Part shown: piece after piece, positions 1 to 64,000 of the stretch
How the letters are laid out: every line of letters begins with the position of its first letter
Position numbering within the stretch: position 1 is the stretch's first letter
NCBI GenBank assembly: GCA_963829525.1
Contig: CAWHIJ010000003.1
Location: forward strand, 1,888,001 to 1,952,000
Length of the DNA stretch: 64,000 bases
Direction: 5' to 3'
Source: an uncultured Actinomycetota bacterium
GTDB taxonomy: Bacteria > Actinomycetota > Actinomycetes > JAHEKZ01
Notes under the pieces: generated by a model
Seen by the model: the letters and a program-made list of their open reading frames with translations, nothing else
The model's database searches: none
What the model was told of the DNA's origin: nothing
Position numbers and translations under genes: made by a program

Positions 1-156
1 TTAGGGGACTCCGTGCGGACAGTTAGTCGTGATCGTGCGCGCAGAGGGCCGATTTCGCGTGCCGAAACCCCCAATTTCGGGTGGAAACCGACATGGTGCG
101 AGCGCGAGCCTGCTCCGTCCGAGGACGCGCGGGCCCACAGCGCTCCCGGCAGTCTA
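1..156 (-). promoter_or_regulatory. Probable promoter (-10 TAGACT at 156-151) and 5' leader of a gene starting at the window edge, probably rpsA
   Basis: The minus strand reads TAGACT...GCGCTGTGGGCCCGCGCGTCCTCGGACGGAGCAGGCTCGCGC...GTCCGCACGGAGTCCCCTAA, ending in an SD-like GGAG just before the edge. polA-methyltransferase-rpsA is the usual actinobacterial order. The rpsA coding sequence itself lies outside the window. Confidence 0.5.
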
Positions 157-167
157 CGGTGGCCGCC

Positions 168-992
168 GTGACAGGGTCAATCGAGGGTGAGCCGCGCCGT
201 GTACCGGTCGACGACGCAACCAGCCGCACAGCGACCCGTGCCTGGTGGGACGCCGAGGCCGATACCTACCAGCACGAGCACGAAGGATTTCTGGGAGCAA
301 CCAGGTGGGTATGGGGGCCGGAGGGCTGGGACGAGGCCGATCTCGGCCTGATCTCGGCGCCACCGGGATCCAGAGTGCTCGAGCTGGGCTGTGGAGCCGC
401 GGCGGGCTCCAGGTGGCTCCGCTCCCAGGGGGTTCAGGCGGTGGGCATGGACCTCTCCCACCGGATGCTCCAGCACAGCCGCCGCCTCGACCAGCAGACC
501 CGGACGTCGGTGCCGGTCGTCGAGGCGAACGCGTCGGAGCTTCCCTTCGGTTCTGGAGTCTTCGACGTCGTCGCCACCGCGTACGGTGCGCTTCCCTTCC
601 TCGCGGACGCCGGGCATCCGTTGAGCGAGGTCAGTCGGGTTCTCGTTCCCGGTGGCCGGGCCGTGCTGGCGGTCACCCACCCCATCCGGTGGGCGTTTCC
701 CGACGACCCTGGCCCTGAGGGACTCACCGCCATCCGCTCCTACTTCGACAGGACGCCGTACTCCGAGATCGATGCCTCCGGTCGCGTCACCTACGTGGAG
801 CATCACCGGACGGTCGGCGACTGGGTCGACCTGGTGGTTGCAGCTGGCCTGCAGCTGGACCGTCTCGTCGAGCCACCCTGGAACCCCGCCAACGCCTCGG
901 TCTGGGGGGGTTGGAGCCCACTCCGCGGTGCGTTGTTGCCGGGAACCATGATCGTCGTCGCCCACAAGCCCGCCGATTCACGGGGGATGTGA
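168..992 (+). CDS. Class I SAM-dependent methyltransferase
   Basis: VLELGCGAAAG motif I, GMDLSHRML, LPFGSGVFD. Start uncertain (GTG 168 chosen; the ORF opens at 81). Confidence 0.85.
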   Translation: MTGSIEGEPRRVPVDDATSRTATRAWWDAEADTYQHEHEGFLGATRWVWGPEGWDEADLGLISAPPGSRVLELGCGAAAGSRWLRSQGVQAVGMDLSHRMLQHSRRLDQQTRTSVPVVEANASELPFGSGVFDVVATAYGALPFLADAGHPLSEVSRVLVPGGRAVLAVTHPIRWAFPDDPGPEGLTAIRSYFDRTPYSEIDASGRVTYVEHHRTVGDWVDLVVAAGLQLDRLVEPPWNPANASVWGGWSPLRGALLPGTMIVVAHKPADSRGM

Positions 993-1014
993 CGCCCACC
1001 CAGGCCCGCCGCGC

Positions 1015-3675
1015 CTAGTGCGCGGCGTCGTGCCAGGTACGGCCGAACCCGACTGAGATGTCGAGGGCGACCGAGAGCGAGTAGGCGCCGCGCATCTCCT
1101 GCTCGACCAATGCGGCGACGGCGTCTTCTTCGCCTGCAGCAATCTCCAAGACGAGTTCATCGTGAACCTGGAGCAGCAGCCGGGAACCGAAGTGACCGGC
1201 ACGCAGCCGTCTCGCAACAGCCAACATGGCCACCTTCACGATGTCGGCCGCTGACCCCTGGATCGGAGCGTTGAGCGCCATACGCTCGGCCATTTCACGA
1301 CGCTGCCGGTTGTCGCTTGTCAGGTCAGGCAGATAGCGGCGGCGGCCGAGCAACGTCTCGGTGTACCCGGTGCGTCGAGCATCGTCAACGACAGACGCCA
1401 GGTAGTCGCGGACGCCGCCGAACCTCTCGAAATAGTCCTCCATCAGCACTTTGGCCTCTTCCGGGCCCACTCCGAGCTGCTGGCTCAGCCCGTAGGCCGA
1501 CAGCCCGTACGCCAGCCCGTACGACATCGCCTTGATCCGACTTCGCATCTCGGGGGTCACAGCACCAGGCGCAACGTCGAAAACGCGGGAGGCCATCGTG
1601 GTGTGGAGGTCCTCGCCTGAGTTGAACGCCCCGATCAACCCGTCGTCCTCGGACAGGTGCGCCATGATCCGCATCTCGACTTGGCTGTAGTCGGCGGTCA
1701 TGAGGGTGGCGTAACCCTCCCCGACACAGAAGGTGGAGCGGATTCGGCGACCCTCCTCGGTGCGGACCGGAATGTTCTGCAGATTGGGATCGGTCGATGA
1801 GAGTCGCCCCGTTGCAGCAACTGTCTGCATGAACGTGGTGTGGATGCGGCCGTCGGCGGCCACAGCACGCTGAAGGCCCTCCACGGTTACGAGCAGCTTG
1901 GACACATCCCGGTGACGCAGCAGGTGGGCCAGGAAGGGGTGCTCGGTCTGGGCGAACAGAGTGGTCAGCGCCTCCGCGTCGGTGGTGTAGCCCGTCTTGG
2001 TGCGTTTCGTCTTGGGCATGCCGAGCTCGTCGAAGAGCACCACCTGCAGCTGCTTGGGAGACCCGAGGTTCACCTCGTGCCCGATCTCGGAGTACGCAGA
2101 CTCAGCGGCGCGTTTGACCTCTGCGGCAAACTCGGCCCTCAGCGCGTCCAGCGCACCGCCATCGACAGCGATCCCGCTGTGCTCCATATGAACAAGCAGC
2201 TCGGTCAGAGGAAGCTCGACATCCTGGAGCAGCGACGCAGCACCGATCTGCTCGACCTCTGGCTCAAGGACCGTGGCCAGGTCCAGTGCGGCACTTGCAC
2301 GGGTGCCTAATGTCTGGGCCCGACTGTCGTCGGCATCGGTGTCAAAGCTCAGCTGGCCGTCGTCGGAGGTCTCGGTGAGGTCCCGGTGCAGCCACCGGAC
2401 GGACAGGTCGGCAAGGTCGTAGCTGCGCTGATCAGGGCGGAGCAGGTAGGCCGCGACTGCGGTGTCGAAGGCGGGGGGGCCGATAGGCATACCGGAAGCC
2501 AGGAGCCCCAGCATGGGTCCGTTCGCGTCGTGAATGACCAGCTCTGCGCGGCGCAGCCAGGTCGCCAGGGTGTCTCTGCTCCCTTCGTCGAGCGAATCGA
2601 CGACGACCGCGCCGACTGCGCCGTCGCTCGATGCCAGTCCGAGGGACTCGACCGAACCGCTGCCAGATCCCCAGGAGCCCCGCACGGTGAGACCGACACG
2701 ACCGCCGCCGTGTGCTTTCAACCACTCACCCAGCTCCGCCGAACGCAGGGTCTGCACCTCGACCTCAGGTACGTCATCAAGCGGCTCACTGGTGTTCTGC
2801 AGTGTCTGAGCGAGTCGGTCCCGCAAGATTCGAAACTCCAACGCATCAAAGACCTGATGCACCAGTTCGCGGTCCCAGTCGACCCGCAAGAGATCGTCGG
2901 GACGGCGATCGAGAGGAACCTCCTTGACCAGCTCGGTCAGCTGCCGGTTCGTGATCACCTGGGCCAGGTTCGCCCGCAGCGAGTCACCAACCTTCCCCTT
3001 CACTTCATCGGCTCGAGCCACCAAGGCGTCGAACGAGCCATACTCCTTGATCCATTTGGTGGCTGTCTTCTCTCCTACTCCGGGAATTCCCGGCAGGTTG
3101 TCGCTGGGGTCGCCGCGCAGCGCGGCAAAGTCGGGATACTGCGAAGGGGTAAGACCGTACTTCTCCTCGACGGCGGCTGGGGTCATGCGAGCCAAGTCCG
3201 AGACGCCTTTGCGGGGGTATAGCACCGTCACAGCGTCAGAGACCAGCTGGAACGTGTCACGGTCACCGGTGATGACTGATACCTCGAATCCTTCGCCTGC
3301 CGCCTGGGTGCTCAGGGTGGCGATGACGTCGTCTGCCTCGTAGCCATCAACCTCAATCACGGGGATTTGGAGGGCGGTCAGGACCTCCTTGATCAGGCTG
3401 ACCTGGCCTTTGAACTCGTCGGGGGTCTTCGCCCGGTTTGCCTTGTACGCCGGGTAGCGCTCGCTCCTGAACGTCACCCGTGAGACGTCGAATGCGACGG
3501 CTATGTGTGTCGGATTCTCATCCCGAAGGGCGTTGATGAGCATGGAGGTGAACCCGTAGACCGCGTTGGTCGGTTGCCCGGTGGCGGTCGAGAAGTTCTC
3601 AACCGGAAGTGCATAGAAGGCGCGATAGGCCAGCGAATGGCCATCAAGTAGCAGAAGCGACCGTGCAGCGGGCAT
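1015..3675 (-). CDS. polA: DNA polymerase I
   Basis: LLLLDGHSLAYRAFYA 5'-3' exonuclease N-terminus, ADYSQVEMRIMAHLS (motif A), RSRIKAMSYGLAYG (motif B), LLQVHDEL (motif C). TACGAT lies 6 nt upstream of ATG 3675, suggesting a leaderless mRNA. Confidence 0.97.
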   Translation of the reverse strand: MPAARSLLLLDGHSLAYRAFYALPVENFSTATGQPTNAVYGFTSMLINALRDENPTHIAVAFDVSRVTFRSERYPAYKANRAKTPDEFKGQVSLIKEVLTALQIPVIEVDGYEADDVIATLSTQAAGEGFEVSVITGDRDTFQLVSDAVTVLYPRKGVSDLARMTPAAVEEKYGLTPSQYPDFAALRGDPSDNLPGIPGVGEKTATKWIKEYGSFDALVARADEVKGKVGDSLRANLAQVITNRQLTELVKEVPLDRRPDDLLRVDWDRELVHQVFDALEFRILRDRLAQTLQNTSEPLDDVPEVEVQTLRSAELGEWLKAHGGGRVGLTVRGSWGSGSGSVESLGLASSDGAVGAVVVDSLDEGSRDTLATWLRRAELVIHDANGPMLGLLASGMPIGPPAFDTAVAAYLLRPDQRSYDLADLSVRWLHRDLTETSDDGQLSFDTDADDSRAQTLGTRASAALDLATVLEPEVEQIGAASLLQDVELPLTELLVHMEHSGIAVDGGALDALRAEFAAEVKRAAESAYSEIGHEVNLGSPKQLQVVLFDELGMPKTKRTKTGYTTDAEALTTLFAQTEHPFLAHLLRHRDVSKLLVTVEGLQRAVAADGRIHTTFMQTVAATGRLSSTDPNLQNIPVRTEEGRRIRSTFCVGEGYATLMTADYSQVEMRIMAHLSEDDGLIGAFNSGEDLHTTMASRVFDVAPGAVTPEMRSRIKAMSYGLAYGLSAYGLSQQLGVGPEEAKVLMEDYFERFGGVRDYLASVVDDARRTGYTETLLGRRRYLPDLTSDNRQRREMAERMALNAPIQGSAADIVKVAMLAVARRLRAGHFGSRLLLQVHDELVLEIAAGEEDAVAALVEQEMRGAYSLSVALDISVGFGRTWHDAAH

Positions 3676-3697
3676 GGCCTGATCGTAGGGTGACGCC

Positions 3698-4081
3698 GTG
3701 ACAGCGGACCTGCCCCCAGTGCCCATTCACGAGCGCCTGGGCATCTCTGTGGTGAGCGCCACTGCAAAAGAGGTGATCGGAACGCTGCCGGTCGCCGGCA
3801 ACGAGCAGCCCTTCGGCTCGCTGCACGGCGGCGCGTCGGTGGTTCTCGCAGAGAGCTTGGCGTCCATCGGATCGGCACTCCACGCCGGTCCAGGGCACAG
3901 CGTCGTCGGCATCGAGGTCAATGCGACGCACCACCGCGCAGCACGGTCGGGTGAGGTAACCGGGCGGGCTCTTCCGCTCCACCTGGGTCGCCGGATCGCT
4001 ACGTGGCAGGTGGAGATACGCGACGAAGAGGAGAAGCTGACCTGCACGGCACGAGTGACCTGCCTGCTCACGCCCCCGTAG
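3698..4081 (+). CDS. PaaI-family hotdog-fold thioesterase
   Basis: QPFGSLHGGASVVLAE and VGIEVNATHHR motifs; divergent from polA as in other actinobacteria. Confidence 0.9.
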   Translation: MTADLPPVPIHERLGISVVSATAKEVIGTLPVAGNEQPFGSLHGGASVVLAESLASIGSALHAGPGHSVVGIEVNATHHRAARSGEVTGRALPLHLGRRIATWQVEIRDEEEKLTCTARVTCLLTPP

Positions 4082-4093
4082 CGGTCCTCCAGT

Positions 4094-4633
4094 TCAAGAA
4101 CGCCTCAGCCGGCGACGTCGCTCCGCGCGGCCGAGCTCGCCGGCCAACCGCTTCTGCAGGGCAGAGGTGGCGATCGCCCGTCGCATGACCAGCGGGCTGA
4201 AGCCGAGCCTTGCGAAGAACCTGTTGCTCTCGCGCGCTCCTGGGAAGACTCCGACGGTCACATAATCCGCGCCAACGTCCGATGCGAACTCCGTGGCCGC
4301 CGAGACGATGGCACGTCCGACTCCACGGCGTCGCCGGTCGTCCCGAACGTGCATGAAGGAAATCTGCACCGACTCGACATCGCTGATCGGCGTAACGGGC
4401 AACCGGCTCAGCACCGCGAGCCCTACGACCACCTCGTCGATCTCGGCAACGATGACCCGGTGCGCCGGATCAGTCCGAAGCGACTCCAACCGGTCACGAA
4501 TCGCCACGGCCGACGCTGGAGGGCCGAACGGGCCGACCCGCCCGCCTTGGCCACGCAGCTCGTCCCAAAGCTCGACGATCGCCAACACGTCGTCTTCGGT
4601 CGCTTCGCGGGTGCGAACGGTCACTGCGGACAT
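4094..4633 (-). CDS. GNAT-family N-acetyltransferase
   Basis: HVRDDRRRRGVGRAIV acetyl-CoA motif A and NRFFARLGF. Confidence 0.8.
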   Translation of the reverse strand: MSAVTVRTREATEDDVLAIVELWDELRGQGGRVGPFGPPASAVAIRDRLESLRTDPAHRVIVAEIDEVVVGLAVLSRLPVTPISDVESVQISFMHVRDDRRRRGVGRAIVSAATEFASDVGADYVTVGVFPGARESNRFFARLGFSPLVMRRAIATSALQKRLAGELGRAERRRRLRRS

Positions 4634-4790
4634 GACGGCTTCAGGGCTCCTCGGATCGGTTCGCTGCTGATCGACGTCCCGGACGCCTCTGGCGGCTACG
4701 CTCCCCCGTGGCCTCCTTCAGCGTAGCCGCTCGAGCCGGAGCGCTGATCTATCTCACCGCTGTTGTCAGGTAACGCGTGAAGGAGGCGCC

Positions 4791-5543
4791 GTGCTGGGCC
4801 TGGGTACGCTTCTCAACGTCGTGGCCGTCGTTCTCGGTGGGACCGTCGGCACATTGTTGGGCGACCGGCTTCCCGCACGCGTGCGCGACGTGGTCACTGA
4901 CGGCCTCGGCCTGGTCACCCTGATGGTGGGTGGCCTGAATGCAGCTGCGGTTCTCGATCCGACCCTCGAGGACGAAGTCAGCCGCGGCGTGCCGATTCTC
5001 ATTGTGCTCGCCTCGGTCGTGATCGGCGGTGTGATCGGCGCCTCCCTCCGACTCGAGGCCCGGCTGGAGGGGCTCGGCGCCATCCTGCAACGTCGACTCG
5101 CAGGCGGGCAGGGCTCACCGGAGAGACGCCGTCGCTTCATCGAGGGCTACGTCACAGCATCGTTGGTGTTCTGCGTAGGCCCGCTGACAATTCTAGGTTC
5201 CCTGCAGGACGGGATCGGAGACGGAATCGAGCTGTTGGCCCTGAAGTCGGTGCTCGACGGCTTCGCCGCCCTCGCCTTCGCGGCTTCGCTCGGGTGGGGT
5301 GTCGTCGCGTCCGCTCTCACTGTTCTGGTGTTTCAGGGCGCGCTCACTCTGCTCGGGGCCGTGGTGGGTGAGGTGATGACCGATGGCCAGGTCGCGGCCC
5401 TGACGGCAACCGGCGGAGTGCTGCTCCTCGGTGTGGGGCTGCGTCTGCTCAGGATCAAGCAGTTGCCGGTTGGAGACCTGCTTCCAGCACTGCTCGTCGC
5501 CCCCTTGCTCACGGCCCTGCTCGGAACATTTCTCGATTCGTGA
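4791..5543 (+). CDS. DUF554-family membrane protein
   Basis: GTLLNVVAVVLGG, GYVTASLVFCVGPLTILGSLQDG and KSVLDGFAA; AAGGAGG SD. Confidence 0.85.
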   Translation: MLGLGTLLNVVAVVLGGTVGTLLGDRLPARVRDVVTDGLGLVTLMVGGLNAAAVLDPTLEDEVSRGVPILIVLASVVIGGVIGASLRLEARLEGLGAILQRRLAGGQGSPERRRRFIEGYVTASLVFCVGPLTILGSLQDGIGDGIELLALKSVLDGFAALAFAASLGWGVVASALTVLVFQGALTLLGAVVGEVMTDGQVAALTATGGVLLLGVGLRLLRIKQLPVGDLLPALLVAPLLTALLGTFLDS

Positions 5544-5652
5544 CCCCGAACAGGTGCCACTTCGGTCGTCCCGTGACTATGCTCCGCAGCGACCGATAGG
5601 CGCAGAGTGTCGTTCCTAACGGTCAGCCACACCACGCGAGGGAGTCCTGAGA

Positions 5653-6942
5653 GTGGTCCACTGGTCGGTCACGCGCATCATCGCCCTCGTTGTCGCCTGC
5701 GTCGGAATTCTCGGTGGAGCCGTAGCCGTCGCGAGTGCGGCGCAGGCCGCCGAGGATCAGCCGACCGGAACTATTCAAGGGTTTCTACGCGACCTCGCCG
5801 GAAACCCAGTAGCAGGCGTCGACGTAACCGCAACGGACGCTGAAGGCTTCTCCGGAGTCGGCACCAGCGACGAGGCAGGGCGATGGGAGATCGAGGTTCC
5901 TGGACCGGGCACCTACACCGTAGAACTTGATGAGGGGACCCTTCCCGACGGTGCGGCGCCGCCGACCATCAACCCCATCGAGGGCGTGGAGGTGACGGGG
6001 TCAACACGTACGGTGCTCTTCACCCTTGGCGCACGCGATCGCAACCTCACCAGCAAGTGGGACCAAGCGGCGCAGTTGAGTTTCGAAGGTTTGCGTTTCG
6101 GCCTCATCATCGCGCTTGCTGCCGTTGGGCTTTCACTCATCTACGGGACAACGGGGCTGACGAACTTCGCGCACGGCGAGATCATCACATTCGGCGCCAT
6201 CATCACGTGGTGGATGAATGTCACCCTGGGAATTCCCTTCGTCATCGCGGCGATCTTGGGCATCGTGTTGTCAGGGGCGTTCGGCTTCGTCAACGACCAG
6301 GCCTTGTGGAAACCTCTGCGTAAACGGCAGACCGGCCTGATCGCGATGATGATCGTCTCGATTGGTTTGGCCCTCGCCCTGCAGAACATCTTCTTGATCT
6401 TCTTCGGAGGCGCAAGTAGACCCTTCGGGGCTTTTGAGACCCAGGCTGGCATCGAGATGGGGCCGGTCAGCCTGACCCCCAAGGACATGGCGGCGATGAT
6501 CATCGCCGCCATCGTCCTCACCCTTGCTGGACTTGCCTTGCTCAAGACCCGGCTGGGCAAGGCAACAAGGGCGGTCTCCGACAATCCCGCGTTGGCGGCG
6601 TCGAGCGGCATCGATGTCGAGCGGGTGATCCTCGTCGTCTGGGTCGTCGGTGCAGCCCTGGCCGGACTCGGAGGCATCCTGCAAGGGCTCACCCAGCAAG
6701 TCTTCCCCCTGCTCGGAGCCCAGAGCCTGCTGCTCATCTTCGCGGCAGTCACGCTGGGCGGACTGGGGACGGCGTTCGGTGCTCTTGTCGGCAGCATCTT
6801 GGTCGGGCTCTTCATCAACCTCTCCACCTTGATCCCAGGAATGACCCCAGAACTGAAGAACGTCGGTGCCCTGCTACTGCTCATCGTTGTGCTCATGGTT
6901 CGGCCACAGGGAATCCTGGGTCGACGGAGCAGGGTCGGCTGA
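5653..6942 (+). CDS. livH: Branched-chain amino acid ABC permease (LivH-like) with an N-terminal extracytoplasmic beta domain
   Basis: ALAAVGLSLIYGTTGLTNFAHGE and TRLGKATRAVSDNPALA, preceded by a signal peptide and a ~100 aa carboxypeptidase-regulatory-like domain. Confidence 0.85.
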   Translation: MVHWSVTRIIALVVACVGILGGAVAVASAAQAAEDQPTGTIQGFLRDLAGNPVAGVDVTATDAEGFSGVGTSDEAGRWEIEVPGPGTYTVELDEGTLPDGAAPPTINPIEGVEVTGSTRTVLFTLGARDRNLTSKWDQAAQLSFEGLRFGLIIALAAVGLSLIYGTTGLTNFAHGEIITFGAIITWWMNVTLGIPFVIAAILGIVLSGAFGFVNDQALWKPLRKRQTGLIAMMIVSIGLALALQNIFLIFFGGASRPFGAFETQAGIEMGPVSLTPKDMAAMIIAAIVLTLAGLALLKTRLGKATRAVSDNPALAASSGIDVERVILVVWVVGAALAGLGGILQGLTQQVFPLLGAQSLLLIFAAVTLGGLGTAFGALVGSILVGLFINLSTLIPGMTPELKNVGALLLLIVVLMVRPQGILGRRSRVG

Positions 6943-6952
6943 GGAGGCCACT

Positions 6953-7942
6953 ATGGACTGGCAATTCATCTTCACAGCGTCGGTCTCCTACGCACTCGGC
7001 GCCCTGACGGTGGCCTACTGCTTGGCCGCCATCGGGCTCAACCTGCAGTTCGGCTACACAGGTCTGCTCAACTTCGGCCAGGCGGCCTTTCTCGCTGCAG
7101 CTGGGTACGGCATGGCCGTCATGGTCACAACATTCGAGCTCTCCTTCTGGGTCGGCATCACTGTTGGCCTGATCGCGACGATCGTGCTGGCCCTCCTCCT
7201 CGGGCTTCCCACTCTGCGACTCCGCGCCGACTACCTTGCGATCGTGACGATTGCCGCTGCCGAGGTCGTCCGACTGATTGTGCGATCAGTGAAGTTCAAG
7301 GAGACTCTGGGCGGCTCCGACGGCTTGCAGCAGTTCGCCAACCGATTCTACGAGTTGAGCCCGCTCTCGGACACCTTCCGTATCGACTTCGGTCCGTTCC
7401 TGTTCAGCAACCAAGAACTCTGGGTCATGATCGTGGGTTGGTCCCTCGTCGCGTTGTTCTCACTCGTCACTTTCTTGCTGGCGCGCAGCCCCTGGGGCCG
7501 CATTCTCAAGGGCATCCGCGAGGACGAGGACGCGGTGCGCAGCCTTGGGAAGAACGTCTACTGGTACAAGATGCAAGCGCTGATTCTCGGTGCGTTGATG
7601 GCAGGCTTCGGTGGCTTCATCATCGGGATATTCTTCAACGCTGTTTCGCCGGACATCTACGCAACCGCACTTACCTTCGCCATCTACACGATCCTGATTT
7701 TGGGCGGTGCGGCCCGCGTCGCCGGACCCATTCTGGGTGCCATCCTCTTCGGTTTCCTCTTTCAATTCGTCAACGTCACGCTCAGTGAGGCCGTCAATGC
7801 TGACGTCATCACCTTCCTGGACTCGAGCCAGACCGCTCAGGTTCGGCTGGTTCTCGTCGGCATTGGCCTGATGTTGTTGATGATCTACCGTCCACAAGGA
7901 ATTCTCGGAGACCGGAGGGAGATCGCACTTGATGCCCGCTGA
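6953..7942 (+). CDS. livM: Branched-chain amino acid ABC permease (LivM-like)
   Basis: IGLNLQFGYTGLLNFGQ, LRLRADYLAIVTI, SPWGRILKGIREDEDA; GAGGAGG SD before ATG 6953. Confidence 0.9.
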   Translation: MDWQFIFTASVSYALGALTVAYCLAAIGLNLQFGYTGLLNFGQAAFLAAAGYGMAVMVTTFELSFWVGITVGLIATIVLALLLGLPTLRLRADYLAIVTIAAAEVVRLIVRSVKFKETLGGSDGLQQFANRFYELSPLSDTFRIDFGPFLFSNQELWVMIVGWSLVALFSLVTFLLARSPWGRILKGIREDEDAVRSLGKNVYWYKMQALILGALMAGFGGFIIGIFFNAVSPDIYATALTFAIYTILILGGAARVAGPILGAILFGFLFQFVNVTLSEAVNADVITFLDSSQTAQVRLVLVGIGLMLLMIYRPQGILGDRREIALDAR

Positions 7943-8897
7943 CACCGAGGGCGCTGCCGCCCTTGCCGCCGAGACGACTTCGCGTAAGGAGGCGGCCACG
8001 GCTGCGCTTGCCGACGTCGCGAGAGAACCTGGGGCCGCAAAGCCGGACCCTGTCTTGATAGCCGACGGCATTGTGCGCCGGTTCGGCGGCCTGACTGCTG
8101 TCAACGTCGACCACGTCGAGGTTCAGCGTGGAGCAATCACCGCGCTGATCGGACCGAACGGCGCCGGCAAGACGACCTTCTTCAACCTGCTGACCGGGTT
8201 CGACAAGCCCGACGAAGGCACGTGGTCGTTCAACGAGAATTCATTGAACGGTGTAGCTCCTTACAAGGTCGCTCGGATGGGAATGGTTCGTACCTTCCAG
8301 CTCACCAAGGTGCTCTCCAAGCTCACCGTCATCGAGAACATGCGTCTGGGCGCCACGGGACAACGAGGCGAAAGACTCTTCTTCGGGCTCATCCCGCCGC
8401 TTTGGCGCAGCCAGGAACGCTCTATTACCGAACGCGCCGACGACCTCCTCGCTCGCTTCAAGCTTGATGCGAAGCGACAGGACTTTGCCGGCTCGCTCTC
8501 AGGTGGTCAGCGCAAACTACTGGAGATGGCGCGGGCTCTCATGGTCGAGCCTGAGCTCGTCATGCTCGACGAGCCGATGGCTGGCGTGAACCCGGCCCTG
8601 ACCCAGTCACTGCTGGGGCACGTCAAAGACCTTCGCGAGCAGGGCATGACGGTGCTCTTCGTCGAGCACGACATGGACATGGTTCGCGATATCTCCGACT
8701 GGGTCATTGTCATGGCCCAAGGCGCCATCATCGCCGAGGGCCCGCCACTTGAAGTGATGTCCGATCAGCGCGTCATCGATGCCTACCTCGGAGCCCACCA
8801 CGACCTGTCTCTGGCCGAGGTCGCGGAGGAAGTCGGCATCGACGCCCCGGAACTCTTGGACACCGACGGACCCTCCAGCCCTAAGGACGCGTCGTGA
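7932..8897 (+). CDS. livG: Branched-chain amino acid ABC ATPase (LivG-like)
   Basis: GPNGAGKTT, LSGGQRK, LDEPMAG, VEHDM. Confidence 0.9.
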   Translation: MPADTEGAAALAAETTSRKEAATAALADVAREPGAAKPDPVLIADGIVRRFGGLTAVNVDHVEVQRGAITALIGPNGAGKTTFFNLLTGFDKPDEGTWSFNENSLNGVAPYKVARMGMVRTFQLTKVLSKLTVIENMRLGATGQRGERLFFGLIPPLWRSQERSITERADDLLARFKLDAKRQDFAGSLSGGQRKLLEMARALMVEPELVMLDEPMAGVNPALTQSLLGHVKDLREQGMTVLFVEHDMDMVRDISDWVIVMAQGAIIAEGPPLEVMSDQRVIDAYLGAHHDLSLAEVAEEVGIDAPELLDTDGPSSPKDAS

Positions 8898-9730
8898 GCG
8901 ACCAGATCCCGTCTCCCGGCGAAAAGAACCGCGAAGAGGCGCAACTGCTCTCAGACCGAGACAGCAGCTCCGCCCCAATCGACCGGTCAGCCCACCTCGA
9001 GGGTGCCTCCGACTCACTGGTCGTCGCCGACGACCTCATCGCCGGTTACATACCTGGGGTGAACATCCTCAACGGGTGTGACCTGTATGCCAAGCGGGGC
9101 GAGCTCGTGGGCATCATCGGCCCGAACGGTGCGGGAAAGTCAACACTACTCAAGGCGCTCTTTGGCCTGGTGAACGTTCGCTCGGGAAGCGTGACCCTCG
9201 ACGGGCAGGACATCACCAACGTCAAGCCGAACAAGCTGGTCAGCCAGGGGATCGGCTTCGTCCCCCAGAACAACAACGTGTTTCCCAGCTTGACCATCGA
9301 GGAGAACCTACAGATGGGCGCCTTTCAGGCGCCCGGCAAGTTCAAAGAGCGCTTCGAGTTCGTCGCTTCACTCTTCCCTGCCCTGGCTGACCGTCGAAAG
9401 CAGCCAGCTGGCTCACTCTCGGGCGGCGAACGCCAGATGGTCGCCATGAGCCGAGCGCTCATGATGGACCCTTCAGTGATCTTGCTGGACGAGCCGTCGG
9501 CTGGCCTGTCCCCCGTGCTTCAAGACGACGTTTTCATCCGCACCAAGCAGATCAATGCGGCTGGAGTCACGGTCATCATGGTCGAGCAGAACGCCAGCCG
9601 ATGCTTGCAGATCTGTGACCGCGGCTACGTGCTTGACCAAGGTCGCAACGCCTACACGGGCAGCGGCACCTCGTTGCTCAAGGACCCGAAGGTGATTGAG
9701 CTCTACCTCGGTACCCTTGCCAAGACCTGA
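8894..9730 (+). CDS. livF: Branched-chain amino acid ABC ATPase (LivF-like)
   Basis: GPNGAGKST, LSGGERQM, LDEPSAGL, VEQNA. Confidence 0.9.
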   Translation: MSDQIPSPGEKNREEAQLLSDRDSSSAPIDRSAHLEGASDSLVVADDLIAGYIPGVNILNGCDLYAKRGELVGIIGPNGAGKSTLLKALFGLVNVRSGSVTLDGQDITNVKPNKLVSQGIGFVPQNNNVFPSLTIEENLQMGAFQAPGKFKERFEFVASLFPALADRRKQPAGSLSGGERQMVAMSRALMMDPSVILLDEPSAGLSPVLQDDVFIRTKQINAAGVTVIMVEQNASRCLQICDRGYVLDQGRNAYTGSGTSLLKDPKVIELYLGTLAKT

Positions 9731-9746
9731 CCGAGCCGAGACATGA

Positions 9747-9778
9747 AGAAGGGGCCCGGCGTCAGCCGGGCCCCTTCT
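9747..9778. terminator. Bidirectional terminator hairpin between the convergent livF and SBP genes
   Basis: AGAAGGGGCCCGGC-GTCA-GCCGGGCCCCTTCT, a perfect 14-bp stem. Confidence 0.8.
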
Positions 9779-9797
9779 GTCGTTCGCTACTCGGTCA

Positions 9798-11165
9798 CTA
9801 GCTGTTCGGACCGATGCCCTGCTTGACGAGCTCGTCGACCACCTTGGCCGACTCGTCGAAACCAATCAGAACAATCGCGTCCGGGTCGAGAGCCTTGACT
9901 TGGCTGACCTCAGCGCTGAAGGACTGCGCAGTGGGGTCGTAGAAGATCGCCTTTTCAACGCTGTCTGGCTCAGTCACCACCGTGCCGCCACCCTCTTCGA
10001 ACGGGATGTTGGTGTACTTCGCCAAGCCCTCACCATAGGCATCCTGCAGCGACAGGATGGCCACGTTAGTGCGACCGTCCTCAAGCATGAGGTTCGCCAG
10101 AATGCGGCCCTGCAGCACGTCCGCGGGAGCGGTACGGAAGAAGAGCCCGCCGTCCTTGGCCGTGGTCAGGTCCGGCGAGGTGTTTGCCGGCGAGATCTGC
10201 AGAATGCCGGCATCAGTCACCTGCTTCAGCGTGTTGAGGCTGACGCTGGACGAGGCGGCACCGACGATGGCGTCGACACCCTTGTTGATGTGGCTCGCGA
10301 TGGTCTGCGCACCCTTCTCGAAGTTCGAAGAGTCGCTGGAGTCACCTGGGATCCACACGATCGGCTTGCCGAGCACGCCGCCCTCGTCGTTGATCTCGCC
10401 GATAGCGAGCTCGACGGCAGCAACCTCGGGCGGGCCGAGCGAGGCAAGTGATCCGGTCAGTGGCAGGTAGCCACCAATCTGGAGCTGCCCGTCAGCACCG
10501 TCGTTCTTCGTGTCGGTCAGCGCAGGCGGCGTGCCCTCGGTCGGAGCGACTGTGTCGTCGATGTAGGTCAGCGCTTCGCCGGGGGCGTTGTAACCAGGGA
10601 CGGTGTTCTGCGCGTCGTACTGGTAGATACCGATCGACGCCGAAGTCGGGTCACCGAACGAGTCGAACTCGATGGGTCCGGAGACACCGTCATAGTCGAT
10701 GTCCTCGCCCTGCTTGATCAGGTCGTTGCAGTCAGCGAACGTCGTGCACTTGGTGCCGTTGGCCGACACTTCCTGCATCTGCGCTGCCATGTCGCGACCA
10801 GCGTCAGACTTCGCCTGCTGGGCGGCAAGAGCGGTGACGATCACCGCGTCGTAGGACTCTGGTGAGTACGAGTAGCCGATCTTCTTCAGGCTCGGGTCCA
10901 CCTCGTTGAGGCGCGCCTTGAGCGTGTCGTCGATCTGAGCGCCGGGGAGCGTCCCCTTCACTCCCTCAAGAGTGCCTGGGGCAAGCTCACCCAGAGGGCC
11001 GTTACCCAGGTTGCCGTCGACGAGGTAGAGCGGCGTACCAGACGCAGCAGGTTCGGTGGCGGTGTCCGTGGTGTTTCCACCGTCGTCGCTGCCACAGGCG
11101 GCGAGCACAATGCCCGCAGCTCCAGCGACGGCGACCAGACGCCAGGTGGCGTTTGCTCGAATCAT
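9798..11165 (-). CDS. ABC substrate-binding lipoprotein, LivK/LivJ (PBP type 1) family, apparently circularly permuted
   Basis: Lipobox LAAC at residue 24; family motifs IGGYLPLTGSLA, EINDEGGVLGK, AIVGAASS, FFRTAP, ESYDAV and YDGVSGPIEFD are all present but in a non-canonical order. Confidence 0.85.
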   Translation of the reverse strand: MIRANATWRLVAVAGAAGIVLAACGSDDGGNTTDTATEPAASGTPLYLVDGNLGNGPLGELAPGTLEGVKGTLPGAQIDDTLKARLNEVDPSLKKIGYSYSPESYDAVIVTALAAQQAKSDAGRDMAAQMQEVSANGTKCTTFADCNDLIKQGEDIDYDGVSGPIEFDSFGDPTSASIGIYQYDAQNTVPGYNAPGEALTYIDDTVAPTEGTPPALTDTKNDGADGQLQIGGYLPLTGSLASLGPPEVAAVELAIGEINDEGGVLGKPIVWIPGDSSDSSNFEKGAQTIASHINKGVDAIVGAASSSVSLNTLKQVTDAGILQISPANTSPDLTTAKDGGLFFRTAPADVLQGRILANLMLEDGRTNVAILSLQDAYGEGLAKYTNIPFEEGGGTVVTEPDSVEKAIFYDPTAQSFSAEVSQVKALDPDAIVLIGFDESAKVVDELVKQGIGPNS

Positions 11166-11417
11166 TCATCACTCCTTGCCGATCGGGCTAGATAGCCCAG
11201 GGCCCGGCGCTGTGGCCGGATGATGATCGAAAACTAGCCCCCGAAGGCGGTCAGCGCAGCCCGAGAAGGGCGTCTTGGGCCCGGTCGTTGCGGCATCGTG
11301 ACCTGCAAGTGACGTTCTGTCACCTTTCGCCGTGGAATCTCACCCGGTCCAGGCTCAGAACGATCGGGGGCTCATCAGTAGACTTCCGTCGCCCCGCCGG
11401 GAGGCGGGCTGTGCATT

Positions 11418-11499
11418 GCCCCGGTGGCGGAATTGGCAGACGCGGCGGATTCAAAATCCGTTGCCGAAAGGCATGAGGGTTCGAGTCCCTCCCGGGGCA
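11418..11499 (+). tRNA. tRNA-Leu (anticodon CAA)
   Basis: Acceptor stem GCCCCGG/CCGGGGC, D-loop GGAATTGGCAGAC, anticodon arm GCGGA-TTCAAAA-TCCGT, long variable arm TGCCGAAAGGCA, T-loop GTTCGAGTC. CCA is not encoded. TAGACT -10 at 11379-11384. Confidence 0.95.
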
Positions 11500-11512
11500 C
11501 CCTCAGGCGGGG

Positions 11513-11905
11513 TCAGGGAGCCGCGATGCGGCCCAGCACCCCGTTGACGAAGCCGGGTGACTCGTCGGTTGACAGCTCCTTGGCCAGTTCGACGGCCTCA
11601 TCGATGGCCACCGCAGGGGCGATGTCCGGCCCCCAGCGCAACTCAAAGGTGGCCAGCCGCAGCAGCGCCCGGTCGACAGCTGGCATCCGGTCCAGGCTCC
11701 AGTCGATGGCGTTCGCCTCGATCAACGCATCAATCTCCTCGGCATGCTCAACGACCCCCGAGACGAGGGCCTCGGTGTAGGCGTTGCGGGCCGGGTCCCC
11801 GCGCCCTGCGCGCTCGGCCAGAACCACGCTGACCGGCTCGCCCCGCTGATCAGCCTCAAAGAGGATGTCCAGCGCTCGCTTACGTGCTTTGTGTCGGGCT
11901 CCCAC
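11513..11905 (-). CDS. nusB: Transcription antitermination factor NusB
   Basis: ARHKARKRALDILFEAD, WSLDRMPAVDRALLR, FVNGVLG; follows efp. Confidence 0.95.
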   Translation of the reverse strand: MGARHKARKRALDILFEADQRGEPVSVVLAERAGRGDPARNAYTEALVSGVVEHAEEIDALIEANAIDWSLDRMPAVDRALLRLATFELRWGPDIAPAVAIDEAVELAKELSTDESPGFVNGVLGRIAAP

Positions 11906-11908
11906 GGG

Positions 11909-12466
11909 TCAGGCGCGACCGAGGTAGCTGCCGTCGCGGGTGTCCACCCGGATCCGCTCTCCCTGGGTGATGAACAGCGGCACGCCGACCTCGAAGCCTG
12001 TCTCCAGGGTGGCTGGCTTGGTTCCACCAGTCGAACGGTCACCCTGCAGGCCCGGCTCGGTGTAGGTGATCTCAAGCTCGACGGCGGCCGGCAGCTCGAC
12101 ATAAAGGGCAATGCCCTCGTGAATCGCCACCGTGGCGTTCTGGCCCTCGAGCATGAAGTGGGAAGCGTCCCCCACCGTTTGCGCGGGAACGTGCAGCTGG
12201 TCGTAGGAGGCGGTGTCCATAAAGACGAAGTCCTCGCCGTCCTGGTACAGATACTGCATCTCTCGCTTGTCGACGCTAGCGGTCTCGACCTTCACGCCAG
12301 CATTGAACGTCTTGTCGACGACCTTTCCGGACAGAACGTTCTTGAGCTTGGTGCGGACGAAGGCACCGCCCTTGCCGGGCTTCACGTGCTGGAACTCGAT
12401 GACCGTCCAAAGTCCGCCATCGATATTGAGGACAAGACCGTTCTTGAGGTCGTTTGTGGTGGCCAC
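11909..12466 (-). CDS. efp: Elongation factor P
   Basis: [34 protein letters not shown]. Confidence 0.97.
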
Positions 12467-12510
12467 AGCGCGTTCGTCTCCTCGATGAGGGTTCTGGCCG
12501 AGCGACGCGC

Positions 12511-13584
12511 TCAGCCGACGACCAGCAGGTCGCGAGTTGTCGTGGTGAGGGTCTCGACGCTGTCGGCATGGACGACGACGGTGTCCTCGATCCGCACCCC
12601 ACCACGACCGGGGAGGTAGATCCCCGGTTCGATGGTGACCGGCACGGACGAGAGAAGGTTATCGGGGGACGTGGCGCTCAGGAACGGCGCCTCATGGATC
12701 TGCAACCCCACTCCGTGGCCGAGACCATGGCCAAAGCACTCACCAAACCCGGCCTCGACGACGACGCTACGTGCGGCAGCATCAACTTCCGACGCTGGCC
12801 GGCCCACCGTCAGGGCATCGACTCCAGCTTGTTGAGCGCGGCCAACAGTCTCGTAGATCTCCAGCTGCCAGAGGTCAGCTGCTGATCCGATAACAACCGT
12901 TCTGGTCATGTCGGCGTGGTAGCCGCCAACCCTTGCACCGAAGTCCATCGTCACCAGTTCCCCCGGCTGCAGCCGTCGGTCGGTCGGTTGGTGATGCGGG
13001 ATCGCCCCGTTCGAGCCTGAAGCAACGATCGTCTCGAAGCCTGGCCCATCCGACCGGTCCCGCAGACCGTCATCGATCCAGCGGGCCACTTCGCGCTCTG
13101 ACACCCCAGCCCGCAGCCGGGGCAGAACTGAGGCAAAAGCTTCATCGCTGGCAGCACACGCGGCCCGAAGCAGATCGAGCTCGACGGCATCCTTGGTCAT
13201 CCGCAGGTGGTCGATGGCCGAGCCCAGCGGCGTCCACTCAAGTTCTGCAGGGAGATCGCGCCAGGCCGAGACCGGGAGCGACAGGTCCTCAAACCCTGCC
13301 GAGACGAACCCGCGCTCGAGGAGACTCCCCGCGAGGTCGCGGCGCCCAATCCGGGTGATGCGGGCTGGAACGTCCGGGCACTCCTGCGCCACCTGTAGCT
13401 CGTACCGGCTGTCGGTGGCCAACTCGGCGTCTCCGTCGGCCCTGACCAACAGCGCAGCAGCCGAACCGGTGAAGCCCGTGAGGTAGCGGATGTTGAGCAA
13501 CGAGGTGACGAGGGCTGAACCAACGCCCATTGACCCCAAGACTTCAGCCAGGCGCTGACGTCGACGTTCCTGCACTGCTGCCAT
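12511..13584 (-). CDS. pepQ: Xaa-Pro aminopeptidase (M24 family)
   Basis: [45 protein letters not shown]. Confidence 0.9.
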
Positions 13585-13625
13585 GAGGATCCTCGCAGTC
13601 GATGGGCCGGGGCTTCTGCGGAAGG

Positions 13626-14072
13626 TCAGGAAGGTTCGTGGGCAATCGCCTGCAGCGCCAGCAGGTAGGACGCGAGCCCGAAACCAGCGACGGTCCCGCT
13701 CGCAACTTCGGCGACAACCGAGTGACTTCGAAAGCTCTCCCTAGCCGCAGGGTTGGTGAGGTGCACCTCGATCAAGGGTGCCGTGCGCATCGCCGCTGCA
13801 TCCCGCAGCGCGTAGGAGTAGTGCGTGAACGCGGCCGGGTTGAGGACAACCGGTATCGACTCGGTTGCCGCCTCGTGCAGCCAGGCCACCAGCTCGGCCT
13901 CGTCGTCAGTTTGACGGGCCTCGACGTTCAAGCCCAATGACTCCCCCGCCTCCCGGCAGGCCCGTTCGATATCAGCCATGGTGGTACTGCCGTACACGTC
14001 CGGTTCGCGTGCGCCGAGCATGCCGAGATTGGGCCCGTTGAGCACCAGGACACGTCGGTTCGTCACGATCAC
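13626..14072 (-). CDS. aroQ: Type II 3-dehydroquinate dehydratase
   Basis: [34 protein letters not shown]. Confidence 0.95.
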
Positions 14073-15157
14073 TCCTCACCCGAGACTTCTGCATATGCCG
14101 CGGCAAGCAGCGCCGGGTCCGGGCCCTCGAGGCGACCAGGACGTGCGAGGCCGTCGAGCACCACGAAGCGGAGCCGGCTCCCCCGCGTCTTCTTGTCCAC
14201 CTGCATCGTCTCGTAGAGCCGACCCCACATGTCAGCGCGGTAGCGCGTCGGCAAGCCGAGGCTGGTGAGGATGCTCCGGTGGCGTTCGCAAAGATCAGTG
14301 TCGGTTCGGCCCGCGAGACGTCCCAGCTCAGCGGCGAACACCAGACCCACCGACACTGCCGCACCATGGCGCCACTGATAGCGCTCGTTCTTCTCGATCG
14401 CGTGTCCCAGTGTGTGACCGTAGTTGAGGTACTCCCTGTCGCCGGCCTCGCGCAGATCGCCCGCAACCACTCCGGCCTTCACCGCCACGGACCGGGCCAC
14501 CAGCTCAGCAGTCAGTCCCCCGTCCACATGCGCGGCCGCCGCTGGATCGGCCTCGATGATCTCCAAGATCCCCGGGTCGTGGGTGAACCCGACCTTCACC
14601 ACCTCGGCCAGACCCGCTCGGTAGTCGTTGTCCGGCAGCGTGCTCAAGGCACTGAGGTCGCACAGCACGCCGACCGGAGAGTGAAACGATCCGACGAGGT
14701 TCTTGCCCTCGGAGGTGTTGATCCCGGTCTTGCCACCGATGGCAGCGTCGACCATGCCGAGCATCGTCGTTGGGACGTGGACTACGGCAACTCCGCGCAG
14801 CCACGTCGCGGCAACGAACCCTCCCAGGTCGGTGGTCGCTCCCCCGCCCACGGCGACGATGGCGTCAGTCCTGGTGAACCCAGCCTGGCCAAGGACCGAC
14901 CAACAGAAAGCTGCGACCTCAGCAGTCTTGGCCTCTTCGGCGTCCGGCACCTCGATCAAGATCGCGGTTCTACCCTGGGTTTCGAGGTCGACCCGGATCG
15001 CCTCACCGGTCTCGGCAAGCGCCCGGGGGGTGATCACCGCAACCCGCTCAGCCTCGGCCGGCACCATGCCGCCCAGCTCTCCGAGTAGCTGCGAGCCCAC
15101 AAGCACCGGGTACGGCGCTGGACCACCGACAGTGATCCGGCGCGGCTCGGTGCTCAC
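14069..15157 (-). CDS. aroB: 3-dehydroquinate synthase
   Basis: [34 protein letters not shown]. Confidence 0.95.
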
Positions 15158-15678
15158 TGCTCGATCTCCTCCTTCAAGGCACCCACCACGGCATCGACGA
15201 CCTGCGCGGGAGTCCGTCCATCGGTGGACACCGTAACGGTCGCCACCTGGAGGTAGTAGGGACGACGTTCGTCGGCCAGCTGCTGCCAGCGCCCCCGCAC
15301 ATTGCCGACGAGCAGCGGACGCGAACGGTTCATCTGCAGGCGCTGCATCGCGGCAGCGAGCCCGACATCGAGATGCACCACTTGCTGCCCTGCCAGTGCC
15401 GTCCGGACCTCGTCGCTGAGGACCGCTCCACCGCCCAGAGCCAGGACGCCGCTGTGCTCGGCCAGGCCCCTCGCCACAGCATCGCGCTCCAAGGAACGAA
15501 AATGCTGCTCACCCTGCTGGACGAAGATGTCGGATACAGATGCGCCGGCGAGGATCTCAACGTCACGGTCGGTGTCACGAAACTCGACGCCCCACCGCGC
15601 AGCCAGCTGCTTGCCAACGGTCGACTTGCCCGATCCTGGCGGTCCAACAAGGACGACCCTTGGCCCCTTCCCGCTCAC
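15154..15678 (-). CDS. aroK: Shikimate kinase
   Basis: [26 protein letters not shown]; start placed at GTG 15678. Confidence 0.92.
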
Positions 15679-15685
15679 AACCAGG

Positions 15686-16866
15686 TCACCGGATGCGGAG
15701 CAGGTCGAGGTAGCTTGCAACGTTGCGCGAGGTCTCAACGACGCTGTCACCGCCAAACTTCTCAAGCACCGCGTTTGAGAGGACCAGCGCCACCATCGCC
15801 TCGGCGACAACTGCGGCTGCCGGCACGGCGCAAACATCCGACCTCTGGTTGATCGCCTTCGCCGGCTCACCCGTCGCGACGTCGACGGTGTCAAGGGCGC
15901 GGGGAATGGTGGAGATCGGCTTCATGGCCGCCCTGACTCGAAGCACCTCACCGGTCGTCATGCCCCCTTCTGTACCCCCCGATCGTCCGGTTACGCGGCG
16001 CACACCGTCATCGCCGGGAACGATCTCGTCATGCGCCTGCGATCCGCGGCGCCGAGCGGTGTCAAAGCCGTCCCCAACCTCGACCCCCTTGATCGCCTGG
16101 ATGCCCATGAGACCGGCCGCCAGCTGTGCGTCGATGCGTCGGTCCCAGTGCACGTGACTGCCCAGCCCAGGCGGAAGCCCGTGGACGACGACTTCGACCA
16201 CCCCGCCAAGCGTGTCGCCGGCAAGGCGGGCCGCCTCTATCTCGGCCACCATGGCCGCGCTGGCATCGGGGTCGACACAGCGCACCGGATCGGCGTCGAT
16301 CGCCTCACGCTGCTCAGCGTCGAGGCACCAGACCTTCAGGCAGCTCGGCCGTCCCGATCGCGACGACATGACTGACCACCTCGGCGCCCACCGTCTGACG
16401 CAAGAAGGCCTGAGCAACGGTTCCCAGCGCCACACGCGCAGCGGTCTCACTGGCGCTGGCGCGCTCCAGCACCGGCCGGGCATCGTCGAGGTCGTACTTC
16501 TGCATGCCGACAAGGTCGGCATGGCCGGGCCGCGGACGCGTCAAGGGGGCGTTGCGCGCCTGAGCGGCAAGCACCTCGGGGTCGACCGGGTCGGCGGCCA
16601 TGACCGTCTCCCACTTGGGCCACTCGGAGTTTCCGACCTCGATCGCCACCGGGCCCCCCATGGTGACGCCGTGCCGCACTCCGCCGACGATCCGCACGGC
16701 GTCCTGCTCGAACTTCATCCGGGCGCCGCGGCCGTGTCCCGAGCCGGCGGCGCGCGAGCTGAACGTCAATGTCCCCCGTGGTAATGGCGACGCCTGCGGG
16801 AAAACCTTCCGCAATTGCCATCAGCACTGGACCGTGAGACTCACCGGCGGTCAACCAACGCAACAT
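15686..16866 (-). CDS. aroC: Chorismate synthase, split by two frameshifts (~16745 and ~16330), probably sequence errors
   Basis: [12 protein letters not shown] (first frame), RPRPGHADL and [13 protein letters not shown] (second frame), [16 protein letters not shown] and [10 protein letters not shown] (third frame). Confidence 0.9.
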
Positions 16867-16913
16867 GGCGCACAGTCTCCCAGACTCATCCGGCTGCCCC
16901 GGCCTGGGGAGCA

Positions 16914-16956
16914 CATGCGTGTGGCCCGCCATCAGTGATGGCGGGCCACACGCATG
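16914..16956. terminator. Near-perfect 43-bp palindrome ending the pilus operon
   Basis: CATGCGTGTGGCCCGCCATC-AGT-GATGGCGGGCCACACGCATG, a 20-bp stem 17 nt after the last pil gene. Confidence 0.7.
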
Positions 16957-16973
16957 AACGTCGTTGTTCGTGG

Positions 16974-17719
16974 CTACAGCTTGAAGACCACCGTGTCCTT
17001 GGCCACCAGCTCGACTGGCGCATCCGAGCCGAAGACCACCGTGGCGGTGTCCTTGCCCGAGGGCAGCTCACCGACCCGAGTCAGCTTGAAGGGACCGGTC
17101 TTGCTGTTGGTGAACATGTCCTTGACTGTCGACCACGTAGCGCTTGCCGTTGACCTCGATGACCGCTGAGTCCTTGGCCGCGATCGACCGAGAGGAGGGT
17201 GACCTTGTACGACGTCACCGGATCTGCGGTGGGCGTTGGTGACGGCGACGGTGCAATGGAGACCGTCGGGGCAGGGTTCGGGACGGTCCCCGTCCCGGTG
17301 CCGGTGCCGGTGGTAGTACCCGTCCCAGTGGTGGTACCGCTAGTGGTGTCTGTGGCGGGGACATCGGTCGGCGCCGGCTCGGCAGCGACAATGACCTCTT
17401 CGGCCGGTAGTGGCGCGAAGGGGTTCCGGCCGACTGCGAAGTCATCCTTGACCGAAGCAGGCACGGTCTCGGTCTTGTCCTTGGTGGCCCCGCCCTTGGC
17501 GGAGCCATTATCCGTCGCGGTCGGAGCCGGGGCCCCGCTGATGATCCCAAGTTCCTCGTCCTCTGAGCTGCCGGAAAGAAACAGGAAGTAGACACCGAGA
17601 CCGACCACGAGCAGGGCAGCGAGCCCACCGACCACAAAGAGAATGCGCTTCTGCCCCCCCGAACCTCCGGAGGAATCCTCGAGCCCCTCGAGGGGCTCGC
17701 TGGCAAGAGTGTGTGACAT
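16974..17719 (-). CDS. Membrane-anchored T4P accessory protein after pilO (frameshifted near 17190 and 17130)
   Basis: N-terminal TM helix, GRNPFAP motif, T/G/P-rich linker. A beta-rich C-terminus (...[16 protein letters not shown]...DTVVFKL*) continues in another frame to the stop at 16974. Confidence 0.6.
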
Positions 17720-17731
17720 GGCGGGCTCCTC

Positions 17732-18382
17732 TTACGGTGCGGGCTCGGTGGACGGGGCTGTCGTGGTGCCTGGTGCAGGAACGACAGCTTCAGCGGCAGC
17801 AGGGACCAAGTAGATCCTGGCGTTCAGCGTGGCGGTCAGTTCCGGGTCTGCACCAGGTTCGGCGTCTGAGGTCTCGTCCGTCATCGCGAGCCCACCCACC
17901 AGGGTGTAGCGCTCGGTAGTCTCGAGCTCGTTGACGAACTTCTCGATTTCGAAGTAGGTACCGGTGACGACGATGTCCACGTTGACTGCCGCTAGCTCGT
18001 CAGGCGGAAGTGCGGCACCGGCAGCTACCTGGACCCCGCTCAATGACACCGGAGTGGCTGGAGTGAGCGAAGAAAGGCCGACGCCGGTTGCTCTGCCGAT
18101 GTCCTGCAGCTGACGGATGTAGGAAGGCAGCTCAGGCTCTCGAGGAATCTGCGTGCGTAGCGCGGCTAGCTCAGCCTGCTTCTCGGGAAGATCCTTGTTC
18201 TGCTGCTTGAGCATGTCGCGCTCCATGGCCAGCGCGCTGTTGTCATCCTGCTGAGCTGCAGTCTGGGTCTCCAGATCGGCCACCTCAGCACGCTTCGGCG
18301 AGATGAGCAGGAACCAACCGGCCACCAGGATCAGCACTGCCACCAGGGCTGCGCCGACTGTCCACTTACGTGTTTCGGTCAT
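17732..18382 (-). CDS. pilO: Type IV pilus alignment protein PilO
   Basis: TM helix plus coiled coil, QIPREPELPSYIRQL, VTGTYFEIEKFVNELE; follows pilN. Confidence 0.8.
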   Translation of the reverse strand: MTETRKWTVGAALVAVLILVAGWFLLISPKRAEVADLETQTAAQQDDNSALAMERDMLKQQNKDLPEKQAELAALRTQIPREPELPSYIRQLQDIGRATGVGLSSLTPATPVSLSGVQVAAGAALPPDELAAVNVDIVVTGTYFEIEKFVNELETTERYTLVGGLAMTDETSDAEPGADPELTATLNARIYLVPAAAEAVVPAPGTTTAPSTEPAP

Positions 18383-18383
18383 C

Positions 18384-19082
18384 TCACTCACCTGTCGCGA
18401 TCTCGAGGTAACGGTCCGAGGCCGCTTCCTGACTCAGCTGGGTCGTCGACTCGACGTCGTAGAACTTGCCGACGGTGTCGGCCTCCTCCGAAGCGACCGC
18501 CGACGTCACTGTCGGCTCAATGAAGCCCTCTTGCCTGGCCAGTGTCTGCAACCAGGAAGCGATTGCGTCGAAGTTGTTGGACTTCCCGGTGAAGGTGATC
18601 GAGCCCATCGTCGGCACGCCGAGCGGAGTAGTAGGAACGGTAAGAGCCGTTACGCCGGTCGGGTCCAGTTGGGCGGCGGCAGCGTTGTTGACTGCCGTCA
18701 GGGTGGAAAGTCGCGTCGACTTCGGGATCGTCAGGCTGAGGTCGTTGAGGTAGAACGACCAGCGCACCTCGGGCGTCATGGCGGTGACCAGATCGTCCTG
18801 TGCAGCCTGCACTTCGGCAAGCACGAGGGGCACCTCTGCGTAGCTGGCGACCTCCGCCTGAAGGTCGCTTCCTTCAGCCTGAGCTGCCGACAGGTCCTCC
18901 TCGGCTCCTCCCACCTGGCCACTTGCCAGGAGGAAGATCATCACGACGAGTGCCATGACCGCGAGCACCATGAGCCCAAGCATGACCTGCAGCTTCTTGA
19001 GCTTGGCCGCTGCCGCAATCTCCGGCGGAAGCAGGTTGACCCGCGGCATCTGTGCCAGCCGGGTCGGCGTCAGTGTGGTCAT
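18384..19082 (-). CDS. pilN: Type IV pilus alignment protein PilN
   Basis: VNLLPPE N-terminal PilM-binding motif, TM helix, WSFYLNDLSLTIP. Confidence 0.85.
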   Translation of the reverse strand: MTTLTPTRLAQMPRVNLLPPEIAAAAKLKKLQVMLGLMVLAVMALVVMIFLLASGQVGGAEEDLSAAQAEGSDLQAEVASYAEVPLVLAEVQAAQDDLVTAMTPEVRWSFYLNDLSLTIPKSTRLSTLTAVNNAAAAQLDPTGVTALTVPTTPLGVPTMGSITFTGKSNNFDAIASWLQTLARQEGFIEPTVTSAVASEEADTVGKFYDVESTTQLSQEAASDRYLEIATGE

Positions 19083-20143
19083 GATGCGCCTCCGAGTGCG
19101 AGGCCAACGGGCACGGCAGCCAGCGGCTCGACGAACTCCATCTGTTCTGGACTCAGCCCGGTCTTGCCGATCACCAGCTCACCGAACGCCGATCCGCGCT
19201 CTACCTCGACGCGAGTCGAGTTGAAGAGCCGCTCGGACAGGCCGGCGAGGCGAGAGCCTCCACCGGTGACCACGATTCGCTCGATCGGCCTGGCTCCTGG
19301 CGACGCGGTGTAGTAGTCGAGGGAGCCACGCACCTGGTCGATGAACGCCTGGCCAGCGGCCTCCATGACCCGACCGGCCGCCTGTGCCTTTGGGTCCTCG
19401 TTGTTGGTCGACATCCCCATCTCGTGCTTGAGCGCCTCGGCCTCGGTCTGCTCTGACCCGGTGCGCTCGGCCAGTGCGTCAGTGACGTCGGCACCGCCCA
19501 TGAGCAGGATGCGGACAAAGCGCGGAGCGCCGCCCTCGTGGACCACGATGTTGGTGACGCGGGCTCCGACGTCGATAAGGGCCTCCATGGTGCTGCCCAT
19601 GCCGAGGTCGTCGCTGTCAGCGAGCGAGCGGAGCACCGCGAAGGCGGTGAGGTCGACCATCACGGGTTGCAGTCCAGCGTCAGTCACCGCCTGAAGTTGG
19701 GCCTCCACCATGTCCCGCTGCGCCGCAACGAGCAGCCCGCGGTAGGTGCGGGTACCGTCCTCGGTGGTCAGTTCTTCAAGCGGGTAGTAGTCCAGCAGCG
19801 CCTGGTCGACGGACATCGGGATGGTGTCCTGCACAACGAAGGGCAACGACTCCTTCAGTTCGTCGAGAGGCTGCCAGGGAAGGTCGACCTGACGAACGAT
19901 GACCTTCTGGTTCGCGACGCCAACGATCACGTTCTTGCTGCTGAACTTGGTGTGTGCCCAGAGTTGCTTGATCGCCTCGGCCACTGCGCGTGGCTGAACC
20001 ACCTCGCCGTCACGGACGGCCCCCTCAGGGAGGGCCACTTGACCGAACTTCTCGAGGGTGATGCCTGACTTGCCGAACGTGAGCTCGGCTGCTCGAACAC
20101 CGGACGTGCCGATGTCCAGGCCGATGGCTGTGCGTGCTGCCAC
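19079..20143 (-). CDS. pilM: Type IV pilus actin-like protein PilM
   Basis: IGLDIGTSGVRAAE, LIDVGARVTNIV, IVVTGGGSRLAGL, AVPVGLALG. Confidence 0.92.
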   Translation of the reverse strand: MAARTAIGLDIGTSGVRAAELTFGKSGITLEKFGQVALPEGAVRDGEVVQPRAVAEAIKQLWAHTKFSSKNVIVGVANQKVIVRQVDLPWQPLDELKESLPFVVQDTIPMSVDQALLDYYPLEELTTEDGTRTYRGLLVAAQRDMVEAQLQAVTDAGLQPVMVDLTAFAVLRSLADSDDLGMGSTMEALIDVGARVTNIVVHEGGAPRFVRILLMGGADVTDALAERTGSEQTEAEALKHEMGMSTNNEDPKAQAAGRVMEAAGQAFIDQVRGSLDYYTASPGARPIERIVVTGGGSRLAGLSERLFNSTRVEVERGSAFGELVIGKTGLSPEQMEFVEPLAAVPVGLALGGAS

Positions 20144-20215
20144 GTCTCTCCCCTTCACACCGGCGGCCGCGTTCGGCCAGGTGGGTGAGTCCTTTCGGAC
20201 TATGTCAGCGGGATG

Positions 20216-20242
20216 ATCGGCGCATCGGGGGCCGCCCTTGAG
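20216..20242 (-). promoter_or_regulatory. sigma28 (FliA/WhiG)-type promoter for pilMNO
   Basis: Minus strand CTCAAG-N15-GCCGAT. Confidence 0.7.
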
Positions 20243-20299
20243 TGCTAACTCAGAATTGCTCTACGTCGACTACCGAATCCTGGCCGGCCCGTGGGCCGA

Positions 20300-21079
20300 T
20301 CAGGTGAGGGTGTCGAGGTACGTGTCCCACAGCTGGCCACCCCAGAGGATGGCCAGCAACGCACCGAGCAGCATGAAGGGGCCGAAAGGGATCTTGCTCT
20401 TGCGCCCGGCCTTGCGCACCAGCATCAGTGCGCCACCGATCAGGGCTCCCAGAAGGAATCCCAGGAATCCGCCGACGACGAGCACCCCCCAACCCAGCCA
20501 GCCAAGGGCAAGGCCGAGGACGCCGGCAAGCTTGACGTCACCGAAACCCATCCCGGACGGGTAGATGACCGCGAGCAGGAAGTAGAAGCCGAAGAGCGCA
20601 AGGGCCGCCAGCCAGGCCCGCAGATAGGCCGACCAGTCGCCGTCGATCGCGGCTGGCAGCAGGAAGAGCAGGCCCAGCACGACGTAGCTCGGCAGAGTAA
20701 GGACGTTGGGGAGTCTCTTGGTGTCCAGGTCGATGACGGCCAGTGCAAGACCCACGGAGGCCAGGTAGAGGTAGGGCGGCAGCTCCCAGCTCCAACCGAA
20801 GTGCCAGAGCACGACCAACCAGAGCGCTGCGTGGCCGAGCTCGACGAGCGGGTAGCGCACACTGATTGGCTCGCTGCAGTGCCGGCATCGCGCCCGCAGG
20901 AGCAGCCAGGAGACCACCGGGATGTTGTCGCGGGAGGCGATCTCGGTGCCGCATCGTGGGCACCGAGACCGCGGGGACACCACGGACTCGCCCTCGGGCA
21001 CTCGCGCAATGACGACATTCAGAAATGAACCAATGAGCAGCCCGACGATCCCGAGCAGGACAGCGAAGTAGGTCTCCAC
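20300..21079 (-). CDS. pilD: Prepilin peptidase/N-methyltransferase
   Basis: GSFLNVVIARVP, CPRC...CRHC zinc sites, DNIPVVSW, IDLD...GMGFGDVKLA, IPFGPF. Confidence 0.95.
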   Translation of the reverse strand: METYFAVLLGIVGLLIGSFLNVVIARVPEGESVVSPRSRCPRCGTEIASRDNIPVVSWLLLRARCRHCSEPISVRYPLVELGHAALWLVVLWHFGWSWELPPYLYLASVGLALAVIDLDTKRLPNVLTLPSYVVLGLLFLLPAAIDGDWSAYLRAWLAALALFGFYFLLAVIYPSGMGFGDVKLAGVLGLALGWLGWGVLVVGGFLGFLLGALIGGALMLVRKAGRKSKIPFGPFMLLGALLAILWGGQLWDTYLDTLT

Positions 21080-21129
21080 GAAGACGATCTAAGCCCGGTC
21101 GAACCCGAGAGACGGTGCGCGACGCGCCG

Positions 21130-22534
21130 TCAGCCGGTGTACTCCAGCCACAGCGTCGTGTTGACCACGCTGTAGACCGGCGCCTCGACCGACTGGTCGT
21201 AGGTGATCGTCATCCCCTGAACACTGTTGCTGCCGGCAGCAGCACAGGTGTTGTTGGCGATCAGCGCACCCTTCACCGTGGCGCTCGACGTCTGCAGGTC
21301 GATCTTGTCTCCGGCCATCATCAGGCCAGACTGAGCCGTGGAGTTGGCGCTGCCGTTGAGGTTGCCCTGGGCGATGAAGAGAACCCCACGCAGGTAGTTC
21401 TGGATGTCGAAGAGCTTCCAGTCGATGTTGCCGCCGAACTTGTTGCAGGTGGCGGCGTTGGTGTAGCCGGTGGGGGTCGTCGACTCGGCGAGCACAGTCA
21501 CCGTCTGGACGACCTGGCGAGTTGCCGTTCGCACCGATCTGCGCGTTGGCGCCATACACGTAGTAGACGCCCGGGTACGAGGTTCCGGTGTTCTGCAGCG
21601 TCCAGGTACCGGGGGTGGTGGCGTTGCCGGCTGTCCAGTACCAGCTGCGGTAGGGCGATGCCGACACCTGCGTACCTGTGCATGGACCACTCGCCGATGG
21701 CAGCTTCACGACGCCGGTATCGCAGAGGTCGTACCACTGACCCGTCACGGTGGCGTAGTCGGTGTAGACGGCACGCGGGTTGGCAACTGGAACACGCTCG
21801 GTCCCTTGGCCGGTCTTGCAGCCGCCGACGATTCCGCTACGCGCAAGCGTTGACCGTTCCGACCGCCGTGATGGCTCCCGAGACGTTCAGGCTGTTGTTG
21901 ATGCCGGTCACATTGGCGTTGGTGTGGATGTCGGCCGGCAGCCCGGCAATGGCGTTGATCGCCGACGCTTCCCGAGAAGTCGATGTTGCCGCCGGTGAGC
22001 AGCGCCTTGCCCGGGCGGTACGGCGCAAAGATGTACTCCGCCTTCAGCATCCGCTCCTTGGCGTCCACAGCCGTCCGGGACGGAGACCAACCCATGGAGA
22101 AGACGATCTGACGTCCGGGCACCTTGAAAGCCACGTACTGGCCTTGGCCGTTGCTTCGGGTACAGCTGGCCGGCAGAGCGTTCAGTGCGGCCCTGGCCCA
22201 GGCCTGTTCGGTCGCCGCGTGTGGCGAAGACCGAGGCTGCCGGCGTCGCGGGCCGGCAGGTGCTGGATGACTCGTAGGCGACGCTCGGCACCTGGTTGCG
22301 AGCTGACTGGATATTGCTCAGTTCACGGTCGATCCCCGCCTCGGATGCCGCCAACGACTGCTCGAACTTGACGTGGTCACTGCTGCTGCCGAGCGACCGG
22401 ATCGCGGTGGCGGTGATCACTGCGAGCAGGATCGCCATCATGGCGCTGATCCCGATGACCAAGATTAGGCCGATTCCCTCGTCTTGGTTGACCAGGTTGG
22501 AGAGAGTACGGGCGCGCCGATTGCTGGTGGTCAT
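21130..22534 (-). CDS. Large PilX/GspK-like minor pilin (about 470 aa, several frameshifts)
   Basis: QDEG|IGLILVIGISAMMAILL class III signal lacking Glu5, QSLAASEAGI motif. The S/T/G/N-rich beta fragments are spread over four or five ORF frames. Confidence 0.65.
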
Positions 22535-22535
22535 G

Positions 22536-23147
22536 TCAGCCCACATTCCTGATGCGTTCGGTGAAGGTTGTAGTCCGGGACGCGGAGCCGGTATTCAGCA
22601 ACGCGTCGTAGGTCAAGGTGACCTTGACGAGCTTGGTGGCTGCTGCATTCGCCGCCGAGAGCGGCACCGGCAAGCACTGGGCATCGATGTCCGCAGATGC
22701 CAAGTAGCAGAACGCAAGTTGGTTGACCAAGGTTCGTGCCTGCGTCTGCACCTGACCGCCAGCCGTCGACCGGAGCGTGTTGTACTGCACCCCTGATCCG
22801 TTGTCGACCACGGCCCAGGTGATGATCTCGTCGGCCTGCGCGGTCGCGCTCCGGATGTAGTCGGAGTTGTAGTCGATCCAGAGCACCAAGTTGCTCTCGG
22901 TCGCGCCGGCGTCAACACCACGCGAACCGCGAATGTCACGGCCTAGCCGTTCGACGACGACCCGGGTGTCAGACAGACCGGTGGCCTCGTCCTCGGCGAT
23001 CCGCACCTGCTTGTTGCTCATCATGACGGCCACCGACACGATGGCCCCAAGGATGCTGACCAATACCATCGCAACCAACAGCTCGACCAGGGTCATCCCC
23101 TCGTCACTGCGCAGGCGCGTTCTGAATGGATGCACGTCAGGCCACAT
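22536..23147 (-). CDS. Minor pilin (PilW-like)
   Basis: SDEG|MTLVELLVAMVLV class III signal peptide; LGRDIRG motif. Confidence 0.85.
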   Translation of the reverse strand: MWPDVHPFRTRLRSDEGMTLVELLVAMVLVSILGAIVSVAVMMSNKQVRIAEDEATGLSDTRVVVERLGRDIRGSRGVDAGATESNLVLWIDYNSDYIRSATAQADEIITWAVVDNGSGVQYNTLRSTAGGQVQTQARTLVNQLAFCYLASADIDAQCLPVPLSAANAAATKLVKVTLTYDALLNTGSASRTTTFTERIRNVG

Positions 23148-24781
23148 TCACGTAGAGGAACGACTTAGAGCCTGGCTGCTCGTAGTCGAGCCGAATCTTC
23201 TGCCCAGCAGTTCCGGTCGTCCAGAGTCTCACCGACAGGTTCTGCGGCGAACCCTGGACCTTGTTGGCGACGGTGAACGATGAGCTCACGGTCATGGGCA
23301 CATTCACCCGAGCCCAGGTGTTGGCCGTCGCACAGCTGACCGTGGCCGAACCGATGTCCTTGCTCGTCCAGGTGCCTGGAGACTTCTCGTTGAAGGTGCC
23401 GATGGCGCCGTTGAGCGTGACATTGGCTCCCGTCGCCGGGCAGGAGACCATGACGCTCGCCGTAGCGGTAGCGGCCGCCACCGTCTTTGTCGACGCCGGG
23501 TTCCACCGCCACTCCGCCATCTGACTCGCTGTGCTCGACGTTGCCGTATCCGCCGGTGGTCAGCGACCGACCCGTGCCGTTCCCCAGCCTCGGTGGAGTA
23601 GTTGGCGCTCGCCGGCTGGTTGAGGCACGTGTTCTCGGTCATTGAGTTGACCAGCTGGCTGGTAGTGGCGCCGCTGGTCGCGGTGATCCCGTTCCGGAAT
23701 CCGAAGGGCGTTCCCACGCCTGCCGGCGTGGGCGGTGCACACGGTGCTGACGGCGCGGTGGACGGTACCGGTCGGAGCTGGGCGATGCACTTCCTCCGGT
23801 TGAGCCAGTGGTGACGGTGACCGTGAACGGGCCGACAGCAACAGCTGCTCCCGAGGCCGTGGGCTGAGCCGACGACAAGAAGTTGAAAGTCACGCTCGAC
23901 AGCCCCCAGCTCCGTCGAGGGAATGGCGCGGTGCGCCGTTACGCAGAAGGGCGGGTTGTTGTTCGGGTCCAGCTTTCCGGTATCAGGCTGGTTGTTGCCG
24001 AGCGCCGAGTCGGTGTTGCTCAGGGTGGTGTTCTCGCCGACATCGCGACTTCCGTCGCAGTCGGTGTCGACATAGTAGGTCCAGGTGCCGGCTGACGCGC
24101 TCAGGTTGAAGGTATCCCTCGCGCCACGGTTGACCACCTGGAACCCCCAGGTGAGTGTTGTACTGGGGTTCTGGGTCACCGTCGTCGCCGACGTCGGCGT
24201 CACGCCGTAGCTGGGTAGGGGGAGCCCCCGCGTGGTTTCGGTCAACAGAGTCGAGACCACTCGCTCATGTGATGACCCGTAGGAGCTCCAGGTAACCACC
24301 GTGGTGAGCCGCTTCTGGTACGGCTGCGACGCGCTGTCGTTGGTGACTCCTGCGGGAACAGTCACGTAGGTCTTGGTGGTGTACGACGATTCCGATCCGC
24401 GGTGGCCGGCTGGGCCACGACATGCGGGCTGATCGAGCCGGTCGTCTTCGCCCAGACGTTCTCCTGGCCGATTCCGTTCGGAACCGTGTACTTCGGCGTC
24501 GCGCCGCCGGTGATCGCCGTGTCGTTGACCTGGAGGTCAGACGTCACCATGGCCAGAGTCGCGTAGTTCACCCCGCGGGCATTCTCGACGATCTTGTTGA
24601 GGACGTCGACAGCTTGCTGGTTCTGACGGGCAAGGACGGACGCCCGAACGCCAGCAATTCCTGCGGCGGCCATGGCCGAGAAGATGATGGTGGAGATCGC
24701 CAGCGCGATCACCATTTCGATCAATGTGAAGCCGTCGCTCTGCTGCGTCTGACGCAGCCGCCCGCGCAGAAATGAGATCAC
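23137..24781 (-). CDS. Large minor pilin with an adhesin-like C-terminal region (about 550 aa, frameshifted)
   Basis: SDG|FTLIEMVIALAIS signal, KRLTTVVTWSS pilin end, then S/T-rich beta domains across ORFs 24362-24859, 23304-24365, 23639-23893 and 23137-23520; AAAGGAG SD before GTG 24781. Confidence 0.65.
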
Positions 24782-24815
24782 AGCACGCTCCTTTGGTCCT
24801 CGCCCATGGCGCCCT

Positions 24816-24842
24816 ATCGACTTCGTTGAGTGGTGTCTTGAG
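24816..24842 (-). promoter_or_regulatory. sigma28-type promoter for the minor pilin operon
   Basis: Minus strand CTCAAG-N15-GTCGAT. Confidence 0.65.
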
Positions 24843-24922
24843 TGAGAGGGGGGGCGCAAGCCCCTGTTTCCGCCCTGGAATCACCCATGCGGCCTAGGTC
24901 GAGAAGCAACACGCCGGCAAAG

Positions 24923-24960
24923 CGAAGGACCCAGGCCGCCGGGGCGACCTGGGTCCTTCG
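24923..24960 (-). terminator. Terminator hairpin after the major pilin
   Basis: CGAAGGACCCAGG...CCTGGGTCCTTCG stem followed by CTTT on the minus strand. Confidence 0.75.
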
Positions 24961-24975
24961 ATGATCGGTGAAGGG

Positions 24976-25401
24976 TCAGCAGCCGCCGGCGGCGAGACCG
25001 CCCTCTTCGCTGTTGTAGTGCCAGGTCTTGCTGATGCGAGTGTTGTTCGCTTCGATGCAGTACGCCTGTCCGTTGTTGACGAGCCCCGAAGTGACAGCGG
25101 TGTCAGGGTCGGAGATCTTGACGTCCGTGGTGTCACCGTTGGTCGAGGTGACAGTCACAACCTGGCCAGCCTGGCCGGTGGTGCCGTAGGCCTGCGTGTC
25201 AGTGAAGAACGACTCCAACTCGTTCGCCACGGCGCGCAGGTCAGACTTCATGCCGGACTCCGTCGCCTTGTTGCGCTGGTTCAGGAAGACCGGGATTGCG
25301 ATGGCGGCAAGAATGCCGATGATGATGATGACGACCAGGAGCTCGATGAGGGTGAAGCCGCCTTCACGCTCCTCCATGGCCTTGCGAATTCGAGCGAGCA
25401 T
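24976..25401 (-). CDS. pilA: Major type IV pilin
   Basis: MLARIRKAMEEREGG|FTLIELLVVIIIIGILAAIAIPVFLNQR, KSDLR, C-terminal Cys pair; has its own promoter and terminator. Confidence 0.93.
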   Translation of the reverse strand: MLARIRKAMEEREGGFTLIELLVVIIIIGILAAIAIPVFLNQRNKATESGMKSDLRAVANELESFFTDTQAYGTTGQAGQVVTVTSTNGDTTDVKISDPDTAVTSGLVNNGQAYCIEANNTRISKTWHYNSEEGGLAAGGC

Positions 25402-25486
25402 TGTTGTCCCTTTCCAACTGTCGGTGAGCCGTGCGGCGCTCGCCCTTGGGTGATCCGTCACGGACAAGTCCGCTCCGGAGTCAGCC

Positions 25487-25556
25487 GAGGTAGCTGGGCC
25501 GACCACTGAGGTCCCCTGGCTTTGCGACCCTGCCTTGCGACAGGTGTGCCGTTTCT
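25487..25556 (-). ncRNA. c-di-GMP-I (GEMM) riboswitch aptamer in the pilA 5' UTR
   Basis: Minus strand GAAAC-GGCACA-CCTGTC-GCAA-GGCAGG-GTCGCAAA-GCCAGGGGACC-TCAGT-GGTCGGCCCAGCTACC: GNRA-capped P2, conserved CGCAAAGCC and CTACC. Confidence 0.8.
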
Positions 25557-25583
25557 GGCCGGTTGGCTCTTTACGGATACTTC

Positions 25584-25610
25584 TTCGACCCAGCGATGGG
25601 GCACCTTTAG
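25584..25610 (-). promoter_or_regulatory. sigma28-type promoter for pilA, upstream of the riboswitch
   Basis: Minus strand CTAAAG-N15-GTCGAA. Confidence 0.7.
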
Positions 25611-25630
25611 CACCCGAAGTCACGGGTTGG

Positions 25631-26851
25631 TTACTTGATGAGGTCGAAGATCTTGAAGATCGGCATGTACATCGCCACGATCATCGCCCCGACAATGCCA
25701 CCAAGGAACGCGATCATGAGCGGTTCGATCAGCGAGGTCAGCGCCTCTGTGGTGGCCTCGACCTCTTGGTCGTAGAACTCCGAGATCTTGTGCAACATCT
25801 CATCCAGTGCACCGGTGTCCTCACCGACCGACATCATCTGCACCACCATGGGTGGAAAGACCTTGTGATGGGCTAGCGGCGCCGTCAGCGACTCACCGTT
25901 GCGCACGCTCTCTTGGACGTCTCTCACCGCCTTGGCGACCACGCTGTTACCGGAGGTGTCCGCCACGATGTCCAGGCTCTGCAGGATTGGCACACCAGCA
26001 TGCAGCATCGTTCCGAAGTTGCGGGTGAATCGGCTGAGGGCGATCTTCTGGAAGAGACCGCCGAAGACCGGCATCTTCAGCTTCAACGGGTCGAGGAAGT
26101 TGCGCACCTGCTCCTTGTGCTTGACCCGCTTCCACACGATCATGAAGACGATCAGCCCGATGATGATGAACGGAAAGAACGTCTTCAGCAGGTGGCTCAT
26201 GTTCACCAGGATCTGGGTGGGCAACGGCAGCTTGGCCCCGAGACCTTCGAACATCTTGGCGAAGACCGGCACGATGAAGAGCAGCATTCCGGTCACGGCC
26301 AGCATGGCCATCACGAAGACCACCACGGGGTAGGTCATGGCACTCTTGATCTTGCCCTTCAGCTTGACCTCAGCCTCGTAGTTCTCAGCGATCTGCAACA
26401 GCACGCCGTCGAGGAAGCCACCGACCTCACCGGCTCTGACCATGTTGATCATCAGCGGTGGAAAGACCTCAGGATGCTGGGCCAGCGCCCCAGAGAGTGG
26501 ATTGCCGGTCTCGACGTCGTTGCGCACCTCGGCAAGAACCTTGGCGAGCGTCTTGTTCTCGGTTTGCTCCGAGAGGATGTTGAGCGCACGAAGGAGGGAG
26601 AGCCCAGAGTTGATCATCGTCGCGAACTGTCGAGACATGATCGACAGGTCCTTTAGCTTCACCTTGCCGCCGAAGCCGGGAATCTTCAGCTCGGTCTTCA
26701 TTCCGCTGCTGGCCTTGGAGATGCTGACCGTGGCGTAGCCCATGCTGCTCAGCTTCTGTGCAACAGCCGACTGCGACTCCGCTTCAAGCGTGCCCGAGAC
26801 GATCTTTCCGGTCTTGTCGCGGACCTGATACTGGAAGGTCGTGGTTCCCAT
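25631..26851 (-). CDS. pilC: Type IV pilus platform protein PilC (T2SS F family)
   Basis: SRQFATMINSGL, RAGEVGG, KIKSAMTYP, VGEDTGAL, LIEPLMI. Confidence 0.93.
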   Translation of the reverse strand: MGTTTFQYQVRDKTGKIVSGTLEAESQSAVAQKLSSMGYATVSISKASSGMKTELKIPGFGGKVKLKDLSIMSRQFATMINSGLSLLRALNILSEQTENKTLAKVLAEVRNDVETGNPLSGALAQHPEVFPPLMINMVRAGEVGGFLDGVLLQIAENYEAEVKLKGKIKSAMTYPVVVFVMAMLAVTGMLLFIVPVFAKMFEGLGAKLPLPTQILVNMSHLLKTFFPFIIIGLIVFMIVWKRVKHKEQVRNFLDPLKLKMPVFGGLFQKIALSRFTRNFGTMLHAGVPILQSLDIVADTSGNSVVAKAVRDVQESVRNGESLTAPLAHHKVFPPMVVQMMSVGEDTGALDEMLHKISEFYDQEVEATTEALTSLIEPLMIAFLGGIVGAMIVAMYMPIFKIFDLIK

Positions 26852-26865
26852 GTGTGACGCTCCCG

Positions 26866-28509
26866 TCAGCCTCGGCCGGTAAGCCGGTTGAAGTCTTCGA
26901 TGTGGTGGCACTTCTCAGTACCGGTCTCGTACGTGATGCGTCCCTTGTTGACGAGATCGGCCAGATGCTGGTCCATGGTCTGCATGCCGAACTTCGACCC
27001 GGCCTGCATCGCGCTGTAGATCTGGTGCGTCTTCCCTTCACGAATCAAGTTCCGGATGGCTGGAGTGGCCACCAAGATCTCGCAGGCCACTACCCGCCCT
27101 TTGCCGTCAGTCGTCCTGGCCAGGGTCTGGCAGACCACCCCTTGGAGCGACTGGGCGAGCTGAGCACGCACCTGCTGTTGCTGGTGGGGAGGGAACACGT
27201 CGATCACACGGTCGATGGTCTGTGCCGCGTCCTGGGTGTGCAGCGTCGCGTAGACGAGGTGACCGGTCTCTGCGGCGGTGAGGGCAACCCCGATCGTCTC
27301 GAGGTCGCGCATTTCACCGACCAGGATGATGTCGGGGTCCTGACGTAGCACGTGCTTCAGCGCGTTCTTGAAGGACTTGGTGTCCTCGCCGACCTCACGT
27401 TGGTTCACCAGACTCATCTGGTGGCGGTGCAAGAACTCGATCGGGTCCTCACACGTCATGATGTGCTCTTTGCGCTGACGGTTCGCCAGGTCGAGGAGCG
27501 ACGCCAGGGTGGTGGACTTGCCCGAACCGGTGGGGCCGGTGACGAGGACGAATCCACGTGGAAGAGCTGCGAAGTTGGCCACCTGAGTCGGAACGCCGAG
27601 GTCCTCGAGCTTCTTGATCTCGAAGGGGATGATGCGGAAGGCAGCGCCGACGGAGTCCCGCTGGCGGTACATGTTGACGCGGAAGCGCGCCCGTCCTGGC
27701 ACGGAGTAGGCGAAGTCCAGCTCGAGCTCCTGCTCGAAGTGCTCGCGCTGGCGCTGGGTGATGGCTGCATACATGACCCGCTGGATCACCGGGGGCGTCA
27801 GCACCGGGTACTGATCCATCTGGGAAAGCTCACCATTGACGCGGATCGCCGGACGGGCACCTGCGGTGATGTGCAGGTCCGATGCGCCCATCTCCAACAT
27901 GTGCAGCAGCAGTTCAACAAGGACGATCTCGTCGCCGGCCAGGCTCGGCTCGGTGGAGACGCGGGTGTAAGCCGACTCGTCCACCTCGGTGTCCGCCAGC
28001 TCCATGGGCTCTGGAGTGGCGTACTCCTGCACGTACTCAGCTTCTGGTGCCCGAAACTCGGTCAGCTCTTCAACCTGGGCACCTTCACCCGCACCGGCAG
28101 TCTCTGAGTCGTCCGGGGTCTTGCCCTGGTCGTCGTGGAAGGCCTGGTAGTCGAAGGTGGCCGGCTCCGGGTCGCTTTCTACGTCGACGGTCGCGGCCTC
28201 CTCTGCGGCGATCGTCAGCGACATCGGAAGTCCCGAAGATGCTTCCGGGACGGTCTCCTCCGGTGCCAGCAGGGATCCGGAGTCGAACGACGTGGGGTCG
28301 AACGACGTGGGCTCGAAACTGGGCACTGCATCACCCGCGGGGTCACCAGCGGGCTCCGTCACGGCTTCATCGGCTGGGTGGGCGGCTGGCTCAGCGGTCG
28401 TCGTGGGGGCCGGCGCCGGCGTGAAGAACTCCATGTCCGAACCGGGTGCGGGAGCGTCGGGGCGAGAGTCATCACCCTGCGGCGCACCGCTGAACTCTGT
28501 GGTCTCCAC
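26866..28509 (-). CDS. pilT: Pilus retraction ATPase PilT with a ~190 aa acidic N-terminal extension
   Basis: ASDLHI, GPTGSGKSTT, EDPIE, LRQDPDIILVGEMRD, TLHT and the PilT-diagnostic AIRNLIRE; AAGGAGG SD before GTG 28509. Confidence 0.93.
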   Translation of the reverse strand: METTEFSGAPQGDDSRPDAPAPGSDMEFFTPAPAPTTTAEPAAHPADEAVTEPAGDPAGDAVPSFEPTSFDPTSFDSGSLLAPEETVPEASSGLPMSLTIAAEEAATVDVESDPEPATFDYQAFHDDQGKTPDDSETAGAGEGAQVEELTEFRAPEAEYVQEYATPEPMELADTEVDESAYTRVSTEPSLAGDEIVLVELLLHMLEMGASDLHITAGARPAIRVNGELSQMDQYPVLTPPVIQRVMYAAITQRQREHFEQELELDFAYSVPGRARFRVNMYRQRDSVGAAFRIIPFEIKKLEDLGVPTQVANFAALPRGFVLVTGPTGSGKSTTLASLLDLANRQRKEHIMTCEDPIEFLHRHQMSLVNQREVGEDTKSFKNALKHVLRQDPDIILVGEMRDLETIGVALTAAETGHLVYATLHTQDAAQTIDRVIDVFPPHQQQQVRAQLAQSLQGVVCQTLARTTDGKGRVVACEILVATPAIRNLIREGKTHQIYSAMQAGSKFGMQTMDQHLADLVNKGRITYETGTEKCHHIEDFNRLTGRG

Positions 28510-28576
28510 GTCGAGCTGCCTCCTTGGGCGTACACCACGAGCACCACCATCGGCGGTGGTACCCCTGTAGCGGTCT

Positions 28577-28603
28577 TTCGGCGTCTAGAGGTCACCCCTT
28601 GAG
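28577..28603 (-). promoter_or_regulatory. sigma28-type promoter for pilT-pilC
   Basis: Minus strand CTCAAG-N15-GCCGAA. Confidence 0.7.
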
Positions 28604-28675
28604 CCGACTCCCGGAGAACTAGTCATCGGAAGTGCACGACAGGCGTCCAATCGACCATCGGGCGTCCCACCGGGC

Positions 28676-30343
28676 CTAGACGACGACGCGCAGGATCTCG
28701 TCGATCGTGGTGACCCCGCTGGCGACTTTGAGCATCCCGTCGTCGCGCAGGGTGCGCATGCCTTCGGCCCGCGCCGTCTCGGAGATGACCGTCGCCGAGG
28801 CGTGCTCGACCGCGTGGCGCTCAACGGCCTCCGAGACCGCCATCACTTCGTGCAGAGCCAGGCGACCTCGATAGCCGGTCTTCGAACATGCGGTGCACCC
28901 GACCGCCCGGTAGAGGGTAGGAAGCTCTTGCCCGTCCACCCAGGGAAAGCGAGCCTGCACCAGTGCGTCGGGTGTCGGTTGGTATGCCTCCTTGCACTTC
29001 GAGCAGAGCCGGCGAGCCAGACGCTGGGCCAGGACGCAGTCCAGGGCCGACCCCACCAGAAATGGCTCGAGCCCCATCTCGGTGAGCCGGGTGACGGCCG
29101 ACGGGGCGTCGTTGGTGTGCAGGGTCGAGAGAACGAGGTGACCGGTCAGGGCCGCTTCCACTGCGATCTGGGCGGTCTCGTGGTCGCGGATCTCACCGAT
29201 CAGAACGATGTCGGGGTCACAGCGAAGGATCGACCGCAGCGCCGCGGCGAAGGTGAGGCCAGCCTTGGTATTGGTCTGCACCTGGTTGATGCCAGGAAGC
29301 CGGTACTCGACCGGGTCCTCAACGGTGATGACATTGACCTCGGGGCGGGCGATCTGGTTGAGCGTCGCGTAGAGCGTCGTGGACTTTCCCGAACCGGTCG
29401 GTCCAGTCACCAAAATCATGCCGTATGGCTTGGAGAAGCTCCGGGCAAAGACTTCGCTGTTGAACTCCGAGAACCCCAGGTCTGACAAGGCCATTTGTGC
29501 ATTGGAGTTGTCCAGGATTCGCATGACGACCTTCTCGCCCCAGACAGTAGGGAGCGTCGCAACGCGAAGGTCGATCTTCTTTCCTTGGTGATTGACCGAG
29601 AGTCGTCCGTCCTGGGGAACGCGTCGCTCGGCGATGTTGATGTCCGACATGATCTTCAGGCGGCTGATGACCCCAGACTGGATGTTCTTCGGTGACTTCA
29701 TCACCTCATGCAGCACGCCATCGATCCGGTACCGCACGACCAGGGAGTGCTCGTTCGGCTCGAGGTGGATGTCGGAGGCTCGGTCCTGGATCGCCTGGGT
29801 GATGAGCAAGTTGACGAACTTGACGATCGGGGCGTCCTCGACCACCTCCTTCAGCCCAGCGAGGTCCTCCTCGTCCTCGTCACCGTGCATGACGGCGGTG
29901 AGGTCGTCGAGGTCGGAGTCGGCGCGGAAGTACCTGTCGATGGCGCCCAGGACGTCGGCTCGTGTGGCGACGACTGGTCGGACCTCGAGGCCGGTGATCG
30001 AGCGGATGTCGTCGATCGCGAAGACGTTCGCCGGATCGGCCATGGCGACCAGCAGCTTGCCCTCATCGTCGATCCGCAGGGGCAGGGCGGAGTGCTTGCG
30101 GCAGATGGCTCCCGAGACCCTGGCGATGATGCTTCCGTCGACGGGGTAGTCGCCCAGGTCGACGAACTCAAGACCGATCTGTTGGGCGAGCGCGGCTACG
30201 AGCTGCGACTCGGTCAGAACGCCCTGGTCGACGAGGACCCGGCCGAGAGCCTTGCCCTGTTCCTTGTGCTCGCGAAACGCAGCGAAGAGCTGGTCCTCGG
30301 TGACCAGACCGTCCTGCAACAGGATGTCGCCCAGCTGCTTCAC
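28676..30343 (-). CDS. pilB: Pilus extension ATPase PilB with an MshEN-like N-terminus
   Basis: ASDIHLEP, AERRVPQDG, GPTGSGKSTTLY, EDPVEY, CSKC/CTAC zinc motif, GYRGR. Confidence 0.95.
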   Translation of the reverse strand: MKQLGDILLQDGLVTEDQLFAAFREHKEQGKALGRVLVDQGVLTESQLVAALAQQIGLEFVDLGDYPVDGSIIARVSGAICRKHSALPLRIDDEGKLLVAMADPANVFAIDDIRSITGLEVRPVVATRADVLGAIDRYFRADSDLDDLTAVMHGDEDEEDLAGLKEVVEDAPIVKFVNLLITQAIQDRASDIHLEPNEHSLVVRYRIDGVLHEVMKSPKNIQSGVISRLKIMSDINIAERRVPQDGRLSVNHQGKKIDLRVATLPTVWGEKVVMRILDNSNAQMALSDLGFSEFNSEVFARSFSKPYGMILVTGPTGSGKSTTLYATLNQIARPEVNVITVEDPVEYRLPGINQVQTNTKAGLTFAAALRSILRCDPDIVLIGEIRDHETAQIAVEAALTGHLVLSTLHTNDAPSAVTRLTEMGLEPFLVGSALDCVLAQRLARRLCSKCKEAYQPTPDALVQARFPWVDGQELPTLYRAVGCTACSKTGYRGRLALHEVMAVSEAVERHAVEHASATVISETARAEGMRTLRDDGMLKVASGVTTIDEILRVVV

Positions 30344-30410
30344 GCCAACGCCCTCCACCCTCGGCCGCCCCACAGGGGTTTGTCCCCCGGGCCCCGATGT
30401 CTTGCACTAG

Positions 30411-30436
30411 ATCGGCCGATCATGAGCGGGCTTGAG
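30411..30436 (-). promoter_or_regulatory. sigma28-type promoter for pilB
   Basis: Minus strand CTCAAG-N14-GCCGAT. Confidence 0.65.
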
Positions 30437-30459
30437 CGAACCGGCTTCCAGGAGGCCAT

Positions 30460-30771
30460 TTAGCCGCCGACCAGGGTGCGAGCAACCGCCCAAAAGGCGC
30501 CGACCCGAGGGTCGCCGGCGGCAAGCTCGTGACCCGAACCGTCGGCGAAGCCCAGGTAGACCCCACTCCGCGCAGGCTCCGGCGCCGCAGCCGGAGGAGC
30601 GTGGTCGGGCGCGGGAGCAGCCTCGAGCAGGTATTCGCTTCCCTGCTGCGGAGGCACCCCCGGCGCGGCTGAGGTCTGGGTTGGCGGGGCTTGGATCGTC
30701 GGCGTCGGCCGGCCCGCGGCGTGTCGTCCCTTCGGTGGTGCTTCGGGCGAGCGGCGGGAGAGCCAGCGCAT
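30460..30771 (-). CDS. Small hypothetical protein (103 aa)
   Basis: ATG ORF 17 nt downstream of the GTPase gene; Pro-rich N-terminus and a compact C-terminus GVYLGFADGSGHELAAGDPRVGAFWAVARTL. Confidence 0.55.
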   Translation of the reverse strand: MRWLSRRSPEAPPKGRHAAGRPTPTIQAPPTQTSAAPGVPPQQGSEYLLEAAPAPDHAPPAAAPEPARSGVYLGFADGSGHELAAGDPRVGAFWAVARTLVGG

Positions 30772-30788
30772 GAATGATCCGTCCGGCG

Positions 30789-31364
30789 TCAGACGCCCGC
30801 GGTTGCCGTTTCGACCTCGTCCAAGACCGAGTACAGCAGCGCAAGCAGAACCGCCTTGACCGACTCCTTGTCGGTGGCGTCACATGGCACGAGCGCAACA
30901 GAGCTGTCGACGCCCAGCGTCTGACGGATCCGGGCCTCCTCCACTTCGTCGACGCCGGTCGTGCGGTTCAGAGCCACGACGAACGGGACGCGCGCCATCC
31001 GACGGAAGGCGTCGAGGATGCCGACCGCCTCGGCGAGCGAGTCCGGCCGGTTGGCATCGAGAAGCAGGACGTAGCCGAGCATGCCCTCGCCGAGGATCTC
31101 CCACATGAAGTCGAAGCGCTCTTGACCAGGTGTACCGAACAAATAGAGGACGAGCTCGCGGTCGATGGTGATACGGCCGAAGTCCATCGCCACGGTGGTC
31201 TCGTTCTTGCGTGACCGCGTGCTGTCGGAGATCCCACGCTCGGTCGAGAGCACAGTGATCTCGCTGATCGTGCGGATCAGCGTGGTCTTGCCGGCGGCGA
31301 ACGGTCCGGTGATCACCACCTTGACGGCCTGCCCACCGTGTCGACGGCGTTGTTTGGTTGCCAT
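30789..31364 (-). CDS. MglA-like small Ras-superfamily GTPase (ATP/GTP-binding protein)
   Basis: KVVITGPFAAGKTT (G1), TTVAMDFGR (G2), LFGTPGQERFDFMW (G3), VVALNR (G4). Confidence 0.9.
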   Translation of the reverse strand: MATKQRRRHGGQAVKVVITGPFAAGKTTLIRTISEITVLSTERGISDSTRSRKNETTVAMDFGRITIDRELVLYLFGTPGQERFDFMWEILGEGMLGYVLLLDANRPDSLAEAVGILDAFRRMARVPFVVALNRTTGVDEVEEARIRQTLGVDSSVALVPCDATDKESVKAVLLALLYSVLDEVETATAGV

Positions 31365-31365
31365 G

Positions 31366-32672
31366 TCAGAGCCCCCGGACGCCGGCGATGAGGCGCAGCA
31401 TGAGGCTGCGGTTGACGGTGGGATCACGTTCGATGGCGCTGTCGCCGGCCGGAGCAGCGGCTGTGGCCACGCCTGCAGCACCGCCTGCTCCCCCGACCGA
31501 ACCTCCCGAGAGGGGCGCGGGCATGCCGGGCCCTCCTCCGACCGAAGTGGCGGCCGTCCCCGTTCCGGCAACGACTGGCGATGCGAATCCGGGGGCGCGA
31601 CCCGGTTCTGGATGGTCGACATCACGCGGAGGAAGGAAAGGCTCAGGGCGCGGTGGGACGACCTTGGCCGGGTCGTGCGCGCCCGGCAGCAGACCCGGGT
31701 CGGCTGTGGCAGCTGCCGGAGCGGGAACCGAGACGGGTGGGGCCGGTTGCGGCATCGGTACGGTCGGCGCAGTCGGAGGCGAGCGGGCCGCCGGCCGTTG
31801 CCGGAATGGTCGCGTCAGGAATGACCAGCCCCTGTGGCTGACCAGGGAAGGCACCATTGCCCGGTGGCCCCCTGAGGGGCGGCCGACTCAGCTGGCGGTG
31901 TGGCTGCGGCTGCTTCCAGCGGCGCCAGCAGTTGCTGCCGGCGCATGACGAGCGAGACGTGGTCGGGGCTTTCCTCGTCCCGCAGGACGAGCAGACCTCG
32001 CTGGATCAGCGTGGCCAGCGTCGAGACACGACGGTGTACTGCCCGGCGCCGGAGACCTCGACGAGGTCACCGACCGAGCGAGTTCCGTCGATGAGAGCAA
32101 GCAGTGCCCACTCGTCGCGTTCCAAAGTCGTGTTCTCCGGCAGCACCACGGGCATGGTCAGCACCACGTCAGGGCTTGGAATCAGCCGTGACAGGGCCTC
32201 CCAAGACTCCCGTCGAGTCGTTGCCTCACCGACGATCTGCTCGGCGGGGACGACGAGCCCCACTTCGTCAGGGTTCTCCTCGCCCATGCCGAAGGCGAAG
32301 TCGCCGTTCGGCCATCGCAGCAGATCGAAGACGGCATCGACAGTCTGCTCCAGCGCCAGTCGCTGCACGCAGTGCGCTGTCGACCGATCCGGCCTCGACC
32401 AGAGCTCGGGCGACGCCTGCACCGTCGGCAACAGCACGTTCAACGGCACGCCGCAGAGCCGCGTCGTCGGCGGCACCCAGGCCGACAAGACGACGGGCGA
32501 GGGCTTGTCGGGCGATGTCGGAGACTGCACCGGTGACCATGCCGTCAGCGAAGAAGACCACGCCGGAGACCTGACCGTTGGTCAGGTGAAGTCCTCCGGA
32601 CTTCTTCGTCAGGCTGAGCAGCTGGAAGACGTCCGGAAGACTGAAGGCGTCGAGCGAACCTTCGAGCTTCAC
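31366..32672 (-). CDS. DUF4388 (PATAN-like) domain protein, frameshifted
   Basis: MKLEGSLDAFSLPDVFQLLSLTKKSGGLHL, VFDLLRWPNGDFAF, EWALLALIDGTRSVGDL, Pro-rich linker, C-terminal RDPTVNRSLMLRLIAGVRGL*; spread over about four frames. Confidence 0.75.
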
Positions 32673-32727
32673 GTCAGGTCACGATCCTTTGATGACAGGA
32701 GTGGCGAGGGTGGGAGTGAGTGGCCGG

Positions 32728-33433
32728 TCAGGACCAGGAGCTGCCGTCGGATGCCACAACTGCTGGCCGACGATCTTCTGGCTGGACCGGGGTGAGGTGC
32801 GGGAACCGGTCGTCGGACGAGGGAGTCCGCTCCGAGGCGTGCTGGGGCGTCGGTTCGGGCTGCACCTGAACAGGTTGGGTCTGCACCTGCTGCATGCTGA
32901 ACCGGGACGGGCTGCACCTGCTGCGGCTGAACCGGGACGGGTTGCACCTGCTGCGGCTGAACCTGTTGGGTCTGTACCTGCTGCGGCTCAGGCGCAACGT
33001 TGACCAGGGCCGGTAGGGGCTCCACGTCGATCCGGAGGGACGTGCCAACCGCACCGGCAGCCTGCTTGACCTCGAACAGCATCAGGCCGACCTTGGCGCC
33101 GACGCGACCGACCGCGACCAGAACGGCCTCGTCGTCAGCGCTGACCAAGAATACTGTGCCGTTGTCGCCCTCGACGTACACCTGGGAGAGGTCACCGCGA
33201 CCAAGCCCCTGCGCGGCACGTTCGCCGAGAGAGAGCAGGGCCGCCGACATCGCGGCGACCCGATCCTCGTCCATGCCGGCCGGAAGCGCCGATGCCATCG
33301 GCAGGCCGTCGAAAGAGACGACCGCTGCAGCCTCGATGTCTGGGGCCTGGCGCAGCAGCGCCCCCAGAATCTGGTCGAGCTGAAGCGAACGTCCTGCGGC
33401 ACCGCTGAGTGCGGCGGCGTAGGGATCTGACAT
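32728..33433 (-). CDS. Roadblock/LC7 (MglB-like) protein with a Gln/Pro repeat tail
   Basis: IEAAAVVSFDGLPMAS, DRVAAMSAALLSLGERAA, QVYVEGDNG, KVGLMLFEVK. A 1-nt insertion in the repeat (~32894) shifts the frame; restoring it gives ...GSSWS* at 32728. Confidence 0.85.
32865..32990 (-). repeat. 30-bp degenerate tandem repeat encoding (QPQQVQPVPV)-like units
   Basis: Plus-strand units resembling CTGCACCTGCTGCGGCTGAACCGGGACGGG, about four copies. Confidence 0.8.
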
Positions 33434-33497
33434 GGTGCACCTCTCGCGATCGGACCGCGTCGCCGGTCGGGAGAGCCGACCGGACCTTAGAGGGTGC

Positions 33498-33524
33498 TTC
33501 GGCTGTGTTACTGGTCCTCTTGAG
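33498..33524 (-). promoter_or_regulatory. sigma28-type promoter for the roadblock-DUF4388-GTPase operon (overlaps the aroE 3' end)
   Basis: Minus strand CTCAAG-N15-GCCGAA. Confidence 0.7.
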
Positions 33525-34380
33525 CGATTTCGCCGCTACCGGCAGAAGCGGACGGTCCTGGCATCCCTCGCTCTGCCAGCGCTGCCAGTCCCGCGGTCCG
33601 AAGGCAGGCGATGGAGGGTCTACGGCCGGTCATCAGGGCCACTTGTTCGACCGCCTGGCGGACGAGCAGCTCAAGTCCCCCAACCACGCGACCTCCTGCT
33701 GCCTCCCACGCTGCCGCCAGCGGCGTCGGCCAGGGGTGGTAGAGCACATCCACCAGCAGGCCGGGCGAGGCTGGTGTCGGGATGGTCGCGGCCACACCGG
33801 CCGGCACCGTGCTCACGACGACGTCACCGCCAAGCGCTTCGGCCGTCGGGGGCCAGGTCCCACCGTCGCTTGCCAGTCCGAGGTCTTTGGCGAGGGCGCC
33901 CAGCTCAGTGACTGCCTCTGGACGGCGAGCGATGACCACAACCTTCGCGACCCCGACTTCGGCGAGAGCAGCGACTGCCGAGCGCGCCGTGGCGCCGGCC
34001 CCCACAATGGTCACCGTGCTTGCCCCACCGACCTGGGCATCGGCGAAGATCGCCTGCAGACCGGTGATGTCGGTGTTCAAACCCGCGCGATTCGGCCCGT
34101 CAAGCAGCACAGTGTTCACCGCGCGCACTTTGGCGGCTTGCGGATCGACCTCGGTGAGCAGCTCCAAAGCCGCCTCCTTGAGCGGCATGGTGAGCGAGAG
34201 CCCCACCCATTCAGGCCCGAGGGAGGCCAAATAGCCAGGGAGTTCCTCTGCCGTCACATCGACCGCTGTGTACTTCCAATCCAGGCCGAGCTCGTCGTAG
34301 GCGGCTCGGTGCAGCACTGGCGAGAGTGAGTGATCGATCGGGTGGCCGAGGACGGCCGCTCGTCGGGTATGCCTCGGCAT
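33508..34380 (-). CDS. aroE: Shikimate dehydrogenase
   Basis: VLGHPIDHSLSPVLH, SLTMPLK, AVNT, NTDITG, GAGATARSA. Confidence 0.93.
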   Translation of the reverse strand: MPRHTRRAAVLGHPIDHSLSPVLHRAAYDELGLDWKYTAVDVTAEELPGYLASLGPEWVGLSLTMPLKEAALELLTEVDPQAAKVRAVNTVLLDGPNRAGLNTDITGLQAIFADAQVGGASTVTIVGAGATARSAVAALAEVGVAKVVVIARRPEAVTELGALAKDLGLASDGGTWPPTAEALGGDVVVSTVPAGVAATIPTPASPGLLVDVLYHPWPTPLAAAWEAAGGRVVGGLELLVRQAVEQVALMTGRRPSIACLRTAGLAALAERGMPGPSASAGSGEIAQEDQ

Positions 34381-35507
34381 CACGGCACCTGGTCGTAGAA
34401 CTCGTCCTTGTACTGCAAGAACTCCTGATAGTCGGCGGTGAACTGGGTCTTGTCACTCTCCGGTGACACGGCGACGAAGTACAACCAGTCACCCTGAGGC
34501 GGTGCGATTGCCGCTGCCATCGCCGCCTCCCCTGGGGAGTTGATCGGACCCGGCGGGAGGCCCGCGTTGACATAGGTGTTGTACGGCGAGTCAACGGCGA
34601 GCTGGTCGTTCTCGAGGGTGAGGTCGTCGGAGCCGAGTGCGTAGTTGATGGTCGAGTCGAAACCAAGCGTCATTCCGAGGTTGAGCCGGTTGGCCACCAC
34701 CCGCGAGGCTTTCCCGAAGTCGCGCTCGGCCACCTCGGCCTGAACCAGGCTGGCGACGGTCAACGCCTCGCGCGGGCTGTAGCCAGCAGCGGCGGCGCCC
34801 TCGACGAGCCCGACGTCGGCGGCCGCCTGCTCGAAGCGATCCACCATGGCCGTCAACATTTCGACGGCCGACGTATCAGGATCGAAGGTGTACGTCGCGG
34901 GGAACAGGAATCCCTCTGCGCTGCCCTCGGCGTAGTCGGGGAGCCCCAGCCGGCGTGGGTCTTGCAGCGCGCGTCGAAGTCAGACTCGGGCAGCCCGCTG
35001 GCTTCCGCCAGGCGTTGGACCGTGTCGGTCAGCCGAAGCCCTTCGGGGATGGCGACCTCAGTCTGCACCCGCGCCGCTGGATCGAGCAGGCGCTCGAGCG
35101 CACCCTGGCCCGACATCTGTTCGAGCATCGAGTAGGAGCCTGGCTGAGATCCCAAGTGCGCGGTCGTCGCTCGCAGCAGCATCGACGAACGCAGCGGCAC
35201 TGGCGACAACGTCGGCGTCGGCCAAGGTCGCGCCGATCGCAGAGGAGGAGTCTCCAGGCGCCACCTCGATGACGACCTGGCCGCTGCCCGGTCCCGGGTA
35301 GTCCGCTCCTAGGCCGAACCCGCTGAGGGTGCCGCCCAACAAGCGCATTCCCACCCACGCTCCCCAACCAACAACCCGAGCAGGATCACGACGACCAGCG
35401 CAGGATGGGCCCGGCGCCGCCGCTGGCCAGGAGGCCCGGGCGCAGGATGGTGCGGCGCCGTCGAAGCGGTCACAGCTGGTCTCCTCGTTCTGGGTCGATT
35501 CGCTCAC
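34380..35507 (-). CDS. mltG: Endolytic transglycosylase MltG (frameshifted)
   Basis: DYPGPGSGQVVIEVAPGDS, VAIPEGLR, ASLVQAE, NRLNLGMTLGFDST, SPYNTY, GLPPGPINSPG, WLYFVAV across several frames. Confidence 0.85.
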
Positions 35508-35970
35508 CGAGCCCACTGTCCAACACAGCTCCACAATCGACGCCTCGTGCGGCACGCGCGTCGAGAACCCCCTGCAACAGTGCCGTGGCGGCGGCCTGAT
35601 CCACCACCCGGCGCGCCGAACGAGAGTCGTGGCCTCCGGCACGCAGCGCGGCGCCGGCCGCAACGGTCGTCAACCGCTCGTCGACCAGATAGATCGGGAC
35701 CGACAAAGCCTTGGCCAGGCCCTCCGCATACACCCGCGCTGTCTGCGCTGCGGTTCCTTCCGCCCCGGACAGCGACAGCGGAAGACCTACGATGACCCCA
35801 ACAGCCCCCCGCTCAGAGGCGATTGCCGCAACGCCGGTGACCGCGTCCTTGACACTGAGCGTGGTGACCGGAGAGGCCAGCACCTCACCCCCGTCGCTGG
35901 CAGCGACCCCAATGCGCACTGCACCGGGATCAACTGCCAACCAGACGCCAGGGACCTTGGACAACGTCAC
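35470..35970 (-). CDS. ruvX: YqgF/RuvX family nuclease
   Basis: LAVDPGAVRIGVAASD, VGLPLSLSG, VDERLTT, VDQAAA. Confidence 0.9.
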   Translation of the reverse strand: MTLSKVPGVWLAVDPGAVRIGVAASDGGEVLASPVTTLSVKDAVTGVAAIASERGAVGVIVGLPLSLSGAEGTAAQTARVYAEGLAKALSVPIYLVDERLTTVAAGAALRAGGHDSRSARRVVDQAAATALLQGVLDARAARGVDCGAVLDSGLGERIDPERGDQL

Positions 35971-35977
35971 GGCCGCA

Positions 35978-38646
35978 TTACCCGGCAAGCGCTGCCCGCG
36001 CCGCGGCGAGCGCCTCAGCGACCCCAGCCGGATTGCTGCCCCCGCCCTGGGCCACGTCCTTCTTGCCGCCACCCCTGCCTTCTATCGCGGGCAGGCACGC
36101 AGCCAGCACGTCCCGCGCGGCGAGACCGGCCTCCTGCCCGGTCTCGTTGACGGCGGCAACGGCGGCAACCTTGCCATCGTCGAGACCGATAGCGCGAGCA
36201 CTACGGCGGCGCGTTCTTGTCCAGCCTTGCCGCGGGTGGCGAGCGCGAGGTCACGAAGCGCCACGCCGTCGAGATCGTCCGGAGCCTGGAAGGCGTAGAG
36301 GTCGACATCACCGACCCGATCGGAGGCTGTGGCGACGCCGGCCAGATCGGTGGCCAGTTGCGCTCGCTTGGCGGCTGCGATCTGCTTCTCGGCCTCGCGG
36401 AGTCGCTGGACGATCCCAGCGACCCGCTCGGGAAGCTCGTCTGCCGGCACCTTCAGCTGCTCGGTGAGCAACCCGACGAGGGTGTGCTCACGGGCCAGGA
36501 AGCGATAGGCGTCGATGCCGACCAGGGCCTCGATCCGCCGGACCCCAGCGCCAATGCTCGACTCGTGCAGCAGCTTGATGACGCCGAGCTGGCCGGTCCG
36601 ATGCGCGTGCGTGCCGCCGCAGAGCTCGCGCGTCCAGTCGCCGACGCTGACGACCCGCACGGTGTCGCCGTACTTCTCGCCGAACAGTGCCATGGCTCCG
36701 GCTGCTCGTGCCTCGTCGATCGGCATGAGCTCAGCGGTGACCGACAGGTCGTTGATCAGGACCTCGTTGACTTTGTGCTCGACGTCGGCAAGAACGGTGG
36801 CCGGACACCGCCCCGGAGTTCGGGAAGTCGAACCGGAACCGGCCAGGAGCGTTCTCCGAACCTGCCTGGGTCGCTGTCTCACCGACGAGCTCCCGCATGG
36901 CCTTGTGGACCATGTGCGTCGCGGTGTGCGCGCGGCTGATCGCCTGGCGGCGCTCGACGTCGATGCTGCCGACGACAGCGAGCCCAGCCTCCGCCGAGCC
37001 CTCGATGACCCGACCCCGATGGACGATGAGCCCCTCGACGGGCTGCTGGACGTCGTCGACCGCGATCAGCGCCCCGTTGGCCAGACGAACGGTGCCTCCG
37101 TCAGCGAGCTGACCGCCGCCTTCGGCGTAGAACGGCGTACGGTCGAGGACGATCTCGACGTCGTCACCGGGCTCTGCGGCCGCCACGACGGCACCGCCCC
37201 GCAGAGATTCCGCGCAGCACGCCTTCGCTCTCCAGCTCTGGTGTACCCGGTGAACTCGGACCGCCCAGCAACATCGGCAAGTGATCGGTAGGCGGCCCCG
37301 TCAACGTGACCGGTCTTCTTCGCCTTCGCGTCAGCCTTGGCCCGGTCACGCTGCTCGCCCATCAGCCGACGGAAGCCCTCTTCATCGACGACAAGTCCTT
37401 GTTCGGCCGCCATCTCGAGGGTGAGGTCGATCGGGAATCCGTAGGTGTCGTGCAGCCGGAACGCGGTGTCGCCCCCGACCGTTCCGCTTCCGGCTGCCTG
37501 CAGGTCGGCGGCCGCCAGATCGAAGATCTGAGTGCCGGTCCGCAGCGTCTGGGCGAAGGCCGCCTCTTCGGCCTCGGCGACGGTGAAGATTCGGCTTCGC
37601 TCGATCTCGAGCTCGGGGTACTGCGGTCCCATCGCCTCGATTGCCGTTGCAGTCAGCTCTCGAACCGTCGGGTCAGACGACCCCAGCAAGCGCATGCTGC
37701 GGATGACGCGCCGCATGATCCTGCGTAACACGTACCCACGGCCCTCATTGCCTGGCACGACCTGGTCACCGATCAGCATGAGCGCGGTACGTGTGTGGTC
37801 GGCGACCACACGGAACCGAACGTCGTCGTCGGGGTTGGCTCCGTATCGACGCCCGGTGAGCTCAGCTGCCCTGGCGATGATCGTCCGCATCGTGTCGATC
37901 TCGTAGATGTTCTCAACGCCTTGCAGCAGGGCAGCCATGCGTTCCAGGCCCATGCCGGTATCGATGTTCTTGGCCGGCAAATCACCTGAGATGTCGAAGT
38001 CGTCCTTGCGGCGCACCTCACTGAGCGCGTACTGCATGAAGACCAGGTTCCACACCTCGAGGTACCGCTCCTCATCGACGACAGGGCCACCTGCCCTGCC
38101 GTGCTCGGGGCCCCGGTCGAAGTAGATCTCTGAGCACGGGCCACCCGGACCAGGAACCCCCATGTGCCAGTAGTTGTCGTTGAGTCCGCGCCGCTGGATG
38201 CGGTCGAGCGGGATCCCTACGTCGCGGTGCCAGATCTCGGCCGCTTCGTCGTCGTCCTCGTACACGGTGACCCACATCCGGTCCTCGGCGAACCCGAACC
38301 CGCCATCCCCGGTGGAGTTGGTCAACAGCTCCCATGCCAAGGGAATCGCGCCCTCTTTGAAGTAGTCGCCGAAGGAGAAATTTCCCGCCATCTGAAAGAA
38401 CGAGCCATGGCGCGTCGTCTTTCCGACCTCGTCAATGTCCAGGGTGCGGACGCACTTCTGCACGCTGGTCGCCCGCGGGTACGGCGGCGTCTGCTCACCC
38501 AGGAAGAACGGTTTGAACGGGACCATGCCGGCGTTGACGAGCAGCAAAGTAGGGTCGGCAAGCGGTAGCGGAGCGGACGGGACGACGGTGTGACCCCGGG
38601 ACTCAAAGAAGCGCAAGAACCTGCTTCGGATCTCGGCGGACTCCAT
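35978..38646 (-). CDS. alaS: Alanine--tRNA ligase (several frameshifts in the 3' half)
   Basis: [54 protein letters not shown], distributed over ORFs 37066-39006, 36731-37186 and 36082-36882. Confidence 0.92.
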
Positions 38647-38714
38647 ACCGGGCGGCTCCTCGTGACGGACTGGTGATCGAATCTTCAGCCTATCGAAGGG
38701 GCTTGGTCGAACCT

Positions 38715-40057
38715 CTACTCCGCGGTGCCGCCCGTCGCAGAGTCGTCCAGGATCTGCTCGGATCCGCTCGAGCCTGCCGGTCACGGTCTGTTCGAAGCCG
38801 TGCTCGGTTGGTCGGTAGTAGCGTCGACCGACCACTTCGTCGGGTGCGTACTGCTGCTTCACGATTCCCCGCGGATCATCGTGGGGATATTGATACCCCT
38901 TCACCCCCAGATCCTTGGCGCCCGGGTAGTGACCGTCCCGAAGCGCCGTTGGCACTGACCCGATCACGCCCAGCTCGGATGTCGGCAATTGCCTCATCGA
39001 TGGCAACGATCACCGCGTTGGACTTCGGGGCCGTCGCCAGGTGAATCACTGCCTGCGCCAGCGGGATGCGTGCCTCTGGCAAGCCGACGAATGCGGAGGC
39101 GTCGAGTGCGGCCACGGCGGTCTGCAGCGCAGAGGGGTCGGCCATCCCGACGTCCTCACTGGCATGGATGACGAGCCTTCGGGCGATGAACCGGGGGTCC
39201 TCCCCTGCCTCGATCATCCGCGCCAGGTAGTGCAGTGCAGCATCGACGTCACTCCCTCGGATGCTCTTGATCAAGGCGCTTGTCACGTCGTAATGCTGAT
39301 CACCATCACGGTCGTACCGCACTGCCGCCTTGTCGACGGCGCGTGCGACGTCGTCGAGCCCGACGCGTCCGTCTCTGCTCTCGGCGCCAGCGGCGGCAGC
39401 ATCGAGAATGGTGAGCGCGCGGCGGGCGTCGCCCCCGGAGAGCCTGACGATGGCAGCGACCGCATCGTCATCGACACTGACGGCCCCGGCGAGTCCGCGG
39501 TCGTCCTCGACTGCCCGTCGCACCAGCGTCACGACGTCCTCCTCAGCAAGCGGTTGAAGAGTCACGAGCAACGAGCGCGACAGCAGCGGCGACACGATGG
39601 CGAAGTGCGGGTTCTCGGTGGTCGCGGCGATCAGTACGACCCATCCGTTCTCCACCGCCGGGAGCAGGGCGTCCTGCTGGGTCTTGGAGAATCGGTGGAC
39701 CTCGTCGACGAATAGAACCGTCTCAGGCTCGCCCATCCCGAGCCGCCGCCGCGCCTGGTCGACGACCGACCGGACGTCCTTGACCCCGGCGGTGACCGCT
39801 GACAGCTCGGCGAACTGGCGCCCGGTCGCACGGCTGACGAGGTGGGCGATGGTGGTCTTTCCCGTCCCAGGGGGTCCGAACAGGATCAACGAGACAGCGC
39901 GTTCGTCTCCTTCCACCAGACGTCGGAGTGGTGATCCTGGCGCCAGCAGGTGTTGCTGCCCCACCAGCTCATCGAGTGAGCGCGGTCGCATCCGAGCGGC
40001 GAGAGGGCCACCGCCGCGGTCGTCTGCTGCAGACTCGAAGAGGTCTGGACTTGTCAT
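38715..40057 (-). CDS. rarA: Replication-associated recombination protein A (AAA+), frameshifted near 38970 and 38757
   Basis: [36 protein letters not shown]; the C-terminal [10 protein letters not shown]...YPHD lies in the next frame. Confidence 0.9.
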
Positions 40058-40066
40058 GGGAGCAAC

Positions 40067-41809
40067 TCACACCTGCCCACTGGGCTCTGGGACGAAGTCC
40101 ACGCCGGCCTCAGCCCGCTGCGCATCGGTGATCGGCGTCGGCGCACCGGTCAGGGGATCACCACCGGATGCGGTCTTGGGGAAGGCGATCACCTCCCGGA
40201 TCGAGGAGGCTCCGGCGAGCAGAGCGACGAGGCGGTCGAGGCCGAAGGCGATGCCACCGTGCGGTGGCGGGCCGTAACGCAGGGCCTCCAACAGGAAGCC
40301 GAACTTGCCCTCCGCCTCTTCATGGGAGAGCCCGAGGACGTCGAAGACGCGTTGCTGGACATCAGTGCGGTGGATACGGATCGACCCACCGCCGATCTCG
40401 TTGCCGTTGAGCACCATGTCGTAGGCATATCCGAGGGCGTCCCCCGGCGCGAGGTCGAATGCGTCCTGCCACTCGGCGTTGGGTGCGGTGAAGGGGTGGT
40501 GGACCGACGTCCAGCCGCCATCTCCGTCCGGCTCGAAGAGCGGGGCGTCGACGATCCAGAGGAAGGCCCATGCCGACTCGTCAATGAGATCGCAACGGCG
40601 GCCGATCTCGAGGCGGGCGGCGCCGAGCAGCTCAAGGGAGGCCCGAGGCTCACCTGCCGCGAAGAAGATGGCGTCGCCCGGTGACGCCCCCACCGCCCCG
40701 ACCAACCCCGAGCGTTCGACCTCGGAGAGGTTCTTGGCTACCGGGCCACCGAGATCACCCTCCTGCCCCACGAGCACGTACGCAAGGCCACGGGCACCCC
40801 GGGCCTTGGCCCAGTCCTGCCAGGCATCGAGCTCTTTGCGGGTCTGCCCACCACCACCAGGCATCACCACCGCGCCGACGTGGGGCGCCTGAAAGACCCG
40901 GAAGGTGGTGTCGGCGAAGTACCGCGTCACATCGACCAGCTCGTTGCCGAAACGAACATCCGGCTTGTCACTGCCGTAGCGGGTCATCGCCTCGGCATGC
41001 GTCATTCGCGGGAGCGGCAGCGGGACCTCGTAGCCGTGGACCTCACGCCAAAGGCCGGCGACCACAGACTCGCCAACAGACATCACATCGTCCTGGTCGA
41101 CGAAGGACATCTCGATGTCGAGCTGAGTGAACTCCGGCTGCCGGTCGGCCCGGAAGTCCTCGTCGCGGAAGCACCGGACGATCTGGTAGTAGCGCTCCAT
41201 GCCGGCGACCATCAGCAGCTGCTTGAACAGCTGCGGTGACTGCGGTAACGCGTACCAGTGGCCCGGCTGCAGTCGCACGGGCACCAGGAAGTCGCGAGCA
41301 CCCTCTGGAGTCGACCTGGTCAGATAGGGGGTCTCGATCTCCAAGAAGCGCTGCTGATCCATCACCGACCGGATCACCTTGGTGGCGGCCGCCCGAAGTC
41401 GCAGCGCACGTCCGGGGCCTTCACGTCGCAGGTCCAGGTAGCGGTACCGCAGTCGGGCGTCCTCACCAACTGTGACGTGCTCGTCGATCGGGAACGGCAA
41501 CGGATCGCTGGCGCTGAGGATCTCGATCTCGGTGGTCAGCACCTCTACCTCCCCCGTCGGCAGCTCGGGATTTTCGTTGCCGACGGGGCGTCGAGCGACC
41601 TCACCGACCACCTTGAGGCAGTACTCCGATCGAAGCTCATCGGCGATCGCGGCATCCCGAATGACAACCTGCACCACTCCAGAAGCGTCCCGCAGGTCGA
41701 TGAAGGCGACGCCGCCGTGATCGCGTCGGCGGGCCACCCAGCCGGCGAGCACAACCTCCTGCTGCGCGTCCTGGACGCGCAGGGTGCCGGCTTCACGGGT
41801 TCGGATCAC
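40067..41809 (-). CDS. aspS: Aspartate--tRNA ligase, probably non-discriminating
   Basis: RRRDHGG (His typical of ND-AspRS), [27 protein letters not shown]. Confidence 0.95.
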
Positions 41810-43239
41810 TGCGGGTACTCCTCGGTTCGGGACTGGGACAGTTTCTGGGACTGGACACCTGCTGGGACACCTGCGTGGGACGTCGGCGGGTTCGATGCTG
41901 CGCTCTCCATGGTGACGAACGGCACCAGGTCCTCCGGCGGCGGGTTCCACGTCGCCGGGTCCGCCTTCACCTGGTCACCGGAACGGATGTCCTTCACCGA
42001 GTGATCGACGCCCGGCGCTCCTGGGAACCACACGTACGGGATACCGCGGCGGTCAGCGTGCCGGATCTGCTTGCCGAACTTGGCGGCCGAGGGAGCCACC
42101 TCGCTGCTGATGCCGCGTGACCGCAGCGCGTCAGCTACCAGCTCGGACACCACACGCTCACCCTCGTCGCTGACCGCGACCAGGACACAGGTGGGCACGG
42201 ACCGGGAGGCGCCAACCACCCCGGTAGCGAGCAACGGCACGAGCAGCCGAGAGACACCGAGGGATATCCCGACGCCTGGGAAGGTGACGCGACCGTCACT
42301 GGCAAGAGCGTCATAGCGACCACCGGAACAGATCGACCCCAATGACTCGTAGCCGACAAGCTCTGTCTCGAAGACCGTCCCGGTGTAGTAGTCGAGGCCC
42401 CGAGCGATCTTCAGGTCGGCAACGACTGCACCGGGGCGTCGAGCGTTGGCAGCTGTGACGACGGCCACCAGCTCGTCGAGCCCTTCGGCCAGAAGTGGGT
42501 GCTCGACGCCCAGCGCGCGGACCCGGTCACCGACGGTGGCGTCGGTCCCGGTGATCTGGGCCAGCAGCAGGCAGAGCTCGGCCCCCGCCGAATCCAAGCC
42601 CGCCTCCTCCACCAGCAAGGCGGACACTCGCTCGCGGCCGACCTTGTCCAGCTTGTCCAGCGCGCGCAGTGCGGCATCGGGATCGGATGCGCCAGCACCG
42701 CGGAAGAAGCCCTCGGCGAGCTTGCGGTTGTTGACCTTGATCACGGTGGCGGGGATCGGCAAGGCGGCAAAGACCTCAGCCATCACGAGGGCAATCTCGA
42801 CCTCGTGGTGGAACGCCAATGTGTCGCGGCCAACGATATCGATATCGGCTTGGGTGAACTCCCGGTAACGACCCTCCTGCGGACGCTCCCCCCGCCACAC
42901 CTTCTGAATCTGGTAGCGACGAAACGGGAATTCGAGGTGGCCAGCGTTCTGCAGCACGTACCGGGCGAACGGAACAGTGAGGTCGAAGTGAAGTCCTAGC
43001 TGGTCCCCTTGCACTCCGGCGTCGTCCTCCACGGCCTGCAGTCTGCGCAGGACGTACACCTCTTTGTCGATCTCGCCTTTGCGGAGCAGCTGATCGAGCG
43101 GCTCGACCGCTCGGGTCTCCAACGAGGCGAAGCCGTGCAACTCAAAGATCTGTCGGACGGTGTCAAGAACGTGCTGCTCGACGATGCGTTGCCCGGGAAG
43201 GAACTCCGGAAACCCAGAGATCGGGGAGATCTTCGGCAT
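41806..43239 (-). CDS. hisS: Histidine--tRNA ligase
   Basis: [38 protein letters not shown]. Confidence 0.95.
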
Positions 43240-43243
43240 CGAG

Positions 43244-43984
43244 CTACAACCCTCTCCTCGGCGCGCTGACTGGTTCACCGGAGCGGCTCGGATCAAGGAG
43301 TGCACCGAGGTATGGGTTGGCTGCCCGCTCGCGCCCCACTGTCGTGGCGCCACCGTGTCCGGGAAGCACGAGAACATCGTCATCAAGCGGAAGCACCTTG
43401 TCACGAAGCGAGGCAAGCATCTGCTCGTGGGAGCCCCCAGGAAGGTCAGTACGGCCGATCGAACCGGCGAAGAGGACGTCACCGGACAGCACGGTCTGTG
43501 TTGGCGCCTCATCCAGACCGCTCACCGCTGTCGGAGCACCGGGTAACCGGAACATCACCGAACCTGGCGTGTGACCCGGAGCGTGGTCGACGGCGACCTC
43601 CAGTCCGGCGAGCGTCATCAGGGCGCCGTCTTCCAGCAACGCGACGTCGTCGGGCTCTTGCCACTGCAGGCGGCCACCGAACATCTGCGCCGTCTCGCGC
43701 GCCATGCCCTTCATTGGGTCGACCAACAGCTCGCGGTCTGCCGGATGGATGTACGCGGGTATGCCCCGTGAGCCAGCCACCGGGACAACCGAGAACGTGT
43801 GGTCGAGGTGACCGTGGGTCAGCAGCACGGCCACCGGCTTGAGCTGGTGCAGCCGTAGCAGTTCATCGAGCTCGGGGACGACCTCCATACCCGGGTCGAC
43901 CACGATGCATTCTGCACCGGGTCCTGGCGCCACCACGTAGACGTTCGTTGCGAACACCGCAGACGGAAAGCCGGCGACGAGCAC
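43244..43984 (-). CDS. MBL-fold metallo-hydrolase (glyoxalase II-like)
   Basis: THGHLDH, PGHTPGS, SGDVLF, PGHG; GAGGAGG SD before GTG 43984. Confidence 0.9.
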   Translation of the reverse strand: MLVAGFPSAVFATNVYVVAPGPGAECIVVDPGMEVVPELDELLRLHQLKPVAVLLTHGHLDHTFSVVPVAGSRGIPAYIHPADRELLVDPMKGMARETAQMFGGRLQWQEPDDVALLEDGALMTLAGLEVAVDHAPGHTPGSVMFRLPGAPTAVSGLDEAPTQTVLSGDVLFAGSIGRTDLPGGSHEQMLASLRDKVLPLDDDVLVLPGHGGATTVGRERAANPYLGALLDPSRSGEPVSAPRRGL

Positions 43985-44196
43985 AGATCTTCCTCCTCGA
44001 GGCGTTAGCGCAGACTCGGTCATGATGTTGGCCGCGCTGTTGGACGGAGATGGCGGCACACGCGCAGGCGTCTCAGCCTATCGGTCACCCCGTCACCATC
44101 AGTGGCTCTCCTTACCTACACTGGTGCGTCGCACGGTCAGCACCCGCCTGGCCGGCAGCCCGAGAGGCTCACGAGCGGGCCAAGAGAGGTTTGTCG

Positions 44197-44952
44197 GTGG
44201 CCACACAACAGCAGCGCAAGGCCAAGGCGCGCGCCAGGTACGAGGCCTACGTCGAGCGGCAGCAGGCCAAAGCCGACAAGCGCCACCGGCGCCGCCTGGT
44301 CGGAGCAGCGGTGGCTGGGGTGGCCCTCGTCATGGCTGGCGGTTGGTTCTTGTGGTGGTCGACATCTGACGACGAGCCCGCTCAAACCGCCACCACTGAA
44401 GACTTCACCTACGAGAAGGCGGGCAACACCCTGCCCAAAGGCGCCCCCGCCGAACTTGTGCTCGACACCGACCAAGGCCCCATCACGATCGCTCTCGACA
44501 CCGAGAAGGCGCCGAACAACTCCAACTCACTGGCGTTCCTTGCAGGGCAGGGCTACTTCGACAACACCACCTGTCACCGACTCACCACCGACGGGCTCTA
44601 CGTGCTGCAGTGCGGTGACCGAACCGGAACGGGTTCAGGCACTCCTGGCTACACGACCGCTGACGAGAACCTGCCCAAGGCCGACAAGACGGGCCTGGCG
44701 ACGTACCCTCGCGGCAGCGTGGCGATGGCCGAACCCAGCGGCGGCGAGGCGGGCAGCCAGTTTTTCCTCGTGTACAAGGACAGCCAGCTGCCCCCTGACT
44801 ACACCATCGTCGGTCAGATGACCAAGGGGCTGGATGTGGTCGACCAGGTGGCGAAGACCGGCGTCTCCCCCGACGCTCCCGACCCGACCGATGGTCCACC
44901 GGCCGACCCGATCACCATTACGGCCGCACGGGTGCAGCAGGAGAAGCCATGA
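44197..44952 (+). CDS. ppiB: Membrane-anchored cyclophilin-type peptidyl-prolyl isomerase
   Basis: CHRLTT, LQCGD, YPRGSVAMA, GSQFFLVY; N-terminal TM helix. Confidence 0.85.
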   Translation: MATQQQRKAKARARYEAYVERQQAKADKRHRRRLVGAAVAGVALVMAGGWFLWWSTSDDEPAQTATTEDFTYEKAGNTLPKGAPAELVLDTDQGPITIALDTEKAPNNSNSLAFLAGQGYFDNTTCHRLTTDGLYVLQCGDRTGTGSGTPGYTTADENLPKADKTGLATYPRGSVAMAEPSGGEAGSQFFLVYKDSQLPPDYTIVGQMTKGLDVVDQVAKTGVSPDAPDPTDGPPADPITITAARVQQEKP

Positions 44953-46352
44953 ACGAGCACCCTCCGGGCCAGCCCACCCCGGAAGCTCCCCCGCAAACGA
45001 CGCCACCGGCGACTCCGGAAGTGGGTCAGCGGGCAGCTCCGCACGCGACCCCGCGTCCTGGACCCATCCCGAGGCCCGGGCCACCTCCGGGCGTCACAGC
45101 TGTCGTCGGTACCCCCTCCAGCCAGCCTTGGGGCCGCGTTGACGAGGCCGGCGCCGTGTACGTCCGTACGCCAGACGGACCCGATGATGAGGTGAAGGTG
45201 GGCGAGTGGCTAGCTGGCGATCCAGCCGACGGTCTCCGATTCTACGAGCGTAAGTACGCCTCACTCGGGGTCGAGATCGACCTGCTGGAGCACCGCCTCG
45301 GTGATGCCGGCCTTGCGCCGGATGAGGCGATGGCGCTGATCGGCAAGCTGCGCGACCAGGTCGACCGCCCCCACTGCGTCGGAGACCTCGCCGCCCTTCG
45401 CTCTCGACTTGACGGACTCGTAGCAACGGTCGACGCCCAGCGTGGCGCCCGCAGGGCAGAGCGTGCCGCAGCCCGAGAGCAGGCTCGCGCCCGGCGCGAA
45501 GCCCTGGTGACCGAGGCTGAGAAGCTGGCCGAAAGCACGCAGTGGAAGCCCGCAGGTGATCGGTTCCGCCTCCTGATCGAGGAATGGCGGGCTGCACCGC
45601 ATGCCGAGCGCGCCTTCGAACAAGAGCTCTGGAAGCGGATCAGCCACGCCAGAAGCACGTTCGAGAAGCGACGCCGTGCGTGGTTCGCCACTCGCGACGC
45701 CGAACGCACCGAAGCCGTGGCCGTCAAGGAGAAGATCGTCAAGGAGGCCGAGGCCCTGGCCACCAGCAAAGACTGGGGGCCGACCTCGACCGCTTTCCGA
45801 TCACTGATGCAGCGCTGGAAGAGCGCAGGACCGGCGACTCGCGAAGCCGAACAGGAACTCTGGACCCGCTTCAAGGCGGCTCAAGACACCTTCTTCAGCG
45901 CCCGTTCGGCCGTCTTCGACGAGCGCGACGCCGAACAGCAGCAGAACCTCGTCAAGAAGCAACAGCTCGCCGATGAGGCCGAGAAGCTGCTGCCCATCAG
46001 TGATCTCAACGCCGCACGCACCTCCCTACGCAGCATCCAAGATCGTTGGGCCCAGATCGGCCACGTCCCTCGGGCCGACAAGCCGGCCGTCGAGCGACGA
46101 CTGCATCAGGTTGAACAGGCCATGCGCTCGGCCGAGGAGACCAAGTGGAAGCGGTCCAACCCGGAGGCCCGCGCTCGCGCAGCTGCGACCGTCGAGCAGC
46201 TCACCAAATCCATCGCCAAGCTCGAGAAGCAACGCGAGGCTGCTACCAGTGCGGGTAAGTCCGGTGACGCCGAGAAGGCCGAGGCTGCCATTGCCGCCCG
46301 CAGAGAGTGGCTGGTCCAAGCCGAGAACACCCTGCGCGAGTTCAGCGACTGA
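44949..46352 (+). CDS. DUF349 domain protein
   Basis: WGRVDEAGAVYVRT and repeated W...LW.RF..A...FF units; usual position next to rel. Confidence 0.85.
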   Translation: MNEHPPGQPTPEAPPQTTPPATPEVGQRAAPHATPRPGPIPRPGPPPGVTAVVGTPSSQPWGRVDEAGAVYVRTPDGPDDEVKVGEWLAGDPADGLRFYERKYASLGVEIDLLEHRLGDAGLAPDEAMALIGKLRDQVDRPHCVGDLAALRSRLDGLVATVDAQRGARRAERAAAREQARARREALVTEAEKLAESTQWKPAGDRFRLLIEEWRAAPHAERAFEQELWKRISHARSTFEKRRRAWFATRDAERTEAVAVKEKIVKEAEALATSKDWGPTSTAFRSLMQRWKSAGPATREAEQELWTRFKAAQDTFFSARSAVFDERDAEQQQNLVKKQQLADEAEKLLPISDLNAARTSLRSIQDRWAQIGHVPRADKPAVERRLHQVEQAMRSAEETKWKRSNPEARARAAATVEQLTKSIAKLEKQREAATSAGKSGDAEKAEAAIAARREWLVQAENTLREFSD

Positions 46353-46359
46353 GTGTCCG

Positions 46360-48663
46360 TCAGGCGCTGGTGAGCCGGTAGACGTCGAAAACGCCTTCGA
46401 TACCGCGAACAGCGCTCAGCACATGACCGAGGTGGCGGGTATCGCCCATCTCGAAGGTGAATCGCGACGTCGCAACGCGGTCGCGCGTCGTCGTCACCGT
46501 GGCGCTGAGAATGTTGACGTGCTGGTCCGAAAGCACCCGAGTGACGTCAGAGAGTAACCGTGCACGGTCGAGAGCCTCCACCTGGATGGAGACCAAGAAG
46601 ACGCTCGATGCCGTAGGTGCCCACTCGACGTCAACGAACCGGTTCTCGGCGAGCGCGGTGACGTTGACGCAGTTGCTTCGGTGCACCGAGACACCGCGCG
46701 CTCTTGTGACGAAGCCAACTATGGAGTCACCCGGAACCGGCGTACAGCATCGGGCGAGCTTGACCCACACATCGTCGACTCCTTTGACCACGACACCGGG
46801 GTCTTCTCCCGTGCGCACTCGAGCCGGCTTGGTCGCCACCGTCGCCTCGGCGATGTCTTCGGTGGCTCCTTCCTCACCACCCAGGACCACCACAAGCCGC
46901 CGCAGAACCGTCTGCGCGCTGACGTGCCCTTCACCGACCGCGGCGTAAAGCGAGTCGATGTCCTTAAGGCGCATGTCTGCGGTGACGGACAACAACGCTG
47001 GTCCGCTCAGGATCCGCTGCATCGGCAAGCCCTGTTTCCGCATCGCCCTGGTGATCGCGTCCTTGCCGTGCTCGATCGCCTCTTCGCGGCGCTCCTTGGA
47101 GAACCACGCGCGGATCTTGTTCCTGGCCCGCGGGGACTGCACGAAGCCGAGCCAGTCCTGGCTGGGTCCGGCATCTTGCGCCTTGGACGTGATGACCTCG
47201 ATGACGTCCCCGTTCTCCAAGACCGAGTCCAGGGGCACGAGGCGGCCGTTGACACGGGCACCCACCGTACGGTGCCCCACCTCTGTGTGGACCGCGTAGG
47301 CGAAGTCGACCGGTGTTGCACCCGTCACCAGCGCCACGACGTCACCTTTGGGTGTGAAGACGAAGACTTCGGTGCCGCTGATCTCAAAACGCAGTGAGTC
47401 CAGGAACTCTCCTGGGTCGCTGGTCTCTTGCTGCCAGTCGAGCAACTGACGTAGCCACGTCATGTCGTCCTGAGCGCCGGACGCGCCAGCACTTTCCTTG
47501 TATTTCCAGTGAGCGGCGACGCCGTACTCTGCACGCCGGTGCATGGAGTGCGTTCGAATCTGCAGCTCGACCGGCTTGCCGCCAGGACCGATCACTGTGG
47601 TGTGCAGAGACTGATACATGTTGAACTTGGGCATGGCGATGTAATCCTTGAAGCGTCCGGGCACCGGGTTCCATCGCGCATGGATGACGCCCAACGCCGC
47701 GTAGCAGTCGCGGACCGAATCGACCAGAACACGAAGACCAACCAGGTCGTAGATGTCGCCGAAGTCGCGACCTCGAACAATCATCTTCTGGTAGACGCTG
47801 TAGTAGTGCTTGGGCCGCCCGGTCACGGTTCCGTCGATCCGGGCCTCATGCAGGGCTTGGTCGACATCGTGAATGACGTCCGACAGGAACTGGTCGCGGC
47901 TCGGCGCCCGCCGCTCCACAAGGCTGACGATCTCTTCGTAGACCTTCGGGTAGAGCGTGGCAAACGAAAGGTCTTCCAGCTCCCACTTGATCGCGTTCAT
48001 CCCCAGGCGGTGTGCCAGGGGCGCATAGATCTCAAGCGTCTCTCGGGCTTTGCTCTGCTGTTTGGCCTCTGGCAGATAGCGAATGGTGCGCATATTGTGC
48101 AACCGATCGCAGAGCTTGATCACGAGAACGCGGATGTCGCGGGCCATTGCGACGACCATCTTGCGTGTGGTCTCGGCCTGTGCCGCCTGGCCGTACTTGA
48201 CCTTGTCGAGCTTGGTGACACCGTCGACGAGCAGAGCGATCTCATCTCCGAAGTCCGAGCGCAGGTCGTCGAGCGAGTAGTCGGTGTCCTCCACCGTGTC
48301 GTGCAGCAGCCCAGCACAGAGCGTTGGCGGCGTCATCCCCAGGTCAGCAAGAATCTGCGTCACGGCCAGTGGATGGGTGATGTAGGGCTCACCGCTACGC
48401 CGCAGCTGGGTGCGGTGCTTCTCCTCGGCGACCTCGTACGCGCGCTCGATGACTTTGAGGTCTGCCTTGGGGTGGACCGCCCGCACTGACCGGAAGACGG
48501 GCTCAAGCTCTGGATAGTTCGTTCGGTGTCCTCCACCGAGGCGAGCCAGAGCGGCACGCACGCGCGTCTGTGGCTGGTCCTGGGCGGGCGTCGCGGCGCG
48601 CTCAGTTCGTACCGCGGCGCCTTCCGACTCGTCCGTCACCGTCACCCGCCCGCCATCAACCAC
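46360..48663 (-). CDS. relA: Bifunctional (p)ppGpp synthetase/hydrolase Rel
   Basis: [16 protein letters not shown] hydrolase motif, RFKDY synthetase motif, TGS (FTPKG) and ACT domains; start uncertain. Confidence 0.95.
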
Positions 48664-48724
48664 CTGCTGTTGTCCGAAGGCCTATTCTAACGCTGAGTGG
48701 TGAGTCGATCGCACTGACGACCCG

Positions 48725-49837
48725 CTAGCGCTTCTTCTTGGGCTTTCGTTTGGGTTGGTTGCGTGGGCCTCTTGTCGGTGAACTAGCTCCGACCCCGGCT
48801 ACCGCCACATCTGGTTCGGCCGATCCGTCGCCAGCGACACCGCCCTTGTCTGCGTCCCGCCCACCACCACGACGCGCGTTGACACGCTTGGCCAGAGCCT
48901 GCATGGCTGGCTCGCGTTCCTTCAGCTGGGCCAGAACGGGAGTCGCGATGAAGATGGACGAGTAGGTTCCCACTGCGATTCCCACGAAGAGAGCCAGTGC
49001 CAGGTCTTTCAACGTGCCCGCGCCGAGCACGTAGGCGCCGACGAAGAGCAGGCTCGCCACCGGCAGGAGACCAACAACAGAGGTGTTGATCGAGCGCACC
49101 AGAGTCTGGTTGACCGCAAGGTTGGCAGCCTCGCTGTACGTCATCCGGCTTGTGGCCTGAACCCCTCGGGTGTTCTCCTTCACCTTGTCGAAGACGACGA
49201 CGGTGTCGTAGAGCGAGTAACCCAAAATCGTCAGCACACCGATGACGGTGGCCGGTGTCACCTCGAAACCACTGAGCGAGTAGATGCCAACGGTGATGAA
49301 GACGTCATGGAACAGTGCGACTAGCGCCGCAATAGCCATCCGCCACTCGAAGGTGATCGAGAGATACACGACGATCAGCGCCAAGAACACCACGAGCCCG
49401 GTCAGAGCCTTCTGGGTGATTTGTTCGCCCCAGGAAGGACCGATGACCTGGGTTGATACGTCCTCGAGCGGCACATCACATGCCTTGGCGAGCGCCGTGC
49501 TCACCGCTCCCGTCTCAGCCGGCGTCAGGTCAACGGTCTGCACCTTGACCTGACGACCACTTGAACCCTTGAGCTCGGTGACGATCGGATCTCCCTCGGG
49601 GACCTCGGCTGCGGCGGCATCACGTGCCGTCGTGACCGAGCAGCTCTCGCTGGGTACCGCGAAGACAGCACCGCCGGAGAACTCGACACCGAACTTCAAG
49701 CCGTTGATCGCCAGCGATCCCAGGGCAATTAGCAGCAGCACCGCCGAGAGGATGTACCACTGCTTGGCGCGTCCCACGAAGTCGAACGAGACGTCCCCGC
49801 GGTAGAGGCTCGAGGTCAGGGTGTGAAAGCGATTCAT
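48725..49837 (-). CDS. secF: Protein translocase subunit SecF
   Basis: GVEFSGG, IGPSWG, GYSLYDTVVVFDKVKEN, RSINTS. Confidence 0.95.
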   Translation of the reverse strand: MNRFHTLTSSLYRGDVSFDFVGRAKQWYILSAVLLLIALGSLAINGLKFGVEFSGGAVFAVPSESCSVTTARDAAAAEVPEGDPIVTELKGSSGRQVKVQTVDLTPAETGAVSTALAKACDVPLEDVSTQVIGPSWGEQITQKALTGLVVFLALIVVYLSITFEWRMAIAALVALFHDVFITVGIYSLSGFEVTPATVIGVLTILGYSLYDTVVVFDKVKENTRGVQATSRMTYSEAANLAVNQTLVRSINTSVVGLLPVASLLFVGAYVLGAGTLKDLALALFVGIAVGTYSSIFIATPVLAQLKEREPAMQALAKRVNARRGGGRDADKGGVAGDGSAEPDVAVAGVGASSPTRGPRNQPKRKPKKKR

Positions 49838-49838
49838 G

Positions 49839-51584
49839 TCAGGCCTCCTGCACTGTTCGCCGACCCGGCTTACCAGGAGTCTGCGGCCGGGACTTGGCTC
49901 CGAGTCGCTCCGGAGACAGCCCCGACCACTTGCTTCCACTGCTGAAGAACTTCGTGCGAGCCAGCAGCGTGACCAGCGGCTTGGTGAAGAGGAACACCAC
50001 CAGCAGGTCGATCAGCGTCGTGAGCCCAAGGGTGAAGGCGAAGCCTCGTACGCCACCGACAGAGAGAACCCAAAGAACCACCGCTGCAATCAACGAGATG
50101 AAGTCAGCCGCAATGATGGTGCGTCTGGCCCTCACCCAGCCGGTCTCCAGCGCCGTTCGAATGGAGCGGCCGTCGCGAACTTCGTCACGTATTCGCTCGA
50201 AGTAGACGATGAACGAGTCGGCGGTGATTCCGATCGCGACGATCAGGCCGGCCACTCCCGCGAGGGTGAGGGTGAAGTTCAGCGTTTCGCCCAAGATGAC
50301 GACTGCCCCGTAGGTCAGCAGCCCAGCGATGATGAGGCTGAAGACCGCAACCAGAGCCAGCGCTCGGTAGTAGAGGAGCAGATAGATCACGACCAGCGCC
50401 AGCCCGAGTGCGCCGGCAATCAGTCCGGCTCGTAGCTGGTCCTCACCCAGTGTCGGCGAGATCGTGTTCCGCTCGCCGATCTCGAAGGTCAGTGGCAGGG
50501 CACCGAACTTCAAGACGTTGGCGAGGTCTTGCGCCTCTTGCTGGGTGAACTGACCGGTGATCTGCGCCTGACCGCCTGGGATCGCCTCGTTGACACCGGG
50601 GGCCGAGACCACGATGCCGTCCAGGACGATGGCAAATCGGTTGCCGGGTGAGTCTTGCGGCTGAGCGGCCATCTCAGCAGTGATCTGACCGAACGACTTG
50701 GTGCCTGTGCTGTTGAAGTCCAGGCTCACGATCCAACCAGCTGTGTTCTGGGAGAGGTTGGCCTGCGCCGAGTCGACGTCTGAACCAGGCACGGCTACCG
50801 GAGCGAGCAGGAACTTCTCAGTGCCGTTGCGGTCGCACGCGATGGCCGGTGCGTCGTCGGCGAACTGCGCGCCAACACTCTTCTGCTTGGGGTCGGAGCA
50901 GTCGAGCTGGGCGTACTGCTGTTGCAGCTCTGGCGGGACGTCAGAAGCCGCCGGCGCTCCAGGTGCCGGGGTCGGGACGGGCGCGCCCGTCGACTGCGGC
51001 GTCGGGCTGGCTGACGGGTTCTTGTCGGTCTTGTCGGTCTTGCCGGTCACGGCGCTCGTTGTCGAGCTGTTCGGGCCGAGCCTCGGCGTCAAGGCGCCGT
51101 TGCCACCACCTTGTTGGCTGGAGTTCTTCTTCTTGTCTTTTGTCCCCGAACCCTCCGTGGTACTCGGGGTGGGTGTCGGTGCCGGGGCGACGGCCGGTTG
51201 CGCGTCCAGGACGGGACGGAACCCAAGTTGCGCCGTCTGACCGAGCTGTTGGACCAGGTCGTTCTCGGTGAGCCCGGGGACGGACACGACAATGACGGCC
51301 TGGTCACCGCTGCCCTGCGCTGCCACCTCTGCCTCGGCGACACCGGCACCGTTGACGCGAGCAGAGATGATGTCAACAGCCTCGTTGATCGAGTCGTCGG
51401 TGATCTGCCCCTTCTCGCCGGGCGCCGGGGAGGGCACCAAAGTGACCGTCGTACCGCCCTGCAGGTCCAGACCCAGCTTGGGAGTGGTGGCGCCCTTCCA
51501 GGCCATCCAGCCGCCCATGGCGATCGCGATGACCAGCAGCACCATCAGGGCACGCCCGGGTCGCCCACTGGTGGGAGTTGCCAC
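49839..51584 (-). CDS. secD: Protein translocase subunit SecD
   Basis: LGLDLQGG, FAIVLDG, ISPTLG, ADSFIVYFERIRDE. Confidence 0.95.
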   Translation of the reverse strand: MATPTSGRPGRALMVLLVIAIAMGGWMAWKGATTPKLGLDLQGGTTVTLVPSPAPGEKGQITDDSINEAVDIISARVNGAGVAEAEVAAQGSGDQAVIVVSVPGLTENDLVQQLGQTAQLGFRPVLDAQPAVAPAPTPTPSTTEGSGTKDKKKNSSQQGGGNGALTPRLGPNSSTTSAVTGKTDKTDKNPSASPTPQSTGAPVPTPAPGAPAASDVPPELQQQYAQLDCSDPKQKSVGAQFADDAPAIACDRNGTEKFLLAPVAVPGSDVDSAQANLSQNTAGWIVSLDFNSTGTKSFGQITAEMAAQPQDSPGNRFAIVLDGIVVSAPGVNEAIPGGQAQITGQFTQQEAQDLANVLKFGALPLTFEIGERNTISPTLGEDQLRAGLIAGALGLALVVIYLLLYYRALALVAVFSLIIAGLLTYGAVVILGETLNFTLTLAGVAGLIVAIGITADSFIVYFERIRDEVRDGRSIRTALETGWVRARRTIIAADFISLIAAVVLWVLSVGGVRGFAFTLGLTTLIDLLVVFLFTKPLVTLLARTKFFSSGSKWSGLSPERLGAKSRPQTPGKPGRRTVQEA

Positions 51585-51706
51585 GTCAATCCTCCGGCTC
51601 AGCTCTCGGAACGAGGTGCCGTAGTCGGCCCCCGATCAGCGCCGCTCAGAACGCGGCATCAGCACAGGAAGTATCCCCGACGCCAGACCGTTCCCGGGCC
51701 CCAGGG

Positions 51707-51988
51707 TCACAGAGGGCGCGGCGTGTCGCCTTCTTCGCCGAGAACCCGTCCGATCGCGCGACGGTCGAAGCGCAGCTGGACACCCGGAGCCGCGAGCAGG
51801 GTCGCATCGGTATCGCTGAGGGCGGTGATGGTGCCGTAGAGCCCGCTGGTCGTCACGACCTCCTGCCCGACCTGCAGGCTGGCGGCGAGGACCGCGACCT
51901 GCTGGGTGCGCCGCTGTTGTCCGCGGATCAACAGCCACAATCCGATCAGCGGAAGGGCGATGACAGCAAGGAGGATCACGTCGCCCAT
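51707..51988 (-). CDS. yajC: Preprotein translocase subunit YajC
   Basis: TM helix followed by LQVGQEVVTTSGLYGTI; upstream of secD. Confidence 0.9.
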   Translation of the reverse strand: MGDVILLAVIALPLIGLWLLIRGQQRRTQQVAVLAASLQVGQEVVTTSGLYGTITALSDTDATLLAAPGVQLRFDRRAIGRVLGEEGDTPRPL

Positions 51989-52025
51989 GGTCGGTTCGCC
52001 TCTCTCAGTCAGGTCGTCGGACCGG

Positions 52026-52090
52026 TTCGGTCAGTCAGCTCAGTTAGCTCAGTCAGTTCAATCAATCAGTTCGGTCGGTCAACTCGGTGT
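52026..52090. repeat. Degenerate short tandem repeat (TCAGT/TCGGT units) spanning the ruvB stop
   Basis: TTCGGTCAGTCAGCTCAGTTAGCTCAGTCAGTTCAATCAATCAGTTCGGTCGGTCAACTCGGT. Confidence 0.6.
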
Positions 52091-53165
52091 CTTCGGTCGG
52101 GTCGAACAGCGACGCGTGCGCCGCACCACCTGTCGGCTGCGCCATCCCCAGATGCTGCCATGCAGCGGGGGTCGCGATCCGGCCGCGGGGGGTTCTCGCC
52201 AGCAGTCCGGCTCTGACGAGATATGGCTCGGCGACCTCTTCGACGGTCTCGCGTTCCTCGCCCACCGCAACGGCCAGGGTGCCAAGGCCGACCGGGCCAC
52301 CGCCGAACTTCCGCACCAGAGCCTCCAGCACCGAGCGGTCGAGCCGGTCGAGGCCGAGAGCATCGACGTCGTAGATGGTCAGCGCAGCCTTGGCGGTCGC
52401 GAGGTCGACGACGCCGTTGCCGCGTACCTCCGCGAAGTCACGCACGCGTCGGAGCAGCCGGTTGGCTACGCGCGGCGTGCCACGCGAGCGGCCAGCAATC
52501 TCGACAGCACCGTCCGGCTCGAGCGGCACCTCCAGGAGCTCAGCGGAGCGCACCAGGATCGAGGTCAGCTCGTCGGGCTCGTAGAAGTCGAGGTGCGCGG
52601 TGAAGCCGAATCGGTCGCGCAGCGGACCGGGCAGCAGACCTGCTCTGGTGGTGGCCCCGACCAACGTGAACGGCGGCAGATCGAGCGGGATGGCCGTTGC
52701 CCCCGGGCCTTTCCCGACGACGACGTCGACTCGGAAGTCCTCCATCGCCAGGTAGAGCATCTCCTCAGCTGGCCTGGCCATCCGATGGATCTCGTCGAGG
52801 AAGAGCACCTCTCCTTCGGTAAGCGAGGAGAGCACGGCCGCGAGGTCGCCGGCGTGCTGAATGGCTGGGCCACTGGAGATACGCAGCGGCTGGTTGATCT
52901 CAGCGGCGATGATCATCGCCAGAGTCGTCTTGCCGAGCCCTGGAGGGCCTGACAGCAGGACGTGGTCGGGCGCAGACCCCCGTCCGGATGCCGCGGACAG
53001 CACGAGACCGAGCTGCTCGCGCACCCGGGTCTGACCGACGAACTCGGCCAGGTGCTTGGGGCGAAGCGCTGCGTCGATGGCACCCTCGTCGATCTGGACC
53101 TTGGGGTCGACGAGATCGGCGGTCTCCGGACCACCGGCCGACCCGTCACCGTCCGCTGCGCTCAT
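52062..53165 (-). CDS. ruvB: Holliday junction helicase RuvB
   Basis: [34 protein letters not shown]. Confidence 0.97.
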
Positions 53166-53821
53166 CGACCGGCCACCGAGCTGGTCACCGAGCTGGCAAC
53201 CTGGCGGCCCATCGCTTGCAGGGCAGACCTCAGGAGAAGGGCTACGTCGGTCTCCGCTGCCGCGTCCCCGAACTCTTCAGCGACGGCGCTGAGCGCGGTG
53301 TCTGCGTCCCGCGTACTCCAACCGAGCCCGACCAGTGCTGCGTGCACCTGCGGCTGCCAGCCACCCACGGCTCCCCCGGCTGTGGCCGTCGTTGCACCAC
53401 CACCGGCCGCACCGATGGCCGGGGCGCCCAGCTTGTCCTTGAGTTCGAGGACAAGCCGCTGGGCACCCTTCTTGCCGATCCCAGGAACTTGGGTGAGAGC
53501 AACAACGTCTTCCGATGCCACGATCTGCCGCAGCGCGTCCGGTCGGAGTGTGGCGACGATCGCCTGAGCCACGCGCGGCCCGACGCCACTGACTGTCTGG
53601 ACAATCTCGAAGACCGCTCGTTCGTCGGCGTCGGTGAAGCCGTAGAGGGTGAGGGAGTCTTCCCGGACGACCAGCGACGTATGGACCGTGGCTTCTTCGC
53701 CGCGTCTGAGGCCGGCGGCTGTCACTGGCGTGCATTGGATGGCAAGACCAAGGCCACCTACCTCGATCACCGCGACGTCTGCCGAGATGTCGAGCACCAC
53801 CCCGCGGACCGATGCGATCAT
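53162..53821 (-). CDS. ruvA: Holliday junction branch migration protein RuvA
   Basis: [37 protein letters not shown]. Confidence 0.95.
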
Positions 53822-54376
53822 CGGGGACGTCCCGGAGCGGTGGCGGTCCGATGGGCAGCACCTTGGCCTGACGCCGCCACGGCATCGAGCAAGTCGAGAC
53901 TGCGCCGAACCACGCCAGACGTGGCAGATGGCCAGCGCCAATGCGTCGGCGGCGTCGGCGGGTTTCGGTGCCTCGGTGAGACCCAGAAGCCGAGCCACCA
54001 TGGCCCCGACCTGAGCCTTGTCGGCCCTGCCGTGGCCGGTGACCGAAGCCTTGACCTCGCTCGGAGTGTGCAGAGCGACGGGAAGCCCTCTGCGCGCTGC
54101 GGCAGCGAGGACGACACCGCTGACCTGGGCGACGCCCATCACGGTGCGCACGTTGTGCTGGCTGAAGACACGCTCGACGGCGACGGCGTCTGGCTGCGTG
54201 GCGTCCAACACCAGATTGACCGCGGCCTCGATGGCCAGCAAGCGTTGCTCGAGGGGCGCATCCGGTGAGGTCTTGGCGACGGAGACCTCAACCAAGGTAA
54301 GCCGCCGGCCTGGAGCACCGTCGACCACTCCCAAACCGCAACGGGTCAGACCGGGGTCGACGCCGAGCACGCGCAC
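53818..54376 (-). CDS. ruvC: Crossover junction endonuclease RuvC (probable 1-nt indel near 53890)
   Basis: [38 protein letters not shown]. The alternative-frame stop at 53818 overlaps the ruvA start as ATGA. Confidence 0.92.
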
Positions 54377-54407
54377 TGATCTCCTCCTGCCGGTCGACCT
54401 CAACGCC

Positions 54408-54421
54408 CGAACACCTGTTCG
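54408..54421. promoter_or_regulatory. LexA (SOS) box upstream of ruvCAB
   Basis: CGAAC-ACCT-GTTCG matches the Gram-positive/actinobacterial CGAAC-N4-GTTCG consensus; a TAGCGT -10 is adjacent on the minus strand (54432-54427). Confidence 0.85.
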
Positions 54422-54487
54422 ACCGAACGCTACCTGGCGTTCCGATATCGGAGACGACGACACGCGTGGCGGACCCGACCGACTCGC

Positions 54488-54815
54488 TTATGACACCCGG
54501 CCCTGTTCTGACGTCGTGACGACCGGTTGCTCTGCCTTGGCGCGGATGCCCAGCAGCATCCGCCTCATCATCGGGAAGTCGCCGACCTCCATGAGCGGTG
54601 CGGCGGGTGGCGGCGAACGCCGACGTTGCCAGGAGGCTGTCCCCGGGCATCTCGCCGTGGACCTCGGCATCGGTCGCCCCCCATCGCAGGTGCCACCTTC
54701 GGTACTGCGCTGCCAGTGACACCGAGAGCACGGCTGCAGCGACTACCGCAAGTCTTCGACCCACGACGCCAGGTAATCCGCGGTGCGAGCCGGATGATCC
54801 GAAGCTGCCCGACAA
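54488..54815 (-). pseudogene. Internally deleted remnant of an SRPBCC-like 'RWGAT...PGD' family gene
   Basis: N-terminal HLRWGATDAEVHGEMPGDSLL...ATR is joined out of frame directly to a C-terminal MEVGDFPMMRRMLLGIRAKAE; the middle of the protein is missing. Confidence 0.55.
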
Positions 54816-54854
54816 AGCCCCATGGCGTGCAGAGGTCCGTGCTGCGGAGCATTC

Positions 54855-55883
54855 TCACCGCTCGTGTTGCGCCTCTGGTCGAAGCACGCGCAACCCCGCA
54901 AGACTCACCAGCGGGTTGCTTCGGCGCCGTCCGGATGGACCCCAGTCGGCATAGCTGTGACCGCTGGCCACCCGATCGGCCGAGGGGGCGATGCGCTGCT
55001 CCAGCGGGAAGCCGCCGTCGGGGAGTCGCTTGGCCTCGAGCAACGCAAGCGCATCGGCGCACCGAGGGTCGCTGAGCCGCCCCAGCTCATCCATCACCTG
55101 CAGCGCGAAGAGCACGTCGAAGAACTGGATGGGGTAGCGGATCCGATCCGGACGACCGCCCCATCCGGGCATGATCAAGCGGCCATCGCTCAGGCGCCAC
55201 AACAGCCGCCGGGAGAGCATGAGCTCGGAGGCTCTCATCGCGGCATCGATGGCACGCTCGTATCCGTGCACCCGCCCGTACGCCCACAGACCCCGCACCG
55301 GGATGAGCGTCTCTTGGAAGGACGATGTGGTGGCCTCCAGACGCTTGTCGCAGTTCCAGCCCCCGTCTGGCCACTGCCAGTCGATCAGCCTGTCGACAGC
55401 TGAGCGAGTGCGCTCGTCCTCCACTCCGAGCCGGACCGAGTACCAGATCGCATTGCCGTCCATTGACGCGCAGTGGCGAACGCGATCCTCCTGGCCCGGG
55501 TAGACCGCGGTCAGAGGCGGTTCCTGGAAGTGCTTGGAGAAGAGCCAGTCATAGACGCAGCGCACCAACGGCCGCAGCGCCTCGTCGCCGGGCGGGTAGT
55601 CGATCGTGGCCAGACACGCCAGCGTCCAGTGCGGACCCTGCCACTTCCGGTACACGTGGTGAAGGGTCTTCTCGTCCTGCTCGAAGACCCGTAGCAGCGC
55701 CCGGGCGGTGGGCGAGCCGGCGATCTGCGCCCGCAGGCCGCGCACTTCCGCTGACCCGGGGGAATCGCCCGTCAGGAGCCTGGCCTTGTAGGCCACAACC
55801 GGATCATCGGATCCGCACAGCCTCTCGATGAGGTGCTGGGACCCCGCTGCCTGCCGCCCGGTGATGTCGGAGGCCTCGTCCAT
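54855..55883 (-). CDS. Hypothetical protein with prenyltransferase/squalene-cyclase-like (alpha-toroid) repeats
   Basis: YRKWQGPHWTL, QWPDGGWNC and KRLPDGGFP QW-type repeats; start taken as ATG 55883. Confidence 0.65.
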   Translation of the reverse strand: MDEASDITGRQAAGSQHLIERLCGSDDPVVAYKARLLTGDSPGSAEVRGLRAQIAGSPTARALLRVFEQDEKTLHHVYRKWQGPHWTLACLATIDYPPGDEALRPLVRCVYDWLFSKHFQEPPLTAVYPGQEDRVRHCASMDGNAIWYSVRLGVEDERTRSAVDRLIDWQWPDGGWNCDKRLEATTSSFQETLIPVRGLWAYGRVHGYERAIDAAMRASELMLSRRLLWRLSDGRLIMPGWGGRPDRIRYPIQFFDVLFALQVMDELGRLSDPRCADALALLEAKRLPDGGFPLEQRIAPSADRVASGHSYADWGPSGRRRSNPLVSLAGLRVLRPEAQHER

Positions 55884-56035
55884 ACCCGATGGTAGCGACG
55901 TCACACGTGGCCACCAGGCGAAGTGCACGGAGCAGCCCCCGGACGTCATGTGAGCCCAGATCTCCCCAACCTTCACAGTCGTGGCTCTCACGATGCATGT
56001 GCACTGGCGGGTCCCCGCGCAACGGGAGATTGGCC

Positions 56036-56057
56036 TGTCGGACCCTTCGTCTAGCGT
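56036..56057 (+). promoter_or_regulatory. PafBC-type (RecA-NDp) DNA-damage promoter
   Basis: TGTCGG-N10-TAGCGT matches TGTCGG-N10-TANNNT. Confidence 0.7.
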
Positions 56058-56175
56058 TGGGGTTGTGTTCGACGCCGGGATGTGAGACCCGAGCACAGGG
56101 TGGTTCACGGAGACTGCACCACTGACGAGATCCCCGGCATCACCCATCGTCTTCTGGTTGTGGAGGTCTCCTGTC

Positions 56176-57540
56176 GTGCTCCCCATCCCGGTGCTGCCAC
56201 CGGCGGTTGCTGGTGTCCTGGCCGACACCCGCGCGCTCGCGGCTGTGCAGCCGGTGCCGGCCCGTGGGCCGGTGACGGCTGAGGAGCGGGCGGCGTGGCT
56301 GGCCGGGCTGCGACTGGTCATCGACGCCGCCGAGGCGGCGTTCACCACCGTGCTGGCTGACTTCGACGCCAACGGTGACGGCGCAGGTGCTGCACGCCGC
56401 CGCCTCGACCCAGGCGTGGCTCCGCGGCGCGCTCGGGATGGCCGCTGGTGAGGCGTCCGAACGGGTCCGGATCGCCCGCACCGCCGGCGACCTGCTGGCC
56501 GCACCGGTCGCCGCCCTCGTGGCAGAACCGCGCAGGGACGAGTCGCCGGGCCCGACCCTGGACGGCTCAGGGCTTGACGGCTCAGGGAAGGCGCGGACCC
56601 AACCGAGGTCACCTGTCGTACGAGCACCTCCGTACCATTCACCGCACGGCCCGCGCCTTGCCTCCCTCCGCCCGGCCCGACGGTGTCGGCGTCCTGACCG
56701 GGCTCGGCACCCAGCTCGAGCGTCGACGACCTGCGCAGCGCCGGGCGACACCTGCGCCACGTCATCGACCCCGACGGCTCGGCCCGGCACGCCGAGGAGG
56801 ACTTCGGACGCCGCTGGCTCAGCCTCGCGCCGATGCTCGACGGCATGCACTCCATCGACGGCATCCTCGACGCGGAAACGGCCGCGGGGCTGTCCGACCG
56901 CTCTGGCCCCGTTCCTCGTCCCCAGCGGCCCCGATGACACCCGCACCGTCAGACCAGCGCCGGGCCGACGGCCTCGCCGAGATCGTCGCCGTTGCGGTGC
57001 GCTCCGGTGCAGCTGCCGACCCTGTCAGGAGCGACCACCGCCCTGCAGGTCGAGGTCGACCTCGCGACCCTGACCGGCGACCAGCCCCACCCCGCGCGCA
57101 TCCCGGGCACGACCGGTACGCCCACGTGGCTCACCCCCGAAGCCGCAAGCCGCCTCGCCTGCGACACCACCGTCCGCCGGCTGCTCCTCGACCCGGACGG
57201 CATCCCCCTCAACCTCGGACGCGAGGTGCGCGTGTTCACCCCGGCCCAGCGACGCGCCCTCGCCACCCGCGACGGCGGATGCCGGTTCCCCGGCTGCGGC
57301 CGCCCACCGGTACACACCGACGCCCACCACCTCATCCCCTGGGCGCACGGCGGCCAGTCGAACCTCGACCAACGGCCTGCTCCTCTGCCGCCACCACCAC
57401 CGCACTGTCCATGAAGGTGGCTGGGTGATCCGGCCAGACCATCCCGCCCTGGGCGCCAACGGACACTCACCTTCCACGGGCCGACCGGCCAACGGCTGGT
57501 CTCTCCCCTGCCGGCAGCCCGCGCCGCACCTGGCCCCTGA
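56176..57540 (+). pseudogene. DUF222 / HNH endonuclease (13E12-repeat-like) gene with about six frameshifts
   Basis: STQAWLR, DPDG, QRRADGL, RLACD, LNLGREVRVFTPAQRRALATRDGGCRFPGC, DAHHLIPWAHGG and NGLLLCRHHH occur in successive frames. Confidence 0.75.
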
Positions 57541-57548
57541 GTGCCGGT

Positions 57549-57899
57549 GTGCCACGATCGCCACGTGTCTCCATCGATCGAGATCTCTCCTCGCACGGGC
57601 CACCCAACCCTGCCCTCGCCTCAGCCGTGACGGCCCTTCTCGCCCACCTCGAGGCGATCGCTGCCTCAGACTTCCAGGGCAAAGGGATCGGTGGCCGCAT
57701 GCTCGATCAGCTGATCGAAACAGCGCGGGCCACCGGGATCGAACAGCTGACCCTCGACGCCCGCGGCGACAACAGAGCAGCACACGCACTCTGGCGCTCA
57801 CGCGGCTTTGTCGAGTACGGCAGGATCGCGGATTTCGTCGCCGTCGGCGGCACACGCTACGACAAGACCTTCTGGGTGCTCGACCTACGCGCTGGCTAG
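57549..57899 (+). pseudogene. C-terminal fragment of a GNAT acetyltransferase
   Basis: DFQGKGIGGRML...LTLDARGDNRAAHALWRSRGF; no recognisable N-terminal half. Confidence 0.55.
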
Positions 57900-58645
57900 A
57901 CGACCTTCTCCATGACCTCGTCAGAGACGTCGAAGTTCGCCCAGACGTTCTGCACGTCGTCAGAATCCTCCAGCGCCTCAATCATCCGGAAGACCTTCCC
58001 GGCGCCGACCTCGTCCAATGGCACAACGACGCTCGGCACGAACGAGGCTTCGGCCGACTCGTAGTCGATGCCCGCTTCCTGCAGCGCTGAGCGCACCGCA
58101 ACGAGGTCTGTCGGTTCACTGACCACTTCGAAGGTCTCACCAAGGTCGTTGACCTCTTCGGCGCCGGCATCCAACACAGCAGTCAGCACGTCGTCCTCTG
58201 AGTGGCCCTCTTTGTCGACCAACACGATCCCTTTGCGCGTGAAGAGGTACGACACCGATCCGGGGTCGGCCATCGACCCGCCGTTGCGGGTCATCGCGAT
58301 CCGGACCTCCGAGGCCGCCCGGTTGCGGTTGTCGGTGAGGCACTCGATGAGAACGGCCACACCGCTTGGCCCATAGCCCTCGTACATGATCGTCTGCCAG
58401 TCAGCTCCACCAGCCTCGACACCAGAACCGCGCTTAACCGCACGGTCGATGTTGTCATTGGGAACCGACGTCCTCTTCGCCTTCTGGATGGCGTCGTAAA
58501 GCGTCGGGTTGCCGGCGGGGTCACCGCCGCCGGTGCGCGCAGCCACCTCGATGTTCTTGATCAACTTCGCGAACAGCTTGCCGCGCCGAGCGTCAACGAC
58601 GGCCTTCTTGTGCTTGGTGGTGGCCCATTTGGAGTGGCCGGACAT
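57896..58645 (-). CDS. yebC: YebC/PmpR family protein
   Basis: [33 protein letters not shown]. Confidence 0.95.
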
Positions 58646-58708
58646 TGCTCGCTCCTCAAGGTGCTGCTCGAACGGTTCACAGGTCGGACGTTCATTGGTG
58701 CTGTTGAC

Positions 58709-59332
58709 TCAGCCGGCCTCGCGCACCATCGACACGAAGTACTCGTGAATCCGGTGGTCTCCGGTGAGCTCTGGGTGGAACGACGTGGCCAGCACTCGGC
58801 CTTGTCGAACCGCAACGACTCTACCCGCGGCCGGCCCCGACTCGACATGGCCGAGGACCTCGACCCCGTCGCCCACCGACTCGACCCAGGGCGCGCGGAT
58901 GAAGACCGCATGGACCGGAGGACCGACAAGGACCGGCATGGCCAGGTCCGCCTCGAATGAGTCGACCTGGCGTCCGAAGGCGTTCCGGCGCACCACCATG
59001 TCGACGCCGCCAATCGTCTGCTGATCGGGCCGGCCCCCTTCGAGCCGGTCGGCAAGCATGATCATCCCTGCGCATGAGCCGTACATAGGCAGGCCGGACG
59101 CCTGCGCGTCACGGAGCGGAGCGATGAGGCCGAAGTCGACGGCAAGCTTGCTCATCGTGGTCGACTCGCCGCCGGGGATCACCAGGGCGTCGACAACCAT
59201 GAGCTCGTCAGGCGTGCGCACCCGCGCGGTCCTGGCGCCACACGACTTCAGGGCCTGCTCGTGCTCGCGCACGTCCCCCTGGAGGGCGAGGACTCCGATC
59301 AGCGGCGCGCCAGCGGGAACTGCTGCCGTCAC
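58709..59332 (-). CDS. pdxT: Pyridoxal 5'-phosphate synthase glutaminase subunit
   Basis: [34 protein letters not shown]. Confidence 0.95.
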
Positions 59333-60258
59333 CAGCCCCGTCCGGCGTAGCGCTCGGACTCGGGCAGCGTGTCGATGTTGATTCCGACCATCGCCTCTCC
59401 GAGCCCACGCGACACCTTGGCGATGACGTCAGGGTTGTCGTAGTGCAGGGTCGCTTGCACGATCGCGTTCGCCCGCTTGGCCGGGTCGCCGGACTTGAAG
59501 ATCCCAGAGCCGACGAATACGCCCTCGGCGCCGAGCTGCATCATCATGGCGGCGTCCGCCGGGGTGGCCAGACCGCCGGCGGTGAACATCACGACCGGGA
59601 GCTTGCCGGTGTCGTGCACCTCACGAACCAGGTCGTAGGGGGCGCCGAGCTCTTTGGCGGCGTTGAACAGCTCTTCCTCGCCAAGACCATGGATGCGCCT
59701 GATGTCGCCGAGTATCTGACGCATGTGCCGAGTCGCCTCGACGACGTTGCCGGTGCCAGCCTCGCCCTTGGAGCGAATCATTGCCGCGCCTTCGCCGATC
59801 CTGCGCAGCGCTTCTCCGAGGTTGGTCGCTCCGCAGACGAACGGAACGGTGAACTGCCACTTGTCGATGTGCAGCTTCTCGTCGGCTGGGGTCAGCACCT
59901 CGGACTCGTCGAGGTAGTCGACTCCGAGAGACTGCAGCACCTGCGCCTCGACGAAGTGGCCGATCCTGGCCTTGGCCATCACCGGGATCGAAACCGCCTC
60001 GATGATGCCGTCGATCATGTCGGGGTCGGACATGCGCGCGACACCGCCATCCTTGCGGATGTCGGCAGGAACCCGCTCGAGTGCCATGACGGCAACGGCG
60101 CCGGCGTCTTCGGCGATCTTGGCCTGCTCGGGGGTGACGACATCCATGATCACCCCGCCCTTGAGCATCTCGGCCATGCCCCGCTTGACGCGGGAGGTAC
60201 CGATCTGGGGCGTGCTGTCGGCGTTCGATGACACATTCGCGGACACGGGAGACCTCAC
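59329..60258 (-). CDS. pdxS: Pyridoxal 5'-phosphate synthase lyase subunit
   Basis: [33 protein letters not shown]; start uncertain. Confidence 0.95.
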
Positions 60259-60348
60259 TCAGGCGGTGTACGGGCGCCGAGCCAGGACTCCCCTGGCGAC
60301 CGGCGATACCTCATCGTACGGGGCGTGCGGCTTCCCCGCCCCCGCGGC

Positions 60349-61365
60349 TCAACGGATCTGCGGGCGGCGGTCGTTATCGAGGAGGACGATCCATACCTGA
60401 CCGGGGTCGAGCGCGATCTCGTCTCCCCGGTACTCCCAGGTGGTACCTGCCTCGGCGTTGGGCCGCGACCAGGTGACCGGCCAGACCTCCCCGTCGCGGA
60501 ACATCCAGGCTTCGCCCTTGCCGACCGTCTCGGTAGTCGGCGTCGGTGCGCCGTTGGGGTCGACGATGTCGGAGGGGTAGACATCGACCCGCTGGATGAT
60601 GACGGTCGTTCCACCAAGCTGCGGCCCATCGGTGGTCATCGACGGGGAGCCATCCATCGAGAGCAGCCACCGGTCGTCCTTCTTCGACCACTCGAACTTG
60701 GCCTCCGCGCTCGGCCAGAACGCAGTTACCTCCCGGACCTTTCGCCCCCCTGGCGGCATTTCGTCATCGAAGGTGAATCCGACGTCTTTGGCTACGGTCG
60801 CGTTGCGCGCGCCCTTCAGGAGTTGGCGAGGATCGGCAAAGAGGTCCCACGGCGCCGAGCGATCCGGGTTGCGGCTGTAGCCAGCCGCACCGGCGTCATT
60901 GCTCAGCGGATAGAGCGGAGCCTGCGCGATCTGGGCGAGAACTCTTGGGTTGGCTCCGCTGAAGGCGAAGGCAACCTTGCCGTACTGCTCCAGGATCTCC
61001 AGGTCACTCACCCTGGCGCTGCGGACCGGCCCCATGACCTTTGGATATCTGGACGAAAAGATCCCCATCATCCGGGTCAGCCCGTACTCGACCTCTTCGA
61101 TGTAGACCACATCTGCAGCCATCAAGCCCGCATGTGGATGGCTGTTCACGGTGTTGTCGAACTTGACGGCGAGTACCTGCCCGTCCTTACCCCGGCGGCC
61201 GGAGAGCAGCGTCGTTGGCGGCTCTGGCGTCGGTGATGCGGCCGGTGTCGGCGACGGGACGGCCGGTGCAGCCGCCGGCTCACCGGAGTTGAAGGCCACG
61301 AAGGAGCCGCCGGCAACGATGGCCGCTGCACCCAGGCCAGCCAGTACCCCCCACTTACGATTCAT
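60349..61365 (-). CDS. DUF3048 domain protein (membrane-anchored)
   Basis: AVKFDN, GLMAADVVYIEEVEYGLTR, GPVRSAR, LDPGQVW. Confidence 0.8.
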   Translation of the reverse strand: MNRKWGVLAGLGAAAIVAGGSFVAFNSGEPAAAPAVPSPTPAASPTPEPPTTLLSGRRGKDGQVLAVKFDNTVNSHPHAGLMAADVVYIEEVEYGLTRMMGIFSSRYPKVMGPVRSARVSDLEILEQYGKVAFAFSGANPRVLAQIAQAPLYPLSNDAGAAGYSRNPDRSAPWDLFADPRQLLKGARNATVAKDVGFTFDDEMPPGGRKVREVTAFWPSAEAKFEWSKKDDRWLLSMDGSPSMTTDGPQLGGTTVIIQRVDVYPSDIVDPNGAPTPTTETVGKGEAWMFRDGEVWPVTWSRPNAEAGTTWEYRGDEIALDPGQVWIVLLDNDRRPQIR

Positions 61366-61375
61366 GCATTCCAGG

Positions 61376-61942
61376 CTATGCGGAATCAAGGGCGAACTGA
61401 GCCAAGGCGTCCGGCGGCGCGTCGTCGAGGTCGCGGCTCTGCGGCCACGGCGCGTGGCCCGCCAAGCGCAGGGCCTTCACAACACCGCGCCGCCTGACGG
61501 CTACCGCGGCCCTGACTGAGTCGTTGGCAAAGCGCCTCGCCAGCACCACTCCCTGACCGACCTCGGCCAACTCGGCGAGCAAAATCTGAGAATCGGGGTC
61601 AGCGGCGAGCTCCTCGACGGTTTCCTGGTCACCGAAGACAGCGCGCAGCGCCCTACTCAGATCGCTCTCGGCAGCCATCCGAATGGGTCCTGTGCGCTCG
61701 GTGTGCTGAGCCGCCGACGCTGCATCGAGAAGCAGCACGGCACTGACCGGGTCCAAGCCACCTTCCAAGGCCACCTCGCGGGTCAGCGCTGCTCGACGCT
61801 CCAGCCGAGCGTCGAGCACTGCCTCAGATGCCTCCACCCGCAGGTGCAGCCGATCCAGCCGCGCAGCCAGACCGCGGACATAAAGCCCCAGAAACAGCAC
61901 GGGCAGGACGAGCAGGACCAGCGCCAGCTCCCAGCCGTTCAC
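61376..61942 (-). CDS. Conserved membrane-anchored hypothetical protein downstream of pimA
   Basis: TM helix, ARLDRLHLRVE...LDARLERRA, LARRFAND, LRLAGHAP. Confidence 0.7.
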   Translation of the reverse strand: MNGWELALVLLVLPVLFLGLYVRGLAARLDRLHLRVEASEAVLDARLERRAALTREVALEGGLDPVSAVLLLDAASAAQHTERTGPIRMAAESDLSRALRAVFGDQETVEELAADPDSQILLAELAEVGQGVVLARRFANDSVRAAVAVRRRGVVKALRLAGHAPWPQSRDLDDAPPDALAQFALDSA

Positions 61943-63198
61943 CGGCTCTCTCCCTCATCGGAACTGGCGGAATCGCGTCCAGCATCATGAGCCGCGGTTG
62001 CATCCGAACTCAGACCACTGGGTGCACTCCCACCGCGTCCCCTCAGCCGACCCGCGAACATGCCCGGGCCTTGGCGGTCATCTTCTTGAACCTTCTCGCC
62101 GTGGCCCGCGATCGTGTCGTAGACCGCGATCACTTGCCTGGCCACTCGGGTCCAGTCGTACTCGCGAGCTCGCGCCGACCCCGCAACCGTCAGCTCAGCG
62201 CGTCGACCTTGGTCGGCCAGCAGGGCTGAGGCAGCGCTCGCCAAAGCAGCCGCATTGCCTGTGGCGAAGAGGGCCCCACATCGGCCACCGTCCAAAACGT
62301 CCTGGAAGGCAGGTAGATCACTGGCCAAGACCGGGCTGCCAGCCGCCATCGCTTCCAACAGCACGATTCCAAAGCTCTCGCCACCTATGTGGGGTGCTAC
62401 ATACAGGTCGACGGAGGAAAGCAGTGCAGCCTTCTCCTGCTCGCTGACTCGCCCCAGCAGGTGAACCCGACGAGCGATATCAGCAGGTAGGTCCTCCAGA
62501 GCGTTGGTCTCCCCCGGCCCCGCGACGAGGAGTTGCAGGTCAGGACACTCGGCGGCCATCGCGGGCAGCGCCGCTAGGAGTACCTCAAGGCCCTTGCGTG
62601 ACTCGTCCACCCTGCCCAAAAAGGCGATGCTGCCCGGTCTGGACCACTCCGGACGGGAGGCGGCAGAGGCAAACCGCTCCACATCGACGCCGTTGGGGAC
62701 GAGCACGGCGTCTCCGCCGAGGTGCTCAACGACAGTGCGGCGAGCCTCCTCGCTCACGGCGATCCTTGCCCGAACCTTCTCCAATGTGGCCTGGAGAATC
62801 CAGGCGCCGCCGCTCATCATTCTTGACCGGCCGTCGATCGCTGCATGAAACGTCGCCACGATTGGTCCGATCGCCGACCAGCAGGCCATCATCCCGAGGC
62901 TTGGCGTGACCGGGGAGTGGACGTGCAACACGTCAAACTCCCCCTCACGGATCCACCGCCTCACCCGGGAGGCCGAGCGCGGCCCGAAGGAGACGCGGGC
63001 CACCGAGCCGTTGTACGGGACCGGGATCGATCGACCGGCGATGGTCACGTAGTCGGCTCGCTCCTCCGATTCATCGCCTGGCGCGAGGACCGACACGTCG
63101 AGCCCGACGTCGATGAGCGCCTCAGCCAGATCGTGCACATGAATCGCGACGCCGCTCGGCACGTTCCAGTCATAGGGGCAGACGATGCCGACCTTCAT
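61939..63198 (-). CDS. pimA: Phosphatidyl-myo-inositol alpha-mannosyltransferase (GT4)
   Basis: VGIVCPY, VPYNGSVAR, ESRKG, GESFGIVLLEAMAAG; follows the acyltransferase gene. Confidence 0.88.
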   Translation of the reverse strand: MKVGIVCPYDWNVPSGVAIHVHDLAEALIDVGLDVSVLAPGDESEERADYVTIAGRSIPVPYNGSVARVSFGPRSASRVRRWIREGEFDVLHVHSPVTPSLGMMACWSAIGPIVATFHAAIDGRSRMMSGGAWILQATLEKVRARIAVSEEARRTVVEHLGGDAVLVPNGVDVERFASAASRPEWSRPGSIAFLGRVDESRKGLEVLLAALPAMAAECPDLQLLVAGPGETNALEDLPADIARRVHLLGRVSEQEKAALLSSVDLYVAPHIGGESFGIVLLEAMAAGSPVLASDLPAFQDVLDGGRCGALFATGNAAALASAASALLADQGRRAELTVAGSARAREYDWTRVARQVIAVYDTIAGHGEKVQEDDRQGPGMFAGRLRGRGGSAPSGLSSDATAAHDAGRDSASSDEGESR

Positions 63199-64000
63199 TG
63201 CGCCTCCCCCGTCGCCGATCCAGATGACCCTTCCCGCTCAGCAGCAGCAGAGACCAGATCTGCAGTCCAGACCGGCTGCAGCATGTGCCAGTCACGGGCA
63301 CGATCACGGGCGGCTTGCCCGACGATTGTCGCCCACTGCTGGGTGAGGTCTTTGACCCCGTCACGCACACGAGGCGCCGAGGTCGACAGCGGCGGTAAGA
63401 AATCGATCCTCGTGTGGGTGCTGTCGTAGGAGGAGAGGACGGGTAGGAGGACCGAGCCGGTGCGCAGGGCCAAGAGGGCGGGGCCTGCCGGAAGCTTGGC
63501 CGGCTCGCCGAGCAGGTCGACATCCAGACCGGCGCCGCCGAGATCGCGATCTGCAAGGAGCGCCACAAGCCCGCCTGCACGCAGTCGTTCCTGGAGAACC
63601 CCGGCGACGTCAGGTCCGCCGGTGAGAGGTACGACCTCCATCCCGAGGGACTCGCGGTAGGCAACGAACCGGTCGTACAGCGACTCCGGCCTCAGCCGTT
63701 CGGCGACAGTGGTGAACGGCACACCCTGCGTCGTCACCCAGGCCCCGCCGTGGTCCCAGTTGCCGAAGTGCCCCAGCACCGCCACGACCCCTTGGCCGGA
63801 CGCCAGCGGATCGAAGAGCCGCTCCGGATTGCTGGCGACCAAGCGGGCGCGGATCTCGTCCCTCGACCACTGCGGGAGCCGGAAGGCCTCCCGCCAGTAC
63901 CGCAGGTAGGAGCGCATGGCCGTCTGGGTCAACTCATTCAGCTCACCTTCGCCCAGCTCGGGACGAGCGCGCGCAAGGTTGGCGCGCAGCTGCATCACCC
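63195..64000 (-). CDS. patA: Phosphatidylinositol mannoside acyltransferase (5' end outside the window)
   Basis: RSYLRYWREAFRLP, HFGNWD, VAERLRPE, DWHMLQPVW. Confidence 0.88.
   Translation of the reverse strand, partial: VMQLRANLARARPELGEGELNELTQTAMRSYLRYWREAFRLPQWSRDEIRARLVASNPERLFDPLASGQGVVAVLGHFGNWDHGGAWVTTQGVPFTTVAERLRPESLYDRFVAYRESLGMEVVPLTGGPDVAGVLQERLRAGGLVALLADRDLGGAGLDVDLLGEPAKLPAGPALLALRTGSVLLPVLSSYDSTHTRIDFLPPLSTSAPRVRDGVKDLTQQWATIVGQAARDRARDWHMLQPVWTADLVSAAAEREGSSGSATGEAQ

Follow-up and report, generated by a model that had tools for sequence, protein, structure and literature searches.

Results

Within the 64,000-nucleotide stretch of actinobacterial DNA analysed here (the window), a small group of regulatory genes on the minus strand runs directly into a type IV pilus cluster. 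The sequence-only reading had proposed a roadblock/LC7 gene, a DUF4388 gene, a small GTPase gene and a 103-aa ORF at 30460–33524, upstream of and co-oriented with pilus genes, and both this gene content and its orientation were confirmed. The roadblock/LC7 (MglB/CvnB-like) gene comes first (32728–33433). Its product has a globular domain at residues 24–107, which matches Robl_LC7 (PF03259, E-value of 2 × 10−18, 66.3 bits; cut-off, 23), followed by a low-complexity tail rich in Q, P and V; such a domain encoded next to an MglA-family GTPase identifies it as an MglB/CvnB-type protein. The PATAN (DUF4388) protein gene follows at 31366–32672, with Pfam DUF4388 matches on two fragments (E-values of 2 × 10−13 and 5 × 10−6). 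One base past its stop codon starts the intact gene of a 191-aa small Ras-like GTPase of the MglA family (30789–31364; ATP_bind_1, E-value of 6 × 10−19; Ras, E-value of 3 × 10−5).

The last gene of the module (30460–30771) encodes a 103-aa protein without a match in Pfam or NCBIfam. Its N-terminal part is variable and P-rich, while about 35 residues at the C-terminus form a conserved motif, V-x-LGF-A/S-DGS-x3-L-x3-DPR-x3-F-x2-A-x2-L. With a profile HMM of this motif, 45 of 80 surveyed loci proved to have an equivalently placed ORF, and the whole genome gave a single match. Judged by this sequence conservation, the small protein is a newly recognised, conserved fourth component of the module.

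Directly downstream, and also on the minus strand, are pilB, encoding the extension ATPase (28676–30373; T2SSE, E-value of 1 × 10−140; MshEN, E-value of 2 × 10−23; TIGR02538, 654 bits, just under the cut-off of 675.65), a gene for a 547-aa retraction ATPase of the PilT/PilU family (26866–28509) and pilC for the platform protein (25631–26911; T2SSF, E-value of 2 × 10−69). The PilT-family ATPase carries an N-terminal low-complexity extension of about 195 residues and matches TIGR01420 over residues 197–536 (485.5 bits against a cut-off of 319.1; T2SSE, E-value of 1 × 10−47). An ORF scan of the window placed the rest of the cluster at 17732–25623, where, next to unassigned ORFs, there are three pilins with an N_methyl motif (24976–25623, 24362–24859 and 22536–23147), pilD (20300–21079), pilM (19079–20158), pilN (18384–19082) and pilO (17732–18391). 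PilB, PilT, PilC, N-methyl prepilins, a prepilin peptidase and PilM/N/O together represent a type IVa pilus with retraction. Integration with c-di-GMP had also been suggested for this locus. The sole link that we found is in PilB, whose N-terminus bears a c-di-GMP-binding motif of the MshE type (NF053729, 60.9 bits; cut-off, 38); the window ORFs scanned included no GGDEF or EAL genes.

The DUF4388 gene is split in the deposited sequence, which the sequence-only reading had overlooked. It is spread over three frames, and translation first stops after 134 residues. Near-identical contigs from four public runs (97–99.9% identical to the window) lack exactly five single bases of this gene, at 31777, 31865, 32028, 32030 and 32369, and removing these spurious bases yields one ORF of 433 residues with its conserved tail restored. 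The corrected protein is 85% identical to the intact 432-aa orthologue of a relative (L029). As the five bases are absent from near-identical contigs, and housekeeping genes of the window are split too (aroC into three ORFs, alaS/rarA and mltG), we attribute the breaks to assembly errors and not to decay. The roadblock tail probably contains a further one-base assembly insertion that shifts its frame, as it shows a +1 indel at 32894 relative to a related locus (L028). The deposited ORF reads through 32669–33433. An alternative frame at 32728–33054 ends in ASDGSSWS, the same as in L029, and most related loci have roadblock tails that terminate in SW[S/T/Q]. The gene thus likely ends at the 32728 stop, and its product in SSWS. 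A repeat within the tail (32893–32975) was bridged by none of the public contigs.

Four parts make up the PATAN protein: a PATAN core, a winged helix, a disordered linker that is rich in P and A and contains the motif VVPPRPEPF, and a C-terminal helix. The intact L029 orthologue matches PF14332 over profile positions 1–122 of 122 (E-value of 5 × 10−23, 81.9 bits), and the two window fragments cover positions 1–77 and 66–122. Profile searches place DUF4388 at residues 4–158 and a weak MarR_2 match at 189–232, residues 160–235 match winged helices, and the AF2 model has a pLDDT above 90 for residues 1–250. The C-terminal helix (...NRSLMLRLIAGVRGL) is nearly invariant in an alignment of 42 orthologues (A1).

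The GTPase carries the motifs G20-x4-GKT, T56T57, G77TPGQ81 and N133RTT, and 33 columns are invariant in our GTPase alignment (A2). In the MglA family, a Thr replaces the conserved Asp of the G3 motif DxxG, and a catalytic Gln follows (TxxGQ; PMC3000849, PMC4316618). This holds here, where Thr stands in for the G3 Asp, a Gln follows, and G77-T78-P79-G80-Q81 is invariant in 40 sequences. Group 1 MglA and SofG are distinguished by an intrinsic Arg finger next to the G2 threonine and by TVPGQ, while Groups 2–5 have a Thr instead of the Arg finger and share GTPGQ (PMC4316618). With E55-T56-T57 and GTPGQ, the window GTPase is not a Group 1 protein, so the MglA-like label given to it earlier stands for the family and fails for true MglA. 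CvnD (Group 2) is ruled out as well, since the operon has no Pfam match to a kinase or DUF742 and the G4 motif is N133-R-T-T; neither the switch-I insertion of CvnD nor its NxFD form of G4 is present in the protein. Conservon CvnD GTPases are nevertheless its closest relatives (43–48% identity), and a quick tree separated nine of them from 79 PATAN-linked GTPases (SH-aLRT 100). Group 5, as described in PMC4316618, combines GTPGQ with TT, occurs in Actinobacteria, Chloroflexi, Aquificae and others, and is sometimes encoded near PATAN genes. Compared with that description only, the motifs, the taxa (Actinomycetota, Chloroflexota and Aquificota-labelled MAGs) and the PATAN neighbours of our GTPases agree. 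The best fit by sequence is therefore a Groups 2–5 type, and Group 5 by published description. Both by sequence and by fold the GTPase is about as near to Rab/Sec4 as to MglA, and of the top Foldseek hits Myxococcus xanthus MglA (6izw_A) ranked first in both TM-score (0.68) and identity (22%).

Linkage of the module to pilus genes was strongly conserved, both in 16 loci of relatives and in a gene-neighbourhood survey of 80 loci from genome contigs, comprising 65 from Actinomycetota and 15 from Chloroflexota, Aquificota and others. In the relatives, roadblock, PATAN and GTPase genes occurred together in 16/16 loci, with pilB at most 3 kb downstream in 14. Across Actinomycetota, 58 of the 65 loci had a same-strand downstream pilB (55 within 3 kb), and all 57 loci with enough upstream sequence had roadblock and PATAN genes upstream of the GTPase, the roadblock gene standing two genes upstream in each. 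The linkage spans Actinomycetes, Nitriliruptorales and MAGs labelled Solincola/Geothermincolia and Acidimicrobiales, in differing arrangements; loci of the Solincola type have aroE between the GTPase gene and pilB. These counts are not independent, as most linked loci come from related lineages. The flanks of the 15 non-actinobacterial PATAN-GTPase loci contained no pil genes and in eight cases a roadblock gene, which shows that the module is not intrinsically a pilus device.

Among 41 relatives, including the unpublished genomes G033 and G025, all 27 genomes bearing a GTPase orthologue (66–100% identity) also encoded a PilB orthologue, and none of the six genomes without a PilB orthologue encoded the GTPase. 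Conversely, four relatives (G031, G032, G037 and G039) have an orthologous pilB without the module, with aroE directly abutting pilB in three of them, so the module is dispensable for the pilus. The pilus genes and the module form a block inside a conserved mltG-aroE ... aroC-aroK-aroB-aroQ operon.

A sigma28-type promoter motif shared by the module and the pil genes had been noted previously, and we found it on the minus strand directly upstream of the roadblock gene (CTCAAG-N15-GCCGA, 33499–33524; consensus from PMC12871210). Motif scans located it likewise before pilB (CTCAAG-N14-GCCGA, 30412–30436), pilT (28578–28603) and pilM (20217–20242). The count of the looser pattern CTCA-N16-17-GCCGA in the window is not significant alone (five found versus 2.55 expected). 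CTCAAG-N14-15-GCCGA occurs at 15 sites in the whole 2.96-Mb genome, four of which fall within the 13-kb pil stretch. Upstream of the roadblock gene, (C)TCAAG...GCCGA was present in 39 of 61 related loci versus 113 of 5000 background windows (2.3%), and the pilB-upstream motif recurred in the equivalent position in 13 of 57 loci. The best-conserved of these WhiG-type motifs is the one of the regulatory module itself. The genome, which is 97% complete, encodes one FliA/WhiG sigma factor (284 bits), and no flagellin was found in it. Similar CTCA-N16-17-GCCGA-type motifs precede pil operons in the Rubrobacter RsiG-c-di-GMP-WhiG and Actinoplanes FliA systems, beside which the present genome likewise has a WhiG-family sigma factor, with flagellin not found.

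Co-folding predicted a contact between the GTPase and the DUF4388 protein through the tail of the latter. Three runs gave ipSAE values of 0.84, 0.84 and 0.86 versus 0.01 for the best of three controls; of 157 solved complexes, 116 passed the mark set for this score, as did 2 of 215 mismatched pairs, with alignments and riding ligands that differ from ours. The runs agreed in at least 25% of contacts, with a partner pLDDT of 45–46. Tail residues 414–432 were placed against GTPase residues 12, 14, 33, 65, 67–68, 71, 73, 94, 96 and 166–188, which sit on β1, β2, β3, β4 and α5 of the AF2 model, and the pocket residues I65, L73, K170, L173, L174 and L177 show little or no variation across 40 sequences. 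In Myxococcus, the MglB Ct-helix binds a pocket formed by α5, β2 and the β2-β3 loop and has a GEF role (PMC6785124). The PATAN C-terminal helix is thus predicted to occupy the same β2-β3/α5 pocket, and the solved MglA-MglB Ct-helix complex (6IZW) may have contributed to the score.

A sensor kinase and DUF742, the two conservon components reported as absent in the sequence-only reading, are indeed missing by Pfam, with no PF05331 match at an E-value up to 0.5. The PATAN protein itself, however, shows some resemblance to DUF742 in its winged helix and C-terminal helix, which would bring the module closer to conservons than had been thought. By hhalign, PATAN columns 163–234 align weakly with DUF742 columns 38–109 (72 columns, E-value of 6 × 10−4, probability 28%), and an HMM of the PATAN tail found no DUF742 tail at E-values up to 50. 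A C-terminal pattern, written as a regular expression after seeing both sets, occurs in 41 of 42 PATAN proteins and all eight DUF742 proteins; with the same post hoc origin, it picked out 10 of 54,816 ORFs, nine of them DUF742 ORFs and the tenth the window PATAN tail.

The likeness extends to gene order. In conservons (CvnA-D; Mfp), too, a roadblock gene, a middle gene and a GTPase gene follow each other, the middle-gene stop abuts the GTPase start, and the middle protein has a winged helix and the C-terminal helix pattern. Their GTPases are the closest paralogues of the module GTPase and share TT and GTPGQ with it. The roadblock proteins CvnB/MfpD are GAPs and CvnC/MfpC are GEFs; specifically, MfpC (DUF742) binds MfpB and acts as a GEF, while MfpD acts as a GAP (PMC11343762, PMC13343842). 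Unlike true conservons, which in relatives (L113, L115) encode NIT-HAMP-HATPase, Robl, DUF742 and GTPase proteins, the module has no histidine kinase, and it adds a conserved small fourth protein and the linkage to pil genes.

Discussion

We think it fairly probable that the module is a kinase-less, conservon-like four-gene G-protein switch dedicated to the type IV pilus encoded downstream. The switch itself would be the small, non-Group-1 MglA-family GTPase, transcribed, as are the pil genes, from a putative WhiG/FliA-type promoter. Judging from MglB, CvnB and MfpD, the roadblock protein would serve as its GTPase-activating partner. The PATAN protein would be a second regulator whose C-terminal helix is predicted to dock in the pocket between α5 and the β2-β3 hairpin. 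It is likely an exchange factor or a tether, because the MglB helix uses the same pocket for exchange and CvnC proteins, which are exchange factors by experiment (PMC11343762, PMC13343842), end in a similarly patterned helix; its GEF role we infer only. The N-terminal PATAN domain would likely connect the switch to the pilus motor, given that cyanobacterial PATAN domains bind PilB and PilC. The small fourth protein may be a lineage-specific accessory. The output may concern the site, the timing or the direction (extension or retraction) of pilus action.

Known systems offer partial parallels. MglA/MglB of Myxococcus xanthus and Thermus thermophilus likewise pair a GTPase with Thr for Asp in G3 with a roadblock/LC7 partner, and have a functional connection to type IV pili, as proposed for the module. 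The pocket helix is hydrophobic and basic here and would come from the PATAN protein, whereas in MglA/MglB it comes from the roadblock protein. The module genes are in an operon with pilB, while mglA is not near its partners (PMC4316618). The cyanobacterial PATAN-REC regulators (PixG, PixE, LsiR and others) also employ a PATAN domain in pilus control, and PATAN-domain regulators are reported to bind PilB1 and PilC in Synechocystis (bioRxiv 10.1101/2021.06.11.447907). In contrast to these, the module PATAN protein has no receiver domain and no chemotaxis-like input, and its coupling to a GTPase through the C-terminal helix is predicted by modelling.

The arrangement was earlier thought to be undescribed. 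Its novelty is narrower than that, since the association of MglA-family GTPase, MglB and PATAN genes has been published (PMC4316618; Makarova 2006, cited there), PATAN genes regularly have MglA/MglB homologues encoded in their vicinity (bioRxiv 10.1101/2021.06.11.447907), and the control of actinobacterial type IV pili by WhiG has been described (PMC8325347, PMC12871210). Neither main text of the latter two papers mentions GTPase, roadblock, PATAN, DUF4388, pilB or MglA.

A possible, though less probable, explanation is a spatial switch that, by analogy with Myxococcus and Thermus MglA/MglB, picks the pole where the pilus motor ATPases assemble. The parts are alike, namely an MglA-family GTPase with Thr in G3 (PMC3000849) and a roadblock partner, modelling puts a helix where the MglB Ct-helix binds, PilT makes a retractile pilus probable, and in Myxococcus the sorting of PilB and PilT is carried out by MglA and SofG (PMC4316618). 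Against it, neither hallmark of Group 1 is present in the GTPase, RomR/RomX, SgmX and Frz-like genes were not seen in the locus, and the present evidence fits spatial control no better than temporal or on/off control. We consider it unlikely that this is a general conservon-like signalling module with a non-pilus output such as growth, division or metabolism, kept vertically between aroE and pilB by historical accident. The 15 pil-free loci outside Actinomycetota, the enclosing aro operon and the non-independent linkage counts would suit this explanation, but the linkage persists over deep branches with different local arrangements, the module was found only in genomes with a PilB orthologue, and a conserved WhiG-type promoter motif of its own precedes it, like those of pilB, pilT and pilM. 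Finally, decay of the module into real pseudogenes is very improbable: five frame-breaking bases within 1.3 kb, and probably one in the roadblock tail, next to intact pilB, pilT, pilC and GTPase genes might suggest it, but the five are absent from the contigs of four public runs, essential genes of the window are also split, and similar breaks affect pilB, pilT, pilC or aroE in other few-contig assemblies (L017).

Little is known of type IV pilus control in Actinomycetota beyond WhiG/FliA transcription, and among conservon-type G-protein systems the mechanism of CvnC is undefined and most systems have no defined output. The locus joins both problems, as it places a kinase-less conservon relative beside pilB-pilT-pilC across deep actinobacterial branches. 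The dedicated pilus switch that we favour predicts that the roadblock protein is a GAP, that the PATAN protein is an exchange factor or tether acting through a helix of 15–20 residues and a defined GTPase pocket, that the PATAN domain contacts the pilus motor, and that the new small protein belongs to the system. More tentatively, PATAN and CvnC (DUF742) proteins may be two forms of one regulator, in which a winged helix is combined with a pocket-plugging C-terminal helix that drives exchange. The kinase-less roadblock-PATAN-GTPase triad would then be the older form of actinobacterial G-protein systems, with the type IV pilus motor as its direct output in Actinomycetota via the PATAN domain. 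If so, the conservon exchange factor would gain a mechanism and the conservon family its first physically defined output, and the retractile pilus of monoderm actinomycetes would be steered by a G-protein switch. Should the shared C-terminal helix be confirmed, CvnC proteins of Streptomyces and mycobacteria would work in the same way.

A GTPase module heads the type IV pilus cluster

The minus-strand stretch 30460-33524 is flanked by pilB and, on the opposite side, by aroE (33508-34383). It encodes a Roadblock/LC7 protein (start at 33433; PF03259, E-value 2e-18), a DUF4388 (PATAN) protein (31366-32672), whose Pfam matches are split between two fragments read in separate frames, a small GTPase of 191 aa (30789-31364; ATP_bind_1 E-value 6e-19, Ras E-value 3e-5) and a 103-aa ORF of no known family (30460-30771). 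Downstream and co-oriented with this module follow pilB, a PilT-family ATPase of 547 aa (26866-28509), pilC, three pilins with N-methylation motifs, pilD and pilM/N/O. The module and pil genes named in a sequence-only reading of this DNA were thus recovered as profile matches and ORFs. As aroE precedes the module and aroC, aroK, aroB and aroQ come after the pilus genes, the whole pilus block, which starts with the module, lies within a conserved housekeeping aro operon.

The sequence-only reading also proposed integration with c-di-GMP signalling. PilB carries an MshE-type c-di-GMP motif (NF053729, 60.9 bits versus a cut-off of 38), but no GGDEF or EAL gene was present among those window ORFs that were scanned, a subset of all, so within this scope the proposal holds for PilB only. 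About 195 P/A/E-rich residues extend the N-terminus of the PilT-family ATPase. Conservation of this extension is low beyond the genus, and class-level relatives can be aligned only from about residue 166-181 on. Elsewhere in the genome, a second PilB/GspE-like ATPase (G000:C3:912970-914658) is 41-45% identical to the window PilB. It is also found in most relatives, and neither here nor in most of them does a second GTPase copy accompany it.

Sequence comparison shows the 103-aa ORF to be a genuine and conserved gene. The C-terminal 35 residues of its product read V-x-LGF-A/S-DGS...L...DPR...F..A..L. Using an HMM built from the same ORFs, we detected this motif just 3' of the GTPase gene in 45 of the 80 best loci (of 507) from a survey of one genome per prokaryotic species. 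These comprise 39 ORFs starting past the GTPase and six with a stop-to-stop frame overlapping its end; by taxonomy, they are 44 of the 48 Actinomycetes-type loci and one deep-branching locus. The motif occurs a single time in the whole genome and the protein matches no Pfam or NCBIfam family. Its best ESM Atlas match (0.77), to an unnamed actinobacterial cluster, is a lead only.

As deposited, the PATAN gene is interrupted by a stop after 134 codons, with the rest of its sequence spread over two further frames. Five single bases (31777, 31865, 32028, 32030 and 32369) are missing from 97-99.9% identical contigs of four public runs. Omitting them yields a single ORF of 433 aa with the conserved tail at its end; full-length comparison with the unbroken 432-aa protein of a relative (locus L029) gives 85% identity. 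PATAN is one ORF of ~360-460 aa in 12 of 16 loci from relatives, and the broken ORFs stem from few-contig assemblies, one of which also has breaks in pilB, pilT, pilC and aroE. Within the window, chorismate synthase is split over three overlapping ORFs (aroC, 15686-16932), the C-terminal domain of MgsA runs on in frame into the beginning of an AlaRS ORF (alaS/rarA, 37066-40057), and one ORF holds only the C-terminal part of YceG/MltG (mltG, 34380-34979). Given the split essential genes, the intact relatives and the public contigs without the five bases, we attribute the PATAN frameshifts to assembly errors; a pseudogenised module is rejected in view of the split housekeeping genes, these contigs and the restored ORF. 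Such frequent indel errors call for caution with gene calls in this genome. Judged by comparison with relatives, the roadblock tail probably holds one further error (+1) near 32894. An alternative frame (32728-33054) ends in ...ASDGSSWS, like L029, and the repeat at 32893-32975 is bridged by none of the public contigs.

The module is linked to pilus genes across Actinomycetota

Conservation of the linkage to pil genes, on which the sequence-only reading depended, was borne out in two sets of loci. In all 16 loci taken from relatives, the order is aroE (or the contig end), roadblock, PATAN and GTPase, and pilB-pilT-pilC lie at most 3 kb downstream in 14 of them and 10.6 and 13.9 kb away in the remaining two. 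The second set derives from a survey of one genome per prokaryotic species, of which the best 80 of 507 loci, all from MAGs, were scored with profile HMMs made from the relatives. Among these 80, pilB lies downstream on the same strand in 58 of 65 Actinomycetota loci (55 within 3 kb), and three of the seven loci without pilB have less than 3.2 kb of downstream sequence. Roadblock and PATAN genes were present in all 57 Actinomycetota loci of this set with sufficient upstream sequence. The 65 loci are labelled Nanopelagicales, Sporichthyaceae, Frankiales, Mycobacteriales, Acidothermus, Nitriliruptorales, Solincola and Acidimicrobiales.

We compared 41 related genomes, which include the unpublished G033 and G025 and are, as relatives, non-independent samples. 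GTPase orthologues with 66-100% identity were found in 27 of these genomes (the window's own counted); paralogues from conservons, which combine a kinase, roadblock, DUF742 and GTPase (CvnA-D), reached 43-48% identity at most. All 27 genomes also contain a PilB orthologue, and none of the six genomes without one has a GTPase orthologue. PilB occurs without the module in eight relatives, in three of which aroE directly adjoins pilB (G031, G032 and G037). Some family-level relatives have an ORF of ~610-630 aa between the module and pilB (L033, L036 and L039; also L018 and L019).

The arrangement varies in Solincola-type loci, where there are three tandem roadblock genes, the PATAN protein spans 1081-1465 aa and aroE separates the GTPase gene from pilB, which speaks against mere inheritance of a single frozen block. 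Seven loci of Solincola/Geothermincolia type or labelled Acidimicrobiales (L077, L079, L080, L083, L084, L088 and L102) contain two or three roadblock genes in tandem. Where the PATAN frame is unbroken in these loci, it encodes a protein of this length with the same C-terminal helix, and GTPase, aroE, pilB, pilT and pilC come next. PATAN and GTPase genes were found together in all 15 Chloroflexota, Aquificota-labelled or unnamed loci among the best 80 of 507, eight of which also have a roadblock gene, and no pil genes were detected in the flanks of any of the 15. Two non-actinobacterial loci contain additional copies: L097 has two PATAN-GTPase pairs close together (83-1468 and 3037-4411), and L098 has a second roadblock-GTPase pair on the minus strand (2058-3060). 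It is genome context that points to a link between the module and the pilus, and the module may govern the placing, the timing or the direction of pilus activity.

WhiG-type promoter motifs precede the module and pil genes

The published WhiG/FliA consensus for Actinomycetota comprises CTCA-N16-17-GCCGA and T(A/C)AA-N16-GCCGA (PMC12871210). Five CTCA-type matches were observed in the window versus 2.55 expected. On the coding strand, four of them immediately precede roadblock, pilB, pilT and pilM; a sigma28-type motif common to the module and the pil genes had been claimed from the sequence alone. The extended form CTCAAG-N14-15-GCCGA has 15 sites in the 2.96-Mb genome, four of them at this locus. 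In related loci, (C)TCAAG...GCCGA was found upstream of roadblock in 39 of 61 and ahead of pilB in 13 of 57, against a background of 113 in 5000 random windows; it was absent from the eight Solincola-type and eight Chloroflexota loci tested. A sigma70 promoter scan of 28400-33700 returned no promoter-like sites, and an intrinsic terminator scan of the same stretch returned two terminator-like sites (2.1 expected), both intragenic.

The genome encodes one FliA/WhiG-family sigma factor (G000:C3:2245451-2246128; 284 bits, above the curated cut-off), and no flagellin match was found in it at 97% completeness. The pilus cluster may be the main target of this sigma factor, as in Rubrobacter. Control of actinomycetotal type IV pili by WhiG is already published for Rubrobacter and Actinoplanes and predicted in other families (PMC8325347, PMC12871210); the words GTPase, roadblock, PATAN and DUF4388 do not occur in the main texts of these two papers.

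The GTPase belongs to the MglA family but not to Group 1 or the conservons

The G3 motif of the GTPase, G77-TPGQ81, has Thr in place of Asp, which marks the MglA family (PMC3000849). The GTPase combines T56-T57 with GTPGQ, the signature of MglA Groups 2-5 (PMC4316618). Group 1 proteins instead have an Arg finger and TVPGQ, so that a true MglA is ruled out. Membership of the conservon family is also excluded: in a quick maximum-likelihood tree with an arbitrary root, nine conservon and 79 PATAN-linked GTPases fell apart with an SH-aLRT of 100, and the true conservon loci of relatives contain, by Pfam, a NIT-HAMP-HATPase kinase, Robl, DUF742 and GTPase. The G4 motif is N-R-T-T versus NxFD in Group 2 (CvnD), and the switch-I insertion of the relatives' conservon GTPases is missing. 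Group 5 is a candidate placement, in that taxa and PATAN neighbours match its published description (PMC4316618). By sequence profile and fold, Rab/Sec4 and MglA are about equally close, TM-score and identity being highest, among the top matches, for MxMglA (6izw_A; 0.68 and 22%).

The PATAN tail is predicted to bind the GTPase

We delineated the PATAN protein by aligning 42 orthologues and inspecting its AF2 model (pLDDT 78 overall, >90 for residues 1-250). The PATAN core (Pfam, residues 4-158) is followed by a winged helix (~160-235), to which the VIA-align matches of the model were confined. The best of these was a GATOR1 chain (Z 9.4, 69 residues), accompanied by many MarR/AsnC/RRE matches (Z 5.7-6.9). 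Pfam adds a weak MarR_2 match (E-value 9e-4). A Foldseek search of the PDB returned nothing at E ≤0.001, the best matches being SEA/GATOR1 chains at 0.12. Next comes a disordered, P/A-rich linker of highly variable length with a VVPPRPEPF-like motif, semi-conserved in Actinomycetes-type loci as VVPPRPEPF(L/M)PxR...HPE (~31640-31700, alignment columns ~480-500).

The C-terminus is almost invariant, IERDPSVNRSLLLRLIAGVRGL, and in most loci its stop codon overlaps the GTPase start or lies within a few bases of it. The tail pattern is kept in Nitriliruptorales, Solincola-type and Chloroflexota proteins, also in loci whose vicinity yielded no roadblock gene. Roadblock proteins likewise have a variable low-complexity tail, which ends in SW[S/T/Q] in most loci (...SSWS, ...SAWS or ...SSWQ; L029-L090) and suggests a terminal docking motif. 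Three of the four module proteins thus share one layout, in which a disordered linker joins a small folded part to a conserved motif at the terminus.

Because the PATAN tail lacked an explanation, we selected it for co-folding, using the GTPase alignment with GTP and Mg and the PATAN alignment at residues 330-432. The tail and GTPase reached ipSAE values of 0.84, 0.84 and 0.86, while the best of three controls reached 0.01. Among solved complexes 116 of 157 attain the mark applied, and among mismatched pairs 2 of 215 do; these counts are only a rough guide as our own alignments and ligands were used. The runs share at least 25% of contacts, with a partner pLDDT of 45-46. The confident predicted interface joins tail residues 414-432 to GTPase residues 12, 14, 33, 65, 67-68, 71, 73, 94, 96 and 166-188, which map to beta1, beta2 (62-68), beta3 (71-77), beta4 and alpha5 (166-190) in the AF2 GTPase model (pLDDT 84.9). 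Of the GTPase residues, I65, L73, K170, L173, L174 and L177 are invariant or almost so in 40 sequences. The C-terminal helix of MglB, to which an exchange-factor role is assigned, occupies an MglA pocket made up of alpha5, beta2 and the beta2-beta3 loop (PMC6785124). Since the predicted interface falls on this described pocket, the model supports binding of the tail at an established regulatory site, although the score may have gained from a likeness to the solved MglA-MglB complex. In that complex the pocket helix is acidic and derived from MglB, whereas in the module the predicted pocket helix is the PATAN tail.

The PATAN tail may resemble that of conservon DUF742 proteins

Nine DUF742 (CvnC) proteins, from conservons L109-L116 of relatives G021, G026, G029, G035 and G037, end in ...LxxVLxGLxxL with a stop adjoining the CvnD start. 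This hydrophobic helix pattern may be the GTPase-binding element of CvnC exchange factors. A joint C-terminal pattern, composed after viewing both sets, fits 41 of 42 PATAN and 8 of 8 DUF742 proteins. Applied to 54,816 six-frame ORFs (whole genome plus conservon loci), the same post hoc pattern retrieved ten, namely the nine DUF742 ORFs and the window PATAN tail. Formal tests were weak: hhalign aligned PATAN columns 163-234 with DUF742 38-109 at an E-value of 6e-4 and a probability of only 28%, and a PATAN-tail HMM found nothing but the window tail itself (E-value 2e-10), with no DUF742 tail at E ≤50. DUF742 had been noted as absent from the locus; this stands by Pfam, but the PATAN protein shares the post hoc C-terminal pattern with DUF742.

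MglA-family GTPases with MglB, at times beside PATAN genes, have been described (PMC4316618; Makarova 2006 cited there), as has binding of PilB and PilC by Synechocystis PATAN domains (bioRxiv 10.1101/2021.06.11.447907). In full-text literature searches, supplements and figures aside (PMC4316618 Table S2; Rubrobacter and Actinoplanes cluster figures), we found no description of a roadblock-PATAN-GTPase(-small protein) operon heading pilB-pilT-pilC in Actinomycetota, which agrees with the initial impression of a new arrangement. The same holds for the module's own WhiG-type promoter, the PATAN C-terminal helix with its predicted pocket, and the C-terminal pattern common to PATAN and CvnC.

The GTPase MfpB of Mycobacterium smegmatis is bound by the DUF742 protein MfpC, which serves as its exchange factor, and has the roadblock protein MfpD as GAP (PMC11343762, PMC13343842). 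The main text of the MfpC paper contains neither 'C-terminal' nor 'C-terminus'. From the C-terminal pattern in common with DUF742 and the exchange-factor role of MfpC, we infer that the PATAN protein would be a CvnC-like regulator of the module GTPase.
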